Part shown: one piece after another, positions 1 through 64,000 of the stretch
Numbering within the stretch: position 1 is the first letter of the stretch
Layout: each line of letters starts with the position of its first letter
Source: Candidatus Doudnabacteria bacterium
GTDB lineage: Bacteria > Patescibacteriota > Doudnabacteria > UBA920 > O2-02-FULL-48-8
DNA: 64,000 nt
Reading direction: 5' to 3'
NCBI GenBank assembly: GCA_037200925.1
Contig: JBBCGO010000001.1
Location: 246,366 to 310,365 of the forward strand
The notes under the pieces: model-generated
Told to the model about the DNA's origin: nothing
Databases searched by the model: none
The model's input: the letters and a program-made list of their open reading frames with translations, nothing else
Program-made: the position numbers and the translations under genes

Positions 1-83
1 CTGATTACCATGTTCCGTATTCGTGCCGGTTGCAATTTGGCAGAGGGGGCAAATATAATTTTCAGGTTCGTGATTATACATAT

Positions 84-773
84 TTAACCGATCACCGTCC
101 CTTTAAATTGTTTTGCAGCCAAAAAGTTTCTCAAATTATCAAGTTTTTTGCCGTTCATGACGATCACTTTCAGTTTCAGTTTTTCCGCCAGCTTGGATGC
201 GACCGGATCAAACGGCAAATTTAATCCCGGGTCCCACTTGCTGCCGACAATTTTGCGAAAATCTTTCCAGGAAATATTCTTTATCGGTTTGGCATTTTTG
301 TGCGTTTTGGGATTTTTATCATACACATAATCAATACTGCTTAAATTCAAAACTGTATCCGCTTTATATACGCGCGCCAAAAGCACAGCTACATAATCCG
401 TTGACCAGCCCGGCCTGTAACCTGCTGCAATGATCATAGGCTCAGAAGCGGCCTCCGGCTTGTTTGGATTCGTAATGATCCTCCGGTGCGCATATTTGCG
501 GAAGATCGTGCGCAGCAAATGGGCATTCAGACGCGTGGAATGGATTCCAAGCCAATCCAGATCATCGGGATTTAATTCTCCTAAATTCTTTGCCGCCTCA
601 ATATACCGGCGGGCGATTCTGCCGCCCCCCGTGATCACCAGAAACTTATTGCCTTTTTTTATAAACGCCTCAATAACCGCTTTAAACCCCCTCAAAAACC
701 CGACATCTACCTCGTCAGGCACGATCAAGGAGCCGCCCAGGGAAATGATATATCTTTTGCTATTGGCTGGCAT
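84..773 (-). CDS. pyrH: UMP kinase (uridylate kinase)
   Basis: 229-aa ORF with IISLGGSL and VITGGG glycine-rich motifs of the amino-acid-kinase fold, typical of PyrH. Confidence 0.8.
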   Translation of the reverse strand: MPANSKRYIISLGGSLIVPDEVDVGFLRGFKAVIEAFIKKGNKFLVITGGGRIARRYIEAAKNLGELNPDDLDWLGIHSTRLNAHLLRTIFRKYAHRRIITNPNKPEAASEPMIIAAGYRPGWSTDYVAVLLARVYKADTVLNLSSIDYVYDKNPKTHKNAKPIKNISWKDFRKIVGSKWDPGLNLPFDPVASKLAEKLKLKVIVMNGKKLDNLRNFLAAKQFKGTVIG

Positions 774-1722
774 TGGTTGTCGCGGTTCCTGCCGCGTCCG
801 GCTGCTCCTGCTGGCTGCAGGGAGTGGCTTGAAAGCAATAATACGCCCATTTGGCCAGCCTTAGGTCGATATAGGCCAGGCGCGGGCGGTCTTTTGCCGC
901 AATTTGTTTATTTAATAATATCGACAATGCATCCAATTGAGTAACCACAGAACGAGTGGTATCAAACATCACCGACCATCCTTCCGAGGAAACAAACTGC
1001 ACATCAGTGCTTTGCTTGCCGGTGAACTTAACCTGGGCAATTCCCGTCGCTATCTTGCCGTTCCACTGGCGGCTCATAGACAGTACAAATGCCGCGAGTT
1101 TTGAATTTGGCAGGACTTCGCCTGAGGCAAAATCCTCGGTCAACTGGTCAACCACGACCAGCATGTTTTTCGGGTCATCGATCTGCGAAACCACGGTGCC
1201 CTCATCATCCACCAAAAAATATTTACCGTTTGACTGGATGACGAACCCGGGCACTCGTTCCGTGATCTCAATATTAAGCCGGTTGGGCCAAATTCTCTGG
1301 CTCGTGGCTTGTTTAATGGTCGGGATCGCAGTGGTCAGCAGCTGATCGATCCGTCCCGGCGTCATCAGAAAAAAACTATTTTTTTTAATCAAGAATAACC
1401 GGGACTGTCCGGCCTGTGCTATCACATCCTGGATCAACTGAGCCGAAACCTGCACGTTCCCCGAAACTGAGACGTTGGCCACGACAAACTTGGAAGAGAT
1501 AAAAAGATAATAAACAATAACAATTAAAATAATTACGGCGATACCGCGCCAAAATTTGGAACCTAAACCGACTTTGGATAAAATTTTATTCAGCCAAGTC
1601 CGGGGATTGGGATCAAAAGTCCTCTTGAAATTGGCAGCCGACTTGATCTTATCGCGAAAATCCCTGCCGCCGAAGCGTCGTTTGGGTTCTAATTTTCGTC
1701 TGTGAGTGGAAAAAATCTGCAT
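760..1722 (-). CDS. ftsQ: Cell division protein FtsQ/DivIB-like (N-terminal TM segment plus POTRA-like region)
   Basis: 320-aa ORF; hydrophobic segment IAVIILIVIVYYLFI followed by periplasmic domain; sits between pyrH and ddl. Confidence 0.5.
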   Translation of the reverse strand: MQIFSTHRRKLEPKRRFGGRDFRDKIKSAANFKRTFDPNPRTWLNKILSKVGLGSKFWRGIAVIILIVIVYYLFISSKFVVANVSVSGNVQVSAQLIQDVIAQAGQSRLFLIKKNSFFLMTPGRIDQLLTTAIPTIKQATSQRIWPNRLNIEITERVPGFVIQSNGKYFLVDDEGTVVSQIDDPKNMLVVVDQLTEDFASGEVLPNSKLAAFVLSMSRQWNGKIATGIAQVKFTGKQSTDVQFVSSEGWSVMFDTTRSVVTQLDALSILLNKQIAAKDRPRLAYIDLRLAKWAYYCFQATPCSQQEQPDAAGTATTNASQ

Positions 1723-1727
1723 AGAAG

Positions 1728-2759
1728 TTATTCTTTGTCTAAAGCCAGATAGATCAGCTTGTCCAAAAGCTGGGCATAGGACATGCCTGCGGCCCGGGCC
1801 GATTTAGGAGTCAGAGAGTTAGCTGTGAGCCCGGGAATAGTGTTGATCTCCAGGAAATAAATCTGTTCTTTACCGGTAACAATAAGATCAGTGCGGGTGA
1901 TTCCTTTGCAACCCAGCAGTTTATGCGCTTCCAATGCGATCGCCTGCAGTCGATTCGCCAGATTCTTGGGAATTGGGGCCGGCACGATCTCGTCCGAACC
2001 GCCTGTTTCATACTTTGCCCGGTAATCAAAAAATTCTGAAACCTTCGGGACTATTTCAATCACAGGCAGTGCCATAACCTTTCTGTTGCCCAAAACCGGC
2101 ACGGTAAATTCGCGGCCTTGCAGGAAAGGCTCGATCAGCACTTCCTGATCATGTTTGAAGGCCTGTTCTATTCCTTTTTTGATCTCCAGTTTATCGGAAC
2201 TTATCGTCACACCGATCGAGGAGCCGATGCGATTGGGCTTGATCACGATTTTGCCTTTCAGTCTGCTTAAATATTTTTTCGGATCTTTCAGATACGCATT
2301 TTTCTCCAAAATTATATGCGGCGCCACGAGTATGCCCTCTGATGCCACCAAGCGCTTGGTTTTCGCCTTATCCATAGCCAAAGCTGAGGCTAAAACCCCG
2401 GATCCGGTATATTTTATGCCCAATGATTCCAAAACTCCCTGGATGGTGCCGTCCTCTCCGCCCGGTCCGTGAAGGGCCAGGAAAGCCACGTCGATCTTGC
2501 TCTGCGAATTTTTATCGATCGGAACGATCTGCCGATTAGACGAAATTTTCTTTGTATGCACTGAAGCCTCAATTTGTTTGATCACGGGACTGCTGATCAG
2601 CCACTGGCCGCGCTCGGATATTTCCACGGGTATAATATCGTATTTCTTTAAGTTAAGGTTTTGTGCGACATTTTTTCCGGACCGCAAAGACACTTCCCGC
2701 TCCTGGGAAGTCCCGCCGAAGATCAGAGCAATTCGCAGTTTCTTTTTCTTTTGCGTCAT
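1728..2759 (-). CDS. ddl: D-alanine--D-alanine ligase
   Basis: 343 aa; N-term LRIALIFGGTSQEREVSLRSG and ATP-grasp layout; adjacent to alanine racemase. Confidence 0.9.
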   Translation of the reverse strand: MTQKKKKLRIALIFGGTSQEREVSLRSGKNVAQNLNLKKYDIIPVEISERGQWLISSPVIKQIEASVHTKKISSNRQIVPIDKNSQSKIDVAFLALHGPGGEDGTIQGVLESLGIKYTGSGVLASALAMDKAKTKRLVASEGILVAPHIILEKNAYLKDPKKYLSRLKGKIVIKPNRIGSSIGVTISSDKLEIKKGIEQAFKHDQEVLIEPFLQGREFTVPVLGNRKVMALPVIEIVPKVSEFFDYRAKYETGGSDEIVPAPIPKNLANRLQAIALEAHKLLGCKGITRTDLIVTGKEQIYFLEINTIPGLTANSLTPKSARAAGMSYAQLLDKLIYLALDKE

Positions 2760-3844
2760 TTTAAAATCCTCGGGATCAAGGGATTGATTCTGGCCACAAC
2801 TTCATAATCGTTCGTGCCGATCTTTTTGGCCAGTTCATCGACCGGAATTTCATCGCAAACAAGCATGACCTTATCGCCCGCTTTCACATTTTTTACATCC
2901 GTGGCATCTGCCATGAGCAAATTCATGCACACTCGGCCTAAAACTTTGCACTTTTTGCCGTTGATCAAGACTTCTCCCGTGTTCGAAAGCTTGCGGTCGT
3001 AACCGTCGTAATATCCGACAGGAAGTACTGCAAGTTTGGTTGCACGCTTGGTTTGGTAAGTCAGGTCATAGCCTATAAAAGTTCCTTTAGAAAGCTGTTT
3101 AACTTGAATAATATGTGTCTGCCAGGAAAGCACCGGCTTTAATTCAAATTTCGCTTTTTTTTGAGCCAAAGGGGATGGCCACAGACCATATAACCCGATG
3201 CCCAGACGAACCATATCATGATGACTGGTAGGGCTGACAATTCCGGCTGCAGTGCAGGCAATATGCTTGATGGGGTTCAGGCCCCGCCATTCCAGCTCCT
3301 CAATAACTGCATTAAACAAATGATTTTGCTTTTCGGTAAACTCCATATTCTCTTCAGACGCCGCGAAGTGGCTGAACGCTCCTTCGATCTTAATGTTCGG
3401 CCAGCGCAAAAGCTTATCTGCGAACCCGGCTACTTCATTTGGAAATATCCCCAATCTTGAGGTGCCTGTATCAGCCTTCAAATGGACATTGGCGATCTTT
3501 TTCAATTTTTTGGCAGCTGCGGAGATCAGTTTGGCCTGTTTCAGATCGTAGACTGCCAAAGAAACTTTTGTTTTTATGAGTTCAGATATCTCATCTTCCG
3601 AATAAAAGCTTAAAACCAAGATCGGTTTTTTTATTCCGGCTTTTCTCAATTCCAAAGCCTCGTTTCCTGACGCCACGCCAAACCAGTCGGTTTCTTTTTC
3701 GATCACGGATGCAACCTGTGCTATTCCGTGGCCGTAAGCATTGCTTTTCACGATTGACATGACTTTTGTATCACCAATAGCGCGCCGGTAGGCGCGCAGG
3801 TTGTGAAGCAAAGCTGATCTACTGATCAGGACTTGTGAGGACAT
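2756..3844 (-). CDS. alr: Alanine racemase
   Basis: 362 aa; PLP-lysine motif region VMSIVKSNAYGHG; 4-nt overlap with ddl. Confidence 0.85.
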   Translation of the reverse strand: MSSQVLISRSALLHNLRAYRRAIGDTKVMSIVKSNAYGHGIAQVASVIEKETDWFGVASGNEALELRKAGIKKPILVLSFYSEDEISELIKTKVSLAVYDLKQAKLISAAAKKLKKIANVHLKADTGTSRLGIFPNEVAGFADKLLRWPNIKIEGAFSHFAASEENMEFTEKQNHLFNAVIEELEWRGLNPIKHIACTAAGIVSPTSHHDMVRLGIGLYGLWPSPLAQKKAKFELKPVLSWQTHIIQVKQLSKGTFIGYDLTYQTKRATKLAVLPVGYYDGYDRKLSNTGEVLINGKKCKVLGRVCMNLLMADATDVKNVKAGDKVMLVCDEIPVDELAKKIGTNDYEVVARINPLIPRILK

Positions 3845-5145
3845 TATTTCTTGATCTCAGAAAACCCCGTATATTTTTGCAAAACTTTCGGCACTTTTAT
3901 CGATCCGTCCGCTTCCTGATTGTTTTCCAGGATTGCGATCAATGTTCTGGGCATAGCCACAGCAGTGGCATCATTCGTGTGCACCAGCTCATTGTCTTTG
4001 CCGGTTTTGACCTTTATGTTCAATCTTCTTGCCTGGAAATCGGTCATCAGATCCGCAGTATGGGTCTCGCGGTAGGTTTTCTGGCTCGGGACCCAGACTT
4101 CCAGATCGACTCCGCGGGCATTCGGCATGCCGATATCAGCCGTGCACTTCAAAAGTTTTCTGTAAGGCAGTTCCAAAGCCTGCAGGATATATTCTTCGAT
4201 CGCGATCAAAAACAGATGCTCTTTAAACGAATTTTCGGCCGATGTGAACGATTCCATTTCCAGCTTATCGAATTGATGCACGCGCAAGATCCCTTTCACG
4301 TCCTTGCCGTAAGAGCCTGATTCCCGCCTGAATGACGTGGAATAGCCGATATACCGCAAAGGCAATTGCTCTTCTTTCAAAACTTCATCCATGTGTTTGG
4401 ACACCAGGCTGTGCTCGGCACTGCCGATCAGATACAGATCATCCTGCTGCAGATAATAGCGCTCTTCTTTATCTTCTTCGCTGAGCCTGGAAGTTTTTAC
4501 GTAGACGTCGGGTTTGATCATCACCGGCGGCACTATCGGAATGAACGGTTTGTGAGAATAGCCTTTTTCAACCGAGCCGGCAATTTTTTTCAGGATCTTT
4601 TCATTCGTCAAAGTCTCAAACACAAAATTCATCAATGCGAACTGCAGCTGCGCCGCAGCACCCAAAATATAGCCGAACCTGCTGCCCGCAACTTTCGCAG
4701 CGGACTCGATATCAATCATGTTCAATTCTTTCCCCAATTGAACATGGTCTTTCGGCTCAAAATCAAATTTTCGCGGCGCGCCCCAGGTGAATACAATTTC
4801 ATTTTCTCTTTCGTCCTTGCCTACCGGCACATCAGGCCAGGGAATATTAGGCACTTTCAGCATCTCAGAGGTCCATTGCTTGTCGATCTCCTCAAACTCC
4901 AGTTCAAATTTTCCCAGTTCATCTTTCAGAGATTTGCTTTGTTTTATCAGTTCATCATCCTTGCCGGCTTTGAGCTTTTGGGTGATCTCATTTCTTTTGG
5001 CGCGCAGATCCTCAATTTTAACCGTCAGCTTCCTTCTTTGATCGTCCAATGAAAGCAAATGATCAATATTGGCAGTGGCTTTTTTATTCTTTACAGCCTG
5101 TTTGACCTTATCCGCATTCTCTCTGATGAATTTTATGTCCAGCAT
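3844..5145 (-). CDS. serS: Seryl-tRNA synthetase
   Basis: 433 aa; N-terminal coiled-coil arm (MLDIKFIRENADKV...) and class II catalytic core. Confidence 0.9.
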   Translation of the reverse strand: MLDIKFIRENADKVKQAVKNKKATANIDHLLSLDDQRRKLTVKIEDLRAKRNEITQKLKAGKDDELIKQSKSLKDELGKFELEFEEIDKQWTSEMLKVPNIPWPDVPVGKDERENEIVFTWGAPRKFDFEPKDHVQLGKELNMIDIESAAKVAGSRFGYILGAAAQLQFALMNFVFETLTNEKILKKIAGSVEKGYSHKPFIPIVPPVMIKPDVYVKTSRLSEEDKEERYYLQQDDLYLIGSAEHSLVSKHMDEVLKEEQLPLRYIGYSTSFRRESGSYGKDVKGILRVHQFDKLEMESFTSAENSFKEHLFLIAIEEYILQALELPYRKLLKCTADIGMPNARGVDLEVWVPSQKTYRETHTADLMTDFQARRLNIKVKTGKDNELVHTNDATAVAMPRTLIAILENNQEADGSIKVPKVLQKYTGFSEIKK

Positions 5146-5151
5146 ATTATT

Positions 5152-5733
5152 CTAATCGCTAATTACATCTTTTATTTTTTCCAGCGCGTACGCACGATGA
5201 TTGACTATATCGTTCTCATCCAACAGATCGCCCCAATATTTCTGATAATTCGGCAGATACATTACCGAATTGTACGGATAATCCGGCCATCTTTTTTCAC
5301 TCGGTTTTTCAGGTACAATCCCGATTACTTCGCTCTCGGATGTAAAAATTCCAAATGGCGTAGCCAAAGCCACTACGATCCGGTGCCTGGCATTTCTGTT
5401 GGTTTGGCCTTGCATGCGCTTAAATACTTCTGAAATAACCTCCTCGTCGGTCATCTCCCGGCCGATCCAGCGGCGGCTTTTTATCCCGGGCTCATTATTC
5501 AGAACTTCGATCTCAAAACCGCCATCATCTACTATAACGGGGATTCCCGATCTTTTAAAATAAAATTCGGCTTTCTTGATCGCTTCCTCTTCAAAACTTT
5601 TCGCTTTCTCTTCGGGAGCTTCGATATTCAGATCTTTTGCCGAAACAATTTCCAAATCCAGATTTTTTAAAAGCTTTTTATAGGTCCCGACCTTCGCCGG
5701 ATTTCCCGTGCCAATAAGTATCTTTTTAGACAT
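5152..5733 (-). CDS. Non-canonical purine NTP pyrophosphatase (Ham1/RdgB family)
   Basis: 193 aa; ILIGTGNPAK N-terminal motif and VIVDDGGFEI...PG..S.R resembling RdgB DDSGL..PG..SAR. Confidence 0.65.
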   Translation of the reverse strand: MSKKILIGTGNPAKVGTYKKLLKNLDLEIVSAKDLNIEAPEEKAKSFEEEAIKKAEFYFKRSGIPVIVDDGGFEIEVLNNEPGIKSRRWIGREMTDEEVISEVFKRMQGQTNRNARHRIVVALATPFGIFTSESEVIGIVPEKPSEKRWPDYPYNSVMYLPNYQKYWGDLLDENDIVNHRAYALEKIKDVISD

Positions 5734-5750
5734 AAAATAATTAATTAAAT

Positions 5751-6305
5751 TTATAAACCTATTTCGCTTGAGTGTTCTTTCATAGCATTCAATGAGATCT
5801 CAACCAATTCCGGCAAATCCATATTAATGTAGTCCTTGCAAAGCATAATGATCTCGCGGTTCACGCCAGCGGCAAAGCTTTTCTGCTTGAATTTTTTTAG
5901 AACCGATTCAGCGGTCACGGATGCCAATTTCTTGTCCGGCTGGACCAGGGCCGCTGCAGTGATCAACCCGGATAGTTCCTCAACGCAATACAAGGTTTTT
6001 TCCAAAAGCGTTTCCGGTTTTATCTCATGCACCCAATTATGAACATAAATTGCATTAATGATCTCGGGTTTCAGGTCAGTTTTTTCCAGAATTTCTTTGG
6101 ACACTTTCGTATGATTCTTAAAATTATCTTTCGTCTTTTCCCAATCCAGGTCGTGCAGCATTCCGGTCAGTTCCCAGTCATCCTGATTTTCCCCGAATTT
6201 TTCCGCCAGCGCTTTCATAATGAATCCCACAGCGACATTGTGGCGGATGAGATTCGGATTGGTAATATGCTCAGACAGCAAATTCAGCGCTTCTTGCCTG
6301 GTCAT
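5751..6305 (-). CDS. HD-domain phosphohydrolase
   Basis: 184 aa; H...HDLD metal-binding signature (LIRHNVAVG ... MLHDLDWEK). Confidence 0.5.
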   Translation of the reverse strand: MTRQEALNLLSEHITNPNLIRHNVAVGFIMKALAEKFGENQDDWELTGMLHDLDWEKTKDNFKNHTKVSKEILEKTDLKPEIINAIYVHNWVHEIKPETLLEKTLYCVEELSGLITAAALVQPDKKLASVTAESVLKKFKQKSFAAGVNREIIMLCKDYINMDLPELVEISLNAMKEHSSEIGL

Positions 6306-6613
6306 TGTGGATATATATCTCGCAGATCATCATTTGTGCCTTGTTCGCTAAAAATCGTACCTGAGTCTTTATCCGGAGGAAGCTTATGTTTTAGGATCTT
6401 CCCTTGCTTGTCAACCAACAAAGCTTCCCTGTAGGTTGAATTTTCTATAACCCGGGTGTAAAAAATATTTCCGGTCTTTTCTTCCGTAAATCCCCGTTCA
6501 AAAGTTACACCGTCAACAGTTATGCTTTCAGGGATTTTTCCGTTCTCAAATCCTTCCGCAGTTTGTCCCTCAAACTCATAAGGATTTTTTAATAGTGACT
6601 CACCTGATCTCAT
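6302..6613 (-). CDS. Hypothetical protein
   Basis: 103-aa ORF tightly packed between the HD-domain gene and lysS; no recognisable motifs. Confidence 0.3.
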   Translation of the reverse strand: MRSGESLLKNPYEFEGQTAEGFENGKIPESITVDGVTFERGFTEEKTGNIFYTRVIENSTYREALLVDKQGKILKHKLPPDKDSGTIFSEQGTNDDLRDIYPQ

Positions 6614-8070
6614 TTTTCTTCTTCTTTCATCGGCGGGAAGATCACGGTTTCGCGCATGGCTTTGTTCATCAGGACCGCAAACAGCCGCTCGCTGACGCCA
6701 AATCCCACAGCCGGCGGCATGCCGTATTCCAGCGCTTCCACATAATCCTCATCCAGCATCTGGGCTTCCTTATCGCCTGCGGCCCGCAATTTCATCTGCT
6801 CTTGGAATCGCATCATCTGGTATTGCGGGTCATTGACCTCAGACCAGCCGTTGCCCAGTTCTGTTTTCGCGGCCAAAACCTGGAAGCGCAGGACTTTTTT
6901 GGGATTTTTCGGGTCCACTTTTGCCAAAGGCGAGATCTCCACCGGGTGTCCTATCAGGAAAGCGGGCTGGACCAATTTTGGCCGGACAAGTTTTTTATAA
7001 ATCGCGTCGATCAGCCGGCCGCGGCCAAGTTTGGGCTCATCTATGCCAAGCTCCTGCGCCTTTTTGTGCAGCTCTTCATCAGTGGTTTTATTCAGATCCA
7101 AACCTGTTTCTTTTTTGAAAATGTCAAAATAATCTATCTTAGGCCACTTCCCGCTCCAGTCGATCTTATGGCCTTCGTACTCGGTTTCCATAACACCTGC
7201 CACATTTTTTACCGCCAGTTTGAATAATTTTTCCACGAGCTTCATGCCGTCTTTATAATCAGCATAAGCCCAATAAAATTCCATATCGTCATATTCCTGC
7301 AAATGCTCGCGGTCAATTCCCTCGTTGCGAAACAGGCGCCCGATCTCAAATACTTTATCAAAACCCCCGACCAGTAGCCGCTTTAACGGCAACTCCAAAG
7401 AGATCCGCAGATAAAAATCCCGGTTCAGCGCATTGTGGTGTGTAATGAAGGGTTCGGCATCAGCCCCTCCCGGCACTGCTTCCAAAACAGGCGTCCAGAC
7501 CTCCAAAAATCCCTGCTTGACCATAAAATTCCGCACCGTCTGCCAAAACAAGGCTTTCTTCCGGAAAAGCTCGCGGGTATCTTTGTTGGCGATCAGGTCC
7601 AGGTAACGCTTACGCAGTTTGACTTCCAGATCCTTCAGGCCAAAATAATTTTGGGGCACCGGGCGCAAAGATTTGGCCAGAAGCTTGTAATCCGAGACTT
7701 CCAGGGTTTTCTCGCCTGATTTTGAAAGCGCCAGAGTGCCTGAGGCCTGCAAAAAATCGCCCATGTCAAAAAGTGCATTGAATTGCTCAAATTTATCGCC
7801 CAACAGATCTTCACGAAGCAAAAACTGAATGGCGCCGCTGTCATCTTCAATGTTCCCGAAAGTCAATTTTCCATGGCCGCGGATTGACCGGATCCTGCCC
7901 GCCAATATCACCTGTTTTTTTTCTTGTGAAAGTTTCTCAAAATCGGCGATTGCTTCTCCAATGCTTTCGGTAAGCTCAACACTCACCGGATATGGTTCAA
8001 TTCCGGCTGTTTTGAGTTGCTCCAGTTTTTCTAAGCGAACCTTGCGTAATTCTTCTGTTTTTTCTGTCAT
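6610..8070 (-). CDS. lysS: Lysyl-tRNA synthetase (class II)
   Basis: 486 aa; N-terminal OB anticodon-binding region followed by class II motifs. Confidence 0.9.
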   Translation of the reverse strand: MTEKTEELRKVRLEKLEQLKTAGIEPYPVSVELTESIGEAIADFEKLSQEKKQVILAGRIRSIRGHGKLTFGNIEDDSGAIQFLLREDLLGDKFEQFNALFDMGDFLQASGTLALSKSGEKTLEVSDYKLLAKSLRPVPQNYFGLKDLEVKLRKRYLDLIANKDTRELFRKKALFWQTVRNFMVKQGFLEVWTPVLEAVPGGADAEPFITHHNALNRDFYLRISLELPLKRLLVGGFDKVFEIGRLFRNEGIDREHLQEYDDMEFYWAYADYKDGMKLVEKLFKLAVKNVAGVMETEYEGHKIDWSGKWPKIDYFDIFKKETGLDLNKTTDEELHKKAQELGIDEPKLGRGRLIDAIYKKLVRPKLVQPAFLIGHPVEISPLAKVDPKNPKKVLRFQVLAAKTELGNGWSEVNDPQYQMMRFQEQMKLRAAGDKEAQMLDEDYVEALEYGMPPAVGFGVSERLFAVLMNKAMRETVIFPPMKEEEK

Positions 8071-8082
8071 TTGTAGAGATTA

Positions 8083-8091
8083 ACTGTAACA
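8083..8091 (-). promoter_or_regulatory. Extended -10 element (TGGTATAAT) upstream of lysS
   Basis: plus-strand ATTATACCA = minus-strand TGGTATAAT, about 13 nt upstream of lysS ATG. Confidence 0.4.
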
Positions 8092-8139
8092 TATTATACC
8101 ATAATCTCGGCAAAAATAAAAAAGGCGAACTTAGTAAGC

Positions 8140-8604
8140 TCACCCGCTGCTTTCCGGGCTTATGATCTTGATTGCGCACGAACCCCAATCAATAACCGCC
8201 GCCTCGGCATGCCTGATGTTGAAAAATCCCGGTTTTGGTTTTCCCCTGTTGACCATCACCTCTTCTGCCACCTTGTAAGGGTGGTCGTTTTGCAAAACCG
8301 CGATCACTACTTCGGCCGAAGCGGACAATTTCTTGATCAGCTCGAAGGCTCGTGTAGGTGTCTGCAGTTCTTTGTGTGCTGACGGCTCTGTGCCCAGCAC
8401 TTTAGCCAGGATCTGGCCGGTCTCCACGCACCGCCTAAACGGCGAGGTCAGGATCCGCACACACTTGCCTGATGGAGCAAAAGGCTGCAGCTTTTTCCCC
8501 AGATCAGACGTGATCTCAATCCACTCGGGGAAAAGTCCCAGATCCAAGCCATGCTCATGCTTATAAAATCCGTGACGCACCAAAATCAACTTTTCCATGA
8601 TCAT
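8140..8604 (-). CDS. Histidine phosphatase family protein (phosphoglycerate mutase-like/SixA-like)
   Basis: LILVRHG catalytic RHG motif near the N-terminus; start placed at internal ATG 8604 with GAGG 5 nt upstream rather than the TTG-extended ORF. Confidence 0.55.
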   Translation of the reverse strand: MIMEKLILVRHGFYKHEHGLDLGLFPEWIEITSDLGKKLQPFAPSGKCVRILTSPFRRCVETGQILAKVLGTEPSAHKELQTPTRAFELIKKLSASAEVVIAVLQNDHPYKVAEEVMVNRGKPKPGFFNIRHAEAAVIDWGSCAIKIISPESSG

Positions 8605-8632
8605 CCTCGTATTTGGTTGTAGACAAAAACTG

Positions 8633-9340
8633 TTATCTGGCCAGGTATCCTCTTCTCCGTCTTTCGGGAAACCGCTCAATGGCATACCGAAGCGTTGTCC
8701 GCGGCATCTGTTGCCGATATTTATCCAAAAATTGAACCAAAGTTTTTTCATCGCTTTTGCCGACTTCCCTTAGCATCCAGCCGACTGCCTTGTGGATCAG
8801 GTCATGCCTGTCGGAAAGAAGCTTCTTGGCAATTTCCAAAGTTTTGGCAAACTGATGATTTTTTATAAATTGATATGTGGCAACCATGGCGATCCGCCGC
8901 TCCCACAAGTTTTCAGACCGCGCCAGTTTGTTCAGAATTGCTTTGGGTCTATTTAAAAGGTATTCCCCAACTATCTTGTCTGCAGACAAATCCACCAGGT
9001 CCCAGTTGTTCACGAATTTGGCTGAATTCAAATAAAATTTGTAGATCTTTGTCTTCTCAGCCTTGCTGCCATGTTCGAAATTATGGACGAGGATCAAAAG
9101 CGCTATCAGCCGTTCTTCGTGGATTTTTGAAGCCAATAACTTTTTAACATCAACAAGACTTAGATGTTTATATTTCAGCGCCAGCTGGCGGCTCTGCGGC
9201 ACCTTAATGCCGGCGAATATGTCGCCTTCGCCATAATGCCCTTTGCCCGTTTTAAAAAACCCGGCCAGGATCTTTGCCTTTTTCGGATTGCCCTGTTTTT
9301 TTATTTCATTCTTAAGCGCGGTCAAATTATTCATATCCAT
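8633..9340 (-). CDS. DNA alkylation repair protein (AlkD-like HEAT-repeat glycosylase family)
   Basis: HEAT-like repeats with W..D.......K/R pattern (NNWDLVDLSADKIVG, HKAVGWMLREVGK); start moved to ATG 9340 (GGGAG 8 nt upstream); track ORF begins at TTG 9475. Confidence 0.6.
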   Translation of the reverse strand: MDMNNLTALKNEIKKQGNPKKAKILAGFFKTGKGHYGEGDIFAGIKVPQSRQLALKYKHLSLVDVKKLLASKIHEERLIALLILVHNFEHGSKAEKTKIYKFYLNSAKFVNNWDLVDLSADKIVGEYLLNRPKAILNKLARSENLWERRIAMVATYQFIKNHQFAKTLEIAKKLLSDRHDLIHKAVGWMLREVGKSDEKTLVQFLDKYRQQMPRTTLRYAIERFPERRRRGYLAR

Positions 9341-9422
9341 ACTATACGCTCCCATGCTATGAAGTTCAATTATTTGATTTACGGCTTTATTTAGTCTACC
9401 ATTTAATCTGAAGGAGGAGACC

Positions 9423-9782
9423 ATGGAGATGCCACGGGGTAAGATCTTGACCTTCAGCAAGTGCTCTTGCTGCAACGATTGCTATTTTTTCTTCATCGAC
9501 AACAGCAGAGCAATCGCGGTTGTCCCGGTCTACTCCAAAGCCGGTGCTTCTTATCTGCTTGAGACCTGCAAGCTCGAAAAAGCCATCAGCAGCAGCGACT
9601 ACCAGTTCTTTTGCCGCGAAATTAGCGACTCAAGGCTTCCGGAAAGAATCGAGGCCATTGCCGAACATCAAAAAGAACGCCATCTGCGGAAGCCTGACGT
9701 TCTAAACAGCTATTATCAGATAACCATGCTGCTTTTCACGGAGCTTCACGGCGAGCAACCCTCACAACGTTCCACTAATTAA
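9423..9782 (+). CDS. Hypothetical protein (GC-rich insert)
   Basis: 119-aa ORF preceded by GGAGGAG; GC content clearly above flanking genes. Confidence 0.4.
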   Translation: MEMPRGKILTFSKCSCCNDCYFFFIDNSRAIAVVPVYSKAGASYLLETCKLEKAISSSDYQFFCREISDSRLPERIEAIAEHQKERHLRKPDVLNSYYQITMLLFTELHGEQPSQRSTN

Positions 9783-9909
9783 CGCGCAAGATTGATCTTC
9801 GCGTTTTTCTTTTTAGCGATATCTTCGAGATTGACAAGAACAGCCGGAATATAGAATAATTATATGATTTCAAAAGAGGACAACACGGCCATGATGGCCG
9901 GGAGGTTGT

Positions 9910-10479
9910 ATGCTGGAGCAGCTCGGCAATTCCGGATTGTACGTAATGGAGGAGCCTGTCTGCGGATTCCCGCCGCGCGAGGTCCTGCCGTCCCGCCTGG
10001 ATGTACGTCAGCTTTTCGAGAGAACGGATGAAGCCAGAGATGAGCTCGTGCGCCGCCTGCTCGAATTCTGCTACAAGAAAGATCAGTGGGTCGGGGTCAG
10101 CTGGACGGCGCTGATGAACGGACTGGATAATGAACTGGAGTCCTATCAGCGAATTGTCCACAGAACCCGGCCAGGGGAACTCGCCTACCAAGAAGCGACG
10201 AAGAAGCACATCCGCAGCAATTTCTGGACGCTAGGACTCTACGGGTATTTCCGGCCTGCGCCCCTGCCGCCGGTGAATCTGGAGCGGGCAGCGCTGGAAA
10301 AAAAGATCCTCTGGTCATCCCACGATCAGCGAGAACAACTGGGATTGGCGGCGATGAGGCTTGTGGCGGAAGAATACCTGAAAGTTGATGTCGACTTGCT
10401 TGGCCATGATCGCCTGAAAAGGGTTTTCTTCCTCACGGCTAATCTCGTCTGGCTTTACGTGCGTAAAGAAAAAGCGTGA
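9910..10479 (+). CDS. Hypothetical protein (GC-rich insert)
   Basis: 189-aa ORF with GGGAGG 4 nt upstream; same strand and composition as 9423 ORF. Confidence 0.45.
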   Translation: MLEQLGNSGLYVMEEPVCGFPPREVLPSRLDVRQLFERTDEARDELVRRLLEFCYKKDQWVGVSWTALMNGLDNELESYQRIVHRTRPGELAYQEATKKHIRSNFWTLGLYGYFRPAPLPPVNLERAALEKKILWSSHDQREQLGLAAMRLVAEEYLKVDVDLLGHDRLKRVFFLTANLVWLYVRKEKA

Positions 10480-10518
10480 ACATTCATCAAGTTTGCGCTT
10501 TATTTTTTTCAAAAAAAC

Positions 10519-11451
10519 CTAATTGTTGATACCGCACAATTGTTTGACCGCAGAGATATCTTCTGCCGTCAATTTTTCATTTTTGCCCTGGTTCAGATAA
10601 TACATGATGGCCTCAGGGTTGGTATTGATGTGAGAAAGCCCTAAAGCATGACCGAGCTCGTGAGCCAAAACCCGGATCAGCTGGTTTTGATTGTCAAATT
10701 CATAAATGTCAATTTCATTGCCCGATGAATCGGACTTATACAAGCCTTCTTCAAATTCCTGCCCGCGGCTTTGGCCTACCGTGTTATATTGCGACACATT
10801 CAAATTAAGCGCGGACCCGATCCGGTTCAGCGTGCTGGCCAAAGCATTGATCTGGTCAACAATTGCATTAAACTGGTCTTTTTCCTGGTTGATCTGAGCG
10901 GCCTGCGCATTGAGCTGGTCGCGCTGGGCATTCAATTGCGCTGCGGTTTGGCGGTCAGCCCCGCCGTTGGAATTCCAATAATTCACCTGCTGCTCATAAG
11001 CGGCGCGCTGTTTTTCGTATGAGGCTGTATCGGCATCGAGTTTTTGCTTCCGGACCTTATCGTCCGCGCTCAAAGAATCATAACGCGCCTTCAGCGTATT
11101 GTAAGACGACTGCGAATCGTCGATGGTCAGGCCCAGCGCCCGCAATTTGTCCGTCGCCTCCTGGCGATAGTCATAAACCAGATTGATCTTCAGCTTGCCG
11201 GCCGCAGAATACTGGAACAGGTCTTTACTGATCGGCATATCCCAGATCTGGACTGCCTGGTTCACGTCATCCAAAAATTTCTGCTGCGTTACGCCGAACT
11301 TGGGATCAAATGTTCCGATGGAGTAAGTGATCGGAGCCGTGCAGGGTTTGGCAAACAGATGCAGATTTTTTGACTGATAATAAAAAACACCGCCTGCCGC
11401 GGCCAGAACAATAAAAATAAAAAATATAATTAAATTCTTGTATTTTGACAT
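10519..11451 (-). CDS. Secreted zinc metalloprotease, matrixin/M10-like with coiled-coil region
   Basis: N-terminal signal/TM; HELGHALGLSH zinc-binding HExxHxxGxxH motif near C-terminus; Q/N-rich coiled-coil middle. Confidence 0.6.
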   Translation of the reverse strand: MSKYKNLIIFFIFIVLAAAGGVFYYQSKNLHLFAKPCTAPITYSIGTFDPKFGVTQQKFLDDVNQAVQIWDMPISKDLFQYSAAGKLKINLVYDYRQEATDKLRALGLTIDDSQSSYNTLKARYDSLSADDKVRKQKLDADTASYEKQRAAYEQQVNYWNSNGGADRQTAAQLNAQRDQLNAQAAQINQEKDQFNAIVDQINALASTLNRIGSALNLNVSQYNTVGQSRGQEFEEGLYKSDSSGNEIDIYEFDNQNQLIRVLAHELGHALGLSHINTNPEAIMYYLNQGKNEKLTAEDISAVKQLCGINN

Positions 11452-11500
11452 TTATCTGCTAATCGGATAATATACTGTTAAATACCGAACACATGGGAGG

Positions 11501-11899
11501 ATGAACATGAAGCGCGGGGCTAAAACCACTCTCTCGCATGCCATCTCGACTGAAAGGCATACACTGGAACGATCCGAAGAGCTGGATTCCTGGGACAAGG
11601 CATTTAAGGAAGTCCGCCGGCTTTGGAACAAAGGGCGCCGCCAGCTCTACCTGGTCGCACGCCGGGATATCAAGGAACGGCACTTCGTGGCGTTCCCGCT
11701 GCCGGATCCGGAACATGTCGATCTGCTTGAGTATCAATGCCGGGACATGATCGTTGCGTCCAAGTTCGTGGTCCTGGACACTGAGACAAAAGAACAGACC
11801 AGTTCGGCGGATCAGACGGCCATCCGGGCCATTGCGTTGGTCTACATGAGCACCGACGAATCGTTCAATGACCACGATCTGCCGCATGTCGAATTCTGA
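11501..11899 (+). CDS. Hypothetical protein (GC-rich insert)
   Basis: 132 aa; GGGAGG immediately upstream of ATG. Confidence 0.4.
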   Translation: MNMKRGAKTTLSHAISTERHTLERSEELDSWDKAFKEVRRLWNKGRRQLYLVARRDIKERHFVAFPLPDPEHVDLLEYQCRDMIVASKFVVLDTETKEQTSSADQTAIRAIALVYMSTDESFNDHDLPHVEF

Positions 11900-11910
11900 G
11901 AACATCCCGC

Positions 11911-12120
11911 ATGACACCCTTGCTCAGCCAGATCCCCGACGGGCAGATATTCGTACTCCTCGAACCGGCAGGAAATGTCCGCGCCCACATCGCGATCATC
12001 CGCAAGGACAAAAGTTTCTTCCTGCTGAAACACGACAATAGCCCCTATGGGGAACCGCTGAAAATCCCGGGCGACCCGATAAGCGTGCCCGTCAACTACA
12101 TTACGGATTGGAAAGCTTAG
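11911..12120 (+). CDS. Hypothetical protein (GC-rich insert)
   Basis: 69 aa; followed by hairpin+T-run terminator. Confidence 0.3.
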   Translation: MTPLLSQIPDGQIFVLLEPAGNVRAHIAIIRKDKSFFLLKHDNSPYGEPLKIPGDPISVPVNYITDWKA

Positions 12121-12146
12121 GGTTGACTATTCTGATAATCACAGGT

Positions 12147-12176
12147 CTCAAGCATCGCTTGAGGCTTTTCTTTTTA
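12147..12176 (+). terminator. Rho-independent terminator
   Basis: CTCAAGC-atcg-CTTGAG stem followed by GCTTTTCTTTTT. Confidence 0.5.
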
Positions 12177-12183
12177 TCCGGAT

Positions 12184-12732
12184 TTATTCCGGTTTCAGAA
12201 GCGGCGCGAATTTTTGCCGCAGTTTGGCGATCTTCGGATTTATGACAAACTGGCAATAGGCTTTGTTCTTATTCTGCTCATAATAGCGCTGGTGATAGCT
12301 TTCCGCCGGCCAAAATTTTTCCAAAGCCGAAACTTCGGTCACGATCGGATCGTCGAAAGTCTCGTCATCTTCAAGTTTTTTGATGAATTGTTCGGCTTCG
12401 GTTTTTTGCTCGGCAGTCATATAAAAAACCGCGGAGCGGTACTGCTCGCCCACATCATCGCCCTGGCGGTTCAGTGTGGTCGGATCATGCGTGCCGAAGA
12501 ACACATTCAAAAGATCCGCAAACTTTACGACCTTCGGATCAAACTCGATCTTGATGGCTTCCGCATGCCCGGTGTTGCCCGCGCTGACCTGCTCATAAGT
12601 CGGATTATCAGTGTGTCCGCCGGCATAGCCGGATTCCACGGATTCCACGCCTTTCAGGCGCGTGAAAATAGCTTCCGTGCACCAAAAGCACCCGCCGCCG
12701 AATACCGCAGTTTCCAATTTTTTGTCTGGCAT
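12184..12732 (-). CDS. msrA: Peptide methionine sulfoxide reductase A
   Basis: 182 aa; AVFGGGCFWC active-site motif. Confidence 0.9.
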   Translation of the reverse strand: MPDKKLETAVFGGGCFWCTEAIFTRLKGVESVESGYAGGHTDNPTYEQVSAGNTGHAEAIKIEFDPKVVKFADLLNVFFGTHDPTTLNRQGDDVGEQYRSAVFYMTAEQKTEAEQFIKKLEDDETFDDPIVTEVSALEKFWPAESYHQRYYEQNKNKAYCQFVINPKIAKLRQKFAPLLKPE

Positions 12733-12736
12733 TAAC

Positions 12737-13213
12737 TTATTTATTTAATTCCCAGATGTTGTAATTCAAATAAGTAGTAAAGCAAACCCACGCAAAATAC
12801 GGCAGGAGCAGAAGCGAGGCCGGCATCGAAACCGGATATGCAAGCAAAATCAGCGCCAGCACGGACAGACCCAGGGCGGTGGATTCCACTGTTGCCAGCC
12901 CGGTCAGATGCAGGGTGAAAAATAAAAAATTCCAGAAAACATTCATGACCCCGTTCAGTACAAAAAGTCCGATAGTATAAATGAATATCGGATCGCTGTG
13001 CGCGATGTCGCTGGAATTCCAGATGATCATCACAGAAATAGCGGTCAGAACATATATCCCGGTCCAGACCCGGCCTATCGTGATGCCATCAGGCGCTATA
13101 TCCGGCAGCTGAAGCCTCTTATACCAGCTTTTCAAGCCTATCTCAACAAACTCACTGCCGGAAAGCGCCACCAGCGCGGTTATTAAAGGGATTATAATGT
13201 AATTTAATTTCAT
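12737..13213 (-). CDS. tspO: TspO/MBR family tryptophan-rich membrane protein
   Basis: 158 aa, 5 predicted TM; KSWYKRLQLPDIAP...RVWTGIYVLTAISV matches the TspO WY..L.KP...P and VWxxLY pattern. Confidence 0.6.
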   Translation of the reverse strand: MKLNYIIIPLITALVALSGSEFVEIGLKSWYKRLQLPDIAPDGITIGRVWTGIYVLTAISVMIIWNSSDIAHSDPIFIYTIGLFVLNGVMNVFWNFLFFTLHLTGLATVESTALGLSVLALILLAYPVSMPASLLLLPYFAWVCFTTYLNYNIWELNK

Positions 13214-13307
13214 TTTTGCCGGTTAATTTGGTTTAATTATACCCCACGGCAGACAGGGAGTCAAAAATAGTATTGGCTAATGCTTTTCATTTTTGTTTGA
13301 ATCAGTG

Positions 13308-13598
13308 CTATCCAATGGACAGACTAGACATTCCTTTAACAAAGAAAAACATTAATAAAGCAATAAGAAATAAAACAGCACTCGTTGCTTTAGCCCAATC
13401 GTTCTTGTGTTTAACACTAACCCAAAACATAAAAATTGAACCTATAATCGGTATAAATAAAATGGTAAAGAAGAATCCATTGTAGTCTGTAACATAAAAT
13501 CCTTTAAAATAATTTTCCAGTACTGGAGAGCCCCAAAATACGATATTTGGTAAAAGAACTAAAAGCAAAAAAATCCAAGTAATCTTATTGTTTAACAT
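13308..13598 (-). CDS. Small membrane protein, hypothetical
   Basis: 96 aa, 3 hydrophobic helices; AT-rich. Confidence 0.4.
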   Translation of the reverse strand: MLNNKITWIFLLLVLLPNIVFWGSPVLENYFKGFYVTDYNGFFFTILFIPIIGSIFMFWVSVKHKNDWAKATSAVLFLIALLMFFFVKGMSSLSIG

Positions 13599-13895
13599 TT
13601 AGAAACCGAAGTTAGAAAATATATAACCAAAAAATAACACTAATATACTAATTAAAAAAACTATACTAGACAAAGCACTTATTAATCTATGTCGGTTCCT
13701 AATACTTACAAAAAAACTAATAATAGAGCCAACTAAAGATACAATGGCTAAGATAAACGTTATTGTATTTAGATAATCTAAATTCCATGATTGATTTTTT
13801 AAAACAAAACTATTGATGCAAATTAACACTAAGGGCAGGACCGCAATAAACCAAAAGAACACGGATAACTTTTTATTACTCATAACTTTAGTCAA
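13599..13895 (-). CDS. Small membrane protein, hypothetical
   Basis: 98 aa, 3 hydrophobic helices; adjacent start/stop with previous ORF. Confidence 0.4.
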   Translation of the reverse strand: MTKVMSNKKLSVFFWFIAVLPLVLICINSFVLKNQSWNLDYLNTITFILAIVSLVGSIISFFVSIRNRHRLISALSSIVFLISILVLFFGYIFSNFGF

Positions 13896-13902
13896 CTATT
13901 AA

Positions 13903-16458
13903 TTATTTAATTAAATTAGTTATTGCCAAAAGCATATCATTTTTATTCGCAGGCACGGTTTGTTTTAGATCATATCCATAAGATCTAAATTCTTCCATGG
14001 TTTTAAATCCATAACGTTTCTCATTGTTTACAAGCCAAACGGTCTGACCATCAAAGATCAAGCTTCCATTGGGATGAATCTCGTCAGGATCTGTGATCAA
14101 CCCGCCCAGTTCATATGCGTTTAAATCCGCTGTCAGGACCTGGTTAAATCCGAATCCCAACCCTTTGAACGCTTTTTCCGAGGCAAATCCATACTTTTTG
14201 CCTTTGCTCCCAATCATATAGATCGTTCGATTATCCATTAAATCCAATGCCAAAGTGCCGTCTCTAAGCTTGCTAACTGGTTTCTCTAATATCTTAGCAT
14301 TATCTTGCGGTTTTTTGCTATCGCTTGTCGCAGGAGCCGCGGCTATAATACTTCCACCACCGCTTCCCCCGCCACTGCTCCCAGAAATTGGAATATAGGG
14401 CGCGGTATTAATTGCCTGTGTTAAGACTTGAACGGGATCAACCGAATTGATCGTTGAAAAAATATTTGAATTGTCAACCATAATATTATTATCATCAGAA
14501 TTTTGAGAAACATTAAAACTTATACTACTGCCGAGAACGATGCGGACGTTGTCAAACAAAGTATTGTTTGTAACCTGATCATTGTTGATATCAGAAACAA
14601 TCAAGTCAAAACTGCCATTGGCTGTCCCGGTTCCTTGAATTGTATAAGTCTGGCCTTCGTCTGTGGGCAGAAAAATATAAGCCTCGTCATCAATCACTTC
14701 GTATTGAACACCAGGAATATTATTTTCAATCGTACCGTCACTAAGCGGTCCGCTATGATTGTTTAAAGAATCATAAATCTGCACAGATACCGGACTGCGC
14801 CAATTAAGTTCCTTTCCATTCAAGGGACAGAAGTTCGGATTGGTACTAGTATTGGAACTAAGGGTTTCGTGGCCATCTAGAATTCCCGCGATGAGTTGTT
14901 TTACTCCATCCATACTTGGCAATTTTACATGCTCCGCATCTTTAACATAATATTCGGTACCTGAAGAATAGTCTGCACTGACAAATGGCACGGTACCATC
15001 GCCATTAGAATATTGTATATTTACTATTTTTCTTTTTGAGTCATCAATCGTGAAAAGATCCCTAGTAGATGCCCGTTTGCAACCAACGATATTGAATACC
15101 TTGATATCACCATAGTCCAAGTCTTCTAATTTTTTTGCAAAAAAACTTTGCGCCTGGTTAATTAGGGAAATATTCTTACCTAATTCGAACAAGTAAATAT
15201 TTGTATCGGTATAATCCAATACTTTATTTAACGAAGTGACTTTTATATAACCCTGGTAGCGATTAAAATATTTCTTATTAGGGAGCAATTCATACATTGA
15301 TGGTGAATTCAAGGCGATAGATTTGACCTCGAGTGGATTAATAAAATATGACATTGGTGTACCCAAATCACCAGAGAGTAAGGCGTTTGCTGCTTTAGGC
15401 GCTCCTAAGTGAGGAGTGCCTACAAAAATTAACTTATCAATAGTAGAAGTCCCGAATTGATTAATGTAATCTTCAGTGATTAATCCACCCATACTATGAG
15501 CAATTATATCTATTTTATCAGCTCCGGTTTGTTTTTTAATATCCAATATTTTTTGGTTCAACTCATCACGATCAATATCTAAATCAAGCCGCCAATCGTA
15601 AGGAAAGACAAATAGATTTTGGTCTAAAGTATAGCCATTATTTTCTAGATTTTGAATTAATCCTTCAAAAATTATAGTATGAGTAAAAGCAAAATCATAG
15701 CGTTCAATTATATTACCGCTATTTATACTATTAATAGAATTTCCTTCGTCGTCTAAACTTAAATGATTAGTTAAGAAATTGTGAGGTGAAAAAAAATCGG
15801 CTATCAATTCGGTTGGGTTCATCCAAATTAAACTATCCCCATCATAAAGTTCGCTACCCATGATTCCGGGTATTATCAAAACTGGTCTAAGACCCGTTGG
15901 TTCAGGAGCTGTTCCTGTTGGGTTTTGGACATCATCCACATCCACTACATATGAATAGCTTGAAACTGTTGCGACCGGAAAATTGTCCAGTACCTCAGCC
16001 CAGATGTATTTGACTGATCCACTCGCAAGGACTGGTGTGGCCGGCTCATCATTGAACACATAATTAGCCAGGTCAGTATCATATGAAAAAACATTTTGGC
16101 CGGGGATGACCTCGGGCTGGAAGGCAAATCCCGCGATTAGTGTACAAGTTGCGTCCATAAAATTGATTTTGATATTTGTGGATGCCGTGCTTGGAAATAG
16201 CAAATTTATGCTCAAAGTTATCACTGTCCCATTTTTTGAGGCAAAATGGTTGTTATCCGATCCGTAACTAAAAGCTCTTGTCCCATCTTCTTGGGACATA
16301 TCCGCAACCAAATGAGCCGAAGCCTGCGCCGAATCACAGTCTGTAGTCGGCAAAGACAGGTCAGCCCGGGTTTTTCCGGGTACAAAAAAGACGCTCAAAA
16401 CAAGCGCCGCGACTAGTATTATTCTGAATATCCGTTCTTTACATAAGCCGGAAAGCAT
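13903..16458 (-). CDS. Secreted lipase/esterase-like alpha/beta hydrolase (PGAP1/LCAT-like) with Gly/Ser linker and two C-terminal copies of a shared ~50-aa module
   Basis: 851 aa; signal peptide; IIAHSMGGLI GxSxG nucleophile elbow; GSSGGGSGGGS linker; C-terminal repeats related to C-termini of 19947..22844 and 33309..34553. Confidence 0.6.
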   Translation of the reverse strand: MLSGLCKERIFRIILVAALVLSVFFVPGKTRADLSLPTTDCDSAQASAHLVADMSQEDGTRAFSYGSDNNHFASKNGTVITLSINLLFPSTASTNIKINFMDATCTLIAGFAFQPEVIPGQNVFSYDTDLANYVFNDEPATPVLASGSVKYIWAEVLDNFPVATVSSYSYVVDVDDVQNPTGTAPEPTGLRPVLIIPGIMGSELYDGDSLIWMNPTELIADFFSPHNFLTNHLSLDDEGNSINSINSGNIIERYDFAFTHTIIFEGLIQNLENNGYTLDQNLFVFPYDWRLDLDIDRDELNQKILDIKKQTGADKIDIIAHSMGGLITEDYINQFGTSTIDKLIFVGTPHLGAPKAANALLSGDLGTPMSYFINPLEVKSIALNSPSMYELLPNKKYFNRYQGYIKVTSLNKVLDYTDTNIYLFELGKNISLINQAQSFFAKKLEDLDYGDIKVFNIVGCKRASTRDLFTIDDSKRKIVNIQYSNGDGTVPFVSADYSSGTEYYVKDAEHVKLPSMDGVKQLIAGILDGHETLSSNTSTNPNFCPLNGKELNWRSPVSVQIYDSLNNHSGPLSDGTIENNIPGVQYEVIDDEAYIFLPTDEGQTYTIQGTGTANGSFDLIVSDINNDQVTNNTLFDNVRIVLGSSISFNVSQNSDDNNIMVDNSNIFSTINSVDPVQVLTQAINTAPYIPISGSSGGGSGGGSIIAAAPATSDSKKPQDNAKILEKPVSKLRDGTLALDLMDNRTIYMIGSKGKKYGFASEKAFKGLGFGFNQVLTADLNAYELGGLITDPDEIHPNGSLIFDGQTVWLVNNEKRYGFKTMEEFRSYGYDLKQTVPANKNDMLLAITNLIK

Positions 16459-16530
16459 ATTTAGAACTAATTGGTCTTTTTTACTCTATCAATTGCTTAC
16501 GCTTAAGTCAAGAGGGTTCCTCCAACTATT

Positions 16531-16552
16531 CTCTAATTCGCGCGAATTAGAG
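16531..16552. promoter_or_regulatory. Perfect 22-bp palindrome CTCTAATTCGCGCGAATTAGAG overlapping arsR stop codon (member of ATTCGCGCGAAT repeat family)
   Basis: self-complementary; shares 5' flank CCAACTATTCTC with copies at 16821 and 24554. Confidence 0.6.
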
Positions 16553-16807
16553 TTCGTTAATCAGGGATTTGACGAATGTTCGCTGGTTTGGATTTAGCCG
16601 GTAAAATACTGTGAGACTTCTTTGTTCTTTATCAACCAGATCCGCATGCGCCAATAGATTCAAATGTTTGGATGTTGCCTTAAGTGAAAGTTTGATCTGG
16701 TCCGCAATCTGGCCGACTGAGGCTTCGCGCTGATGCTTTAAACACTTGAGAATTGCCAACCGCCGCCGGTTAGCTAAGGCCTTCACAATTCTTTCTATTT
16801 CTTTCAT
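16547..16807 (-). CDS. ArsR/SmtB-family HTH transcriptional regulator
   Basis: 86 aa; RRRLAILKCL...ASVGQIADQIKLSLKATSKHLNLL winged-helix pattern. Confidence 0.75.
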   Translation of the reverse strand: MKEIERIVKALANRRRLAILKCLKHQREASVGQIADQIKLSLKATSKHLNLLAHADLVDKEQRSLTVFYRLNPNQRTFVKSLINEL

Positions 16808-16826
16808 ATATGGATTATATTACTAT

Positions 16827-16850
16827 TCTCCTATTCGCGCGAATTAGAGA
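16827..16850. promoter_or_regulatory. Imperfect palindrome TCTCCTATTCGCGCGAATTAGAGA in arsR promoter region (candidate operator)
   Basis: 20-43 nt upstream of arsR start; same core as 16531 site. Confidence 0.5.
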
Positions 16851-16916
16851 CGGTATGGCCGGTTGCAATCTGGACGATTATAAGTATTATTATATCAAAT
16901 GACGAGGAGGAATTAG

Positions 16917-17534
16917 ATGGCCTTGCCGCACATCATTCCGATAGATCCGATACTGATGCGCCATGCGTTTGACGACCCTGACTGGATCTTCGAGCCGAAG
17001 TTCGACGGATACCGGGGAGTCCTGTACATTGACGGCAATGAAAGTTATTTCCGTTCAAAGCGCAACAAGCCGCTTAGAGCATTCAACGACCTGGCTCACA
17101 AGATCCGCAAGGAGCTTAAGGTCAAAGCAGCCATCATGGACGGCGAGATCACTGTACTGGACGCCAAAACCGGGTATTCGGACTTCAAAGCTTTGCATTC
17201 TCGCAAAGGCACACCGGTCTATATGGCGTTCGACCTGCTTTGGTTGGGCCAGCGGGACCTGACTGCTTTGCCGCTGATCGAACGCAAAAAAAAGCTGCGG
17301 TCGCTGACCCGCGCCGAGGGCTGGATCAGGTTCGTGCAGCACATAACCGGCCAAGGACAGATGTTCATGGACCAGATCGTGGCCGCGGGACTGGAAGGCA
17401 TGGTGGCCAAAGAAAAAAAAGGCGTCTATGCGCGCCCCACCAATTGGATGAAGGTCCTGAATCCGAACATCAAGGAGCAAAGACACGACAGAGCCAAGAT
17501 GTTCAACCGTTACAGAGGTAAAGAAAATGCCTGA
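16917..17534 (+). CDS. ATP-dependent DNA ligase, minimal nucleotidyltransferase-domain type (LigD-ligase-domain-like)
   Basis: 205 aa; motif I EPKFDGYRG (KxDG), motif III MAFDLLWL, motif IV MDGEITV, motif V LEGMVAK; GGAGGA RBS; GC-rich. Confidence 0.7.
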   Translation: MALPHIIPIDPILMRHAFDDPDWIFEPKFDGYRGVLYIDGNESYFRSKRNKPLRAFNDLAHKIRKELKVKAAIMDGEITVLDAKTGYSDFKALHSRKGTPVYMAFDLLWLGQRDLTALPLIERKKKLRSLTRAEGWIRFVQHITGQGQMFMDQIVAAGLEGMVAKEKKGVYARPTNWMKVLNPNIKEQRHDRAKMFNRYRGKENA

Positions 17535-17566
17535 GCGCTCTTCCGCTCAGGCTTATTTTTTTATAA
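17529..17566 (+). terminator. Rho-independent terminator
   Basis: GCCTGAGCG-ctcttcc-GCTCAGGC followed by TTATTTTTTT. Confidence 0.6.
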
Positions 17567-17752
17567 TATATTTTGCACTCGGCCGACCTGCCCGTCTTCC
17601 AGCCGGACTTTTATGCCGCGATGGTGAAAATCAGAACTGGTCAGAATTTCAGCCACACGGCCGCGGGTCAGAGTGCCGGTGCCCTGATGCTCTTTCAGAA
17701 TCACCTCTACTTCCATGCCGGGTTTTATATCATCGCGATTGTTTCCGTTCAT
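17561..17752 (-). CDS. YwbE-like (DUF2196) small protein
   Basis: 63 aa; G.EVEVILKE.QGTG.LTRG.V..ILT......GIKVRLEDGQVGRV pattern. Confidence 0.5.
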   Translation of the reverse strand: MNGNNRDDIKPGMEVEVILKEHQGTGTLTRGRVAEILTSSDFHHRGIKVRLEDGQVGRVQNIL

Positions 17753-17999
17753 AGTTGGCTTTCCTGATGATTTCCAATTTTTCGCTTTGGGATAATTGTT
17801 TGATGCGATATTCTTTGGCCTGCGCAGAAGATCTGTTGCGGAATTTTTGGGAAAAAATAAGTTTTACCGGCCTTCTGCCCCGCGTGTATTTGGCGCCCAA
17901 AACCGAGGAATTATGCTCGCGCACTCTTCTGGCCAGATCGACGCAGATGCCGGTATAGAGCGTCTTATCCGCGCATCTGAGAATGTAAACATAATACAT
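17730..17999 (-). CDS. GIY-YIG nuclease superfamily protein (UPF0213-like)
   Basis: 89 aa; YYVYILRC...LYTGICVDLARRVREH GIY-YIG core. Confidence 0.65.
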   Translation of the reverse strand: MYYVYILRCADKTLYTGICVDLARRVREHNSSVLGAKYTRGRRPVKLIFSQKFRNRSSAQAKEYRIKQLSQSEKLEIIRKANYERKQSR

Positions 18000-18025
18000 A
18001 AGATGATCAGAAAAACACCAAAGCT

Positions 18026-18256
18026 CTATTTTTTATACTGATTTATTTTATTTTCCAGGACTTTTTTCGCCTCAGGATTGGTCATCGTCGGCAAAAGACT
18101 TTCCGCTTCACGGATATACAGATCCCTGTTATTCCCAACTATTCCTGGAGCAGTCTCCACTTCGCCCGGGTTATCGATCAGCTTTGACAGCCTCATCGCC
18201 ATTTCCACATCGCTTGCCCTCTCTTCCGGATTCCCTTGTTCTTTCTCATTTTCCAT
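18026..18256 (-). CDS. Hypothetical protein
   Basis: 76-aa acidic ORF. Confidence 0.3.
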   Translation of the reverse strand: MENEKEQGNPEERASDVEMAMRLSKLIDNPGEVETAPGIVGNNRDLYIREAESLLPTMTNPEAKKVLENKINQYKK

Positions 18257-18393
18257 ATTGATAATTTCTTAATGATAATTTATTTTCTTACAACCATTCC
18301 AGCATATGGTTGATAGTTAATAACTGCATGCATTATAACCAAAAATGGGAACAAAAAAAAGAGCCCAAGGAACTTTCGTTCACTTAAGCTCTG

Positions 18394-19842
18394 TTAGATA
18401 ATGCTCGGCAATTCTGCTGAGAATGCGCTTTCTGATGTGGCATCAAATGCCGTCACTGCAAAGTAATACGTCACGTTTGCCGTAAACCCGATCAGAGGAA
18501 GCTGCGTGCCTGTAACTGTCGCGCCTTTGGCTAATGTATCGGGGGTTGTGCCCCAGTACACATTGTATCCGAGCACTATGGCATCCGAGCCATCGGTCTT
18601 CTTTGTCACCGGATCCCACGCCAGTGTCGGTGGAGTGACCTGGACCGTGACATCCGCCGGCGTCGTCCCGGCTAGATTCGTGCAGGTCACGCTGAACGTG
18701 GTCGTGACCCTCGGCGCAATGCTCGCGGTCGTAATGGCGCTGACAAGCGCCGGCCCGCTCCAGTTGGCATTGGCCGGACTGGCCGATAGCGTGCATGTGG
18801 TGGAGTTATTCCCCGGGTTTTCCATCACTGTCGTTGATTCACCCAAACGTATCGCCGTCGGATTGGCTGTGATGGTCGGAGTCGGTGGGATCGGGGGCAC
18901 CACTGTGATCTGAAATGATGTGGTCTGTACCACCCACTGCACTGTCGCAGCAACCACAATGGTATACGTGCCTGCGGGTGTTGTGATCCCGGTTGTCAGG
19001 GTTAAGACCGAAGCGCATGTCGGGCTGCAGACGGGGTTGGCAAACGCTGATGTCATGCCGACCGGCAACCCTGACTGGACGGAAAACGTCACGGGCTGTG
19101 TCGTCCCAAACTGCAAATTCGCCGAGATCGTACTGGTCGCGGCCGGACTGCCGTTTGTGCTGATGCCGTTGTTGGTGAGCGTGAATGACGGGGGCAGAGC
19201 TGGCGGCACAGAAAGAGTGGAGCCAAGCATGGGGCCTTGCTGCGTGCCGTCAGGCAGCTGGATCTTAGCGGATGCGTGATTGAGGTTCGTGCCTGCTTCC
19301 GCCACCGTGTCCATGTACACGAGTTCAAAGTACACGGTCTGGCCGGCGGTGAAATTTATCTGCTGCGGAGTGATCCCGTTGCAGATCGTGACCGGGTTGC
19401 TTGACTGCTCGCAGTACCGCAGCCACTGGTTCACGCTCGGCGCCACCGCATTTGTCATCTGCGCGATCGGGCTTTTACCCGCGAAATTCTGGTCAGCTGT
19501 CGAATAGTAGAGCTTGCCTTTCCCGTTCGACGCCATCCAGAATTTATATTGACCAGTCTCTGGCGCTGTGTACTGGCAGCGCATGCGCGCCACCAACGGC
19601 ACGTAAATGCCGCTGACATTCAGCAGGGCCGCGAAGTTGACAGTATTCTGGACAAGGTTGGGATTGGGATTCCCCAAAAGCCACGGATTGTCCGCGAGTT
19701 GCTGAGGATCGGTTATGGCACCTGAGGCCACATTGTTCCAGGCTTCCCAGATGCACCCTACAGACCCCGGAACCGGCGGCGTTTGTGCGCTCGCCACACG
19801 TGCGACCAATACAAAAACGCACCAGAGCAGCATTCTCTTCAT
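18394..19842 (-). CDS. Secreted carbohydrate-binding-like protein (PA14-like N-terminal domain plus Ig/FN3-like C-terminal domains); anomalously GC-rich
   Basis: 482 aa; signal peptide MKRMLLWCVFVLVARVASA; YTAPETGQYKFWMASNGKGKLYYS PA14-like pattern; C-terminal FN3-like YYFAVTAFD; GC far above window average with many spurious overlapping ORFs on both strands. Confidence 0.5.
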   Translation of the reverse strand: MKRMLLWCVFVLVARVASAQTPPVPGSVGCIWEAWNNVASGAITDPQQLADNPWLLGNPNPNLVQNTVNFAALLNVSGIYVPLVARMRCQYTAPETGQYKFWMASNGKGKLYYSTADQNFAGKSPIAQMTNAVAPSVNQWLRYCEQSSNPVTICNGITPQQINFTAGQTVYFELVYMDTVAEAGTNLNHASAKIQLPDGTQQGPMLGSTLSVPPALPPSFTLTNNGISTNGSPAATSTISANLQFGTTQPVTFSVQSGLPVGMTSAFANPVCSPTCASVLTLTTGITTPAGTYTIVVAATVQWVVQTTSFQITVVPPIPPTPTITANPTAIRLGESTTVMENPGNNSTTCTLSASPANANWSGPALVSAITTASIAPRVTTTFSVTCTNLAGTTPADVTVQVTPPTLAWDPVTKKTDGSDAIVLGYNVYWGTTPDTLAKGATVTGTQLPLIGFTANVTYYFAVTAFDATSESAFSAELPSII

Positions 19843-19946
19843 TTATGCGGTCCTCCGTTTTTTCCTGTTGCTATATGTAACGCTGTCAAAGTTGCGGCGT
19901 TACACTTAAAGTACGTACAAAAAAATCATTAACCCAATAAAGAAAT

Positions 19947-22844
19947 ATGCTCAATTTAAGCAGGTTTTTATACGATACTCAAGGAAAAAACCGCATATTA
20001 AAAATAATCTCGCCGATCGCGGTGATCATCATTTCGGCAGTGCTTGTGCCTCCGATGAGCGCGCATGCCGATACTTTCACATCGCGCTGCACGGCCGCAG
20101 GAGTGGTACTCTGCAGCGGATTTGATTCCGCAGATGACATAGACAGCTTTGTTTCAGGAAATGAGGTCGGGACAACTCTCGGCGTGTTTGACCCCACGAA
20201 CCAGGCATCCGGAACAGGCTCCATGAAATTTACGATCCCGAGCCGCACCGGCGCCAATTCATCCGGCGATTATGAACGCCTGATCAATGAATCAAGCGCC
20301 GGCTACAAAACCGGCTCCGTGTTCTTCGTCCAGTTCCGCCAGCGCTTCTCGCCGGAAATGCTTTCATCTGCCATGGGCGGCAACGGCTGGAAGCAGGTGG
20401 AGATCACCACACCCTTCAGCACTTACGGCGACGCGCCCGGCATCGGGCTTTTTAACCAATCATTCGGCAACATGCCAGTGCTTTACGTCAACGGCGCAAC
20501 CTTCACGCAAACTCCCTCTGACGGCACTGCCGTTTCTTATGTCGCCAACCAGTGGATGACCTTTGCTTTTGAGATCCATGTCGGCGATTGGGGCGCGTTC
20601 AACACGACTGTGAAGGTTTGGGCAGCTCCGGAAAACCAGCCCTTAAAACAGATCTACAATGTGACCAATGCCGCTCCAGGGCAAAACCCCAGCGACCCTG
20701 ATTCCGGGTACAACAAAATAATGTTCGGCCCGAACAACACAGGCAAACTTGCAACAACTGTCCACACGCCGGCCACGACCTGGTATGACGAACTGGTAGT
20801 TTCAAACAACCAAATTGCGGATCCGTTCACACCGGCTGACACCACAGCTCCGGTGCTTGCGGAAGTAACTCCGGTCCCAACTCCGACTAGCGACAATACT
20901 CCTGACTACACTTTCTCTTCCACAGAAGCCGGGACCATTACTTATGGCGGTGATTGTACGTCTGCGACCACGGCTGCGGTGGTAGGCAACAATACTGTAA
21001 CATTCAACACACTTGCAGACGGAGTTCATATGAATTGCACCATCATGGTCACTGATGCTGCTTCAAACCAAAGCCTGCCTTTGAGCGTAAATACTTTTAC
21101 AGTGGACACAACTGTTCCGGATACAACTCCTCCCGTCATCTCGGCCGTCACTTCCACAGCGATAACCCAAACCGGCGTGACGATCAGCTGGATGACGGAT
21201 GAAAATTCAACTTCACAAGTGGATTATGGCCCAACCACGAGCTACGGCTCATCCACGGCATTGGACACATCTTTGGTCACAAGCCACAGCCAGAACATCA
21301 CAGGATTGACTGCCGGGACCATTTACCACTTCCATGTAAAATCAGCCGATGCGGCAAACAATCTTGCCACTTCTGATGATTTTAATTTCACAACTCTTGC
21401 CGCAACTGACACCACAGCTCCGGTGCTTGCGGAAGTAACAGCAGTACCAAGCCCAACCAATGACAATACTCCTGACTACACCTTCTCATCCACAGAAGCG
21501 GGTACTATCACCTACGGTGGTGATTGTTCTTCCGCTACGACATCTGCGGTTGCGGGTAACAACACCGTAACCTTCAACACACTTCCTGACGGAGTTCACT
21601 CAAACTGCACTATCGTGGTCACTGACGCATCAGGAAATGCAAGTACTGCGCTCAATGTCAGCGCCTTTACTGTGAACACGGCCACTCCCGCACCTTCTCC
21701 GCTGACAGTGACCATCAATCAGTCCGCAAAGCAGGCTGACCCAACCAAAAAATCTCCGGTCAGCTTCACAATTATTTTCTCGGAAAAAGTAAAAGGATTC
21801 AAAGCCTCGGATGTTAATTTCTCCGGCACTGCCACAGTGGGCAAGCCTTATCTGTCAGGCTACAGTGCAACTTTCAAGATCTACGTGCCTGTCAAAACCA
21901 GCGGAACTGTCATCGCTACGATTCCCGCGGGAATTGCCACTGACAAGGCCGGCAACAGCAATGCCGCTTCCACTAGCACGGACAATACGATAACTTTTGA
22001 CAACACTCCTCCGGTTATCTCAGCTGTGGCTTCATCTGCCATAACTCTGGACAGCGCCACCATCACCTGGACCACTGATGAGAATTCGGATTCTCAGGTT
22101 GACTATGGCACGACCAACTATTATGGCTTCTCTACAAAATTGGATAAAACCTTGGTGATGAGCCACAGCCAGAACCTGACCGGACTTTTGGCACTCTTAG
22201 ATAAAAATGACCGATATCACATGAGACCACAGCCAATTGCCGGAAAAACCATACACTTCCGGGTCAGGAGTAAAGATGCGCTAGGAAACCTGGCCAAATC
22301 AGCTGACTTCACATTCACCACGGTGCAGCCGGCCAATGGAGCCGCTCCGACTGTGACCATCAACCAGGCTGCGGGACAGGCTGACCCGACAAATCAATCG
22401 CCCATCAGTTTCACTATCGTATTCTCAGAACCTGTGATCGGATTCTCAGCCAAAGATGTGAAGATCTCCGGTGTTGAAGAATACGGGTATGCGTCCCTGT
22501 CCGGCACAGGCCCCACTTATACATTAAGTGTTCCTGTCAAAGACAACGGCACTGTCACTGCCTCGATCCCAGCCAATGTGGCCATTGACTCGGACGGCAA
22601 CGGCAACGTGGCCTCCACCAGTACGGACAATTCCGTAACATTCAAACGCAACAAAATATACGCGGACGGCACTGTCATCTGCGGCTCAGGCCCCACTCTT
22701 TACATGGTTTCAAATCATGGACATGACAAACTTAGCATCCCGTCCATGGCTGTATTCAACAGGCTGAAACTTTCGCTGAAGAATGTGGTCAGAGTGGATG
22801 ACAGAGACCTGTCTGATTACCACGACGGCGGGCAAGCACATTGA
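19947..22844 (+). CDS. Large secreted multi-domain surface protein (Ig-like/FN3-like repeats) with conserved C-terminal module
   Basis: 965 aa; signal peptide; two FN3-like copies (PPVISAVTSTAIT...YHFHVKS and PPVISAVASSAIT...), two Big-like copies (DTTAPVLAEVT...), C-terminal IPSMAVFNRLKLSL...Y.DGG module. Confidence 0.7.
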   Translation: MLNLSRFLYDTQGKNRILKIISPIAVIIISAVLVPPMSAHADTFTSRCTAAGVVLCSGFDSADDIDSFVSGNEVGTTLGVFDPTNQASGTGSMKFTIPSRTGANSSGDYERLINESSAGYKTGSVFFVQFRQRFSPEMLSSAMGGNGWKQVEITTPFSTYGDAPGIGLFNQSFGNMPVLYVNGATFTQTPSDGTAVSYVANQWMTFAFEIHVGDWGAFNTTVKVWAAPENQPLKQIYNVTNAAPGQNPSDPDSGYNKIMFGPNNTGKLATTVHTPATTWYDELVVSNNQIADPFTPADTTAPVLAEVTPVPTPTSDNTPDYTFSSTEAGTITYGGDCTSATTAAVVGNNTVTFNTLADGVHMNCTIMVTDAASNQSLPLSVNTFTVDTTVPDTTPPVISAVTSTAITQTGVTISWMTDENSTSQVDYGPTTSYGSSTALDTSLVTSHSQNITGLTAGTIYHFHVKSADAANNLATSDDFNFTTLAATDTTAPVLAEVTAVPSPTNDNTPDYTFSSTEAGTITYGGDCSSATTSAVAGNNTVTFNTLPDGVHSNCTIVVTDASGNASTALNVSAFTVNTATPAPSPLTVTINQSAKQADPTKKSPVSFTIIFSEKVKGFKASDVNFSGTATVGKPYLSGYSATFKIYVPVKTSGTVIATIPAGIATDKAGNSNAASTSTDNTITFDNTPPVISAVASSAITLDSATITWTTDENSDSQVDYGTTNYYGFSTKLDKTLVMSHSQNLTGLLALLDKNDRYHMRPQPIAGKTIHFRVRSKDALGNLAKSADFTFTTVQPANGAAPTVTINQAAGQADPTNQSPISFTIVFSEPVIGFSAKDVKISGVEEYGYASLSGTGPTYTLSVPVKDNGTVTASIPANVAIDSDGNGNVASTSTDNSVTFKRNKIYADGTVICGSGPTLYMVSNHGHDKLSIPSMAVFNRLKLSLKNVVRVDDRDLSDYHDGGQAH
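20838..21439 (+). repeat. Tandem intragenic duplication (32-mer GACACCACAGCTCCGGTGCTTGCGGAAGTAAC at 20838 and 21408; period 570 bp)
   Basis: identical 32-nt strings 570 bp apart in frame within the surface-protein gene. Confidence 0.8.
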
Positions 22845-22957
22845 ATTTGCGAGGAGTCCCGATTATTCGGGACGACGAAGCAATCGGCTCTCGGCAGGAT
22901 AAAGGGAGCTCCGCGGTTTAGACTGCCACGCTCCGACTAAAACGTCGGAGCTCGCAG
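22842..22957 (+). repeat. 116-bp structured repeat, copy A (inverted partner at 35410..35525, 3 mismatches)
   Basis: starts at the TGA stop of the surface-protein gene; internal hairpins GTCCCG-attatt-CGGGAC and CTCCGAC-taaaac-GTCGGAG. Confidence 0.85.
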
Positions 22958-22962
22958 ATGCG

Positions 22963-23376
22963 CTAAATCGTAGATCCAAAACAACCCCCTAAATTCGGGG
23001 GTTGTTTTTTTTGGCTAAAAATATTGGGGTATGTTTCCATCAATTTTTTGAGTGAGTCGGTATCTCCAGAGATGCGCAAAACCTCGGCAAATAAACGCTG
23101 GTCTCTCAGATTGCTTTCGGAGCGCATGATCCCGTACAGTACTATCCTCGGATCAGGGCTGTCTTTGGAACTGCGCAGTTCAATTCCTGATTTTGCGGCC
23201 ATTGCTTCTACCTGCAGCACCACGGGCTTATCCGGCGTGGTCGGCTGTTTGAATTTTTCCAGGACGTTTTGATAAGCTTTTTCATCTATCTGCCCGCCTG
23301 ATTCCTTATAGCGCTCAAAGCTCTTCTCGGGGCTGTCCTCGGTTTCTTTTTCGTTTCCTTGTGATTCCCTAGCCAT
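22963..23376 (-). CDS. Hypothetical acidic protein
   Basis: 137 aa; 3' end runs through the terminator hairpin so true stop may be earlier. Confidence 0.35.
   Translation of the reverse strand: MARESQGNEKETEDSPEKSFERYKESGGQIDEKAYQNVLEKFKQPTTPDKPVVLQVEAMAAKSGIELRSSKDSPDPRIVLYGIMRSESNLRDQRLFAEVLRISGDTDSLKKLMETYPNIFSQKKQPPNLGGCFGSTI
22980..23012. terminator. Bidirectional rho-independent terminator
   Basis: AACAACCCCC-taaatt-CGGGGGTTGTT flanked by A-run and T8. Confidence 0.7.
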
Positions 23377-23437
23377 ATTTTTAACGGTTAATGCCTATCT
23401 GTATTATACACCCAAAACAAGTTTTCTTTCATTCGCT

Positions 23438-23453
23438 CATTCGCGCGAATGAT
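23438..23453. repeat. 16-bp perfect palindrome TCATTCGCGCGAATGA (ATTCGCGCGAAT family)
   Basis: self-complementary; upstream of 22963..23376. Confidence 0.6.
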
Positions 23454-23512
23454 TCCAAAAGGGCCGGTAGAGCAGCCGCTATTTTTTTCCAGCGAGGCTT
23501 AGAAAAAGTGGC

Positions 23513-23553
23513 GAAAGAATAAATTCAACGCCTCAGGATCACCTGAGGCGTTG
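23513..23553 (-). terminator. Rho-independent terminator (GCCTCAGG...CCTGAGGC hairpin family)
   Basis: AACGCCTCAGG-atcac-CCTGAGGCGTT followed by T-rich run on minus strand; same hairpin family at 43890. Confidence 0.55.
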
Positions 23554-23589
23554 AAGGTTTTAAGCAATCCTCAAAAGTTCTTTCTAAAT

Positions 23590-24132
23590 TTACTGTGCGA
23601 CAATGTTGGCGCAGGCAACATTCGCGGTCACACCCGCAGCCGATTTATCCACGCTTACCGACATCGGATTGGCCGTAAGGTCGGCCATGTTTGCGTTGAC
23701 CGTAGTATCGGATTTTCCGTTTACCGTGGAATTGAGCGTATATTTTACCGCGCCGGGGTTGGCGCAGGTACCTGAGTTAATATGCGCAGGCAAAGAGAGA
23801 TTCAGCGGCCCGCCGACCGTATTCAGTACGACATCGGTTCCATTCGGCGTTTGCGTAAACGTTACGTTGCCGGCTACTCCGGAACTATTCTGCGTCTGAA
23901 GCGGTATTGTTAAGTTTTGCGGCGCATTTGCTCCGGCCGATCCGTTGGCGCCGTTGGATCCGTTTGCCCCAGTGGCTCCGGTCGCCCCATTAGACCCGTT
24001 GGTTCCCGTACTCTGAGATTGGTTATTCTGCTCCGTGGTGGTTGTCTTCGGTCTTAGGAAAAAATACCAACAGGCGAGCAATAAGAGGATAACTAAGATG
24101 GCGATAACCCACCATTTGCTTGTATTGTTCAT
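23590..24132 (-). CDS. Membrane-anchored secreted protein with collagen-like Gly-X-Y repeats
   Basis: 180 aa; N-terminal TM WWVIAILVILLLLACWYFF; GTNGSNGATGATGANGSNGANGSAGA (8 G-X-Y triplets). Confidence 0.5.
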   Translation of the reverse strand: MNNTSKWWVIAILVILLLLACWYFFLRPKTTTTEQNNQSQSTGTNGSNGATGATGANGSNGANGSAGANAPQNLTIPLQTQNSSGVAGNVTFTQTPNGTDVVLNTVGGPLNLSLPAHINSGTCANPGAVKYTLNSTVNGKSDTTVNANMADLTANPMSVSVDKSAAGVTANVACANIVAQ

Positions 24133-24184
24133 AGAATATATTTAATGATGTGAAGATCTCGACCTTTATTTAAGTGCTTGGTCA

Positions 24185-24514
24185 TTATACCAAAATACGC
24201 CAAGGATTAAAACTTACAATTTTTGACAAAAATATCAGAAGCGCTGCCTGCTCCAGGATCAGCAAACTTATGCCGAGCGGAAAATAGAATTTCCTGGTCT
24301 TGTGATGAAAAAATATCATGCCCAAAAGTACGCCCAACGAAGCGAAGAATATGGCGATAAAAAAATAATAAACTTCCGGTATGCGTTCCGTATTGTCTAC
24401 GCTGCTTTTTTTGTCTATCCCGACCAAAATAAACGCGAGCAGGTTTACCGCAGCTAATCCTCCGTAAAAAATTAATAGCCCGTTGGTCATAAAAATTTGA
24501 ATAAATCCCCGCAA
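24185..24514 (-). CDS. DUF1294 family membrane protein
   Basis: 109 aa; GIDKK...ERIPE...GG..G...HKTRK signature. Confidence 0.5.
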   Translation of the reverse strand: MRGFIQIFMTNGLLIFYGGLAAVNLLAFILVGIDKKSSVDNTERIPEVYYFFIAIFFASLGVLLGMIFFHHKTRKFYFPLGISLLILEQAALLIFLSKIVSFNPWRILV

Positions 24515-24553
24515 TCCTGAACTCGTTTCAGGATCTCTTTGTCCTGGGTATTG

Positions 24554-24582
24554 CCAACTATTCTCCTATTCGCGCGAATGAG
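24554..24582. repeat. ATTCGCGCGAAT family repeat copy (CCAACTATTCTCCTATTCGCGCGAATGAG)
   Basis: shares 12-nt 5' flank CCAACTATTCTC and palindromic core with 16521 and 16821 copies. Confidence 0.6.
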
Positions 24583-24601
24583 TCCTACTCACCCTGAGCT
24601 T

Positions 24602-24841
24602 CTAGATATCAAACTCCTCAGGATCAAAACCCAATTCTTTAGCCGCTTCTAAAAAATCTTTTTTCTGAGGTTTTTTGATCCCTTTTTGCTTCGCATAAGT
24701 CTGGTTCAGATGAACGAGAATCCTGTCTATCTCTTCCTGGCTAAAGCCTCCTTCCATAAGCGAATTTATCCATCCGTGCATGTCTTCATCAGGAACAGAA
24801 GCGCCCACAATTTCACCTCGGTTTTCAAATCGATTTTTCAT
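24602..24841 (-). CDS. Hypothetical protein
   Basis: 79 aa acidic ORF. Confidence 0.3.
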   Translation of the reverse strand: MKNRFENRGEIVGASVPDEDMHGWINSLMEGGFSQEEIDRILVHLNQTYAKQKGIKKPQKKDFLEAAKELGFDPEEFDI

Positions 24842-24847
24842 GAATCC

Positions 24848-25522
24848 TCATTTATTAATAAATAAATGTGCATATTTCTCTCCAAAGTGTCGATACGCAC
24901 ACCATTTACAGTCTGGGTTTTCTGGAGGAACCGGACCTTCCAGCAATTTATTTACATCTTTCATGAATTTCAGAAAGTTTTCTCTTTCCAAATCTACTTC
25001 AACCCATTTGGGTGGAAAGGTTATTATTGCCTGATTTTTTTCAAATCTAACCTGATCTGGATACATGATAACTAACCCTAATTTAGTTATTTGTTTAGAT
25101 TTTCCTTTTTCTGGAAATTCAAATGCGTAATGATAAGCCTGAAGTTGCTTCTGGTATTTAGCGCCCTTTTCTTCATCAGGAGTCGTAATTTTAAAATCGA
25201 TAACTAGGTAAGTTCCATCCTTCTGCCTTACAAGAAGATCATATTTCCCTTTAATATACGCGTTGGTTTTCGGGATCAATTTTGATTCTACATATCCTTC
25301 CTGACTTTCCACTATACCTTCAGGCAAAAGCGGTGAGAGTTCCCGAAGGTTATTTCCGACCAACTTTCCCTGAAGAAGTGCGTTCAAAGTTGAAAAAACA
25401 CCGGGAAATGGCATCGAGGGTCGCTGCATCCCGTGTTTTATTTTAAGATAATAACAACACTTACATTCTTCGTATAAGTATGCAAAATCTGAAGGGCTTA
25501 GTTTGTACTTCTTATTTTCCAT
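24848..25522 (-). CDS. Cas4/RecB-like PD-(D/E)xK nuclease with Fe-S cysteine cluster (no CRISPR context)
   Basis: 224 aa; N-terminal CKCCYY cysteines, LVIDFKIT (D..K catalytic), QLQAYHY (QxxxY), C-terminal CKWCAYRHF CxxC. Confidence 0.55.
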   Translation of the reverse strand: MENKKYKLSPSDFAYLYEECKCCYYLKIKHGMQRPSMPFPGVFSTLNALLQGKLVGNNLRELSPLLPEGIVESQEGYVESKLIPKTNAYIKGKYDLLVRQKDGTYLVIDFKITTPDEEKGAKYQKQLQAYHYAFEFPEKGKSKQITKLGLVIMYPDQVRFEKNQAIITFPPKWVEVDLERENFLKFMKDVNKLLEGPVPPENPDCKWCAYRHFGEKYAHLFINK

Positions 25523-25540
25523 AAACCTATAAATTATCTT

Positions 25541-25556
25541 TTAATTACGTAATTAA
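25541..25556. promoter_or_regulatory. 16-bp perfect palindrome TTAATTACGTAATTAA about 20 bp upstream of the Cas4-like gene (second copy at 31858)
   Basis: self-complementary; located within the likely promoter of 24848..25522. Confidence 0.55.
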
Positions 25557-25667
25557 ATATGTTATTTATAAATCCAGTTCGTCAATATCAATACCCGGAT
25601 CTTCCAAACGGGTTAAAGCTACCTCTGGATCGACGAGTTCATTCGCCGTTCTTTCCCTAAGTCCGTC

Positions 25668-27552
25668 TTACGCAATAGAAACATATTTTAATAATTCTTT
25701 TTTATTATTTTTTTTATCTTTTGGTTTGTATCCTACAAAATTACAAATATCAATAATCTTTACGATAAATTTATCAAATTCTTTTTTACTCATTGTTATA
25801 TTATTGCCAACCAGATTGCTAGTCTGCCATTCAGCAGACACGTTAAGTGGGGCTTGGGGTCTATGACCTTGAATATTAAAAATATCGTGATCTTTTTGTG
25901 TTATCCAGCCAGCACCAACTTCTGATACAGCGCCCCAAGATCTAGCCATATGATCACTAGTAACATAAATAACAAACATTTTTTTATCAGAATAACTATC
26001 GACAAAAAAACTACGAAGATATTCAAAAATACCTATACGGTTAGGGATACGGGAGTCCGCATTGTCCGAATTTGAATAAATAATATCCTCATCCGGAAGT
26101 CCATTAAAAGATAACATCTTATATATAACATCAGACAAGGGTTTGTCTTCTAGAGTCTGACTAATCAAAATTCTTTTTTTCTGCGAATCAACTCTTCTCT
26201 TGATACCAACAATTGGAAGAAATTTATTCATCTCATCCCGGATTATTCTCTGTATGGCTGGAATACTGCCACCAAATCTGCTAGCGATCTTGCTGGTTGC
26301 CCCACCTGACGCTGCCGTTTTGTACTCATCTACTTTTTTTCTTAATTCTTCTTCGTCTTTCTTCTCTCTTTCTTGCTTTTGCTGTTCTTTCTTCTTTTTA
26401 TTAAATTGTACCCAAACATTACGCATGTTAATTATACGAGGCAGTAATTCATCTCTCACATATTTTATTACTTCTATATATCGAAGATCATCTGTCTTAT
26501 ATCCTTGCCGGTTACTTAATGACATGTCTGGTAGCTCCGTGGCTTCGAAAAGGTCAATATGTAATTGTCCAACTATAAACACTTCTTGAAGTTTATTAGC
26601 ACCAACAACAGGTAGAATATTATATTCACCTAGTTTACCATTGGAGAGTATTGAAATAAAATTATCAGGAAAATCGTTCGAGTCTTTCTTTCTGTCTTTT
26701 GTAGTTCTGTAAGCCCCTACCCAACCTTTTATAATTACTTCATATTTTTTATCTTCGCCTTTTCTGTTGACTAAGTTCAACGGGATAGCCACGGCACTGT
26801 CTTTTTTAAGAAGACCACCTTCTATCTCATTATTTTTGCTAAATCCGGAATCAAAGTACTTAGCAAGTCCCTGATACTCTTTGCCAAAAGTAATCAAAGC
26901 ACCAAGGCCTCTAATTATCTCTTTATCAAAATTATCAATAATAATTGTATCTTTATCAGTGATAATATGAATTCTAAAATCTTTACTAACTAATGGAAAA
27001 ATTTTAAGTAAATTGTTGCGTATTGCGGTTACGGTGGCATTTAGTCCATATTGCGGATTTGTCATAACTATTGACGTGCCATTTTTCCGAATATATTTAA
27101 ATTTAATATCTTTATTAGCGATTGCTTCCAATCTATGATCTTCGCCTACGTTTCGAGAAAGAATAAAACCAGATTTTTCATTATCTTTTACAGTCATCAC
27201 TGAAACTTTTTCTGAAACTGAAAGAGCAGCTAACTTGCCAACACCTTTGCGACCCATTCTTTTACGAGTCCCGTCTTCAGTATAGACGTCTTTTTTTGTT
27301 GTGCGAGTCTCAATAGCTACATCAAGGTATTTTTTTTATATCACCATCTTCATAAGACATCCCAATACCATCATCTTCAACAATTATACGATCCTCTTTT
27401 TTTATAATGTATACATTTGAAGCCATCGCATCATATGCGTTTGCAATTAATTCAGCTAAGACATAATAAATATTAGTATAAAGACTCGGTCCCAACAATT
27501 CCAAAACTCTAGGACTTATATTGAGTTTATATTCACGGTTATTATTATTCAT
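25668..27552 (-). pseudogene. MORC-like GHKL (HATPase_c) ATPase, interrupted by -1 frameshift at A8 homopolymer (27331..27338); possible phase-variable gene
   Basis: N-terminal 76-aa ORF has ELIANAYDA (N box) and DDGIGM (G1 box); downstream 529-aa ORF begins with GRKGVGKLA (G2 box); removing one A from the A8 run joins both frames into one ~634-aa protein. Confidence 0.65.
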
Positions 27553-28637
27553 ACAAGCATTCTAATATGCTCTTTAATACTCTTTCCGATAACCGATCCA
27601 AGTCTAACTGGCACAGCATTTCCTATAAACTTAGCAATATTCTTACTTACGATGGATGTTTTCTTATCCACAAACATATAATCCATAGGAAAAGTTTGAA
27701 AGAGGGCGGCCTCTCGCAGACTTATTGCTCTATCTTGGTCCGGATGGCCAAACCGGCCATTTCCAAGACCAATACATTGCGTTGTCATTGTGGGAGCAGG
27801 TTGGTCCCATTTCATCCTACCATATACGGTACTACGATAAGTTTTTCCAGATTCACTCTTATGACACTTAAGTTGCAAATCCTCACTCCAACTTTTTGAA
27901 TTACCTCCGTTGACAGGGGTTGCTTTAATTCTTCGTAAATTAATATCATTTAATTTCCTTGCTCTATGCAATGGATCTTTATTGCTAATATCCCCATCTT
28001 TTAAAGGCTCCAGGTCCGCAATCACATCACGGACAGTGACACGGTTATTTATATGGGTTCTTTTTATTAAAGAAATATTCCCAAATTTAGAAGCTAAAAG
28101 CACAAGTCTTTTTCTCCTCTGCGGGACTCCAAATTCAGAAACATCCACAACCTCGTACTTGTAATTATAATTATTTTGCTTAAGTGTTTTTACAAACTTA
28201 GCAAAAACTGGATACTTTTTCATGTTAGCAAGGCTGCTAACATTTTCCATTGAGACTATATCAGGCTGAGTTTCAGCAATAAGCCTAGCAAATTTATCTA
28301 AAGGCTCAAGCTGTTTTTTAGTTATTTTGTTCAAGTTTAATTTTGAGAATGGCTGACATGGAGCGCATCCTGCAAGTACTCGTATGGTTTGATTTTTTGG
28401 CCCGAACAATTTATCAATCTGCTGAGGAGTTACATTAATAATGTCTTGATCAATAAACTTTGTTTTATTGTTGTATTCATAGCCGAACTTACAGCTACTA
28501 TCATTGTCTATGCCTGCAACAACATCAATGCCTTCTTTAATTAGTCCGTGCGTTAAACCACCAATACCACAGAATAAATCAATAACTTTTATTCTTTTTC
28601 TTTTATTTCTTTTCATAGTTTTATTATTTGCTTTCAA
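27549..28637 (-). CDS. dcm: DNA (cytosine-5)-methyltransferase
   Basis: 362 aa; motif I VIDLFCGIGGLTHG, motif IV PCQPFS, ENV motif; ATGA overlap with downstream ATPase start. Confidence 0.85.
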   Translation of the reverse strand: MKANNKTMKRNKRKRIKVIDLFCGIGGLTHGLIKEGIDVVAGIDNDSSCKFGYEYNNKTKFIDQDIINVTPQQIDKLFGPKNQTIRVLAGCAPCQPFSKLNLNKITKKQLEPLDKFARLIAETQPDIVSMENVSSLANMKKYPVFAKFVKTLKQNNYNYKYEVVDVSEFGVPQRRKRLVLLASKFGNISLIKRTHINNRVTVRDVIADLEPLKDGDISNKDPLHRARKLNDINLRRIKATPVNGGNSKSWSEDLQLKCHKSESGKTYRSTVYGRMKWDQPAPTMTTQCIGLGNGRFGHPDQDRAISLREAALFQTFPMDYMFVDKKTSIVSKNIAKFIGNAVPVRLGSVIGKSIKEHIRMLV

Positions 28638-28718
28638 CTATGGCTATTTCGCCTTCACTCAATCCATACAACTTATATACTTCCTGATCAATTTTACTAC
28701 AACAATCAAGCTGCAGTT

Positions 28719-29813
28719 TTATTTCCCAGATTTAGTTCTATTGTCATCTTTGCACAACATCCGACAATTTTCTGAAATTGTTCTTCCTCCTTCGTGCCAA
28801 GGTTTTATATGATCAGCTTCCATCTCGGAAATATCGAAATGTTTTTTGCAAACAGGGCAAATACCTTTTTGTTTCTCATAAGCTTCGCGCTTCATCTTTT
28901 CTGTAAACGCCCGAATTGAAAGGTATTTTTCTTGCCTCGTCAAAACATACGGATAAATACCAGACTTCTTGGTAACATCTTCGTCTTGCATTAACTCTTT
29001 AATTTCCGTTTCCAATTTAACAGAACTTAGTTTTTTATCTTTGAATTCATTATGCAGCTCGCCCCATTCCACATGAGCCATTTCGCGCCGATAATTTGGA
29101 AATGTCTTTTGCGCCCAGGAAATTACGTCCTGAAAATATTCCCACAACTTGTCAGCGCTTTTGTCTTTCTGATGTTTGCCCATGTAATCTTCAATTTTAT
29201 CATCACTGATCCAGCGGAGTGCCGTTTCCAGATACTCTTGGCGGTTCAATGCTCCACTCACATAGTCATGAGCCAGTAAATACGCCGGCGCGTTGCTCTT
29301 ACTGAAATAACGCTTGGCATCGGTTACCCAAGGCCCTGAATAAATAGCGTTCAACAATTCTTGAGGTGTAAGTTTCTCGCCAGCGGTATTGATGACCTTA
29401 AACCACGCCAGCTTTTCATCATCCGTACCTTCGCAAAAATATACCATGAGCGGATAGTCGCGGATATTCTTTTTCTCTTCTTCCGTCAAGTTATCGAAAT
29501 ACATCTGGTACCCGCGGTTCATAACGTTAAAATCCCCGGCCAAAAAGTTACAGATGCTTACAGTGCGCTGCTGGCCATCAAGGATTTCGAAACTACCACC
29601 ACTGTTTTTCACCCAGTACATCGCGTTTAGAGGAAACCCGCCCATCACCGAATTAATAACCGCGATCTGCTGTTCGGGTCTATAAATAAACTCGCGCTGG
29701 TATTTCGGGCGGATATTCAGACTGCCGCCATACCCAACGACACCCTCCTCTTCAATGTTTTTATACCCGTCAACTATTTTATGTATCGGAATTTGATGTA
29801 GTTCAATTTTCAT
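28719..29813 (-). CDS. DUF262 (ParB-like nuclease domain) plus C-terminal HNH endonuclease (GmrSD-like architecture)
   Basis: 364 aa; DGQQRT motif of DUF262; C-terminal CPVCKK...ADHIKPWHEGGRTISENCRMLCKDDN HNH motif. Confidence 0.7.
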   Translation of the reverse strand: MKIELHQIPIHKIVDGYKNIEEEGVVGYGGSLNIRPKYQREFIYRPEQQIAVINSVMGGFPLNAMYWVKNSGGSFEILDGQQRTVSICNFLAGDFNVMNRGYQMYFDNLTEEEKKNIRDYPLMVYFCEGTDDEKLAWFKVINTAGEKLTPQELLNAIYSGPWVTDAKRYFSKSNAPAYLLAHDYVSGALNRQEYLETALRWISDDKIEDYMGKHQKDKSADKLWEYFQDVISWAQKTFPNYRREMAHVEWGELHNEFKDKKLSSVKLETEIKELMQDEDVTKKSGIYPYVLTRQEKYLSIRAFTEKMKREAYEKQKGICPVCKKHFDISEMEADHIKPWHEGGRTISENCRMLCKDDNRTKSGK

Positions 29814-29846
29814 ATTGGTTAAGTTATTTTATGTTTCATAAACCTA

Positions 29847-30476
29847 TTAAATATTAAAATACCTACAGATAAACCGTTTTAATCTAAAAAAATTAAGACC
29901 TGTTAAAAGCCAAATAAATGGTACAACTTTAGAATTTTTTTCTTTTTCTAATTCTTTCCTGAGACTAAGATATGCTGTACGAGCTTGCCCATCATGCTCT
30001 CCGCCTATTAATTTATGGACTACAACAAGTAAATCTTCAGCTCTCTTTTTTATCTCTGGTTTTATATTGTCCCAAACCTCAGCGTTAGAAAGAAAATTAT
30101 GGTGTAATGCTACTCCTTGATTGAAATTACTTAGTGCCTGCTTAGCAGAAACTAGGGTTTTAATAAGCTCTGGATTAGTAAATAAACTACCGGCAGTAGC
30201 GATTGAATTGTCTATGGCCAAGCTTTCTATTTTAAAAACAATTTTTCTCAAAAGTTCTTTATCCTCCCTTATCTCTTGAGATCTGCTTTCCGGCCAATTC
30301 GTGCTAAGCCAATATTGAACTCCCTCGTCTAGTTCGGCTTGGATAGCATTTAATACACTACTTCTAGTATGCCAAATTCCTAGCCGATAAATAATCCAAG
30401 CAACTATAGCTGTGATAACAACTGATGACCCACTTGGATGCTCGCTAATTGTTGTAAATATTGAATTTATGTCCAT
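29847..30476 (-). CDS. Hypothetical protein with N-terminal TM segment
   Basis: 209 aa; SSVVITAIVAWIIY hydrophobic segment. Confidence 0.35.
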   Translation of the reverse strand: MDINSIFTTISEHPSGSSVVITAIVAWIIYRLGIWHTRSSVLNAIQAELDEGVQYWLSTNWPESRSQEIREDKELLRKIVFKIESLAIDNSIATAGSLFTNPELIKTLVSAKQALSNFNQGVALHHNFLSNAEVWDNIKPEIKKRAEDLLVVVHKLIGGEHDGQARTAYLSLRKELEKEKNSKVVPFIWLLTGLNFFRLKRFICRYFNI

Positions 30477-30518
30477 TGTTTTTCCTTCAACATTGGATTA
30501 AATTTATTTCCAAAAAAA

Positions 30519-31622
30519 TTATTTTTTCAAACGGATTAAAATACGAGGAAATGTATTTTTCAGTCCTGCTGAAGTTTTTAAGACCGGACCAGCATTTAAG
30601 TCACTATAATTTTTTGCATCGATAATTGTATAAACCTTGCTCTTTAAAGCAGGGTCACCAGCTCCTCTTTTAGCCATACCAATAATTTCGAACTGTTCAG
30701 GATTGTACTTATCAAGGAACGTAATCGGAACACCCATGACACTATTGTAATCTTGTGGAATATCTAATTTTTTCGAAACTTCAATAGCATCGTAGTTCTC
30801 GTATTTAGGATATTCTTCGGGATTGTATGTTTTGTAAAAAGTCATTTTCTCATGACGCTTTGTGGTATCAAGGTTTGTAAACCATAAAATACGACCAAAG
30901 CTAAAATACTTTATACCATTCACAACTTTCTTTCTGGATTCTGTATCTATGTCGTATTCTTTGGGGACTTGAAACCATTTTGTCCCGCCATTGTCATAGC
31001 CAAGCCACAATTTATTTTCTTTGATGAGTTTAAAAATTTCTTTATAGGTTATGGCATTCTGGTCCCCTAGAATCAAAAACTTTTTTTTGTGTTCAACAAG
31101 CTGTGCCACGTAGTCACGAAAAAGAGAAAACGGCGGATTGGTGACCACTATATCTGCTTGGTTGAGAAGTTCTATACATTCCTCACTGCGAAAGTCTCCG
31201 CCGTCTTTGAGGGAGGTTGAAACATTTGCATCGTGCCGGAGCAACCATTCGACATCAGAGAGGCCAATAGCGCCATCAGAATTGGAATCTGGAACTTCAT
31301 TAATTTCAATTTTAAACGGCTCTTTGCCTTTCGGTTTTAGGCCTTTGACTTCAAGGAGTGGTAACTGTCCTCCCGCAATTGGCGACTTTGTATAACTGGT
31401 GGTGATTAACTTTTTGAGACCGAGAGCATTAAAATTAGCAGCGAAATATTTAAAAAAATTACTCTCGAACGGATCATCGCAATTGCAATAAATAATCTTA
31501 TCCCGAAACTGTTCTTTGTAATGTTTTAGTTCTTTTTCAATATCAACAAGCTGAGTATAAAACTCGTCTTTCTTAGCTGCGCTTGCTTTGTGTAAGTTGC
31601 TATTTAATGATTTATTTGACAT
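30519..31622 (-). CDS. DNA methyltransferase, N6-adenine/N4-cytosine class (NPPF motif)
   Basis: 367 aa; DIVVTNPPF catalytic motif IV; AT-rich. Confidence 0.6.
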   Translation of the reverse strand: MSNKSLNSNLHKASAAKKDEFYTQLVDIEKELKHYKEQFRDKIIYCNCDDPFESNFFKYFAANFNALGLKKLITTSYTKSPIAGGQLPLLEVKGLKPKGKEPFKIEINEVPDSNSDGAIGLSDVEWLLRHDANVSTSLKDGGDFRSEECIELLNQADIVVTNPPFSLFRDYVAQLVEHKKKFLILGDQNAITYKEIFKLIKENKLWLGYDNGGTKWFQVPKEYDIDTESRKKVVNGIKYFSFGRILWFTNLDTTKRHEKMTFYKTYNPEEYPKYENYDAIEVSKKLDIPQDYNSVMGVPITFLDKYNPEQFEIIGMAKRGAGDPALKSKVYTIIDAKNYSDLNAGPVLKTSAGLKNTFPRILIRLKK

Positions 31623-31623
31623 T

Positions 31624-31800
31624 CTATTTCTTCCAATCCCTGACTATCAAATGTTTCCCTTTTTGTATCACTTTAACTTTCTGTCTTTCCCGCCAGCCGA
31701 GCTTTTCCACCAATTCGATCGGCAAGGTTAAGCCCAAAGACTTCCTGCCCATTCGGGTCAATTTTCTGATATTTTGGTCGCCGTGCTTTCTAACACCCAT
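31624..31800 (-). CDS. AbrB/MazE-fold (swapped-hairpin) small DNA-binding protein, not in ORF track (58 aa)
   Basis: manual translation MGVRKHGDQNIRKLTRMGRKSLGLTLPIELVEKLGWRERQKVKVIQKGKHLIVRDWKK; stop 2 nt before MTase ATG; shorter alternative start at 31752. Confidence 0.45.
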   Translation of the reverse strand: MGVRKHGDQNIRKLTRMGRKSLGLTLPIELVEKLGWRERQKVKVIQKGKHLIVRDWKK

Positions 31801-31857
31801 GTGATTAGCTCTTCGTCTGGATCCCGGATCAAGTCCGGGATGACAGCCAGTATGTAA

Positions 31858-31873
31858 TTAATTACGTAATTAA
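31858..31873. promoter_or_regulatory. Second copy of palindrome TTAATTACGTAATTAA, upstream of the AbrB-like/MTase operon
   Basis: identical 16-mer to 25541..25556; followed by hairpin ATCCCGGA-tcaag-TCCGGGAT. Confidence 0.55.
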
Positions 31874-31911
31874 ATCTTACCTCTATTCTGCCACTTTTTG
31901 CCCGAAAAAGC

Positions 31912-31938
31912 AAAAAGCGGCCTTTCGGCCGCTTTTTG
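31912..31938. terminator. Bidirectional rho-independent terminator
   Basis: GCGGCC-tttc-GGCCGC flanked by A5 and T5. Confidence 0.6.
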
Positions 31939-31948
31939 TACTAGTCTT

Positions 31949-32197
31949 TTAAGCAGGATTGTAATTTAGCACTCGCCAAGTATTATGTTCTTTGATAGCT
32001 TGAATGACTTTTTGATTTTTTCCTTTTACTTTTCCGGCAGAATATCCACTCCAAGTATTAAATGCATCATCGCCCTTTATGGTAAATATGACCAAAGACC
32101 CGTTTGGAATTTTGTTCCAAACTCTCGGATTCTTAGATGCATATTTATCAAACTCAAAAGAAAGCTTGATATTTTTCTGTACAAAAAGTGTATTCAT
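31949..32197 (-). CDS. Hypothetical protein
   Basis: 82 aa; terminator immediately downstream. Confidence 0.4.
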   Translation of the reverse strand: MNTLFVQKNIKLSFEFDKYASKNPRVWNKIPNGSLVIFTIKGDDAFNTWSGYSAGKVKGKNQKVIQAIKEHNTWRVLNYNPA

Positions 32198-32225
32198 AGT
32201 AGTTTTAAATTAATATTTTTTATTT

Positions 32226-32537
32226 CTATTTCGATATTAGATAATTTTCTTTGATTTTTAGAAAATCTCTTTCAATTAATAATTTAGCCTGTATAAAGGC
32301 CTTATTATTATCATCTATGCCTAATGGTACCCAATATTCTCTGTCATGTAAATGATACTTATGCACATGGCCTAAACCATGACAATTATCAATCCTCATT
32401 ATAGTTTTCCATTTTGAATCAATTCTGGCGTAGTATTGAACCACAAATTTAACAATCTTGCCTCTATTCCGGCTAAATTTAATCCTTAATTTATCATCTT
32501 CAGTCAAAAATCTAGTATTATCCACTTCCCTGATCAT
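32226..32537 (-). CDS. Hypothetical protein
   Basis: 103 aa; AT-rich. Confidence 0.35.
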   Translation of the reverse strand: MIREVDNTRFLTEDDKLRIKFSRNRGKIVKFVVQYYARIDSKWKTIMRIDNCHGLGHVHKYHLHDREYWVPLGIDDNNKAFIQAKLLIERDFLKIKENYLISK

Positions 32538-32632
32538 TTTAGTATTTTAGATTGTTTAACAAAAATAGCGGCCTTAAGCCGCGCAAGCTATCAACATAAT
32601 GCTTATTAATTATATTCCTTTTTCCCAAAAAG

Positions 32633-32992
32633 TCAAATTTTATGGTGACTTAATGGTTCGTGTTTATCTCTTATTAGTTCATTGGTTTTCAAATCTCTAA
32701 CAACTTCATGATATTCATCTTTTTCTCTGTCAATAATTCTTACTTTATCAACTCCAAATTCTTTATCCTTGGTTATAATATTTTGAAACCAACCCTGAAT
32801 AATCTCTTTTAATGGTCTTTTAAATCCGTTTCTCTTGTGTTTAAGTTCGAGGCTCATTCTTATGTTTGTAGTTTCTTTGATATGAACCTTAATCATAGCG
32901 GCGACTGAGCCGCAATTTGAACAAGGTTTTTCCTCAAAATTTAACTTTCGTCTACAATTTTGACAAAATTTTTCTTGAGTAACTTCAGTCAT
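32633..32992 (-). CDS. Zinc-ribbon protein, hypothetical
   Basis: 119 aa; CQNCRRK...CSNCG CxxC...CxxC; terminator GCGGCCTTAAGCCGC downstream. Confidence 0.4.
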   Translation of the reverse strand: MTEVTQEKFCQNCRRKLNFEEKPCSNCGSVAAMIKVHIKETTNIRMSLELKHKRNGFKRPLKEIIQGWFQNIITKDKEFGVDKVRIIDREKDEYHEVVRDLKTNELIRDKHEPLSHHKI

Positions 32993-33033
32993 ATATTTAT
33001 ATTATTATTTCACAAATCGCTAGATAAATCAAA

Positions 33034-33069
33034 CAAAAAACCAGCCTTTCGGCTGGTCTTTTCTTTTTA
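33034..33069. terminator. Bidirectional rho-independent terminator
   Basis: CCAGCC-tttc-GGCTGG with A7 upstream and T-rich run downstream. Confidence 0.6.
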
Positions 33070-33282
33070 CATTTCCGGCAGAGCAGAGAACTTCTTTTTG
33101 AAGTCATCCATCCACTTGGTTGTTTCCTCAGGTGTCATTTTCTTGACCTGTTCCGCAAGTTCCGGATGGGCCTGGTTTATATGAACCATGCCGTTGCTGA
33201 CCATTTCTTCGGGGGTGTTGCCGCTGATCATCACGGTGCAATCGGCAGGGCCACCCATTTGGGAGCACAAGATCTGCTTCAT
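33067..33282 (-). CDS. Small hypothetical protein
   Basis: 71 aa. Confidence 0.35.
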   Translation of the reverse strand: MKQILCSQMGGPADCTVMISGNTPEEMVSNGMVHINQAHPELAEQVKKMTPEETTKWMDDFKKKFSALPEM

Positions 33283-33308
33283 ATTATAGGCTTCCTTTTT
33301 TCTTAGTT

Positions 33309-34553
33309 CTAATTTTGAATTCCGCCGTCATCATAACTGCCAAGCTCGCTGTCGGAAAGCTTGACGATCTTGCCCAGGGACAAACCTAACCGGTTAAACA
33401 CGGCCATGGAAGGAATGCCCATTTTAGCGTCGCCTGCAACCAAGTAAACCGTAGCTGCGCTTCCTTTGATCAAAGTCCCGTCCGGGTAGCCCATGATCCG
33501 TCCGACGCTGACAGCCGCGAACTGGTCAGACGAAATAGTCTGGACATCCGAGAACTTTAACCCGCGGGCAGTGAAGATAGTCGCAGTGCTGAACGGTCTT
33601 AGCATCCCGTTGACTACCAGATAAACAGTACCGCTGCCGGCCACTTTCACCACTGAACCGTTTGCGTAGTTGAACATCACACTTGGCGGCGTAGGAGCCG
33701 GGGTCGGTGTCGGAGTCTGATAAACAGGGGTCGGATACATGATATTCGGGGTCGGGTACGGGGTTGGGTATTGTACAGGCGCACCGGGACTTGGCGAAAC
33801 AACTGTGTTTGAATCCAGCGTCACTGCGGTCTGGGCAAGTGCCCGGCCATTGAGAGTTGCGCCGGTGTTGAGCACAATTGCTGATTGATCCAATATATTT
33901 CCGTTGAAAACAGATGTCGTGCCAAGCGTGGTTTGGCCGCCGACAGCCCAAAAAATATTACCGGCCTGGGCCCCGCCGCTTAAAATAACATGTGTTCCGG
34001 AACTCGTGGTGAGAGTTTGCGCTATCTGGAAGATCCAGACATCCGAAGCAGATCCTGCGAGTGTGACATCCGACGGTATGGTCACGCCTGTGCCCCATTT
34101 ATACAATCCCGGAGCAAGCGTCATGCCGCCAATGTTTCCGGCGCCCAATTCCGTGGCAGTGGGCAGTGTCCGGCCCACGGCATCAACATATGCGGTTTGC
34201 ATGTCCATTATCGCAGTGGTCATGTTCGCCGGTGTGGGGTCTGCGTAGCCTGGCGCGTATGCTTTTCCGCTTACCAATGCTGAGGTGGAAAATGCGCCTC
34301 CGGCAGGAAGAGTTAAGGCAAAGCCTGTCAGGGAGCTCGCCGCAGCCGGGCTTACTCCAATGTCCCCGACAATACTCGTGGTTCCAGTGGTAGAGATCCC
34401 TGTTTTTGCCAGGATGGCAAAATTACCCGCAGTTCCGAGGTTGACCATTGCCGGCCCTGCGGCCAAAGCAGTTGCCGAGAAAGCCAACGCCAGACCCGCG
34501 ATAAGACCCACAAACATATTTCTTCTCAAGATATTCCTAAAATTTATTTTCAT
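33309..34553 (-). CDS. Ice-binding-like (DUF3494) secreted protein with Pro/Thr linker and shared C-terminal module
   Basis: LGTAGNFAILAKTGISTTGTTSIVGDIGVSPAAASSLTGF matches DUF3494 N-terminal signature; PTPYPTPNIMYPTPVYQTPTPTPAPTPP linker; C-terminal IPSMAVFNRLGLSL...YDDGG; start moved to ATG 34553 preceding the signal peptide. Confidence 0.7.
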   Translation of the reverse strand: MKINFRNILRRNMFVGLIAGLALAFSATALAAGPAMVNLGTAGNFAILAKTGISTTGTTSIVGDIGVSPAAASSLTGFALTLPAGGAFSTSALVSGKAYAPGYADPTPANMTTAIMDMQTAYVDAVGRTLPTATELGAGNIGGMTLAPGLYKWGTGVTIPSDVTLAGSASDVWIFQIAQTLTTSSGTHVILSGGAQAGNIFWAVGGQTTLGTTSVFNGNILDQSAIVLNTGATLNGRALAQTAVTLDSNTVVSPSPGAPVQYPTPYPTPNIMYPTPVYQTPTPTPAPTPPSVMFNYANGSVVKVAGSGTVYLVVNGMLRPFSTATIFTARGLKFSDVQTISSDQFAAVSVGRIMGYPDGTLIKGSAATVYLVAGDAKMGIPSMAVFNRLGLSLGKIVKLSDSELGSYDDGGIQN

Positions 34554-34847
34554 TTGTTTCTGATTAATTTTTTCTATTATAGATTTAATTATAAAACAGG
34601 TTGAACGTTTAGTCAAGGAAAGTTTTTATGCTACCTTTTGTGCAGACGAAAAGGTAGCACCAAAAGCTGCCGGCGGCTCTCGGCAGCACAGAGGTAGTGA
34701 ATTTAGAGAAAAATTTGCCAGAATTCTTAGCTCGCTTCGGCGTGTTCGCAAGGCCTAATCGGCGTTGCGAACGCTAACCCAGCCTCGCTCGCGTCAAATT
34801 CTGACCAGATTTTTCAAATTGCCGGAAAAACCGAAACCTAACTCGGC

Positions 34848-35372
34848 TTAATAAAAAGAATAATTTTTTAGTTCTTTCCTTATGGCTCTGTAATCCGGAA
34901 CTGTCTGCCGCACCAGGGCCCAGAAATTTTCCGAATGGTTCATTTCCTTCAAATGGCACAGTTCGTGCACGATTATGTAATCAGCCTGATTGAGCGGCAG
35001 TTGCGTGATCCTGTGATTGAAATTCAGGTTTTTCCGCACAGAACAGCTTCCCCAGAGACTTTTATGATCTTTTATGCTCACACGGCCATAATTAAACCGG
35101 TAATGTTGGTTATATAGTTCTATCCGGCTTTTCACAAAGGCCAGAGCATCGGAGCGGCTCATGGCGGGTGCCAGCGGGATAGATTTGCGATTTTTCTGAA
35201 AATTTATTTTCTTGGCTATCCAAGCGGATTTGGAGCGGATAAATTCCTCAGCTGAGGCGACGGAAACCCTCAGAGGTTTGGTCACGACCACCCGCCCGCC
35301 GGGATATATTGTGATGCGGATGTGCCTGGCTCTGGCGCTGGACCTGATCTGATATTCGATCTCTGTTTGCAT
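34848..35372 (-). CDS. YgjP-like (DUF45/M48-related) zinc metallohydrolase
   Basis: 174 aa; IIVHELCHLKEMNHS HExxH motif in the characteristic C-terminal position. Confidence 0.65.
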   Translation of the reverse strand: MQTEIEYQIRSSARARHIRITIYPGGRVVVTKPLRVSVASAEEFIRSKSAWIAKKINFQKNRKSIPLAPAMSRSDALAFVKSRIELYNQHYRFNYGRVSIKDHKSLWGSCSVRKNLNFNHRITQLPLNQADYIIVHELCHLKEMNHSENFWALVRQTVPDYRAIRKELKNYSFY

Positions 35373-35409
35373 TCTGTAATTTTAAGATAAAAAAAGAAAA
35401 ATATCGAAT

Positions 35410-35525
35410 CTGCGAGCTCCGACGTTTCAGTCGGAGCGTGGCAGTCTAAACCGCGGAGTTCCCTTTATCTTGCCGAGAGCCGATTGCTTCGTCGTCCCGA
35501 ATAATCGGGACTCCTCGCAAATTCA
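35410..35525 (-). repeat. 116-bp structured repeat, copy B (reverse complement of 22842..22957)
   Basis: 113/116 identical to copy A in inverted orientation. Confidence 0.85.
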
Positions 35526-35593
35526 GTTCTCACGATTGCTTGCCAAAGTTATGAAAATCTTATAATTTACAAGTATCATTAAAATCAAATCTT

Positions 35594-36328
35594 ATGAACT
35601 CTGACATCACACTTGAAGCCGAAGGGTTGAAATTTCCGGCTTACTTAAGTTCCCCTGAAGGCACGAACTTGCCTGCTATTCTGCTTATCCACGAAGTTTG
35701 GGGATTAAGTCCGCAGATAAAAAGCGTTGCCGACAGGCTGTCAGCGCAAGGATTCGTTGTCCTGGCGCCTGACCTTATCACTCACACCGGCATCACAGAA
35801 AAGATAAACCCTGAGCTGCTCAAGCAAGCCATGGATCCGGCCACGCGCGATGAAGCGCAGAAGAAGATCCGCGCCGCCTGGGCGCCGCTTAATATGCCGG
35901 AATTTGGCAAAGAAACAGTGGGCAGAACCCGGCATTGCTTTGATCATCTGGCGAATCTTCCGAATGTGGACCCGGGCCGGATATCCGTGATCGGCTTTTG
36001 TTTTGGCGGCACTTATACTTTCAGCCTGGCGGTGAATGAACCCAAACTGCACTCAGCCGTGGCCTTCTACGGTCATGCGCCTGAAAGCGAAGAAGAATTG
36101 GCCAAGATCAAATGCTCCGTCCTGGCATTCTACGGGGAAAAAGATGAGAACCTTATCAAGGACCTGCCCAAACTTGTGGAGCGAATGGATAAGCTGGAAA
36201 AAGATTTTGAATCTGTGGTCTATCCCAATTGCGGGCATGCGTTCTTCAACGACTCAAACCCGAACACATACAACAAACAAGCAGCCGAAGATGCTTGGAT
36301 AAAACTTTTGGATTTTTTGGGAAAATAA
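35594..36328 (+). CDS. Dienelactone hydrolase family protein
   Basis: 244 aa; LLIHEVWGL, IGFCFGG nucleophile region and C-terminal NCGHAF typical of DLH. Confidence 0.8.
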   Translation: MNSDITLEAEGLKFPAYLSSPEGTNLPAILLIHEVWGLSPQIKSVADRLSAQGFVVLAPDLITHTGITEKINPELLKQAMDPATRDEAQKKIRAAWAPLNMPEFGKETVGRTRHCFDHLANLPNVDPGRISVIGFCFGGTYTFSLAVNEPKLHSAVAFYGHAPESEEELAKIKCSVLAFYGEKDENLIKDLPKLVERMDKLEKDFESVVYPNCGHAFFNDSNPNTYNKQAAEDAWIKLLDFLGK

Positions 36329-36424
36329 AAACCTATGTCATCCTGAACTTGATTCAGGATCCAGTTATAATGTTTTGTCTCTGGATTCCAGCTTTCGCTG
36401 GAATGACAAGTGCAGGAGGACAAT

Positions 36425-36706
36425 ATGTCGGCCGACACGCATTTTCCGCCGGTCTGCCCAAAGTGCGGAGCTGGCGCTCTCTGTTTCCACGAGGACATTG
36501 GCAGAGAGGACTTCACGGACGAATACACTCTTATCTGCATCCAATGCGATCATAGGGAAAGCCAAAGCTTCTCCGGCGAATCCCAATTCGGCGACAGCCG
36601 CGAAAACCTCTGTCCGTACTGCGGACGCGGCCGGCGCGGGCACGAATCACCTGACCATCTTCTGCCGCCCAGCCTGCCGCCGCCAGGCTCGGGCACAATA
36701 CAATAG
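36425..36706 (+). CDS. Zinc-ribbon protein, hypothetical (GC-rich)
   Basis: CPKCGAG...CIQCDH...CPYCGRG; AGGAGGA 6 nt upstream of ATG 36425; terminator 36706..36733 downstream. Confidence 0.4.
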   Translation: MSADTHFPPVCPKCGAGALCFHEDIGREDFTDEYTLICIQCDHRESQSFSGESQFGDSRENLCPYCGRGRRGHESPDHLLPPSLPPPGSGTIQ

Positions 36707-36733
36707 CCGCGACTAAATGCCGCGGCTTTTTTT
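36706..36733 (+). terminator. Rho-independent terminator
   Basis: GCCGCG-actaaatgc-CGCGGC followed by T7. Confidence 0.6.
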
Positions 36734-36805
36734 ATTGGGGAAAAATAAAACCCGGGTCTGCGGAACTTTCGTTCACGCAGAACCGGGAAGGTGAAACTTT
36801 CCGCC

Positions 36806-37375
36806 TTAAGAATCCAAAAAATAATAACTCCGTTTCAAGAATTCATATAACGGCAGGCTATATGGATTATGGCTTTTCTCGGCGATCTCATCTATTTTGT
36901 ATCCGACCCGCATCCGGAGTTTGTGTACCAGAGCGATCATCACAGCTTCGTCGCCGAGCTCAGGCAGACCCGAGAGCGAATATATGAAAGGGTCGAAGCC
37001 GCGTATAGCTCCGCCCCACTGTTGTTTATCCGGATCACGGCTTTCCCAGCTGCTAAGATGCTCGGGATGTTCGGCCAGTCGTCCGGCCTTTTCTACGCAA
37101 TTCGTCAGATATTTCTCCGCTTTATCCGGCGGCACCGTGCCGACTGCCAGAATGATGAGCGCAAGACCGGTCTCGGCATCTGCCAGGCAAAAGTATGCCC
37201 CTGTTCGTGCTGCCCAAGCAGGATCATTTTCGAAGAATATCAAACTTTTGTCGAATATCACCCCGACCTCTTTGGCGATTTTATCAAGCGAAGGCATCTC
37301 TAACGGGCTGAAGCTCACAACCACCTCCTTAGTAATGCGAAATAACAAAATAGCACCCAAGGTGCCATTTGTCAA
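36806..37375 (-). CDS. Hypothetical protein
   Basis: 189 aa; minus-strand terminator 36741..36789 downstream. Confidence 0.4.
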   Translation of the reverse strand: MTNGTLGAILLFRITKEVVVSFSPLEMPSLDKIAKEVGVIFDKSLIFFENDPAWAARTGAYFCLADAETGLALIILAVGTVPPDKAEKYLTNCVEKAGRLAEHPEHLSSWESRDPDKQQWGGAIRGFDPFIYSLSGLPELGDEAVMIALVHKLRMRVGYKIDEIAEKSHNPYSLPLYEFLKRSYYFLDS

Positions 37376-37386
37376 CGCCTTCTGAA

Positions 37387-38277
37387 TTATTTCGTGAACA
37401 CGATGTCCCAGTAGCCGGTCGTATTTTCCGATTGGCCGGTGAAGTCATACGAGTTGGCATGCTTCAGCATCCGGGGTTTCAGGTTCCATAATTTGGCCAA
37501 AGCGATGGCGGTTTTGATCGAAGCCGGCGAATCCATATGGCGCAGGGTCAGTCCCCCGCCATCCATATTTTTTATCATATTGCCGGAATCCGCATCTAGC
37601 TGGTTGGCCACGTCGGTTGCTTGGTAATGCGAAAAGTCTACGCTGATCACGACTGTGATCTCATCTTTATATTTAGCCAGAACTTGCGCAACTTTTTCCA
37701 CTTCGGAATCGGGAGCAGCCGAGGAATAAATGATGGGCACAATGGTGCTGTCAGGATACAGCAGTTTGATGAACATGCTGTGCACGCCGATGGAGTGCTC
37801 GCCGTCAAAGCATCCGTCTATTTCCGAAACTCCGCCGTTCTTTATCAGATCATCAATGATGGCTGTGTTGCTGTCCAGAATTCCGTAAGGAGTATAGTAT
37901 GGGCGCTTGGTCGTGGACGCGGCCTTTTTACAGTGTTCATAATGATCGGGACCGACCACCACAAAGGTCTGGTGCGGGCTCTGCGATTGCTTGAGAGTAT
38001 TATACAGCTGTGCGATCAGAGAAACTGCGGTCGGCAAATGATGGGAAGTGATAGAGATCTGAGCGTTCGGAAGATTCGCCAAAGCTTTATACTGGGCCAT
38101 GGCCTGCTTGATCAGATCGCCGTATTCAAATCCCACTGCAGCCACGGGAGAAGAGCCTATGGGCGCAGTGGTAATACCTGCGATTTTCCCGCTTTGCCTG
38201 GTTGCGGCAAAAAAGCCGAGGCTCAGAAGCAGGACGCCCAGAATAAAGACTATGCCTGTCCGGGTGCTATTTGACAT
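37387..38277 (-). CDS. MEMO1-family protein (AmmeMemoRadiSam system protein B-like)
   Basis: 296 aa; GPDHYEH, EHSIGVH and VISVDFSHY resembling the MEMO histidine-rich metal site; N-terminal TM/signal. Confidence 0.55.
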   Translation of the reverse strand: MSNSTRTGIVFILGVLLLSLGFFAATRQSGKIAGITTAPIGSSPVAAVGFEYGDLIKQAMAQYKALANLPNAQISITSHHLPTAVSLIAQLYNTLKQSQSPHQTFVVVGPDHYEHCKKAASTTKRPYYTPYGILDSNTAIIDDLIKNGGVSEIDGCFDGEHSIGVHSMFIKLLYPDSTIVPIIYSSAAPDSEVEKVAQVLAKYKDEITVVISVDFSHYQATDVANQLDADSGNMIKNMDGGGLTLRHMDSPASIKTAIALAKLWNLKPRMLKHANSYDFTGQSENTTGYWDIVFTK

Positions 38278-41200
38278 TGATCTTGACCGTGTCGGAGAAG
38301 TTCACATCATCAGGATTGAGAGCTGACTGGATCTGTGCCGGGCTGGCCGTAAAGTCGCCTTTGTTCACTGCTCTCGCATAGTACTGGACTGCCGGCTCGC
38401 ATTGCGAAAAAGTACTGAAGTTCTTCGGGACGGTAAAGTAGAGTTTATTATCCACCACTTTATCCGGGTACCACAGGCAGTTGTAGCCCTGGTCAATTCC
38501 CAGAGTGTACGGGTCAGTCACGGGCTTTAGGCCGCTCGGCAGATAATCCACGATCTGATAATCGCCGTTTAGGGCTTTGGCCCCGACCTTGGGGAAAAGT
38601 TTGACTTTCACAATGTCGGAATCGTTAAAGCTGGTGGTGGCCTTGCCGTTGACCACGTATTGGCGGGTCAGGGATAGGTTGGCATCGCGGGCCACGGTAG
38701 CCGAATTCAGGCTTTGTTCAAAGAAACTTGAGACTTGCATATCGCCGGAAATATTGCTGAAGTTCAGACTCTTAAGTTCATCTTCAGAAAGCGTAACGCT
38801 GTAGGTATCGCCGTTCTGCAGACTCACATCCTCTGACCTGGCATTGGTCTGGTAATGCAGTTTGGCGGCGCTCTGGCTCGTTTGCGCGATCGCAGACTTG
38901 ATGAACATTACTCTTTGTAAAATATCCAGATCCTTGGCCGGCGGATGACCCTGCATATAATTCCACAGTAAGTCTGCATCATCGGTCAGGTTCAGGTCTG
39001 AGGCCAGAACCGCGGCCGTGTCACTCAGCTTGATCTGCGCATCATTCTCGCCAAGTTCGGCAAACCAGGCCTGTGAGCCGTCAACGTGCAGGTGCGGGTG
39101 AATATCTTTCTGATACAGATTTCTTGCTTCTTCCAGATCTCCAAGCTTGACTAAGCCTAACGCTACATAGACCTTATCCTGCCAGGTCAAGTCTGCAACT
39201 GTCTGGATGTCCTGCAATCTCGATAAGACCGGTTTGCCAAGGCTGGCCAGGCCATACAGCGCTAGGGCCTGCCTGTGCAGGTCAGTTTTCGTGTCATGCA
39301 AAGCTGCGGTAAAATAATCACCCACGCTGTTCTGCGACACATAGCCTCCGGCCAGGTCCGAAACATACGCGCTCAGTTCCAGGTCCGGATCGCTGTAAGG
39401 AAGAAGCCTGATGCCTCCCGCATCCGAAGAAACATATGCGCTTAAGTCCAGTTTATCTTGCGGCTGCGCTTTGAAATAATTACTCAGGATATCCGCGGCA
39501 AAATAGCTTCCCACAACCTGGTCCACGCGCAGGCCTCCGGAATAACTGCTATAGAGCAGGTCCTGATAGAATTTTCCTTTACCCGCATCCATGAACTCAA
39601 GCTTCGTGAACCCGCCCGGGTTTCCGGCCAGGCTTTGGTTGCCGGATACGACTTTTACTGTGCTGACCGAAGGCTTGGTATAGTAGCTGTTGGAAACGGT
39701 GATGTGTTTTTTCAAAGCATCTGACAGGGCTCCTTGTTTTCCTGAAATGACCAGATCAAATTCGCCTTGAGGCAGATTGCCGAGGGTGATGGTGGCCTGA
39801 TGGTTTTTCAGGGTCACGGTCTGGTTGAATTTCAAGCCGTCGCTGGCGATGCTGACCTGCGCATCCTGGTCCGTATGGTATCCGGTGCCGTACAATCCGA
39901 TCTTGACCTGCGGGTTGTCGCCGGTAAGATAAGAGTCGGACAGGACCGCGTTGACGAACAGGGGCAGGGTTGAAGGGACGAGTTTTGTGTTCTCGCCGGC
40001 TTTGAGAGTGTTGGTGTCAAACGACCTGGCCGTCACTCTCCAGGAAGTGATATTGTCCGCGGTGGTAAAATCCATTTTGGCATTGCCGGAAGCATCCGTC
40101 TGCAAGGTCTGGAATGCTGCGGTGTCAATAAAATTAGACCTTACCGAAGTGCCGCCTTTTTCCGCATTGTGCACGTAGATCCCGTCCGCAAAATAAGTAT
40201 GGTATTTGCCGACAATGATATTATAAACAGTGGTGTGCGGCGCGTTCCGATGCGCAATGGACCTGATGATCTGGGTTCGTCCGTCAGTTAAGACCAGCGT
40301 ATCGCCGACCTTGGCATTGCCCGCAAGATCCCAGTCGCCATTGAGGAATATCTTATGCTCTTCGGTCACCTGCAAATTGTTGTTGATGATCAGGAAATCA
40401 TCAACCTCGTGGCTGGATATGCCCTGCACGATCGCGGGCACCAGTGTGCGGCTGGACGGATCTTTAAAGGTCAGCAGCTCGTCGCCAATCTTGATATTTT
40501 CAATTCCTATGGTATGCCCGCTGGCGAGCAGGATCTGCGTGCCCGCAGTAAAGCAGCCGCCTTTTTCCGCGCCGCCTCCGGCCGCATATTTCGGCAGCAA
40601 ATAATCCGTGGAGCCGGTAAGAGGATAGGTGTAGATGGTTTGGTACAGGCTGTCCAGGATCTGCTGCTGCGAAGTATAGGGCAGGACATGGAACACGGCT
40701 TCATCCACTATCGCCACATTGGTCTGGGCGGCCAGGGGCTTTCCGTCCTTGTCCGTGATGTGGAATGAAAGCGCAACCTTGTCCCCCGGCCGGTAGCTGA
40801 CCTTGTCCGAAGAAATGTTGATCTTGATGTTATTGTCGCTGGCCTTGAACAGCGCAAACACTGAATTGCTTTCTTCAAACCCGTACGGGCCCAAGACCAC
40901 GGCCATGTACTGGACCGAAGGCGCAAAGTCATTGCCGAAGTTCTCGGTAAAGGTCGGGCTCTTGGCCACCACGGCTTTGGAAATGCTGTTCTGGAACCGG
41001 TAGTAGAGGATGGGCTGATCGGCGATATTCGTAGTCCCTGATCCCTGCACGGTCAGGTTCACCGGGTCATTGAAAGAAAATTCTTTCTGGTAGGTTTCGT
41101 TGTTGATGTTCAAGGAAAGGCCGGACGGGTTCCAGACATCATAGTTAGCATAAAAAGCGTAAGTCTGGGCCGTAGCAATGCGTCCCTGCGCATCGGTGAC

Positions 41201-43819
41201 GCTGAAGGTGATGGTGTAATAAGTATTGTCGGCTTTGGGCAGATTTTTGGCAAAGCTCCATTCGCCGTTGCTGTCCGTGGTGCCGCTGACCGGGTCCAGA
41301 TCCAGATCGCTGCGGACATAGTCGTAAGTCTTATTTACGGTTTTATTGATCGGATCATAATAATTTCCGGTCTCCACCTGGTTATAAGTAGTTTTGGTGA
41401 TCTTGGCGCTGATGGGATAATTGGCCACAGGTCCGGCAATATATTCGGTCCGAAATCCTCCGTTGTCGTCCGGCACCTGGTTATTGATGTCAATGTTGTT
41501 GACCTTGGCTTTGAAAGTATAATTGTCGCCGGACTGCTTGGCCTGGTCAGCCTGCAGATACATGTGCGGGCCGAAGACCAGCACATCCCCGGTGCCGGAG
41601 ATCTGCCCTTCTTCCGCGGTAGCCGGGGTAAAATTCAAACTCAAATCGCGCGGATAATAAGAATCCACGTCAGCGACATAATCGGGAGTTTGTGTTACGG
41701 TGGCCTGCCCATTATTATCCAGCGTCACCTGGCCGGTAATGTCGCCGTTCCAATATGCATTGTAATTAAGCGTGATGTTGTTCAGCGGAGTGCCGTCAAA
41801 GAATGCGCCCTTGACCGTGAACGTCACCGGATCTCCGGCAAAGATCGCAGGCTTATCCGTGGTCACTGTCAACTGGTAAGAGGGTTTGGTGTAGGTCAGA
41901 ACTTCAATGCTGCTCTGGCTTACGGTTTCATTGCCGAATAAGACCACCAGATTGTAAGTTTTCGGGTCCAGGCCCTGAAATGACAGGCTGCCTTCGATCG
42001 TATTGAAAGGCGTGACCATAACATCGGTGGAGACGACCGGCTGCTGCTGGCTGAAATCAGCATTGTAATCATAGAATCTGGAATTGTCGTAGAGCGCAAC
42101 TGTGACCTTCTTCTGCCGGACATCTTCTTTGCGGGATTTCACCACGCCCCAGAACCTGACCGTGTCGGTCATCTGGTATGTGTAGCGGTCCGTGGACATG
42201 AATTTCCAATAATTGTCCCCGGAATTTACGCCGCTGCCGGTGTACCCCCACCTATCCTGGATCTTTACGAACGTAACATTTTTATCCGCGTCGGTAACTT
42301 TGAAGAACGAAGGATTGGGATTGAGGCTGGTGTTTTCCGCTTTCAGCGGGTCCGGCGTGTTGAACTGCAATAGGCCGTCCGCATTACTTACGCCCAAATT
42401 CTGGCTGCTGCTGCCGGACTGCACGAAATCCACGCTCGCGTTTTTCAAAGCGGTCTTGGAGCTAAAATCATCCAGCCAGAGCAGGCCTGTGTCATGCGTC
42501 ACGGAAAAATAATGGGCAGCGCCGGTGACCTGCAGCCAGACTTGCTTGTGCTGGCCGGCCAGAGTCACGTCCACCACATACAGACCTTTGTTTAAGACTT
42601 GCGGAATTTCTATATAACTTTGGTAGTCCTGGACCACCACGTCCGGTTTGAATGTCAGCACCGGCTGTTTTCCTTTGGTGTCATAGCTTACCGGATTGTT
42701 CTGGCGGTAGTAATTCGTCCAGCCCCAGCTCCAGGTCCGGCTGTTCTGGTAACTGGTTAGGAATTCATCAGGGCTGCTGATGCTGTAAACACTGACAGAC
42801 AGATCATTGCTATTAACATTGTTGCTGTATGCGCTCAAATCGGTTTTAATGCCTGCCGGAGCTTCCACAAAGTCATTGGAAAAACTAAAATAGCTGCTGG
42901 GTTGGGTATAATTGCTCAGCGTTTCAAAAGCGAACTGATAATCATCAGACAAACTATCGGTACTTCCTTGCGTCTTCAGGCCTTTTTTGATAGTGACCGT
43001 ATAGACCGTATTCTCGGCCAGAGGATTTTTCGGCAAAAACACTGCCGTGTCATCATAAACCTCGAACCGTCCGTCAACTTTGGGTGCAATGGTAAAATAT
43101 TGGTCCATGTTCTGGATGTTCGTGCGGTTAAAGGTCATTTCTATCCCGGTGTTGGTCGGCACATAAGTCGTCTTATTTCCGGGAAGGGTTTTGAGCACCT
43201 GGAAACCGGCTTTGACCTGAAAAGCCCAGCCGTATTGCCGGTCAGCGTAGATCTTATCGTTGATCAGGCTCTGGTAGACGATGCCCGCTTTCAGATCTTC
43301 CGTGGGCTGCAGCTGGTAGCTATATGAACCCGCGCTATCGGCAGCCAAGGCGCTTTTTATAATAGGATTGCCAAGGCCCACCTGTTTGACCGAGAAATTT
43401 ACAGGAGGGTTGAATTTTAGAATTTTTTGGACCTGGCTGCCTGATAAGGCCTGCGAGCTTTGCAGTGTGAAAGCTGTGTGCGGATTGACCCCGGCCGCGT
43501 CCTGCATGGTCGCTTTCAGTACAAATTGCGCAGGAAGAGGATGGCCGGAAAACAATTTCCATCCGATGAATATTAAAAGCAAGACCAGAACTATGGCTGC
43601 TGCCGCATAGACCGGTTTGCGGAAAAATTTTTTAGTTTTGCCGGTTGAACTTAAACCTTCGGCTTCAACATGATTTGGCTGCATAGAACTAAAAGCCTGG
43701 TCTATATCCGCTGGCTGCCAACCCTCGTTCATGAGATTTTGCCTGATCGCATCATCGCTTAAGCCGGCGCTTCTGGATTGTTTGATATATTCTGATGCAT
43801 GCGCATGCTCAATTGCCAT
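38267..43819 (-). CDS. Giant membrane-anchored surface protein (1850 aa) containing a mini-Hint/bacterial intein-like domain
   Basis: short cytoplasmic N-terminus, single TM (AAAAIVLVLLLIFIGW), N/T/S/Y-rich extracellular region; Hint module CFTAGTQILLASG...YVHN. Confidence 0.75.
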   Translation of the reverse strand: MAIEHAHASEYIKQSRSAGLSDDAIRQNLMNEGWQPADIDQAFSSMQPNHVEAEGLSSTGKTKKFFRKPVYAAAAIVLVLLLIFIGWKLFSGHPLPAQFVLKATMQDAAGVNPHTAFTLQSSQALSGSQVQKILKFNPPVNFSVKQVGLGNPIIKSALAADSAGSYSYQLQPTEDLKAGIVYQSLINDKIYADRQYGWAFQVKAGFQVLKTLPGNKTTYVPTNTGIEMTFNRTNIQNMDQYFTIAPKVDGRFEVYDDTAVFLPKNPLAENTVYTVTIKKGLKTQGSTDSLSDDYQFAFETLSNYTQPSSYFSFSNDFVEAPAGIKTDLSAYSNNVNSNDLSVSVYSISSPDEFLTSYQNSRTWSWGWTNYYRQNNPVSYDTKGKQPVLTFKPDVVVQDYQSYIEIPQVLNKGLYVVDVTLAGQHKQVWLQVTGAAHYFSVTHDTGLLWLDDFSSKTALKNASVDFVQSGSSSQNLGVSNADGLLQFNTPDPLKAENTSLNPNPSFFKVTDADKNVTFVKIQDRWGYTGSGVNSGDNYWKFMSTDRYTYQMTDTVRFWGVVKSRKEDVRQKKVTVALYDNSRFYDYNADFSQQQPVVSTDVMVTPFNTIEGSLSFQGLDPKTYNLVVLFGNETVSQSSIEVLTYTKPSYQLTVTTDKPAIFAGDPVTFTVKGAFFDGTPLNNITLNYNAYWNGDITGQVTLDNNGQATVTQTPDYVADVDSYYPRDLSLNFTPATAEEGQISGTGDVLVFGPHMYLQADQAKQSGDNYTFKAKVNNIDINNQVPDDNGGFRTEYIAGPVANYPISAKITKTTYNQVETGNYYDPINKTVNKTYDYVRSDLDLDPVSGTTDSNGEWSFAKNLPKADNTYYTITFSVTDAQGRIATAQTYAFYANYDVWNPSGLSLNINNETYQKEFSFNDPVNLTVQGSGTTNIADQPILYYRFQNSISKAVVAKSPTFTENFGNDFAPSVQYMAVVLGPYGFEESNSVFALFKASDNNIKINISSDKVSYRPGDKVALSFHITDKDGKPLAAQTNVAIVDEAVFHVLPYTSQQQILDSLYQTIYTYPLTGSTDYLLPKYAAGGGAEKGGCFTAGTQILLASGHTIGIENIKIGDELLTFKDPSSRTLVPAIVQGISSHEVDDFLIINNNLQVTEEHKIFLNGDWDLAGNAKVGDTLVLTDGRTQIIRSIAHRNAPHTTVYNIIVGKYHTYFADGIYVHNAEKGGTSVRSNFIDTAAFQTLQTDASGNAKMDFTTADNITSWRVTARSFDTNTLKAGENTKLVPSTLPLFVNAVLSDSYLTGDNPQVKIGLYGTGYHTDQDAQVSIASDGLKFNQTVTLKNHQATITLGNLPQGEFDLVISGKQGALSDALKKHITVSNSYYTKPSVSTVKVVSGNQSLAGNPGGFTKLEFMDAGKGKFYQDLLYSSYSGGLRVDQVVGSYFAADILSNYFKAQPQDKLDLSAYVSSDAGGIRLLPYSDPDLELSAYVSDLAGGYVSQNSVGDYFTAALHDTKTDLHRQALALYGLASLGKPVLSRLQDIQTVADLTWQDKVYVALGLVKLGDLEEARNLYQKDIHPHLHVDGSQAWFAELGENDAQIKLSDTAAVLASDLNLTDDADLLWNYMQGHPPAKDLDILQRVMFIKSAIAQTSQSAAKLHYQTNARSEDVSLQNGDTYSVTLSEDELKSLNFSNISGDMQVSSFFEQSLNSATVARDANLSLTRQYVVNGKATTSFNDSDIVKVKLFPKVGAKALNGDYQIVDYLPSGLKPVTDPYTLGIDQGYNCLWYPDKVVDNKLYFTVPKNFSTFSQCEPAVQYYARAVNKGDFTASPAQIQSALNPDDVNFSDTVKINVK
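40166..40555 (-). other. Hint/BIL (bacterial intein-like) module, 130 aa, flanked by perfect 15-bp direct repeats GCCGCCTTTTTCCGC (40151..40165 and 40556..40570)
   Basis: GG|CFTAGTQ N-terminal block A, C-terminal HN followed by Ala (AEKGG); AEKGG encoded on both flanks. Confidence 0.7.
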
Positions 43820-43889
43820 ATATTAATAGTTGTTTAATTGCTTCAATTATACACTAAATCCGGTTATTGCTCACGTTTTTGCTTGGGTC

Positions 43890-43921
43890 AAAATAAAAGC
43901 CTCAGGCTGACCCTGAGGCGT
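43890..43921 (-). terminator. Rho-independent terminator downstream of greA
   Basis: GCCTCAGG-ctgac-CCTGAGGC followed by TTTTATTTT on minus strand. Confidence 0.6.
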
Positions 43922-43925
43922 TGAT

Positions 43926-44387
43926 TCATTCAATATCGATTATCTCGTATTCGGTTTTTCCGGCCGGGGTTTCCACCGGGATCTTATCCCCTTTCTTGGC
44001 CCCGAGCAGGGCGCGGCCGACCAGGCTTTCGTTGCTGATCTTTCCGGTCGCAGGATTGGCTTCGTTTGCCCCCACGATCGTATATTTTATTTCATTTCCG
44101 TTGATGCGAAGCGAGACTGTGGATCCGATCGAGACCATATTGTTATTGTTGTTTTTCGCGATGATCTGGGCATTCTTGATCATTTCCTCGATTTCCATAA
44201 TGCGGCCTTCAATGAAAGCCTGTTCTTCCTTGGCCTGCGCGTAATCGGCATTTTCCGACAGATCACCGTGCGAAACCGCTTCCTGAATGCGCTCGATCAC
44301 CTCCTTGCGCCGTTCTTCCTTCAGAACCTTTAATTCAGCGCGGAGTTTCTTCAACCCGTCTTCCGTCAACAATACAGCTTTTGACAT
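43926..44387 (-). CDS. greA: Transcription elongation factor GreA
   Basis: 153 aa; N-terminal coiled coil with DLSENADYAQAKEEQ and C-terminal FKBP-like domain. Confidence 0.85.
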   Translation of the reverse strand: MSKAVLLTEDGLKKLRAELKVLKEERRKEVIERIQEAVSHGDLSENADYAQAKEEQAFIEGRIMEIEEMIKNAQIIAKNNNNNMVSIGSTVSLRINGNEIKYTIVGANEANPATGKISNESLVGRALLGAKKGDKIPVETPAGKTEYEIIDIE

Positions 44388-44491
44388 AATTTACTTGATT
44401 TAAGGGCCTAAAATTTGGTCCTTGATTAATGAGCCTGCAATACTATAATCCATATAATGATGCCTGTCAATTGGATGTTACAGGCTACACG

Positions 44492-45760
44492 TTACACGAT
44501 AAGAAACCAGATGGTCAAGACGCTGACGATGGTCATAAAAGCTGTGATGATCCACCCCATGGTCGTGATCAGCGGATGGTTCGTCCACTCCTTCATGACC
44601 TTGCGGTTGGAGGAAAGCAAGACTATCACAGCCAGAATAAATGGCGAGACCAGGCCGTTCAGCACTGCCGAATAGATGAGCATTTTGATCACGTCCAGAT
44701 GCAAAAAATTTATAAGCAATCCGACGATCATGGAAACGACAATTACTCCGTAAAACGCATATGCCTGCTTAAACTTCCAGGACAATCCTTCGCGCCAGCC
44801 GAAGCTTTCAGTGATAGCGTACGAAGACGATCCGGCCAGCACCGGTATGCCAAGCAAGCCCGTACCGATGATGCCGATGGTGAACAGCAAAAAAGCAAAG
44901 TTTCCGGCCAAAGGCTTTAAGGCCAATGCTGCCTGGGACGCATCACTGATCTGCGTGATGCCATGGGAGAACAAAGTTGCGGCGCAGACCACGATGATAA
45001 AGAACATCACCAGGTTGGATAAGAACATGCCGGACCAGACATCTACGCGCATCTTACGAATCTCGGCAGGTGTGGTCTGGGCCTGCCTTTGCTTTAAGGA
45101 AGTTTTGCCTTCCATGATCTGCTCTTCCACTTCCTGCGAAGTTTGCCAAAAAAATAGGTAAGGCGAAATAGTGGTTCCCAGAATTGCAGTTAAAATTATC
45201 AGGCTATCCTTATTGAACGCGATCTTCGGCAGCAGGATGTATTTTGCGGCAGAGGCCCAGTCAACATGCACAATAAAGCCCGTAAAAACATAAGCCAGCA
45301 AAACCAGGGCAACCCACTTCAGGATCCGCGCGTAGGATTGGTAGGTTGTAAAGATCTGCAGATATAAAGTTAAAGCGGTGAAGGCAATCAGCAATACCGC
45401 AAAATTTATCGGCACCAGCAGTTCCACTGCTTTGGCCATGATCCCGAGGTCCGCACCCAGATTGAACGTATTGGCCACAAACAGCAGGACCGCCCAAAGA
45501 TACAGGATCCATCTCGGATAATTGCGCGCCACAGCCCCTGCCAATCCTCGGCCTGTGACAATGCCGATCCTGGCGCACATCTCCTGGATGATGGCCATGA
45601 ACGGAAAGGTAAAAGCCGCTGTCCATAAAAATTTAAAACCGAATCCGGCCCCTGCCTGCGAGTAAGTGGCAATGCCGGACGGGTCATCATCCGCAGCACC
45701 AGTGGTCAACCCCGGCCCGAGCATATGCCAGTAATCGGAAACTTTATTTTTGGTTGCCAT
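44492..45760 (-). CDS. mntH: Nramp-family divalent metal (Mn2+/Fe2+) transporter
   Basis: 422 aa, multi-TM; GPGLTTGAADDDPSGIATYSQAGA matches Nramp GPG...DPGN consensus region. Confidence 0.75.
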   Translation of the reverse strand: MATKNKVSDYWHMLGPGLTTGAADDDPSGIATYSQAGAGFGFKFLWTAAFTFPFMAIIQEMCARIGIVTGRGLAGAVARNYPRWILYLWAVLLFVANTFNLGADLGIMAKAVELLVPINFAVLLIAFTALTLYLQIFTTYQSYARILKWVALVLLAYVFTGFIVHVDWASAAKYILLPKIAFNKDSLIILTAILGTTISPYLFFWQTSQEVEEQIMEGKTSLKQRQAQTTPAEIRKMRVDVWSGMFLSNLVMFFIIVVCAATLFSHGITQISDASQAALALKPLAGNFAFLLFTIGIIGTGLLGIPVLAGSSSYAITESFGWREGLSWKFKQAYAFYGVIVVSMIVGLLINFLHLDVIKMLIYSAVLNGLVSPFILAVIVLLSSNRKVMKEWTNHPLITTMGWIITAFMTIVSVLTIWFLIV

Positions 45761-46202
45761 CTAATTTATCAAGGATGTTTAGCATGACCTCATTCTGCCG
45801 TTCCAAGTGCGCCAGGATCGCTTCGATCTCCGCCTCAGCTTTGATGTTCACCTGAAAATCCGCCTCAGCCCTATACTCGGCATGCCGGCTCTGCAAATTC
45901 TGTCCGATCATAAGAAGCGGCATGAGGAAAATTTGGATCATGTTGGAAATGAACAGCCAGAAGACGAATGCCGGAGCCGGGTCGAACCGCTGGTCAATGG
46001 GGCCAAACGTATTCCATAAAAGCCAAACAATCGTCCAGGCAAAAATGATCAGAAAAAAACCCATGGTCCCGACATGATCCGTGATCCACACAGCCAACCG
46101 TTCCAAGCGGCTCAGGCTTTCTTTGTGCCTTTTGTTGGCATTGATGATCGGCCCGCCGATCTTTTTTACAGCCTCAAGCGAGGGCGGTTTTTTTGATTTC
46201 AA
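45744..46202 (-). CDS. DUF1003 membrane protein
   Basis: 152 aa; FDPAPAFVFWLFISNMIQIFLMPLLMIGQNLQSRHAE matches DUF1003 core. Confidence 0.55.
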   Translation of the reverse strand: MKSKKPPSLEAVKKIGGPIINANKRHKESLSRLERLAVWITDHVGTMGFFLIIFAWTIVWLLWNTFGPIDQRFDPAPAFVFWLFISNMIQIFLMPLLMIGQNLQSRHAEYRAEADFQVNIKAEAEIEAILAHLERQNEVMLNILDKLDGNQK

Positions 46203-46238
46203 GGTTTGTAGTTAAATATGCTTTAAGTATACTCTGTA

Positions 46239-46267
46239 TTGACAAAACGGGCAAAAACCACTATGAT
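46239..46267 (+). promoter_or_regulatory. Consensus sigma70 promoter TTGACA-17-TATGAT
   Basis: TTGACA 46239..46244, 17-nt spacer, TATGAT 46262..46267; drives GC-rich small ORFs. Confidence 0.6.
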
Positions 46268-46346
46268 CTAGCTCACTTCAAACTAGCGGAGCCGCAAACG
46301 TAAACCATCGAGGAGATTGGGTCAACCCTCAGAAAGAGGCAGTGGC

Positions 46347-46574
46347 ATGGACCGTTTGGAGTTAGAATGTATCGTCAGAAAGACGATCGCCAACCGCACT
46401 GAGATCAGCCTCAGCGACGCTGACAGCGAAATTCTTGTCACGGACATTGCCATCTCTGTCGGGCAGAAACTGGCTGACGAAACAGCCGCAGCCAGAAAGC
46501 ACGTCATTGCCGCGGCGAAAAATTTAAGCGACCTCGGTGAGATAATTCGTGAGCTTTGCGAAATTATCGAGTAG
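46347..46574 (+). CDS. Small acidic hypothetical protein (GC-rich cassette)
   Basis: AAGAGG RBS before ATG 46347; 75 aa helical/acidic. Confidence 0.4.
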   Translation: MDRLELECIVRKTIANRTEISLSDADSEILVTDIAISVGQKLADETAAARKHVIAAAKNLSDLGEIIRELCEIIE

Positions 46575-46629
46575 GACAAAGCTTTCGTTCATATTTCCTC
46601 GGCGCGCAAAAAAAACGGAGGCAAGAAGA

Positions 46630-46989
46630 ATGACGAACATGACCTCGGAAGCCCGCGAGGCGATCCTCCAGCTCATGAAGAGTGAGAGGGATGCCTGGGT
46701 CACCCCGACTCATGAACAGAATGATCCTGATAACTGGGGCTACGAAATGATGGTTGCCGACATCGAGACTGCCATGATCCGGTTTGAGGCAGGCGGAGTG
46801 AAGGACGCGCTCTTAATTCTCGAGAACATCCGGGACCGCACAACCACGACCACTGATCCTCCGGGAAAGACGTACAAAGAGCCGCCTCCTGAATTCCGCA
46901 GGCTCTTCGAAGCGACCGAACAAATAATCCGGATGAGGGAAGAGAACCTCAACCGGCTGATCGAGCTTCTCAGAGTTCAGATCAACTGA
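46630..46989 (+). CDS. Hypothetical protein (GC-rich cassette)
   Basis: GGAGG 9 nt upstream of ATG 46630; terminator 47009..47048 downstream. Confidence 0.4.
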   Translation: MTNMTSEAREAILQLMKSERDAWVTPTHEQNDPDNWGYEMMVADIETAMIRFEAGGVKDALLILENIRDRTTTTTDPPGKTYKEPPPEFRRLFEATEQIIRMREENLNRLIELLRVQIN

Positions 46990-47008
46990 TGCCAGCAGAA
47001 GTTTGAAA

Positions 47009-47048
47009 GCCGCACAACCGCCTTGGTCACAGACCAATGCGGTTTTTT
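47009..47048 (+). terminator. Rho-independent terminator
   Basis: CCGCA...TGCGG stem followed by T7. Confidence 0.55.
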
Positions 47049-47215
47049 ATTGACTCCATTTCTTTCTCTCTCCTCCCAAGCGACGGCAAAAAGCGAGGCC
47101 TTTGCAAAAAACTAGCCTTCGCAGGCCGACCTTAGTCGGCCGAGAAAGCAGGCAGCAAATTTAATTAAATTTGACTGCCGGTAGTTTTTGTAAAGGCCGA
47201 GCGCCTCTGTCGGAG

Positions 47216-49159
47216 CTACTTCTTATACCTGTTCGCCGCCCACCAGGCATATCCTGCTTTGGCCACAGGGCCAGCCACTGAATACCCTTCACCGCCGCCT
47301 TCGATCAGGACCGTGATCGCGATCTGCGGATTATCTGACGGAGCATAGGAAGTGAACCAGGCATGGTATTTGCTTAAATTTTTCGCATCGTATTGGGCAG
47401 TGCCGGTTTTGGCGGACACAGGGATCGGCAGACTGTTCAATGCCCGGCCTGAACCGTCTGTCACAGTCTGGCGCATTCCGTCCTGCACGATCTTTATAAC
47501 ATTCGGGTCAAAGATATTCTCAGCCAGAGCCTTAGGCGCGCCTTTGGCCAAAACCTCTCCGTCCTTGCCGTCGACCTCATCCAAAATATATGGCTGCATG
47601 ACCTTGCCGCCGTTGGCGATTGTGGAAGTCCAGCTGTTGATCTGCAGCGGCGTGGCCAGAACATCCCCTTGCCCGATCGATTCATGATATGTATCCCCGA
47701 GATACCAAGGGGATTTTTGGACGGCCTGTTTCCAGGCAGGATCAGGCACCAGCCCCGGCTTTTCCCCGGGCAGGTCTATGCCCAGAGTTTTACCCAAATT
47801 AAATTTATGAAACCAGGCCGCGATCTTATCAGGCCCAAGACCCTGGAATCCGGTTTTCAGATTACCGCCGCCCACGGTGTAAAAATAAATGTCGGAAGAT
47901 TTGGCTATCGCGGAATAAATATCCATCAGTCCCAAGCCCCCGTGCTCATAACCGTAAAAAGTAAAACTGCCCACGCGGATGACGCCGTCATCCAAAATTT
48001 TGGTCTTGGTGGTGATGACTCCCTCGGTCAGGCCGGCCGTGGCCATGACCGGTTTAATAGTGGAGCCCGGCGGATATTGGCCGGAGATGGCGCGATTGAG
48101 AAGCGGGTTATCGGAATTATTGGTGAGCTTTAAATAATCATCCTGGCTGATACCCTGAGCAAACAAATTGTTGTCAAAGGATGGCATCGAGATCAGCGCC
48201 AGTACCTGCCCGGTCTGAGGATCGGTAGCCACGACCGCGCCTTTTTTTACGTGCACCGAATTCATCTGCGATACCAAACTGTCATAAAGCACCTTCTGCA
48301 GGTCATAATCAATGTTCAGTTTGACATTATTCCCCGGTACGGCCGGCACTTCGGCCAGAGTGCGCTTAAAATTTCCCTGGGCATCGATCTCCGACTGCCT
48401 TTTTCCCGCCTCTCCCCGCAAGTATTGCTCGTACTGATACTCTAGGCCGGTTTTGCCGATGTAGTCGTTCAGCGCATAATCCGAATCCTGGTGCGCGGCA
48501 AGCTCGTCAGTCGTGATCTTTCCCGTATAGCCGACCAGGTGGGAGAACACCAGCGGGTCCTTATAATCGCGGATGGCATTGTTCTGGACAACAAAACCTT
48601 TCAAGTCATCCTGTTTGGAGATCAGCACCAGGGCCTGATCTTTCGTAATATCCTGAACCAGGGTCTGGGCCTGGAAAGAATCCTGCTTCATCCTGCTGAT
48701 ATTGTCCGAAAGCTCTGAGGGGTCTTTGCCGATTATCTGGGCAACCTCGGCCAGGCTGGACTGGTATACAGCCGTGTCTTTTGGAAGATCTGAGGTTACG
48801 GCTACGAGCTCAAAGTTCGGCACATTGCCGGCGATCAGCTTGCCATACTGGTCGAGCAGCAGGCCGCGAGGAGCCAATACGTATTGCACGCGAAGTTTGT
48901 TTCCTTCAGCCAGCGCTTTATATTCGGCTCCTTTTACGGCCTCCAGATAAAAGATCCGGCCGAACAGGGCGATCAGGCAAAAGATCGCCACTGTGCCCAA
49001 TACTCGATAATTCAATTCCTCGCGCTCATCGTCCAGCCCGTCTGCATCTTCGTTCTGCAGATCCATAAATGCCTCTTCAAAAGCGAGGTTTTTGCCGGAT
49101 TTGATCTTGCGGGTATTTAAGTTGTTGGTTTGAAACGGGTTGTCCATTTTTGCATCCAA
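47216..49159 (-). CDS. mrdA: Penicillin-binding protein 2 (peptidoglycan D,D-transpeptidase, elongasome)
   Basis: 647 aa; N-terminal TM, dimerisation domain, transpeptidase STIK-like motif (PPGSTIKP), KTG motif (SAKTGTAQ); last gene of mreBCD cluster. Confidence 0.8.
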   Translation of the reverse strand: MDAKMDNPFQTNNLNTRKIKSGKNLAFEEAFMDLQNEDADGLDDEREELNYRVLGTVAIFCLIALFGRIFYLEAVKGAEYKALAEGNKLRVQYVLAPRGLLLDQYGKLIAGNVPNFELVAVTSDLPKDTAVYQSSLAEVAQIIGKDPSELSDNISRMKQDSFQAQTLVQDITKDQALVLISKQDDLKGFVVQNNAIRDYKDPLVFSHLVGYTGKITTDELAAHQDSDYALNDYIGKTGLEYQYEQYLRGEAGKRQSEIDAQGNFKRTLAEVPAVPGNNVKLNIDYDLQKVLYDSLVSQMNSVHVKKGAVVATDPQTGQVLALISMPSFDNNLFAQGISQDDYLKLTNNSDNPLLNRAISGQYPPGSTIKPVMATAGLTEGVITTKTKILDDGVIRVGSFTFYGYEHGGLGLMDIYSAIAKSSDIYFYTVGGGNLKTGFQGLGPDKIAAWFHKFNLGKTLGIDLPGEKPGLVPDPAWKQAVQKSPWYLGDTYHESIGQGDVLATPLQINSWTSTIANGGKVMQPYILDEVDGKDGEVLAKGAPKALAENIFDPNVIKIVQDGMRQTVTDGSGRALNSLPIPVSAKTGTAQYDAKNLSKYHAWFTSYAPSDNPQIAITVLIEGGGEGYSVAGPVAKAGYAWWAANRYKK

Positions 49160-49632
49160 AGATAATATTGAAAGATCGGATACGTAAAGATCAAATTGAA
49201 CAGCAGCATCAGCGGCAGCCCCACGCTCAGCATATAAGGAAGATCCAAAGCCGTGTCCAGACCGAACAGGCCGAAGATGCGGTTGAATATTAAGAATAGT
49301 GCAAAATAAGCCACGGTGCTCACAGCCACCGAGGTGAACAAAATGATCTGGGTGACTTCGCGCGCCAGCACGGAATTGACGATAAAGTACAGCAGCAAAA
49401 ATACGCCGAGCAGGCTCATGGTCACAAGCCCGTCGGGCGAGCCTGACACAAAATCCAAAAGCAATCCTCCGGTCAGGGTCAGGCCCAGTCCCAAATTAAA
49501 ATCCGCCAGCAGCACAGCTACGACTATCATGACCAGGACCAAATTGACCGGCGCCAAATGCAAAGGCACCAGCACTCCGGCCTGGATGATCAGCAGCAAG
49601 AATAATGACAGGAACCAAATGATGGGACGCAT
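49117..49632 (-). CDS. mreD: Rod shape-determining protein MreD
   Basis: 171 aa polytopic membrane protein immediately downstream of mreC. Confidence 0.55.
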   Translation of the reverse strand: MRPIIWFLSLFLLLIIQAGVLVPLHLAPVNLVLVMIVVAVLLADFNLGLGLTLTGGLLLDFVSGSPDGLVTMSLLGVFLLLYFIVNSVLAREVTQIILFTSVAVSTVAYFALFLIFNRIFGLFGLDTALDLPYMLSVGLPLMLLFNLIFTYPIFQYYLWMQKWTTRFKPTT

Positions 49633-49773
49633 ATCTTTTTAACCCTTAGCGAGGATGCGGCATAAAAAAGAATTTCGAGGCCGAAGCCGCAATTTCGCGG
49701 CGAGGCCGAGGACTTAGGCATAAATTTGCGACCAGCAAATTTATGCCGTCTTTTTTTGCTGCATCCGAGCGCC

Positions 49774-50574
49774 TTATTGAACAACAAATAAAAATTGAAG
49801 GCTGCGCAAATCTGCGGCCGGAGATACGAATGCTTTTTGAAACAGGTCCGTGGATGAAGACCTGATGCCCGCCACATCCCCGATCAGCAAACCGCGGGGA
49901 AAATCATTTGATAAGCCGGAAGTAATGACCTCATCATCGGTTTTGATCAGTTCGTTCTGAGTCACCAGATCCAGGCTCAAACCCAGCCCGTGCTCGCCGT
50001 GCACCAGGCCGCGCGCTCCCGAATCCACAACTTCGGCATTGATGACCGTGGACGGGTCAGTGATCAGGGTCACTTGGCTGGAGTTCGGATAAAGTTTAGT
50101 GACTTTGCCCACCAAAAGTCCGGGTGCCACCACTACCGGCTGATCAAGGTTCACTCCCTCGCTGCTGCCTTTATCTATCACAAGCACCTGGGTAAATCCG
50201 GTGGGATCAGAATTTAGAACCTCAACAGGCAAAAGGTTGAGCTGGGAAGCCTGTTTAAAATTCAGAGCCTTGCGCAAGCCTACATTTTCTTCCTGGTCGG
50301 ATTTCAATCTGGCGTTTTCAAATGCCAGCTGATCTATCTGCGAAGAGAGCTTGGCGTTGTCTGAGGCCAGATTTTTGATCGTAAATATTGTGCTGAAAAT
50401 ACTCTTCACGCCGTTTGTGACCCCGGCAACCTTGGCCACACTGACGCCGTAAACCCGAAAAAAACCGTCTTTCAAAAGCCCGAGATAGCCTTTGGCGTCC
50501 AGAATGACCAAAAATGCCAGAAGGATAAAGATCGTAAAGATCTTGGTAAAAGTTTTGGAGTAGATAAAGCGCAT
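49774..50574 (-). CDS. mreC: Rod shape-determining protein MreC
   Basis: 266 aa; N-terminal TM, coiled coil (LSSQIDQLAFENARLKSDQEEN) and beta-rich C-terminal domains. Confidence 0.7.
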   Translation of the reverse strand: MRFIYSKTFTKIFTIFILLAFLVILDAKGYLGLLKDGFFRVYGVSVAKVAGVTNGVKSIFSTIFTIKNLASDNAKLSSQIDQLAFENARLKSDQEENVGLRKALNFKQASQLNLLPVEVLNSDPTGFTQVLVIDKGSSEGVNLDQPVVVAPGLLVGKVTKLYPNSSQVTLITDPSTVINAEVVDSGARGLVHGEHGLGLSLDLVTQNELIKTDDEVITSGLSNDFPRGLLIGDVAGIRSSSTDLFQKAFVSPAADLRSLQFLFVVQ

Positions 50575-50638
50575 AGGACGTGTAGTGTGTAGAGCGTAAC
50601 GTGCAGCGCTATACGTTACAAGTTACACGTTACACTTC

Positions 50639-51697
50639 TTACCTTGGTATTTGTTCAAACTCAGTCAGCACCAGGACTTCTTTCAGGCTAGGAAGGTCTT
50701 CCAGCACAATGCCGCAGCCGCGCACCACTGCCGTCAGCGGATCATCCGCGACCATGACCGGCATTTGTGTTTCTTCCGCGATCATCTGATCCAGGCCCCG
50801 CAGCAGTGCTCCGCCTCCGGCCAGAGTGATGCCGCGCTCCATTATATCCGCCACCAGTTCAGGAGGAGTTTCCTCGATCACGGATTTGATGTTATTCACG
50901 ATCATCCGCACGCTGCGGCCGAGCGCGTGCCTGATCTGCTCATCATTCACAGTCACCTCTTTCGGAAGGCCAGTGACCAAGTCCCGCCCTCGGATGTGGG
51001 TTTTCATATGGTCTTTCAAAAGCAACGCTGAGCCGATCTTGATCTTCACTTCCTCAGCAGTGCGCTCGCCGACAAGCAAATTGAATTCATCGCGGGCGAA
51101 CTGGATGATATTCTCGTTCATCTCGTCCCCCGCAACTCTTATGCTCCTGGATACCACGATGCCGCCCAGGGAGATCACGGCAATTTCCGCCGTCCCGCCG
51201 CCAATATCCACGATGAACGAACCTTGCGGGTCCTGGACCGGCATACGCGCCCCAATGGCAGCGGCCATCGGCTCCTCTATCAAAAATGCCATTCTGGCGC
51301 CGGCATTGAGAGTGGCGTCCTGCACCGCGCGCTTTTCCACTTCCGTCACTCCCGACGGAATGCCGATGACCACGCGCGGCCGGGATAAAAATCCCAATGC
51401 CGCCTGATTTACTTTATCAATAAAATACCTCAGCATCTGCTCAGTGACCTCAAAGTCTGATATCACGCCATCCACGAGCGGCCGGTGCGCCACGATGTGC
51501 GAAGGGGTTCGGCCCACCATGCGCTTGGCCTCATCGCCGATGGCCAGGATCTGTTTGGTTTTCTGATTGATGGCCACCACGGAAGGCTCATTAATAACAA
51601 TACCCTTGCCTTTGACATATACAAGGGTATTGGCTGTGCCAAGATCAATTCCAATGTCTCTTGAAAATTTGTCGAACACGAAATCTAAGATAGCCAT
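50639..51697 (-). CDS. mreB: Rod shape-determining protein MreB (actin homolog)
   Basis: 352 aa; IGIDLGTANTLVYV phosphate-1 motif, DIGGGTAEIAV phosphate-2. Confidence 0.9.
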   Translation of the reverse strand: MAILDFVFDKFSRDIGIDLGTANTLVYVKGKGIVINEPSVVAINQKTKQILAIGDEAKRMVGRTPSHIVAHRPLVDGVISDFEVTEQMLRYFIDKVNQAALGFLSRPRVVIGIPSGVTEVEKRAVQDATLNAGARMAFLIEEPMAAAIGARMPVQDPQGSFIVDIGGGTAEIAVISLGGIVVSRSIRVAGDEMNENIIQFARDEFNLLVGERTAEEVKIKIGSALLLKDHMKTHIRGRDLVTGLPKEVTVNDEQIRHALGRSVRMIVNNIKSVIEETPPELVADIMERGITLAGGGALLRGLDQMIAEETQMPVMVADDPLTAVVRGCGIVLEDLPSLKEVLVLTEFEQIPR

Positions 51698-51799
51698 ACG
51701 GGAAGTTTACTGATTGGAACGATTTTATTTAGTTTTTTGTTGTTGTGTTTTCTAAATTGTAATGATTTTTTTACGAATTGTAAATAATTTTTGGCTAAA

Positions 51800-53257
51800 T
51801 TAATAACTCTGGGCAAACAGCCAATGCCGGTGTGCCTTTTTCCCGCAGGCAAAGCATTTCAAATCTTCTTTTTCGTTCATCCGGTCAAGCTCCAGAACTC
51901 TTGGCGTTGCTTTGGTATCGGCTTTTATCCTTTTTTCGCAATCCGTATCCTCGCACCAAGGAACCCGGATAAAAGCTTTCTTCTCTTCCAGCATTCTTTT
52001 GAACTCATGGATCTCATTGGCCTCAAAAGTCAGGGCTTTTTTGTTTGCATCCGACTTGGCAAACATATCATTCTGGATCTTCTCAAGCAATTCCGCCACT
52101 GATCTTTCAATTCCGTCCAATTTAACCTGGCCTTTTTCAAAGTTATCCCTTCTAACGAACTGGACCGCGTTTTGTTCCAATTCCTTAGCCCCGATCTCCA
52201 ATCTTAACGGAATCCCCTTTAATTCGGATTCATTTATTCTAAAGCCCAATGATGCTTTGGCATCATCATCAATTTTGACCTTGATCCCTTTTTTCACAAG
52301 CTGTTCTTTTATTTTTGCGGCTGTCTCGGCAATTTTTTCCTGCATTCCTGCGTCTTTATTGTTGATAGGCAAAATCACAACCTGAATTGGCGTCACTTTT
52401 GGCGGCAAGACCAGACCTGAATCATCGCCGTGCGACAGGATCAAACCTCCTATCGCGCGGGTGGAAAAACCCCAAGAGGTTTGGTGCACGAACTGCTTTT
52501 CGCCTTTATCGTCCAAATATTGCACGTTGAATGCTTTACCGAAATTTTCACCCAAATAATGTGACGTAGCGGCTTGCAAAGCCTTGCCATCCGGCATAAC
52601 AAGCTCTATGGCATAAGTTTCAACAGCGCCGGCAAAAGTCTCGCCGCGGCTTTTAAGCCCGACGTAAACCGAGATGCCGTAATATTCTTCATAAAACTTC
52701 CTGTACCATTCCAAAGCCTTCAAGGTCATGACCATGGCGTCTTCCCGGTCAGTGTGCGCGGTGTGGCCTTCCTGCCACAAAAACTCCGAAGTCCGCATGA
52801 ACGGATAGGTGCGTTTTTCCCACCGTACGACATTGCACCATTGATTGAGCTTCATGGGCAGATCGCGGTGGCTCTGGATCCACTCCGCAAATTTCTGGGT
52901 GATCACGGTTTCCGAAGTCGGGCGCACGGCCAAAGGCTCTGCCAGTTTTTCACCGCCGGCTATCGTCACCACAGCCAGCTCCGGCGAGAAACCCTCCACA
53001 TGCTGTTTTTCTTTCTCAAACAGGCTCATCGGAATAAAGATCGGGAAGTAAACGTTTTGCACGCCGTCAGCTTTGAACCAGGCATCCAGAACTGCCACTG
53101 AATTTTCCCAGACCGCATAGCCGTGCGGCCTGATGATCATGCAGCCTTTCACATCCGAGTATTCGGCCAGTTCCGCGCGCAGAATCACATCATGGTACCA
53201 TTCCGAAATATTTTCTGATTTTTTCGTCAGCCCTTTTTTCTCAAAAGCTTTTATCAT
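51800..53257 (-). CDS. proS: Prolyl-tRNA synthetase, archaeal/eukaryotic-like type with C-terminal zinc-binding domain
   Basis: 485 aa; class II motifs, no bacterial-type INS editing insertion, C-terminal WCEDTDCE...CFACG cysteine cluster. Confidence 0.85.
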   Translation of the reverse strand: MIKAFEKKGLTKKSENISEWYHDVILRAELAEYSDVKGCMIIRPHGYAVWENSVAVLDAWFKADGVQNVYFPIFIPMSLFEKEKQHVEGFSPELAVVTIAGGEKLAEPLAVRPTSETVITQKFAEWIQSHRDLPMKLNQWCNVVRWEKRTYPFMRTSEFLWQEGHTAHTDREDAMVMTLKALEWYRKFYEEYYGISVYVGLKSRGETFAGAVETYAIELVMPDGKALQAATSHYLGENFGKAFNVQYLDDKGEKQFVHQTSWGFSTRAIGGLILSHGDDSGLVLPPKVTPIQVVILPINNKDAGMQEKIAETAAKIKEQLVKKGIKVKIDDDAKASLGFRINESELKGIPLRLEIGAKELEQNAVQFVRRDNFEKGQVKLDGIERSVAELLEKIQNDMFAKSDANKKALTFEANEIHEFKRMLEEKKAFIRVPWCEDTDCEKRIKADTKATPRVLELDRMNEKEDLKCFACGKKAHRHWLFAQSY

Positions 53258-53286
53258 AGGCCAATTATAGCATTTTTATCATTCTC

Positions 53287-53315
53287 TTGACAAAACAGGC
53301 CAAAAGGCGTATAAT
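53287..53315 (+). promoter_or_regulatory. Consensus sigma70 promoter TTGACA-17-TATAAT
   Basis: TTGACA 53287..53292, 17-nt spacer, TATAAT 53310..53315; similar spacer sequence to promoter at 46239. Confidence 0.65.
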
Positions 53316-53393
53316 TGCTTGTTGTGTCACATTCTGACACGAGCACTTTTTTCTTCAAACAACAAAAACGTACGATTTTCAAGAGGAGGATCG

Positions 53394-53885
53394 ATGACAC
53401 GAAAAGGCGTCGTCGCGCAGGCCTTTGGAGTGCCTGACAGCATTCGTTCCAACGAGCGGATTGCTTGGATGGCAGGAAGGAAAGCACTGCAACTAGAGGC
53501 GCCGGTGTACACTCAACGTGATGTGCGAATCGACGACGGTATCGAAGTCGAATACACTCCGGAAGAACCCGGCAACCCCCCGCCTACTCTCCGGATCGTC
53601 AGAGGCGCTGTTGCCTGGGCGATCCGCCTCGGCATCGGCGAACTCTGGCTGGCTTGCGCCAAGCCACACCTCTGGCGCTGCAAGCGGGACCTGGAGTATG
53701 CCATCCGGGAGGCCGGCGTACGGATTACCGTCCGAGTGTGTGAGTATGTCGAGCGCTATCCCGAACACGAATGGTACTGTGCTGATTCAACTCAGCCGCG
53801 GGTTCGCTCCGAGAAAGAATGGAGAAGGAGAGAACGCATCATAGAGTGGATGCCGATGTTCATTTACAAGCGCGTTGCAAGCTGA
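53394..53885 (+). CDS. Hypothetical protein (GC-rich cassette 1, gene 1)
   Basis: AAGAGGAGGA RBS then ATG 53394; 163 aa. Confidence 0.45.
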   Translation: MTRKGVVAQAFGVPDSIRSNERIAWMAGRKALQLEAPVYTQRDVRIDDGIEVEYTPEEPGNPPPTLRIVRGAVAWAIRLGIGELWLACAKPHLWRCKRDLEYAIREAGVRITVRVCEYVERYPEHEWYCADSTQPRVRSEKEWRRRERIIEWMPMFIYKRVAS

Positions 53886-53913
53886 CAACCGCGAGGAATT
53901 GAAGAGGTTACAA

Positions 53914-54177
53914 ATGAGCACACTCGGAGAAGTTCTTGATCTCGGCGGAATAATCAAACAGTCGCTCGACCTGTTCGACGGCAATCAAGCATTCAGAGAA
54001 GAGTTCGAGAAACGCTACACTCAGATCGGCGCCGCGATCGCTCAGGAGCAAAAGATCCCCCCTATGCTCGCGATCAACCTCGATGAAGAGATAGTGCTCG
54101 GAGCCGATTCCCAGCGTCTGTTCGACGATCTCAAAGCTTGGCTCAAGTCTAATGGCCTGAGCAGGGACCCACAGTAA
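53914..54177 (+). CDS. Hypothetical small acidic protein (GC-rich cassette 1, gene 2)
   Basis: 87 aa; GAAGAGG upstream of ATG 53914. Confidence 0.4.
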   Translation: MSTLGEVLDLGGIIKQSLDLFDGNQAFREEFEKRYTQIGAAIAQEQKIPPMLAINLDEEIVLGADSQRLFDDLKAWLKSNGLSRDPQ

Positions 54178-54205
54178 GGCTCGGCCATCGAAATATTCTC
54201 GACAA

Positions 54206-54251
54206 CGCGAGGAGTGGAAGACTCAAAATCTTCCCTCCGCGCGTTTTTTTT
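54206..54251 (+). terminator. Rho-independent terminator (GC-rich stem + T8), paralogous to 54836..54882
   Basis: CGCGAGGAGTGGAAGA-ctcaaaa-TCTTCCCTCCGCGCG followed by TTTTTTTT. Confidence 0.7.
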
Positions 54252-54252
54252 A

Positions 54253-54281
54253 TTGACAAACTATCATAAATCCCTTATTCT
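54253..54281 (+). promoter_or_regulatory. Candidate promoter TTGACA-17-TATTCT
   Basis: TTGACA 54253..54258 directly after terminator T-run; weak -10. Confidence 0.35.
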
Positions 54282-54312
54282 TGGACGAAGTATTTGCAGG
54301 AGGACGATACCG

Positions 54313-54606
54313 ATGAACAAACAGATATACTTATTCACCAGCGGCCCGACATGGAAGACCATCTGCGACGCTCTGAAGACCGGTCGGGCAATAACTTTTC
54401 GCTACAAGGAAGTGCAAGGATCTGCAAAGACCGGTAAGTTTCTCGTTTTTTCCGTGTCGACCATGAACGGCTGGCACCTTGAAAAGAAACGGAAAATGTT
54501 CCTGATCGTGGCTGTTGAATTGCTGGGAGCCCAACTAAAGCATTGCCTTGAATGGAACCCGAAAACCCGGCGAGGTACCAGCAGGTATCCGGAACCGGAT
54601 TGGTAA
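54313..54606 (+). CDS. Hypothetical protein (GC-rich cassette 2, gene 1)
   Basis: 97 aa; GCAGGAGGA RBS before ATG 54313. Confidence 0.4.
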   Translation: MNKQIYLFTSGPTWKTICDALKTGRAITFRYKEVQGSAKTGKFLVFSVSTMNGWHLEKKRKMFLIVAVELLGAQLKHCLEWNPKTRRGTSRYPEPDW

Positions 54607-54617
54607 AGGAGGAAGTC

Positions 54618-54830
54618 ATGACCCGAAAAGAGCTCAAAGCGATCATCGCAGGAATAGTGGAAGCTCATAAGCTTGATCCTGTAGACCGGCCGGAAGTGCT
54701 GATTCAAGCGCTTACGGACGCTATCGCAAAAAAGCTGGGCGAAGAAGCCAAGGCCAGGCGCGCTGAAGCAAGCAAGGCTGTTGAGGCTTTGGCTGCGGAC
54801 ATTCTGGAAAAATCACAGAAGAGTGATTAA
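54618..54830 (+). CDS. Hypothetical small helical acidic protein (GC-rich cassette 2, gene 2)
   Basis: 70 aa; AAGGAGGA RBS; composition resembles 46347 ORF product. Confidence 0.4.
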   Translation: MTRKELKAIIAGIVEAHKLDPVDRPEVLIQALTDAIAKKLGEEAKARRAEASKAVEALAADILEKSQKSD

Positions 54831-54835
54831 CATAC

Positions 54836-54882
54836 ACGCGAGAGGCGGAAGACTCAACATCTTCGTCCCCGCGTTTTTTTTT
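54836..54882 (+). terminator. Rho-independent terminator, near-duplicate of 54206..54251
   Basis: CGCGAGAGGCGGAAGA-ctcaaca-TCTTCGTCCCCGCG followed by T9. Confidence 0.7.
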
Positions 54883-54966
54883 AAAAAAGTAACTCCCCCG
54901 CTAACTCTTAGGCTAACTCACCTCCTCTTATTTTAAGAGGGGTGGCACGAAGTGCCGGGGGCGTTA

Positions 54967-56088
54967 TTAAAATATCCTATGGAACAAATTTTTGAATTGC
55001 GTGCTGTAATGTCCCACGTCATGCACTGTCACAACGACCATAAGCAATAGCAGGAGCATAAATCCGATGGTGTTCGCCCAGATCTCAGCCCGGATCGGCA
55101 TTTTCTTGCCGCGGATCTTTTCTATGATCAAAAACAATACCCGCCCGCCGTCGAGCGCCGGGAACGGCACGGCATTAATGATCGCCAGATTTACCGAGAG
55201 CACGGCCGTAAATTGCAAAAGATAAATAAACCCAAGTGCAGTGACATCCTTGGTCAGCACGGCGATCCCCACCGGACCCGAAAGCTGCGCACCCACGTTA
55301 TGGCCTTGAAAGAATTGCCCGATCAGAGATGCGAAAGTAGTAACTGTCAGGATGATCAGATTAATTACCGCTATGCCTCCTCTATAGGGAGCCTGATACC
55401 ACGGATACGAAACATAAGCAACGCTGCCCAGAGCCACTCCCAAAGATCCTTCTCCTGAGGGGGGATTTACTCTGGGAGTTATAGTTTTATCAAAAATTTC
55501 CGAGCCGCGTTTTATGGTAAAAATCGTCGGTTTGCCGGCATCGGCAAGCGTTGCGGTTTGCGTGTCCTGAATTGAACCCACCGGCTGACCGTTGATCTTA
55601 GTGATAGAATCACCCGGCTTAAGACCTGCATCTGCTGCCGGCGTCTTCGCCTCAACTTCCAGGATCCCGATCGTCTGATTTTTTATATGCGCTGACGCCG
55701 GCAGTTGGTCGCCTTCGTCCAAGACCGTAGGCAGGCCGAGACCCATGCCGATAGAGATCAGAACCCAGGCCAATATCACGTTCATCGTAACCCCGGCCAG
55801 CAATACAAAAAATCTCTGCCAAAATGATTTATTGCCGAAGCTTTCGGGGTCCGGCGAATCCGAGCCGTCTTCGCCGACGATCTTTACAAATCCCCCCAAA
55901 GGGATCCAGTTTATAGAGTAGAGTGTTTCGCCTTTTTGGATACCAAATATCCGCGGCGGGAACCCGAAGCCGAATTCCTCCACCCGCATGCCGGCGCGCT
56001 TGGCCATGATAAAATGCCCCAGTTCGTGTACGAATACGAGTATTCCGAGGATTATTATAAAAACAACAATTGCAAGCAAGATCATCAT
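54967..56088 (-). CDS. rseP: RIP metalloprotease RseP (site-2 protease, M50 family) with PDZ domain
   Basis: 373 aa; HELGHFIMAK HExxH in first TM; PDZ region; C-terminal TM helices. Confidence 0.8.
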   Translation of the reverse strand: MMILLAIVVFIIILGILVFVHELGHFIMAKRAGMRVEEFGFGFPPRIFGIQKGETLYSINWIPLGGFVKIVGEDGSDSPDPESFGNKSFWQRFFVLLAGVTMNVILAWVLISIGMGLGLPTVLDEGDQLPASAHIKNQTIGILEVEAKTPAADAGLKPGDSITKINGQPVGSIQDTQTATLADAGKPTIFTIKRGSEIFDKTITPRVNPPSGEGSLGVALGSVAYVSYPWYQAPYRGGIAVINLIILTVTTFASLIGQFFQGHNVGAQLSGPVGIAVLTKDVTALGFIYLLQFTAVLSVNLAIINAVPFPALDGGRVLFLIIEKIRGKKMPIRAEIWANTIGFMLLLLLMVVVTVHDVGHYSTQFKNLFHRIF

Positions 56089-56642
56089 ATCGTCAAAACT
56101 TCCTTCTCTTTCACATCCGCCAATTTTTTTATCTCTTCGTTATATTTATCCACGACCTCCTGCAGCTCTTCTTTGGCGGCAATTTTATCGTCTTCCGAGA
56201 TCTTGCCGTCTTTTTCCATTTTCTGGATCTCCTTCCAGGCGTCTTCGCGGATGTTGCGCACCGAGACCCGCGCCTTCTCGCTCATTTGTCCCACGACCTT
56301 GACCAGATCTTTTCTGCGCTCTTCTGTCATCTGGGGGATAGTGAGCCGAATATATGTGCCGTCATTGACGGGATTGATCCCAAGATTGGAAACCTGGACC
56401 GCCTTCTCCACATCCTTGAGCGCGTTTTTGTCATACGGCTGGATGGCAATGCTCCTAGGCTCAGGCACCGTGATCTGAGCCATGTGCATCAGCGGTGTGG
56501 GCGTGCCGTAGAATTCCACGATTAAATTTTCCACCAATGCCGCGGAAGCTCTGCCTGTGCGAAGTGAAGCTAGCTCATGCTTCATATGCTCGACGATATT
56601 TGCAAATTCACCGGTTTTTTTATCTAGAATATCCAGATTCAT
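56085..56642 (-). CDS. frr: Ribosome recycling factor
   Basis: 185 aa; full-length RRF-like with characteristic coiled-coil C-terminus. Confidence 0.9.
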   Translation of the reverse strand: MNLDILDKKTGEFANIVEHMKHELASLRTGRASAALVENLIVEFYGTPTPLMHMAQITVPEPRSIAIQPYDKNALKDVEKAVQVSNLGINPVNDGTYIRLTIPQMTEERRKDLVKVVGQMSEKARVSVRNIREDAWKEIQKMEKDGKISEDDKIAAKEELQEVVDKYNEEIKKLADVKEKEVLTI

Positions 56643-56651
56643 AATATTCCG

Positions 56652-57716
56652 TCACTGGCCCGGGCCAAGGCCCAGATAAATTACATTGTTCGTTTGGGGA
56701 TTGATCAAAATAGACCTGACTCCTGCGGCGGTGGGCAAGATCTTAGTTTCCCAGGTCACCCCGCCGTTGCTGCTTTTGAAGATCGTTGAAGATACTGCGG
56801 CAAACAGGCTGTTGGAATTATTCGGGTCCACTGCCACGGCTGATGCGCGAAGCGAAGCGTTTTTGACGGGGAAGCTTAAGAAAGCCCAGGAATTCCCGTC
56901 ATCTACGCTCCGGAACAGCCCCTGCTCTGTCCCTAAATATAACACCCCGGTCTGCCTGCGATCCAGAGCCAGATCGTAGAAAACCGTGACTGAAGTGGGC
57001 GCTTGGTTGGCGCTGCTGAAAGAGCTGCCGGAAAGTGAACCTGAGATCAGGTCCCAGCCAACTCCCAAATCAGAGCTTCTGAAAATTCCCTTATGCACCG
57101 TCAAAGCATATGCGGACCCGGAAGGCCCGAATTTTATGCGGATGATCCGATCGGCAAGATCTTTGCTTGATTGCCAGGTGTGTCCTCCGTCAAACGAGCG
57201 GATGATCTCGCCTGTGGCAAGGCCGGCCAGTACAATAGACGAATTGCCCGGCGATACTGCGACAGCCGACACTGTGTTATTTTTTGACGGTTCGGTATAA
57301 ACATCCACCCAGGAAGTGCCGCCATCCAGGCTTTTGATGATCTTGCCGTTTTGGCCCACGATGCCGGCAGCATAAATGACATTCGGCTGATACAGGTCGA
57401 TCCCGATGTCCGCAACTGATATGTTGGACAAAATATAACGCCAGGTTTTCGCCCCGTCAGTGGATTTATATATTCCTCCGGAAGCCGCCATATATAGCGT
57501 ATCAGGAGTGCTCGGGTCAAAAGCCAATGAGTTGGCGGTAACGGTGCTGATGTCCCCTTTGTTCGCCAGCTTTTCCGCAGGCTTGAAAGTTTCGCCGTTG
57601 TCTTCAGATTTCAAAACGCCGCGCACTCCTCCGCCGCCCAGATCAATAAGACCGCCGAGATCGCAGCTGGCCGCAGTCAAAGATAAGCCTAAAAGCAAAA
57701 TAATTATTTTCTTCAT
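56652..57716 (-). CDS. Secreted BNR/Asp-box repeat beta-propeller protein (sialidase/Ycf48-like fold)
   Basis: 354 aa; lipoprotein-like signal (LSLTAASC); repeated S-x-D-x-G-x-T-W motifs (SLDGGTSW, SFDGGHTW, SVDDGNSW, SSNGGVTW). Confidence 0.6.
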   Translation of the reverse strand: MKKIIILLLGLSLTAASCDLGGLIDLGGGGVRGVLKSEDNGETFKPAEKLANKGDISTVTANSLAFDPSTPDTLYMAASGGIYKSTDGAKTWRYILSNISVADIGIDLYQPNVIYAAGIVGQNGKIIKSLDGGTSWVDVYTEPSKNNTVSAVAVSPGNSSIVLAGLATGEIIRSFDGGHTWQSSKDLADRIIRIKFGPSGSAYALTVHKGIFRSSDLGVGWDLISGSLSGSSFSSANQAPTSVTVFYDLALDRRQTGVLYLGTEQGLFRSVDDGNSWAFLSFPVKNASLRASAVAVDPNNSNSLFAAVSSTIFKSSNGGVTWETKILPTAAGVRSILINPQTNNVIYLGLGPGQ

Positions 57717-58510
57717 GAACTGAGCATTAAATTGGTCAGCAAAAGTTTGGCATTCGCATTCTGATCCAAAAACCGCCGCGCATCAGCCACCTGTGAGATT
57801 TTATTCGCCAATTGCTTTTCGGCATTGGTTTGCAGAAGAGCCTGCAACTTTACTATCCAAACCTCCAGCAAGGCTTTGATCTGGACCGTTTCCAAGTCTG
57901 CTATTTCGTATGCCGCGATGAGCTTGTCGGGCAGATCAGAAGCCATAAAAGTTTGATAGTAACTTTCGCTGGTTTCCAAGGTTTCCAAAAAATCCTTGTC
58001 ATTCGCGATTCTTAGCGCCAGCCCCGGCTTGCCTCCGAACTTTGCAAATTCAATACCGGCGACCAGGCCAAAATTAATTTTCTGCGTGCGGGAAATTATA
58101 GTTTTGGGCAAACGATTTGGATTGGCGGTAACCAGAATAATTATCGTGTTATGCTTTGCTTCCTCCAAGGTTTTAAGCAAAGCATTCGCCGCTTCCGTGT
58201 TCAGATTTTCCGCCTGGTCTATGACCGCGATTTTGTATTTGGCCTGATAAGGCTTGAGAGAAAGTTTATAAACCAGTTCGCGGATCTGTTCAATTTTGAT
58301 ACCCGCCTCGCCGTTGATCTCCAAAAGGTCCGGGTGAAATTCTCTCTCACCTTCCAGCAAAGCATACGCCAACTTCAGCGCAATAGTTTTTTTGCCGACA
58401 GAATCCGGCCCGGCAAAAGTGTAGGCATGCGCCAGCCTGCCTTTTTTCACAGCATTCTCAAGAAACTCAATTTGTCTTTTGTGTCCGGCAATTTGCCAAT
58501 CTATGTCCAT
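57713..58510 (-). CDS. holB: DNA polymerase III delta-prime subunit
   Basis: 265 aa; AHAYTFAGPDSVGKKT P-loop-like clamp-loader motif. Confidence 0.7.
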   Translation of the reverse strand: MDIDWQIAGHKRQIEFLENAVKKGRLAHAYTFAGPDSVGKKTIALKLAYALLEGEREFHPDLLEINGEAGIKIEQIRELVYKLSLKPYQAKYKIAVIDQAENLNTEAANALLKTLEEAKHNTIIILVTANPNRLPKTIISRTQKINFGLVAGIEFAKFGGKPGLALRIANDKDFLETLETSESYYQTFMASDLPDKLIAAYEIADLETVQIKALLEVWIVKLQALLQTNAEKQLANKISQVADARRFLDQNANAKLLLTNLMLSS

Positions 58511-59612
58511 AAAGCCAGTAAATTATAACATTTTTGATAATTTAAGCCAAATAAAAAATCAGTAGACCTTTTTAATCGATCCTGCGAACGATATCGCGAA
58601 GTTTCGATTACAGTCCACTGATTTTTATTTTGTACAAATTGTTTCTCGCGCAGAGATAGGCTTAACCTCAAGTATCTTAAGTTAACCTAATTATTGAGTC
58701 AAAAAATTAAAAAAACTATATAATTGCTTGTGTTTTCGATCACTGCGTGGACAACATGTGGGTAGCTTTGGGAGAAACTGTTATTGTTCGTTAGACTCCT
58801 CGCTGCGCTCGAAGAATACAGATATTTAAAAACCACCTTACGGTGATTTTTAATGAACCGGTGTGCTGCTGCTTCCGCTAACTTTGCCCTTACGGACTCC
58901 ACTAGCCTGGGAACTGGTCCAAGAGGTTGCCCTTGCTTGTTCTTAACCGGCGCCGTTTCTTGCGCCAGCGTACCAATTCGGATTCAACAGTGCCTGATCC
59001 TTCGAACAGCTTTTTTAGTGCCGTCCTGATTCGAAAAGATTACTCCTTCCGAATTCCATGGTGAAACTATTATAGAAACCTGAGTTTATGCCGTCAAGAA
59101 AAAATAAAATATTCAAAAAATCTAAGGAATACTCAAAATTTTTTCCGAGTTGTGCATAAACTGTGTTTAACCTTTGGATATTTTGTGGTTAAAAAAACCG
59201 CAAATCAGGCGATTTGCGGGGCAGCGGCAAAGGACCGACTGCTGGGAAATGATTCCTCCGGATAATTCCAGCAACAGCAGAGAATTGAGTGACCGCTTCC
59301 CTTAAAGCGATTGAATCTCAATCCTTCTGCTTTGCCGGGCCGCTCCAAGGCAGACATTCGCTGGGGGTATGGAACGGCAAGAACGAGGAGTTGGCATAGT
59401 GCGCGCGCTTAGGATACCCAAGGCCGCAGGCCAAATGCGCGATCTTCTTTCACAGCCGGCGCATGGCGACGCCTGGCTGGCGATCAACACAACCTCTGCC
59501 TTCTCCTCGCGAGGCCGAAACTGCCGGCCTCTCACTCAAACTCAAACTTAAAACAACTGGTAGCTACAAATGTAGTTCCAGTTGAGTATTTTGTCAACAG
59601 GTGGCACAGTCT
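58511..59612. other. 1.1-kb ORF-free structured intergenic region with candidate promoters/terminators (possible sRNA loci)
   Basis: no credible ORF; plus-strand TTGAGT-17-TATATAAT promoter (58694..58724) about 110 nt upstream of hairpin+T-run (58828..58853); minus-strand TTGACA-17-TACATT (59569..59597) about 365 nt upstream of strong terminator 59190..59219; GC-rich 59230..59560. Confidence 0.3.
59190..59219 (-). terminator. Rho-independent terminator (minus strand)
   Basis: CCGCAAATC-gcct-GATTTGCGG followed by T7 on minus strand. Confidence 0.6.
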
Positions 59613-61334
59613 CTACCAGCCGCCTCCTCCGCCTCCGCCTCCGCCGCCTCCAACACCGCCCCCGCTAAACCCGCTGCCTCCGGAGGCGGCAGTACTAAAG
59701 CTTGCCGCCGAAACGCTGCCAAAATTCCCCAGATCATGGGTAAATGCAATGGCGGAAAATTGCGGCCCCCAAACTCCGCCATACCAGGTTGGCGGCTGTT
59801 TATAGATATTCTCAAATTGCGCAGCCCATTCTTTTTCAACTTTTAACACTATCGCATACGGCAGCAGTTTTTCAAAAACTGCAGGCGTTTTTTCCGGGGC
59901 ATTATGGAATCTGATCCGGTCCGCCTCGGCAACCGACAGATATTCTTGCAAGCCTTTAATTTGATCCCGGACCAAAACTCCTTTTTCCGTCCGCCGCGGC
60001 ATTATGTATCCGAAAGCAATTATTAACAACCCTGTCAGGATCAGACTGAAAACCGAGGCAAAATTCGGCGGCAAGCCCACGTTGCCCAGGTAAGGCGCGC
60101 TAACAATCGAAAAGACGATCACTGCCAGGCCCACCGAGATAAAAAGGCTTTTGATGACAGTCGGGTTGCTGCTAAAATAGCCTTTGTTCACGGTGTTTTT
60201 ATAAACATCCATCATTATTTGACTGGCTTTGGAAGAAAAGCTGCCTTTCAGATCGGATGTCTTGACGCTCTGTTTGCCGTCAAATAATCCGGTCAAAAGT
60301 TGTTGGTCAAAACTATTTTCCAGATCATCGAAAGGTTTGAGCAGATCCAATTGGTAATCATAAGAGGCAAAAAGAGATGCTGCAAAGGAGTGTTCCTCGA
60401 TGCGGGTGATCTTTAAATAACCTTGGACCGCCAGCTGGATAATTTCCGCCGTTAAATCACGGTTATCAACTTTTCCGTCAATGATTGCCCCGACCTCGAT
60501 TGGACTGAGGTTGTCAGGCGGTCCGTATTCGGCAATTATAACCTCCCGGTCTTTGGGGTCCCTGCCTTTTTTGTTCCAATAGTAAAGCAAAAAGATGAAT
60601 GCCAAAAGCGGAATTACAAAACCCCAATTGTCAGTCAAAAAATCTTTTATTTTCGAAAGTGTCCCGGGAGGAGTGACTATTCCTTTGGGCCAGCCGACCA
60701 CGATCGTCATGCCTTGGCCCGGCTGCAAAGGTTGCGTGTATGTAAAATTGATAATTTCTCCGGCTTTTTCAGAATTGCAAAGAGTACTGCTGCCCATAGC
60801 GCCGATAAAACAAGTGGCCTGTATATCCTGCTCTTTGATCCCGGACGGCAATTCCACAGTTGCCGATGTTTGGCCGATCGGCACTTTCCAGTCTGTGCCC
60901 AGCGTATTCCAGTACAGTTCGTCGTGATCGGAAAAGAAATTTATGGCCCGTTTTACGTCATAAGTAATAATATAAGTATGCGCTCCGGCTATTGTGACAT
61001 TAGGATCCCCGATCTTAATTTCCATATTGTCGCCGATGCCGGAAACTGAAAACGGCTGGGGAACGCCTTGGTCATCAGATACTTTTATATTGGACAATCT
61101 TAAATTAAACGCGGACAAGCCGGTATTATACTTTACCGGAATATCCCGATATATGCCGTGGTGCGCCACATTGCCAAAATCATAGCGGATGGTTTCCTTT
61201 ACGTTGATGGTGCTGTCAGTATTGACTTTGATATGAACATCAATGTTCGTAGCTGATTCAGCGCTGCCCGAAAGCTGCGCCTGAACCAGAAGCGGCATAA
61301 ATAGCAAAATAAAGATTGCGGCAAACTTCTTCAT
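59613..61334 (-). CDS. DUF2207-family membrane protein with C-terminal poly-Gly tail
   Basis: signal peptide MKKFAAIFILLFMPLLVQA, large extracytoplasmic domain, 3 TM helices, C-terminal GGSGFSGGGVGGGGGGGGGGGW; start set at ATG 61334 (track ORF extends into mreB paralog). Confidence 0.6.
   Translation of the reverse strand: MKKFAAIFILLFMPLLVQAQLSGSAESATNIDVHIKVNTDSTINVKETIRYDFGNVAHHGIYRDIPVKYNTGLSAFNLRLSNIKVSDDQGVPQPFSVSGIGDNMEIKIGDPNVTIAGAHTYIITYDVKRAINFFSDHDELYWNTLGTDWKVPIGQTSATVELPSGIKEQDIQATCFIGAMGSSTLCNSEKAGEIINFTYTQPLQPGQGMTIVVGWPKGIVTPPGTLSKIKDFLTDNWGFVIPLLAFIFLLYYWNKKGRDPKDREVIIAEYGPPDNLSPIEVGAIIDGKVDNRDLTAEIIQLAVQGYLKITRIEEHSFAASLFASYDYQLDLLKPFDDLENSFDQQLLTGLFDGKQSVKTSDLKGSFSSKASQIMMDVYKNTVNKGYFSSNPTVIKSLFISVGLAVIVFSIVSAPYLGNVGLPPNFASVFSLILTGLLIIAFGYIMPRRTEKGVLVRDQIKGLQEYLSVAEADRIRFHNAPEKTPAVFEKLLPYAIVLKVEKEWAAQFENIYKQPPTWYGGVWGPQFSAIAFTHDLGNFGSVSAASFSTAASGGSGFSGGGVGGGGGGGGGGGW
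59617..59662. repeat. (GGC/GGA)n simple-sequence tract encoding the poly-Gly tail
   Basis: CCGCCTCCTCCGCCTCCGCCTCCGCCGCCTCC low-complexity run; potential slippage site. Confidence 0.7.
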
Positions 61335-61335
61335 G

Positions 61336-62343
61336 TTATTTACTGGCCAAAATGCTCTTTTTATAGCTTTCCAAATTGTCCAGCGCAATACCTGTGCCTT
61401 TGACCACGCACAATATGGCGTCTTCAGCCACATACGCCGGCACGCCGGTCGCCTGGCCGATAAGCTTGTCTATATTTTTCAGCAAAGCCGTGCCGCCGGT
61501 TAGGATCATGCCTTTGTCAATAATATCCGCAGCCAGTTCCGGCGGCGTTTCCTGCAGCACTGACCGGATGGCTTTGATGATCTCGCGCAGTTCTTCCTGG
61601 ATCGCTTCTACCACTTCATTGGTTGAAACTTGGATGGTTTTGGGCAGGCCCTGGACCATATCGCGCCCGCGGATCTCAATGACGGTCTCTTTTTCTACCG
61701 GCAAAGCTGAGCCGATCTTGATCTTGATTTCTTCAGCTGTCCTGTCTCCCACTGCCAAACCGTGTTTTTTCTTTATGTAATCCGCAATGGCCTGGTCCAT
61801 CTTATTGCCCGCCACCCGCACCGAAGTTTGCGTCACGATCCCACCCAAGGACAGGATCGCCACGTCAGTGGTGCCGCCGCCCATATCAATGACCATGTTG
61901 CCCGCAGCCGCGGCAATATCAATTCCCGCCCCGATGGCCGCGGCGACAGTTTCTTTGATCACGTACGCGGCTTTGGCTCCCGCTGCTTGCGCCGCATCTA
62001 TCACCGCCCGCCTCTCCGTGGAAGTGATCCCGCCAGGCACCGAGATCATGACCTCAGGCCGGAAAAACCGGATATTGCCAGTGGTTTTATTGATAAAATA
62101 CCGAAGCATGGCCTCGGTCACGCGGTAATCAGCGATCACTCCGTCCTTCATCGGCCGGTGAGCCACGATCGTATCCGGGGTCCGGCCCAGCATTTCTTTC
62201 GCTTCCGCACCCACAGCCAGGATCCGGTTGTCGATTATTGATATCGCGACCACTGTCGGCTCGTTGAAAACTATGCCTTTCTTCGGCACGAAAACCAAAG
62301 TGTTGGCCGTGCCCAGGTCAATCCCTATCTTTTGTAAAAACAT
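61336..62343 (-). CDS. MreB/Mbl-family actin homolog, second paralog
   Basis: 335 aa; IGIDLGTANTLVFV and DMGGGTTDVAIL ATPase motifs; about 45% identical by eye to 50639..51697 product. Confidence 0.8.
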   Translation of the reverse strand: MFLQKIGIDLGTANTLVFVPKKGIVFNEPTVVAISIIDNRILAVGAEAKEMLGRTPDTIVAHRPMKDGVIADYRVTEAMLRYFINKTTGNIRFFRPEVMISVPGGITSTERRAVIDAAQAAGAKAAYVIKETVAAAIGAGIDIAAAAGNMVIDMGGGTTDVAILSLGGIVTQTSVRVAGNKMDQAIADYIKKKHGLAVGDRTAEEIKIKIGSALPVEKETVIEIRGRDMVQGLPKTIQVSTNEVVEAIQEELREIIKAIRSVLQETPPELAADIIDKGMILTGGTALLKNIDKLIGQATGVPAYVAEDAILCVVKGTGIALDNLESYKKSILASK

Positions 62344-62345
62344 GA

Positions 62346-63599
62346 TTAGTCTGTCCTTTTAATGTCTGCGCCGATCGCGCCTAGTCTTTCTTCTAATTTC
62401 TCATATCCGCGGTCAATATGCTCAACGCCGTCTATTTCTGATTCTCCATTTGCAACAAGTGCTGCGATGACCAGAGTGATGCCCATGCGCAGGTCGTAGC
62501 TAGTTATCTTAGCATTATGTAAAGGGGTCGGGCCAGTAATTTTTACGCGATGCGGATCCAGGATCTCGGCCTGGGCCCCCATTTTCTTCAACTGGTCAAT
62601 GTACCCGAGCCGATTTTCATAAAGCCATTCGTAAACCAAAGATTCGCCTGTTGCCTGCGTCGCCAGCACGGCCAGAGCCGGCACATCATCTGAGGCTAGT
62701 TTCGGGTAAAGCCCGCATTGGATCTTTGATGCGGCATAATCCTGCTTGGGCGGCGAAACGTGCACGAAATCGGATCCAGCATCAAAATTAACTTTCATTT
62801 TTGCAAGCTGCATCAAAAAATCATCTAGATACTCCGGGTTTAACCCTGTTACTTTCAAATCAGCCTTGGTGGCAGCCCCTAAGGCAATAAAACTTGCCGC
62901 TTCATTGGAATCGGGGATCAATTCAATTTCTGCACCGTGCAAATTTTTTACACCATCAATAATAATTGTCGTAGTGCCGATGCCGGAAATTTTGGCTCCC
63001 ATTTTATTTAAAAATTCGCACAGCTGCTGTACGTGCGGCTCCATAGCCGCAAGCTTGATGGTCGTTTGGCCTTGTGCCAAAACACTTGCCAGAATAGCAT
63101 TTTCAGTGGCAGTGACGGAAGACTCAGGCAATACAATTTTCGCGCCTTTAAGCTTTGCGGCTGAAATTTCAATTTCTCCATTAGAGGAAACATTCGCGCC
63201 CAAAGCTTCAAATGACGCCACGTGGGCATCGATCGGCCGTTTGCCGATCAGGTCGCCTCCGGGAAAGCTCATTTTAGCTTTTTTTGTGCGGCCCAGAAGC
63301 GCGCCCAACAGAACAATTGAACCGCGCAGTTTGCCGGTCAATTCGGGATTTAATTCAGATTTGTTTAAATTTGCAGCATTGACCGATAAAGCATGATCAG
63401 AAACCTGCACCTCAACTCCCAAGTCTGTGATGAGATCAACCATAACCTGCTTATCCTTGATTTCAGGCACATTGGTAAACCTGCAGGGCTCAATTGTCAG
63501 CAAGCTTGCGGCAAACAACGGAAACAAAGCGTTTTTAGATCCTGAAACGCGCATTTCCCCCTTCAACTTTTTTCCGCCGTTGATAATAAACTTGGACAT
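62346..63599 (-). CDS. murA: UDP-N-acetylglucosamine 1-carboxyvinyltransferase
   Basis: 417 aa; typical EPT fold length; conserved RVSGSKNA N-terminal loop and active-site Cys region. Confidence 0.9.
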   Translation of the reverse strand: MSKFIINGGKKLKGEMRVSGSKNALFPLFAASLLTIEPCRFTNVPEIKDKQVMVDLITDLGVEVQVSDHALSVNAANLNKSELNPELTGKLRGSIVLLGALLGRTKKAKMSFPGGDLIGKRPIDAHVASFEALGANVSSNGEIEISAAKLKGAKIVLPESSVTATENAILASVLAQGQTTIKLAAMEPHVQQLCEFLNKMGAKISGIGTTTIIIDGVKNLHGAEIELIPDSNEAASFIALGAATKADLKVTGLNPEYLDDFLMQLAKMKVNFDAGSDFVHVSPPKQDYAASKIQCGLYPKLASDDVPALAVLATQATGESLVYEWLYENRLGYIDQLKKMGAQAEILDPHRVKITGPTPLHNAKITSYDLRMGITLVIAALVANGESEIDGVEHIDRGYEKLEERLGAIGADIKRTD

Positions 63600-63602
63600 A
63601 TT

Positions 63603-64000
63603 TTAAAATCCGATGAACTCCGGTTCAGGTGCTAATTCTATTCCGGTTTTCGCCAAAACTTCTGCTTTGACCAGTTCAAACAATTTCATCACATCCGCGG
63701 CTTTAGCTTGGCCCAGGTTAACTATAACCAATGGCTGGCGTTCCCACAACCTGGCATCGCCTGCGCTGCGGCCTTTCAGTCCGCAAATGTCTATCAGAAA
63801 CGCTGCCGGGACTTTGATCCCATCTGCCTGGGGAAATTTGTTCACTGCCGTGATCAATTTATCTGCTGTTTCGCTGCCGAAATTCTCCTTGATGCGTTCC
63901 AGCGTGGTATCAAATTGCTCTTTGTTTAAAATAATGTTTTTAAAAAATGAACCGGCCGTGCCGACTGCCGCAAGGTCCGGAAACTTACTTTTACGGATCT
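63603..64000 (-). CDS. murB: UDP-N-acetylenolpyruvoylglucosamine reductase MurB, C-terminal part (N-terminus beyond window end)
   Basis: frame stays open to window edge; AGSFFKN motif and C-terminal ...IDICGLKGRSAGDARL...IVNLGQAKAADV... MurB substrate-binding domain. Confidence 0.7.
   Translation of the reverse strand, partial: IRKSKFPDLAAVGTAGSFFKNIILNKEQFDTTLERIKENFGSETADKLITAVNKFPQADGIKVPAAFLIDICGLKGRSAGDARLWERQPLVIVNLGQAKAADVMKLFELVKAEVLAKTGIELAPEPEFIGF

Follow-up and report, generated by a model that had tools for sequence, protein, structure and literature searches.

A GHKL-TIR gene split at an A8 homopolymer in a Candidatus Doudnabacteria assembly, most likely by a sequencing artefact in a putative restriction-modification-like module

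Phase variation through simple sequence repeats affects restriction-modification genes in Helicobacter, Campylobacter, Haemophilus, Neisseria and Mycoplasma. The gene described in this work combines a homopolymer inside a restriction-like ORF with a domain architecture that recalls three described groups of proteins. The first one is paraMORC4, in which GHKL and S5 domains are followed by a C-terminal TIR domain and whose genes lie among restriction-modification genes that include cytosine methylases (Iyer, Abhiman and Aravind 2008, PMC2292703). The authors suggested that its TIR domain might act as a nuclease or bind a ligand (PMC2292703). The second one is represented by R.HgiDII, a GHKL-containing type II enzyme with a C-terminal domain that has no assigned fold (PMC2441816). 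The third is SpbK, a TIR NADase abortive-infection protein of the Bacillus subtilis element ICEBs1 (PDB 9phb), whose N-terminal four-helix bundle senses the phage portal protein YonE. The SpbK residues E192, G194 and W197 were mutated in the study of that protein (E192 to alanine), and in the model of that study E192 lies at the NAD+ site (PMC12847820). The GHKL-TIR architecture was thus already predicted computationally in 2008, and we found no experimental study of the GHKL-TIR family in the searchable literature.

The gene lies on the minus strand of the window, by which we mean the whole stretch of 64,000 nucleotides that was analysed. Its reading frame is broken by a run of eight A residues (T8 on the plus strand) at positions 27330..27337, one base away from the interval 27331..27338 given by the sequence-only reading. 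On the 5' side of the break, a 76-aa ORF (27322..27552, minus strand) encodes the N-terminal fragment, in which ELIANAYDA is the N box and DDGIGM the G1 box. Its minus-strand codons GAA GAT GGT are followed by GAT ATA AAA AAA ATA CCT TGA (D I K K I P and stop), the TGA coming right after the A8 run. The C-terminal fragment is a 529-aa ORF when counted from its first ATG (25668..27257, minus strand), where it starts with MGRKGVGKLAA; the open frame really extends up to the A tract. The G2 box (GRKGVGKLAA) lies in this ORF, together with the second, MutL/MORC-like domain, the coiled coil and the TIR domain. NCBI has annotated the two pieces of this Candidatus Doudnabacteria MAG as separate 'ATP-binding proteins', MEJ0021255.1 for the N-terminal and MEJ0021254.1 for the C-terminal fragment. 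Their record is the 964,444-bp contig JBBCBH010000057.1 of GCA_037975565.1, on which the A8 tract occupies positions 208716..208723, as derived from the ranges of the record.

Tract length toggles the frame by single-base changes, A8 leading to a stop after 76 aa and A7 to a protein of 627 aa. Deletion of one A in silico yields a single ORF (25668..27552, minus strand) that reads ...GDIKKYLDVAIETRTTKKDVYTEDGTRKRMGRKGVGKLAA... at the junction, whereas addition of one A (A9) does not restore the frame. The sequence-only reading had proposed that a GHKL ATPase gene is split at the A8 run and that A7 would read through into the downstream ORF carrying the G2 box. Both proposals are confirmed with small numerical corrections, among them the length of the repaired product, which is 627 aa and not about 634 aa. 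In the repaired protein, the Pfam domain HATPase_c_3 (PF13589) covers residues 30-145 (27117..27465, minus strand; E = 3.2e-18, 66.5 bits for a cut-off of 25) without a break, across the junction residues 74/75. In a family alignment of 38 sequences, the 33 closest homologues are gapless across the junction, and two residues just upstream of it are absent from five distant homologues. As both the unbroken domain match and the alignment of homologues span the junction, we consider that the observation is real and that the join does not reflect the chance fusion of two ORFs.

The N, G1 and G2 boxes belong to one contiguous Bergerat-fold domain of the repaired protein, and the initial GHKL assignment and the motif calls were correct. 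The ATPase residues E34, N38, D60, G62, G64, G103 and G105 are invariant in the family. The N-terminal 400 residues or so are homologous to those of R.HgiDII and R.BbrUII (NCBIfam NF050001, E = 1e-60, residues 8-412), which similarly have a C5 methyltransferase as a partner. Nevertheless, we rejected the identification of the protein as a BbrUII/HgiDII restriction enzyme, because the score of 205.9 bits is below the cut-off of 550 and only the N-terminal part matches (positions 1-385 of a profile of 659). A coiled coil and a TIR domain replace the C-terminal domain of HgiDII. The matches obtained with PADLOC were to REase_II, i.e. type II restriction-enzyme models, and to spbK (2.5e-16).

The SpbK-like TIR domain spans residues 455-566 (25854..26189, minus strand; profile E = 2.6e-13 with SpbK PDB 9phb), and residues 113-213 of 9phb were matched by both phmmer and hmmsearch. 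Residues E544, G546 and W549 align with E192, G194 and W197 of SpbK, and they are invariant in all 38 family members, as are V545 and A547. The domain has an SpbK-like TIR fold with a glutamate that aligns with E192, and it may have NADase activity. The resemblance has its limits, as the two serines of the HSS motif of SpbK are replaced by T and L in the 627-aa protein, and a GHKL ATPase with a methyltransferase partner stands in the place of the portal-sensing helix bundle. The AlphaFold2 model of the protein comprises the GHKL domain, a second alpha/beta domain, a helix of about 70 residues (356-425) and a C-terminal alpha/beta domain. Its pLDDT is 79.6 overall but falls below 50 over residues 539-550. 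Foldseek searches against the PDB aligned about 390-460 columns of the model with the ATPase cassettes of MORC2/MORC3 and with the N-terminal 40-kDa fragment of MutL (E values of about 1e-11 to 1e-10), and the N-terminal columns also align with Hsp90. According to the model, a second, S5/transducer-like domain would follow the GHKL domain.

With its GHKL domain, MutL/MORC-like domain and C-terminal TIR domain encoded next to a cytosine methylase, the protein resembles paraMORC4, and its family shares with paraMORC4 a patchy distribution that suggests lateral transfer. From the published description of paraMORC4, we infer that the 627-aa protein is paraMORC4-like by architecture. The motif Hx[ST]xD, described for the first strand-helix loop of the TIR domain of paraMORC4, has a counterpart of the form H-T-x-x-D in the family (H in 31/38, T in 27/38 and D in 36/38 sequences), and this particular protein has Q-T-L-E-D.

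Directly upstream of the GHKL gene, a gene for a C5 cytosine DNA methyltransferase (27549..28616, minus strand; 355 aa as called; PF00145, E = 3e-58) ends in a 4-nt overlap, ATGA, between its stop codon and the ATG of the GHKL gene. The GHKL gene is translationally coupled to the methyltransferase gene by this overlap. We collected 80 homologous loci from contigs of one genome per species. The GHKL gene has a full-length tblastn match in all of them, and a methyltransferase homologue is present in 64, adjoining the GHKL gene in nearly every case. The relatives number more than 2,400 and come from Candidate Phyla Radiation bacteria, archaea and numerous bacterial phyla, with 50-69% identity. 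The gene belongs to a very widely transferred pair formed by a C5 methyltransferase and a GHKL-TIR protein. In the window it is surrounded by a low-GC island, from about 24 to 33 kb, with 30-41% GC compared with about 50% in the flanks. A megablast search of E. coli genomes and plasmids with the segment 25400..27800 yielded no close DNA relative. We also considered the downstream PD-(D/E)XK (Cas4-like) gene as a conserved nuclease partner. This candidate was discarded, as it accompanies the GHKL gene only in the same or a near-identical strain and the 80 related loci contain no match to it at E <= 1e-5. As for other elements, a 124-nt inverted repeat has two copies only within the window and no Rfam match at E <= 0.1, and there is no tRNA or tmRNA gene in the window.

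It is tempting to speculate that the methyltransferase and the GHKL-TIR protein form a restriction-modification-like module. The methyltransferase would mark self DNA, and the GHKL module would engage unmarked DNA using ATP, probably dimerising upon ATP binding as do MutL, MORC and Hsp90. The TIR domain would be the effector, either cleaving NAD+, as SpbK does, or acting as a nuclease, as proposed by Iyer et al. (2008). All of these steps, from self-marking to ATP-dependent engagement and TIR action, are hypothetical. What the analysis establishes is the domain composition, the coupling with the methyltransferase and the conservation of the ATP-binding motifs and of the glutamate aligned with E192.

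The provenance of the sequence bears on the origin of the A8 tract. The assembler hifiasm builds its contigs from reads that have been corrected and applies no separate consensus step. According to the sections of the source publication that deal with assembly, the MAG comes from a hifiasm-meta co-assembly of four PacBio HiFi read sets (SRR28211698-SRR28211701) from deadwood samples, with a mean read length of 18.3 kb; Illumina data were assembled apart and hybrid assembly was dropped, and those sections report no polishing step for the co-assembly (PMC11613949). In HiFi reads, errors arise mainly from misestimated homopolymer lengths (PMC7545148). We compared the window with the Logan assembly of SRR28211699, which was made from this run alone and is thus based on one of the four co-assembled HiFi runs. 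Three Logan contigs align, L086 with window positions 8394..20865 (12,472 bp, 100% identity, gapless), L001 with 22867..35500 (12,632 bp, no mismatch and two single-base gaps) and L083 with 35496..53819 (18,324 bp, 100% identity, gapless), and the ranges 1..8393, 20866..22866 and 53820..64000 lie outside the comparison. Over about 43 kb there are no substitutions and two indels, at both of which the window has A8 where Logan has A7.

One of the two indels is the tract that breaks the GHKL gene. The product of the A7 allele on L001 is 100% identical to the repaired 627-aa protein, and the corresponding protein of a near-identical strain (GCA_015689235.1) is likewise intact at 627 aa, with two substitutions at the protein level. 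The truncated products of 76 and 529 aa are found on NCBI records only and on no Logan contig of any run. The other indel, at 23005..23012 on the minus strand (213041..213048 of the record), falls in the A-tract that immediately precedes a terminator-like hairpin (CAACCCCC GAATTTA GGGGGTTG, then TTTT) at the 3' end of the ORF at 22963..23376 (minus strand). A change of length at this place has no meaning as an on/off frame switch. The two sites are 4.3 kb apart and differ on the same strand and with the same sign, a distance that fits within one 18-kb HiFi read, and the use of one lower-quality read as the contig backbone would fit both +1 differences. Where the two assemblies could be compared, seven further A/T8 runs have the same length in the window and in Logan (15789..15796, 17286..17293, 17413..17420, 18353..18360, 25708..25715, 31081..31088 and 46608..46615). 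Within the GHKL gene itself, the same agreement holds for one T7 run, one other A8 run and the remaining four A7 runs.

These observations resemble the homopolymer indels of unpolished HiFi assemblies, with single-base changes confined to A/T runs of 7-8 in about 43 kb that are otherwise free of substitutions, the comparison here being between two assemblies that share part of their reads. The split is most likely a sequencing artefact, because the tract is A7 and the gene unbroken in a second assembly, for which a subset of these PacBio data was used. From this comparison of two partly read-sharing assemblies, we consider it probable, with good confidence, that A8 is a +1 homopolymer miscall kept in the unpolished HiFi co-assembly. 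In the deadwood Candidatus Doudnabacteria bacterium itself, the tract would then be A7 and the gene intact. Assembly error had been mentioned by the sequence-only reading as an alternative to switching, and it is supported by the unpolished HiFi source, the A7 allele with its intact gene in the second assembly and the twin indel at the terminator.

Homopolymers do mutate at high frequency, however, and natural inactivation of restriction genes is frequent, which speaks against an artefact. A sub-population or the strain of another sample might have undergone +1 slippage, leaving the GHKL gene off and the methyltransferase intact, as a real polymorphism without any switch. The co-assembly would then have happened to take up an ordinary loss-of-function allele. 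Four samples were pooled and Logan covers one of them, and A8 could be the allele of another sample or a minority variant. Both indels are inside the same 12.4-kb segment with flanking inverted repeats, as if a variant haplotype of this segment had been used, and the loss of toxic restriction components is common. However, a separate lineage would have to differ over about 43 kb by two +1 events in A7 runs only, without a single substitution. The second of these events is in a terminator A-tract, where it has no selective meaning, and the truncated products are missing from the Logan assemblies of all runs. We therefore give this possibility a small chance. Alternatively, the gene might be a fixed pseudogene, but this is unlikely given that the same data contain an intact allele.

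Of its two alternatives, the sequence-only reading had stressed phase variation. The tract would in that case be a contingency locus, at which slipped-strand mispairing would toggle the GHKL-TIR gene between A7 (on) and A8 (off). As in the phase-variable restriction-modification genes, a homopolymer is found inside a restriction-like ORF and a change of one base toggles the frame. The idea also draws on the restriction-modification context of the gene, on the host dependence of Candidate Phyla Radiation bacteria and on the disagreement in length between read-sharing assemblies at exactly this tract. This difference, A8 in one assembly and A7 in the other, may reflect heterogeneity within one population; it is also seen at the terminator, where a frame switch would mean nothing, and homopolymer length is what the platform chiefly gets wrong. 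Moreover, the other A7, T7 and A8 runs of the same gene do not differ. The A/T tracts of known systems with useful switching rates are also longer than A7 or A8.

We then looked at the tract across the family, using the 77 homologous loci that could be aligned at the site, or 78 sequences with L001. No frame break occurs at the site in any of the 77 loci, and none has a run longer than A7. The sequence-only reading had regarded the lack of a tract in homologues as a sign against switching, and the homologous loci agree with that sign. A7 is the longest homopolymer at the site, in 4/78 sequences, and runs of three bases are the commonest. The residues are variable too: I-K-K is found in 19/78 sequences, several of which encode lysine with AAG, and IAN, VQK, IQK, IEK and others are found elsewhere. 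The gene has 33% GC and 37% A, with five A7 runs, one T7 run and a second A8 run. When the repaired gene was compared with a synonymous-codon shuffle, its seven runs of at least seven A residues were no excess over the 5.3 +/- 1.5 expected (p of about 0.2). Neither in the 78 sequences nor as an excess in the gene is there any indication that the tract is kept or lengthened beyond coding need. The short runs of the homologues, the variable residues and the lack of A-run excess thus leave nothing that marks the tract as selected for mutability. A7 is the outcome of ATA-AAA-AAA (Ile-Lys-Lys) in an AT-rich, lysine-rich gene. Unlike the repeats of phase-variable restriction-modification genes, the native A7 tract is short and neither conserved nor lengthened, A runs are not enriched in the gene, and a twin discrepancy is present at a terminator. 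We consequently do not retain the ON/OFF switch proposed initially, and an evolved phase variation appears highly improbable.

Another scenario in which A8 would be genomic is programmed recoding, in which transcriptional slippage, or a +1 ribosomal shift with tRNA-Lys moving on A AAA AAA A, would yield the full-length protein. The sequence lets tRNA-Lys pair again one nucleotide further on, which would give exactly ...DIKKYLD..., and the rescue of genes by poly-A slippage is known in endosymbionts. However, a plain intact A7 ORF is present in the same data and no homologue frameshifts at the site, which makes recoding exceedingly doubtful. We also scored ORF growth after +/-1 edits at all 211 homopolymer runs of the window and found no second gene split in this manner. 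Apart from the A8 tract, the candidate frameshifts that we checked correspond to gene junctions or to stretches that are identical to Logan. For instance, the candidate at 8743 divides a complete DNA_alkylation gene from its neighbour, and that at 56124 is close to a gene pair coupled by ATGA.

Our preferred reading, a homopolymer miscall, calls for caution with unpolished HiFi metagenome assemblies, which can split genes at A7/A8 tracts and thereby mimic phase variation or pseudogenes. In this case, a single 627-aa gene is represented in GenBank by two fragment proteins, MEJ0021255.1 and MEJ0021254.1. The repaired protein has an SpbK-like TIR domain in the place of the usual nuclease of a restriction enzyme. 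In the highly improbable event that the A7/A8 difference is true heterogeneity of the deadwood Doudnabacteria population, slipped-strand mispairing would switch a methyltransferase-guarded GHKL-TIR effector in an episymbiotic Candidate Phyla Radiation bacterium, setting phage defence against self-toxicity or DNA uptake. Contingency switching would then be seen for the first time in this lineage, and for the first time with a TIR-bearing restriction-like gene.

The low-GC defence island that contains the GHKL-TIR gene lies inside a 12.4-kb segment enclosed by an inverted repeat, whose 124-nt arms (22842..22965 and 35402..35525) are 96% complementary. The repeat is present in two copies, and no more, within the window; it gave no Rfam match, and no tRNA was found in the window. 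The Logan contigs of SRR28211699, one of the four co-assembled PacBio HiFi read sets, have their breakpoints exactly at these arms. The inverted repeat could be the mark of an invertible or mobile segment, or it could be nothing more than a repeat at which the assembly graph breaks. Also within the segment is a gene for an ice-binding-like protein (33309..34616; PF11999; 414 aa as called).

Close to one arm, the two assemblies differ at a second homopolymer, with A8 in the window versus A7 in Logan at 23005..23012. A minus-strand ORF (22963..23376) has a terminator-like hairpin at its 3' end, whose A-tract is the run in question, and the difference alters the tail of the ORF's product (137 aa vs 128 aa). 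Another Logan contig, L086, terminates at ~20865, within a Pur_ac_phosph_N/Big_12 gene (19947..22844) whose product is called as 965 aa in the NCBI record. A look-up of that exact product returned zero matches, and either an internal repeat or a variant may lie near the contig end. Elsewhere in the window, 38267..43819 encodes a protein with Big_5, alpha-2-macroglobulin-like and PT-HINT/Vint matches; its 1850 aa are large for a Candidate Phyla Radiation genome of roughly 1 Mb.

After the GHKL gene come a gene for a Cas4-like PD-(D/E)XK nuclease of 224 aa (24848..25522) and a 79-aa ORF (24602..24841). These two were found beside the GHKL gene only in this strain or one nearly identical to it, and in none of the 80 related loci. 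Directly upstream of the GHKL-TIR/methyltransferase pair is another restriction-modification-like module (28719..31622, minus strand), comprising an EcoRI-type adenine methyltransferase (30519..31622), a 209-aa protein without any family match (29847..30476) and a DUF262/GmrSD_N-HNH protein (28719..29813) with a hit at 1e-131 to one of PADLOC's type II restriction-enzyme models. The same adenine methyltransferase and HNH pair adjoins the GHKL module in a Candidatus Endomicrobium locus (L020).

The C5-methyltransferase and GHKL-TIR pair itself (25668..28616), which carries a TIR domain where HgiDII-type enzymes have a nuclease, has more than 2,400 relatives, represented here by loci L002-L081. 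Its hosts include the Candidate Phyla Radiation, Proteobacteria, Firmicutes, Bacteroidota, Verrucomicrobiota and other bacteria, as well as the archaeal ANME-1, Altiarchaeales and Woesearchaeota. This wide taxon spread, at 50-69% protein identity, points to frequent lateral transfer of the module.

Follow-up and report, generated by a model that had tools for sequence, protein, structure and literature searches.

A BIL-type mini-Hint domain in the bait region of an alpha-2-macroglobulin-like surface protein of Patescibacteria

Organization of the locus

The window, that is, the whole 64-kb stretch of DNA analysed, carries a minus-strand gene for an alpha-2-macroglobulin (A2M)-like protein with a Hint domain inside. 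The gene, its parts and the adjoining gene are listed below, with the basis of each assignment in parentheses.

38267..43819, minus strand: host gene, encoding an 1850-aa membrane-anchored A2M-like protein with the Hint domain inside (ORF list and translation, Pfam, Foldseek)
43559..43612, minus strand: N-terminal transmembrane helix VYAAAAIVLVLLLIFIGW, aa 70-87, with KKFFRK directly before it (read from the sequence)
40688..41089, minus strand: A2M bait-region domain, Pfam A2M_BRD, aa 911-1044 (27.5 bits; cut-off 22.7)
40571..40687, minus strand: low-confidence linker N-terminal to the Hint domain, aa 1045-1083, part of the segment equivalent to the bait region (AF2 pLDDT)
40556..40570, minus strand: upstream copy of the 15-nt repeat, encoding AEKGG, aa 1084-1088, the N-extein junction ending in Gly-Gly (sequence)
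40166..40555, minus strand: mini-Hint domain (BIL-type), 390 nt, 130 aa, aa 1089-1218 (PT-HINT, 2LWY, 6TMM, AF2)
40553..40555, minus strand: codon of the catalytic Cys1, aa 1089 (100% conserved)
40355..40366, minus strand: block B Thr-Glu-Glu-His, aa 1152-1155, the TxxH motif (T64 and H67 100% conserved in 112 sequences)
40166..40171, minus strand: C-terminal His-Asn, aa 1217-1218, putative site of Asn cyclisation (H129 and N130 100% conserved)
40151..40165, minus strand: downstream copy of the 15-nt repeat, encoding AEKGG, aa 1219-1223, the C-extein junction (sequence)
39884..40120, minus strand: A2M family domain PF00207, aa 1234-1312, starting just past the conserved xRxxFxDtAxF and containing PDNITSWR (26.3 bits, cut-off 21; alignments)
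39368..39406, minus strand: presumed position of the A2M CxEQ thioester motif, reading LLPYSDPDLELSA, with no Cys (family consensus)
37387..38277, minus strand: downstream gene of the Memo family, which overlaps the A2M-like gene at its stop (neighbour in Hint-containing and Hint-less loci alike)

The exact host protein is on record from two assemblies only, GCA_037975565.1 and the Logan assembly of run SRR28211699.

The host protein

MG, BRD and A2M domains, found by both Pfam and Foldseek, place the host protein in the alpha-2-macroglobulin family. Big_5, A2M_BRD and A2M scored above their Pfam cut-offs and bMG10 slightly below its cut-off. The model of the host matched C3, C4, C5, A2M, CD109 and ECAM in Foldseek. 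When the C-terminal 632 aa were compared with PDB sequences by phmmer, no useful match emerged; the A2M assignment is based on the Pfam hits and on the Foldseek comparison of the model. From the basic residues in front of the transmembrane helix and the positive-inside rule, the approximately 1760 aa beyond this helix are predicted to be extracytoplasmic.

The Hint domain lies between the A2M_BRD and A2M domains, with linkers of low pLDDT on either side; in other words, it occupies the bait region of the macroglobulin-like host. The pLDDT of the AF2 model falls below 50 at model residues 145-153 and 165-188, which correspond to aa 1044-1052 and 1064-1087. Judging from the model, the linker of aa 1045-1083 is probably disordered.

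The internal thioester of the A2M family seems to have been lost. Its CxEQ motif is absent from the host, where the family consensus at the corresponding site is GGIxLLPYSDxDLELSA; the equivalence of this site was assigned by position, as no Pfam TED model matched. The whole protein contains only three Cys residues, at 1089, 1781 and 1807, and thus none between Cys1089 and Cys1781. With no candidate Cys available, this thioester is impossible in the host.

The Hint domain

The segment reads GGGAEKGG/CFTAGTQILL...YFADGIYVHN/AEKGGTSVR, where the slashes mark the two junctions: GG/CF at the start and HN/A at the end. The Pfam PT-HINT model (PF07591) matched it with 49.8 bits (E 5e-13; cut-off 27.7) and the Vint model with 29.4 (cut-off 27). 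Models of intein N- and C-termini matched weakly, TIGR01443 (intein_Cterm) reaching 17.6 against a cut-off of 15.6. The best match among PDB sequences was the BIL domain 2LWY of C. thermocellum (E 2.8e-7), which covered residues 2-130 and hence the full length. In the Foldseek search of the AF2 model, the top match was BIL2 (6TMM; E 1e-9, TMt 0.73), and all the remaining top matches were A2M, C3, C4, C5 or ECAM structures. The pLDDT of the Hint domain was mostly 80-90 per 10-residue block and 65-69 across the last ~20 residues.

Membership of the Hint superfamily is therefore indicated by the curated profile, by the Hint fold of the AF2 model, and by the N-terminal Cys together with the block B Thr-x-x-His. 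The features of a type A BIL domain are also present: intein-like blocks including the C-terminal His-Asn, a +1 residue that is not a nucleophile, BIL domains as the nearest characterised relatives, and a secreted or surface bacterial host, the last as far as the extracellular location predicted from the transmembrane helix followed by MG, Big_5 and A2M domains is correct. The C-terminal toxin domain that goes with PT-HINT was not found downstream, where the C-extein matched only A2M and bMG10 in Pfam. Of the properties of a class-1 intein, the C-terminal His-Asn is present; a Cys, Ser or Thr at +1 and insertion into the functional site of a housekeeping protein are not.

These results bear out the original prediction, which had placed a mini-Hint or BIL-like module within an 1850-aa surface protein and had made this dependent on a Hint profile match and on conserved Cys and His-Asn positions. 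The profile match and the two solved relatives, 2LWY and 6TMM, agree with it, and Cys1, His129 and Asn130 are invariant in 112 aligned Hint-containing sequences. The +1 residue, read from the sequence, is Ala1219, which excludes canonical class-1 splicing as had been stated.

Distribution and conservation

The family was sampled by scans of genome and metagenome DNA and by a full HMMER scan; word-indexed searches, one with a region of 431 aa and one with a C-side profile built from 79 sequences, gave at least five and at least three matches, respectively. The best 80 genome loci, from many CPR lineages, all had a Hint domain of 128-131 aa at the same site (80/80), a proportion biased by the presence of the Hint domain in the query. 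A host-only query was used for the second scan, in which 36 of the best 80 metagenome loci contained the Hint domain and 44 did not; the 14 closest all contained it. It is also retained in the nearest genome, L006, which shows 67% amino acid identity over the 220-aa junction region. Together, the genome and metagenome scans gave at least 115 other loci with a Hint domain of the same size at the same site, the named ones mostly Patescibacteria. In the Hint-only HMMER scan, approximately 100 of the top 150 representatives were proteins of 1700-1900 aa with one Hint domain at around aa 1000-1250.

In the 112 Hint-containing sequences that were aligned, C1, T64, H67, H129 and N130 are 100% conserved. 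A merely structural, inactive Hint domain was rejected on this ground. The mean p-distance was 0.54 for the Hint domain and 0.64 for the host, which means that the Hint domain is the more conserved of the two. The distances of both are correlated (r = 0.69; Mantel 0/500). The GC content of the Hint domain is 0.515, within the range of 0.50-0.54 across the host gene. A recent foreign insertion was also rejected, given this composition and the co-divergence with the host.

In homologues that lack the Hint domain, one collinear AE[K/R/G]GG motif is found. The Hint domain is distributed patchily over the host tree: 5-10 changes were implied by 100/100 NJ bootstraps. From these two observations, precise gains or losses of the Hint domain at this site appear to have occurred on evolutionary time scales. 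Short flanking repeats could aid such deletions. The patchy presence also suggests that the Hint domain is dispensable in some homologues and that its inheritance was not purely vertical.

Junction motifs

Upstream of the Hint domain, the family consensus is AE[K/G/R/M]GG. Among the 116 Hint-containing loci, Gly occupies position -1 in 112 and position -2 in 108. The downstream junction motif is HN/x(E)KGG, in the form of (A/E/Q)EKGG or D/E/Q-KGG. The +1 residue is Asp in 43 loci, Glu in 32, Ala in 19, Gln in 16, Ser in 3, Asn in 2 and Lys in 1, so that Asp, Glu, Ala or Gln is found in 110/116, and Cys or Thr in 0/116. A Lys is present within +1 to +3 in every one of the 116 loci, and Arg never takes its place. 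In the window locus, Ala1219 is at +1 and Lys1221 at +3.

A basic residue, usually Lys, right after the His-Asn is also typical of related Hint copies in unrelated proteins. In multi-Hint proteins of this kind, 49/58 units had a Lys within +1 to +3, whereas the background frequency of Lys is 5.7%; Arg replaced it in 4/58. This replacement fits an electrostatic role of the basic residue better than a nucleophilic one.

The 15-nt direct repeat

The 64-kb window contains exactly two copies of the 15-mer GCCGCCTTTTTCCGC, with one mismatch allowed, whereas no copy is expected from 100 shuffles. The identity ends at 15 nt. A search near the module for longer, imperfect or inverted repeats gave only this 15-mer and short matches at chance level. 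The two copies are spaced 405 nt start to start, so that a deletion between them would be in frame. On these points the original prediction was accurate: a perfect 15-bp repeat flanks the 390-bp module at 40151-40165 and 40556-40570, both copies encode AEKGG, and recombination between them would remove the module in frame.

The 15/15 identity is restricted to the window locus; in the 115 other Hint-containing loci the in-register maximum is 13/15. The seven other lineages with AEKGG on both sides share 11-13 of the 15 nt, and the differences are synonymous. Given two AEKGG peptides and the codon usage of this genome, the chance of identical codon choice is approximately 0.008-0.017, a value to be read with the facts that this lineage is one of eight with identical flanking peptides and that the finding was selected for its repeat identity. 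The nucleotide identity is mildly unusual for one lineage. The repeat thus appears to be a by-product: two conserved junction peptides happen to be the same in this lineage and to use the same codons. This protein-level explanation accounts only partly for the 15/15 identity (~1-2% chance); local gene conversion or recent duplication may lie behind it.

Proposed self-processing

The best explanation, to which we give a probability of about 0.75, is that the Hint domain is a catalytically intact type A BIL mini-Hint, that it is a fixed and mostly vertically inherited component of an A2M-like surface protein family of Patescibacteria (CPR), and that its action is at the level of the protein and not of the DNA. 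Its function is most likely post-translational self-excision of the type A BIL kind. The chemistry and the products, which we infer from the domain identity, position, conservation and junction motifs, would be as follows.

After export and folding, Cys1089 would perform an N-to-S acyl shift at the Gly1088/Cys1089 bond. The Thr and His of block B would assist this step, a role known for the TxxH motif from the intein literature (PMC4031507). Asn1218 would then cyclise and cut the His-Asn/Ala1219 bond. Since the +1 residue is not a nucleophile, an intein-type branched ester would not be formed, which would leave the Hint domain two routes of self-excision. By the first, a two-chain protein would be produced, whose halves may remain associated as in other proteins of the A2M/C3 family. 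By the second, an amine would attack the Gly-Gly thioester, so that the halves would be re-ligated. This amine might be the new α-amine of Ala1219, as in type A BILs, for which both cleavage and splicing by aminolysis have been described (PMC4031507). It might also be the ε-amine of the invariant Lys1221, as in BIL2 of Tetrahymena, which splices by an isopeptide bond to Lys (PMC8616854); the invariant Lys within +1 to +3 and the Gly-Gly end upstream would allow an isopeptide ligation in the present protein.

Alternative explanations

The Hint domain might instead be a recently inserted or excisable DNA unit, the 15-bp repeat being a target duplication whose recombination or slippage would switch the domain ON and OFF in populations. 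The repeat is indeed perfect, in frame and unique within the window, its identical codons have a chance of only ~0.01-0.02, the Hint-less homologues show exactly the collinear single-motif product of such a deletion, and presence and absence changed at least five times in all NJ bootstraps. The repeat at the DNA level is, however, found in none of the 115 other Hint-containing loci, and synonymous differences occur where the peptides agree. The Hint domain is ancient, diverged together with the host under stronger constraint, shows no GC anomaly, and was kept in the 14 closest metagenomic relatives and in L006. Foreign composition or a nearby mobility gene would be signs of a cassette; neither was found, and there is no homing endonuclease, transposase or integrase inside or adjoining the module. 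In addition, a 15-bp repeat is very short to sustain frequent recombination across 405 bp. We therefore consider such a cassette improbable, with only a slim chance of being correct. Of the earlier interpretation, the BIL-type mini-Hint, the barring of class-1 splicing by Ala at +1 and the giant surface host all hold; the DNA-level mobility or ON/OFF variation suggested from the repeat is not supported, in view of the Hint domain at the same site in 115 other loci, its co-divergence with the host, its ordinary composition, and the repeat being an image of the junction peptides.

Two further explanations lie at the protein level. A selfish mini-intein, which would splice cleanly by the class-1 pathway and leave an ordinary host protein, would have the Cys1, block B TxxH and terminal His-Asn seen here, and would account for the weak hits of the models for intein N- and C-termini. 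It is opposed by the +1 residue (Ala here, Asp, Glu, Ala or Gln in 110/116, Ser in 3, never Cys or Thr), by the 130-aa size without an endonuclease, by a site in the disordered linker of a surface protein and not in a conserved active site, and by nearest solved relatives that are BIL domains. This explanation was rejected for its non-nucleophilic +1 residue and can hardly apply. A covalent-capture or isopeptide module, in which a Gly-Gly thioester made by the Hint domain is resolved by a Lys, either the invariant one at +2/+3 or one belonging to a foreign protein, for instance an attacking protease, is less remote and yet unlikely. The Gly-Gly end of the N-extein in 108-112 of 116 loci, the Lys within +1 to +3 in 116/116 and never Arg, and the lack of a possible thioester Cys in the host are consistent with it. 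BIL2, the best structural match, makes isopeptide bonds to Lys ε-amines and is able to attach its N-extein to other proteins (PMC8616854), and the thioesters of A2Ms normally trap protease lysines (PMC4498604). The argument is purely inferential, and other observations do not suit it: CxEQ is also missing from the Hint-less homologues, which means that the Hint domain is uncorrelated with the loss of the thioester; Arg follows the His-Asn in some multi-Hint relatives; and the AF2 confidence at the flanks is too low for judging the geometry.

Implications

BIL domains are usually regarded as sporadic inserts of unclear benefit, whereas this one is found at the same site of one surface-protein family in many lineages of a superphylum. 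A Hint domain more conserved than its host, with intact catalytic residues and the Gly-Gly/Lys signature, points to an autoprocessing step that is functional and has been domesticated. In macroglobulin and complement-type proteins the bait region serves as the switch point, and the present family has lost the classical thioester. The self-excision proposed above is thus a testable hypothesis for the maturation or arming of a major surface protein in episymbiotic CPR bacteria. In addition, small Hint domains that do not need a +1 nucleophile are naturally available from this family and might serve protein ligation. More generally, when a protein module is flanked by a short direct repeat without mismatches, the repeat may merely mirror two conserved junction peptides.

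As a tentative extension that we think is probably not correct, the Hint domain in the bait region might be a chemical warhead and not a passenger, forming an extracellular Gly-Gly thioester and passing the acyl group to a Lys amine. If the acceptor were the Lys at +2/+3, the product would be a two-chain macroglobulin stapled by an isopeptide bond. If it were a Lys of a foreign protein, an ATP-independent, ubiquitin-like covalent capture would stand in for the missing CxEQ thioester. Either way, the BIL2 chemistry of Tetrahymena would have an extracellular counterpart in bacteria, built on an A2M scaffold and conserved across Patescibacteria.

Comparison with known systems

Our literature search found no work in which BIL or Hint domains are connected with macroglobulins or with CPR. 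The type A BIL domain of C. thermocellum (2LWY) resembles the present one in being a mini-Hint of ~130-140 aa that has Cys1, the block B His and the C-terminal His-Asn but no nucleophile at +1, and in residing in a secreted or surface protein. Type A BIL domains act by thioester formation, Asn cyclisation and aminolysis, and cleavage products dominate (PMC4031507). In the literature consulted they appear as optional inserts, for example in MafB toxins, whereas the present domain is found at one fixed site of one host family in the sampled CPR lineages. It also differs from them in its co-divergence with the host, the invariant Lys within +1 to +3, and the Gly-Gly at -2/-1.

BIL2 from the BUBL1 polyubiquitin-like locus of Tetrahymena thermophila (6TMM/6Y75) is the best structural match and forms bonds to the ε-amine of Lys. 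Its N-extein presumably ends in Gly-Gly, given its ubiquitin-like nature, as does the N-extein here. The sequence similarity is weak (E ~0.2), however, and BIL2 is eukaryotic and intracellular with ubiquitin-like exteins, whereas the exteins here are the BRD and A2M domains of an extracellular bacterial protein, in which isopeptide chemistry is only putative. The pretoxin Hint family (PF07591) scored best among Pfam families for the Hint domain, above its gathering threshold. The present protein differs from pretoxins in having no toxin domain; its C-extein consists of the A2M domain, a presumed TED-like region (no Pfam TED match) and a weak MG10-like match.

Bacterial A2M genes associate with PBP1C, whereas the conserved neighbour here is the Memo-family gene. 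The bacterial A2Ms ECAM/YfhM and Salmonella A2M, and the thioester-less YfaS/MagD type, share with the present host the MG/BRD/A2M architecture and the membrane anchoring (PMC4498604). A disordered bait region immediately ahead of the A2M domain is common to them as well. The present host differs in lacking CxEQ, in having an N-terminal transmembrane helix instead of a lipobox, and in the predicted self-cleaving Hint domain in its bait region. A2M-domain membrane proteins have also been described in the CPR bacterium Vampirococcus; the part of one paper concerned with them does not mention a Hint domain.

The G/CF motif at the start of the Hint domain is also that of the Hog domain of Hedgehog. 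Hog undergoes an N–S acyl shift, and its thioester is resolved by an external nucleophile (PMC7664689). It differs in having no terminal His-Asn cleavage and in being C-terminal, whereas the present Hint domain is internal.

The complement proteins C3, C4 and C5, whose structures were matched by the host model in Foldseek, are cleaved by proteolysis at a topologically equivalent linker, and their chains stay associated. A furin-type host protease is responsible for this cleavage, not a built-in autoprocessing domain. By analogy, the two-chain maturation of C3, C4 and C5 may be a parallel for that of the present host.

Hint module and its host protein

The Hint module lies inside the macroglobulin-like host protein, between two copies of a 15-mer. 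The features are as follows.

38267..43819, minus strand: host ORF, 1850 aa (ORF list and translation)
40166-40555, minus strand: Hint module, host aa 1089-1218, 390 nt (translation)
40151-40165 and 40556-40570, minus-strand gene: the two copies of the 15-mer GCCGCCTTTTTCCGC (search of the window)
Host aa 911-1044: A2M_BRD (Pfam, above cut-off)
Host aa 1234-1312: A2M (Pfam, above cut-off)
Host: Big_5 (Pfam, above cut-off) and bMG10 (Pfam, just under cut-off)

On translation, host aa 1084-1223 read AEKGG/CFTAGTQILL...YFADGIYVHN/AEKGG. Comparison of the flanks gave a direct repeat of exactly 15 nt, and these are its only copies in the 64-kb window, where none is expected by chance. The original prediction had described this segment, module and pair of flanks; the ORF, coordinates and repeat search bear it out in every detail.

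Hint alone matched Pfam PT-HINT at 49.8 bits (E 5e-13; cut-off 27.7), passed NCBIfam intein_Cterm, and gave weaker Pfam matches to Vint, Hom_end_hint, Hint_2 and Intein_splicing. Among solved structures, the best sequence match was 2LWY, a BIL domain of Clostridium thermocellum (E 2.8e-7; residues 2-130 aligned). An AlphaFold2 model of host aa 900-1330 was searched against the PDB with Foldseek, and the top match was 6TMM, BIL2 of the Tetrahymena BUBL1 locus (E 1e-9; TMt 0.73). In this model the pLDDT of Hint was mostly 80-90 per 10-residue block and 65-69 over the last ~20 residues. Hint retains Cys1, the block B Thr-x-x-His (T64 and H67) and the terminal His-Asn. Ala occupies position +1, so that the branched intermediate of a class-1 intein cannot form. 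Cys1, block B Thr-x-x-His, His-Asn and a +1 residue without a nucleophile are the features that define a type A BIL (PMC4031507). The predicted Hint/BIL assignment is thus confirmed by the profile score, the sequence and structural matches, the catalytic residues and the +1 Ala.

Besides BIL2, the top Foldseek matches of the model were complement C3/C4/C5, A2M, CD109 and E. coli ECAM. A hydrophobic helix is read in the sequence at host aa 70-87, preceded by a basic stretch, and most of the protein seems to lie outside the membrane. Hint is placed immediately N-terminal to the conserved xRxxFxDtAxF, the opening motif of the A2M domain; judged by the domain positions of human A2M, this is the site of the bait region in A2M-family proteins. 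The linkers flanking Hint on either side have pLDDT values below 50. The bait region of the A2M family is disordered (PMC4498604). Only three cysteines are found in the whole host: Cys1 of Hint (aa 1089), and C1781 and C1807 of the C-terminal MG10-like domain, in the conserved motifs DGCYQ and SFCV. Since, in addition, the inferred thioester position reads PYSDPDLELSA (family consensus PYSDxDLELSA), the host has no CxEQ thioester.

Directly downstream, a Memo-family (PF01875) gene (37387-38277, minus strand) overlaps the end of the host gene by 11 nt. Such a gene occupies the corresponding place in other homologous loci (L003 8659-9549, L004 2537-3265, L005 2039-2950). Pairing in loci with Hint and in one without it suggests that the macroglobulin-like and Memo genes form a conserved two-gene unit. 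The window also contains a restriction-modification/defence-type cluster (about 28270-31620, minus strand; EcoRI-type methylase, GmrSD_N+HNH protein and DNA cytosine methylase), which corresponds to 22198-25553 of locus L001. Near it are an Ice_binding-domain protein (33309-34616) and small DUF7718 and DUF5647 ORFs.

Distribution and conservation

A genome scan (one genome per species) with a query containing Hint gave 283 relatives, the closest from a Candidatus Doudnabacteria MAG. The best 80 of the 283 were in MAGs labelled mostly Patescibacteria (e.g. Doudna-, Portnoy-, Uhr-, Peregrini-, Gracili-, Magasanik-, Dojka- and Saccharibacteria). Among these 80, the protein was ~1770-1940 aa where the ORF was complete, and all 80 carried a Hint of 128-131 aa at the same site. 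Because this query included Hint, metagenomes were scanned with a host-only profile: 36 of 80 loci, including the 14 most similar, had Hint at the bait-region site (Hint+) and 44 did not (Hint-less). With Hint alone as query, a full HMMER scan gave 9122 representatives (E <= 1e-3). Of the 150 best, about 100 are proteins of 1700-1900 aa that have one Hint, at around aa 1000-1250.

In 112 aligned Hint+ sequences, C1, F2, I18, T64, H67, G84, D85, N112, H129 and N130 were invariant. Hint has diverged less than the host region next to it (mean p-distance 0.54 vs 0.64), the distances of the two are correlated (r = 0.69; 0 of 500 permutations as high), and the GC content of Hint (0.515) matches that of the host gene. 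Hint therefore appears to be an old, selected and mostly vertically inherited domain. The pattern does not fit a recent or decaying mobile insert.

It should be mentioned that several MAGs with this CPR-type gene (L014, L031, L034, L042, L043, L047, L049, L057, L064, L066, L067, L074, L077 and L023) are titled "uncultured Gammaproteobacteria" or, in one case, "Candidatus Nanoarchaeia archaeon". Mislabelling or contamination of the bins is the probable reason, and not a true occurrence beyond Patescibacteria. In L003 (3542-8657; 2.33x coverage) the homologous gene is divided among several ORFs, with Big_5 in one fragment, Hint and A2M in another (P0001) and bMG10 in a third, most likely by sequencing frameshifts and not as a true pseudogene. 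In L004 (1-143; Logan contig SRR22388287_1423081), unrelated sequence at the contig start replaces the Hint frame upstream of ...LVPAIVQG, so that the assembly may be chimeric here or the gene disrupted.

Junction motifs and origin of the direct repeat

Among 116 Hint+ junctions, the last residues of the N-extein are AE[K/G/R/M]GG (Gly at -1 in 112 junctions, at -2 in 108), and the C-extein starts with D/E/Q-KGG or (A/E/Q)-EKGG; Lys is within +1..+3 in all 116. Hint-less homologues, mostly high-GC and a few with source names such as Actinomycetota, have a single AE[K/R/G/Q/M]GG followed by (G/D/E)GG-x-R, the third position being variable as in the N-flank of Hint+ proteins. Lys directly after His-Asn marks related Hint copies in other contexts too. 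Among 58 Hint units of 22 unrelated proteins, each with 2-12 Hints in tandem, 49 have Lys within +1..+3; at +1 itself, Lys is found in 43 units and Arg in 4 (background Lys frequency 5.7%), and typical linkers are HN-KG-C, HN-KGG-C and HN-KGGG-C. The upstream copy of the repeat is therefore a motif of the host and the downstream copy a motif that goes with Hint, and in this lineage the two coincide in both peptide and codons.

Outside the window, proteins with 2-12 head-to-tail Hints of the same clade and very short linkers form a large class (P0048, P0049, P0053, P0059, P0061, P0065, P0074, P0087, P0089, P0098, P0099 and others). In some of them (P0049, P0054, P0059) the N-terminus resembles that of type IV pilins; in others a signal peptide is followed by three to five Hints, a Gly-rich tail and a TM helix. 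Active Hints would split such proteins into pieces the size of one Hint.

The repeat had also been taken to suggest DNA-level mobility or ON/OFF variation. AEKGG is present on both flanks in eight lineages including that of the window. In the other seven, the 15-mers are identical at only 11-13 nt and differ at synonymous sites, in agreement with independent codon choice, which predicts about 12 of 15 matches. Among the Hint+ loci compared, 15/15 identity is confined to the window. The chance of identical codons, given two AEKGG peptides, is about 1-2%: slightly unusual in a single lineage, but not remarkable when there are eight, and the finding was picked out for this identity. Local gene conversion is a possible cause of this identity. 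In L016, Gly-codon runs that encode GGGGA, 9 nt upstream and 9 nt downstream of the Hint junctions, match at 14/15 nt but out of register; near-perfect short repeats can thus arise from Gly-rich flanks in other lineages too. With these seven lineages, and with Hint old, co-diverging and GC-matched, mobility or switching is not supported.

The C-side region of the host was compared in 175 sequences by neighbour joining. With the Hint state scored by parsimony, 5-10 state changes were needed in all 100 bootstraps. The family is deeply diverged (about 30-45% identity), and neighbour joining is a crude method. P0027, a Hint+ protein, shares 52% identity with a Hint-less protein vs 47% with its nearest Hint+ one. 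The conclusion goes no further than several precise gains or losses at a single site. Loss by deletion between the quasi-repeated flanks is plausible over evolutionary time; this part of the original prediction stands, but not the switch.

Proposed autoprocessing

None of the papers searched connects Hint or BIL domains with macroglobulins or CPR bacteria. Membrane proteins with A2M domains, similar in size, are described from the CPR bacterium Vampirococcus, with a proposed role in defence against host proteases; the passage describing them does not mention Hint (PMC8080830). We regard Hint as a domesticated BIL-type domain that has a fixed place, the bait region, in a macroglobulin-like family lacking the thioester, and that bears a Gly-Gly and Lys signature at its junctions.

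We predict, with a probability of about 0.85, that Hint is an active autoprocessing module. After export, Cys1089 would form a thioester with Gly1088, cyclisation of Asn1218 would release Ala1219, and Hint would depart from the host. The halves might then stay as two chains, with cleavage dominant, or an amine might resolve the thioester, the candidates being the α-amine of Ala1219 and the ε-amine of the invariant Lys1221. A more speculative role is that the Hint thioester captures lysines of other proteins in place of the missing CxEQ warhead; however, CxEQ is missing from Hint-less homologues as well. If Hint is active, two-chain cleavage seems most likely, followed by Lys-directed ligation and then α-amine splicing. 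Cleavage dominates in BILs generally (PMC7664689), attack by the α-amine is the splicing route of type A BILs (PMC4031507), and Tetrahymena BIL2, which makes Lys-ε isopeptide bonds, provides a precedent for the Lys1221 route (PMC8616854).
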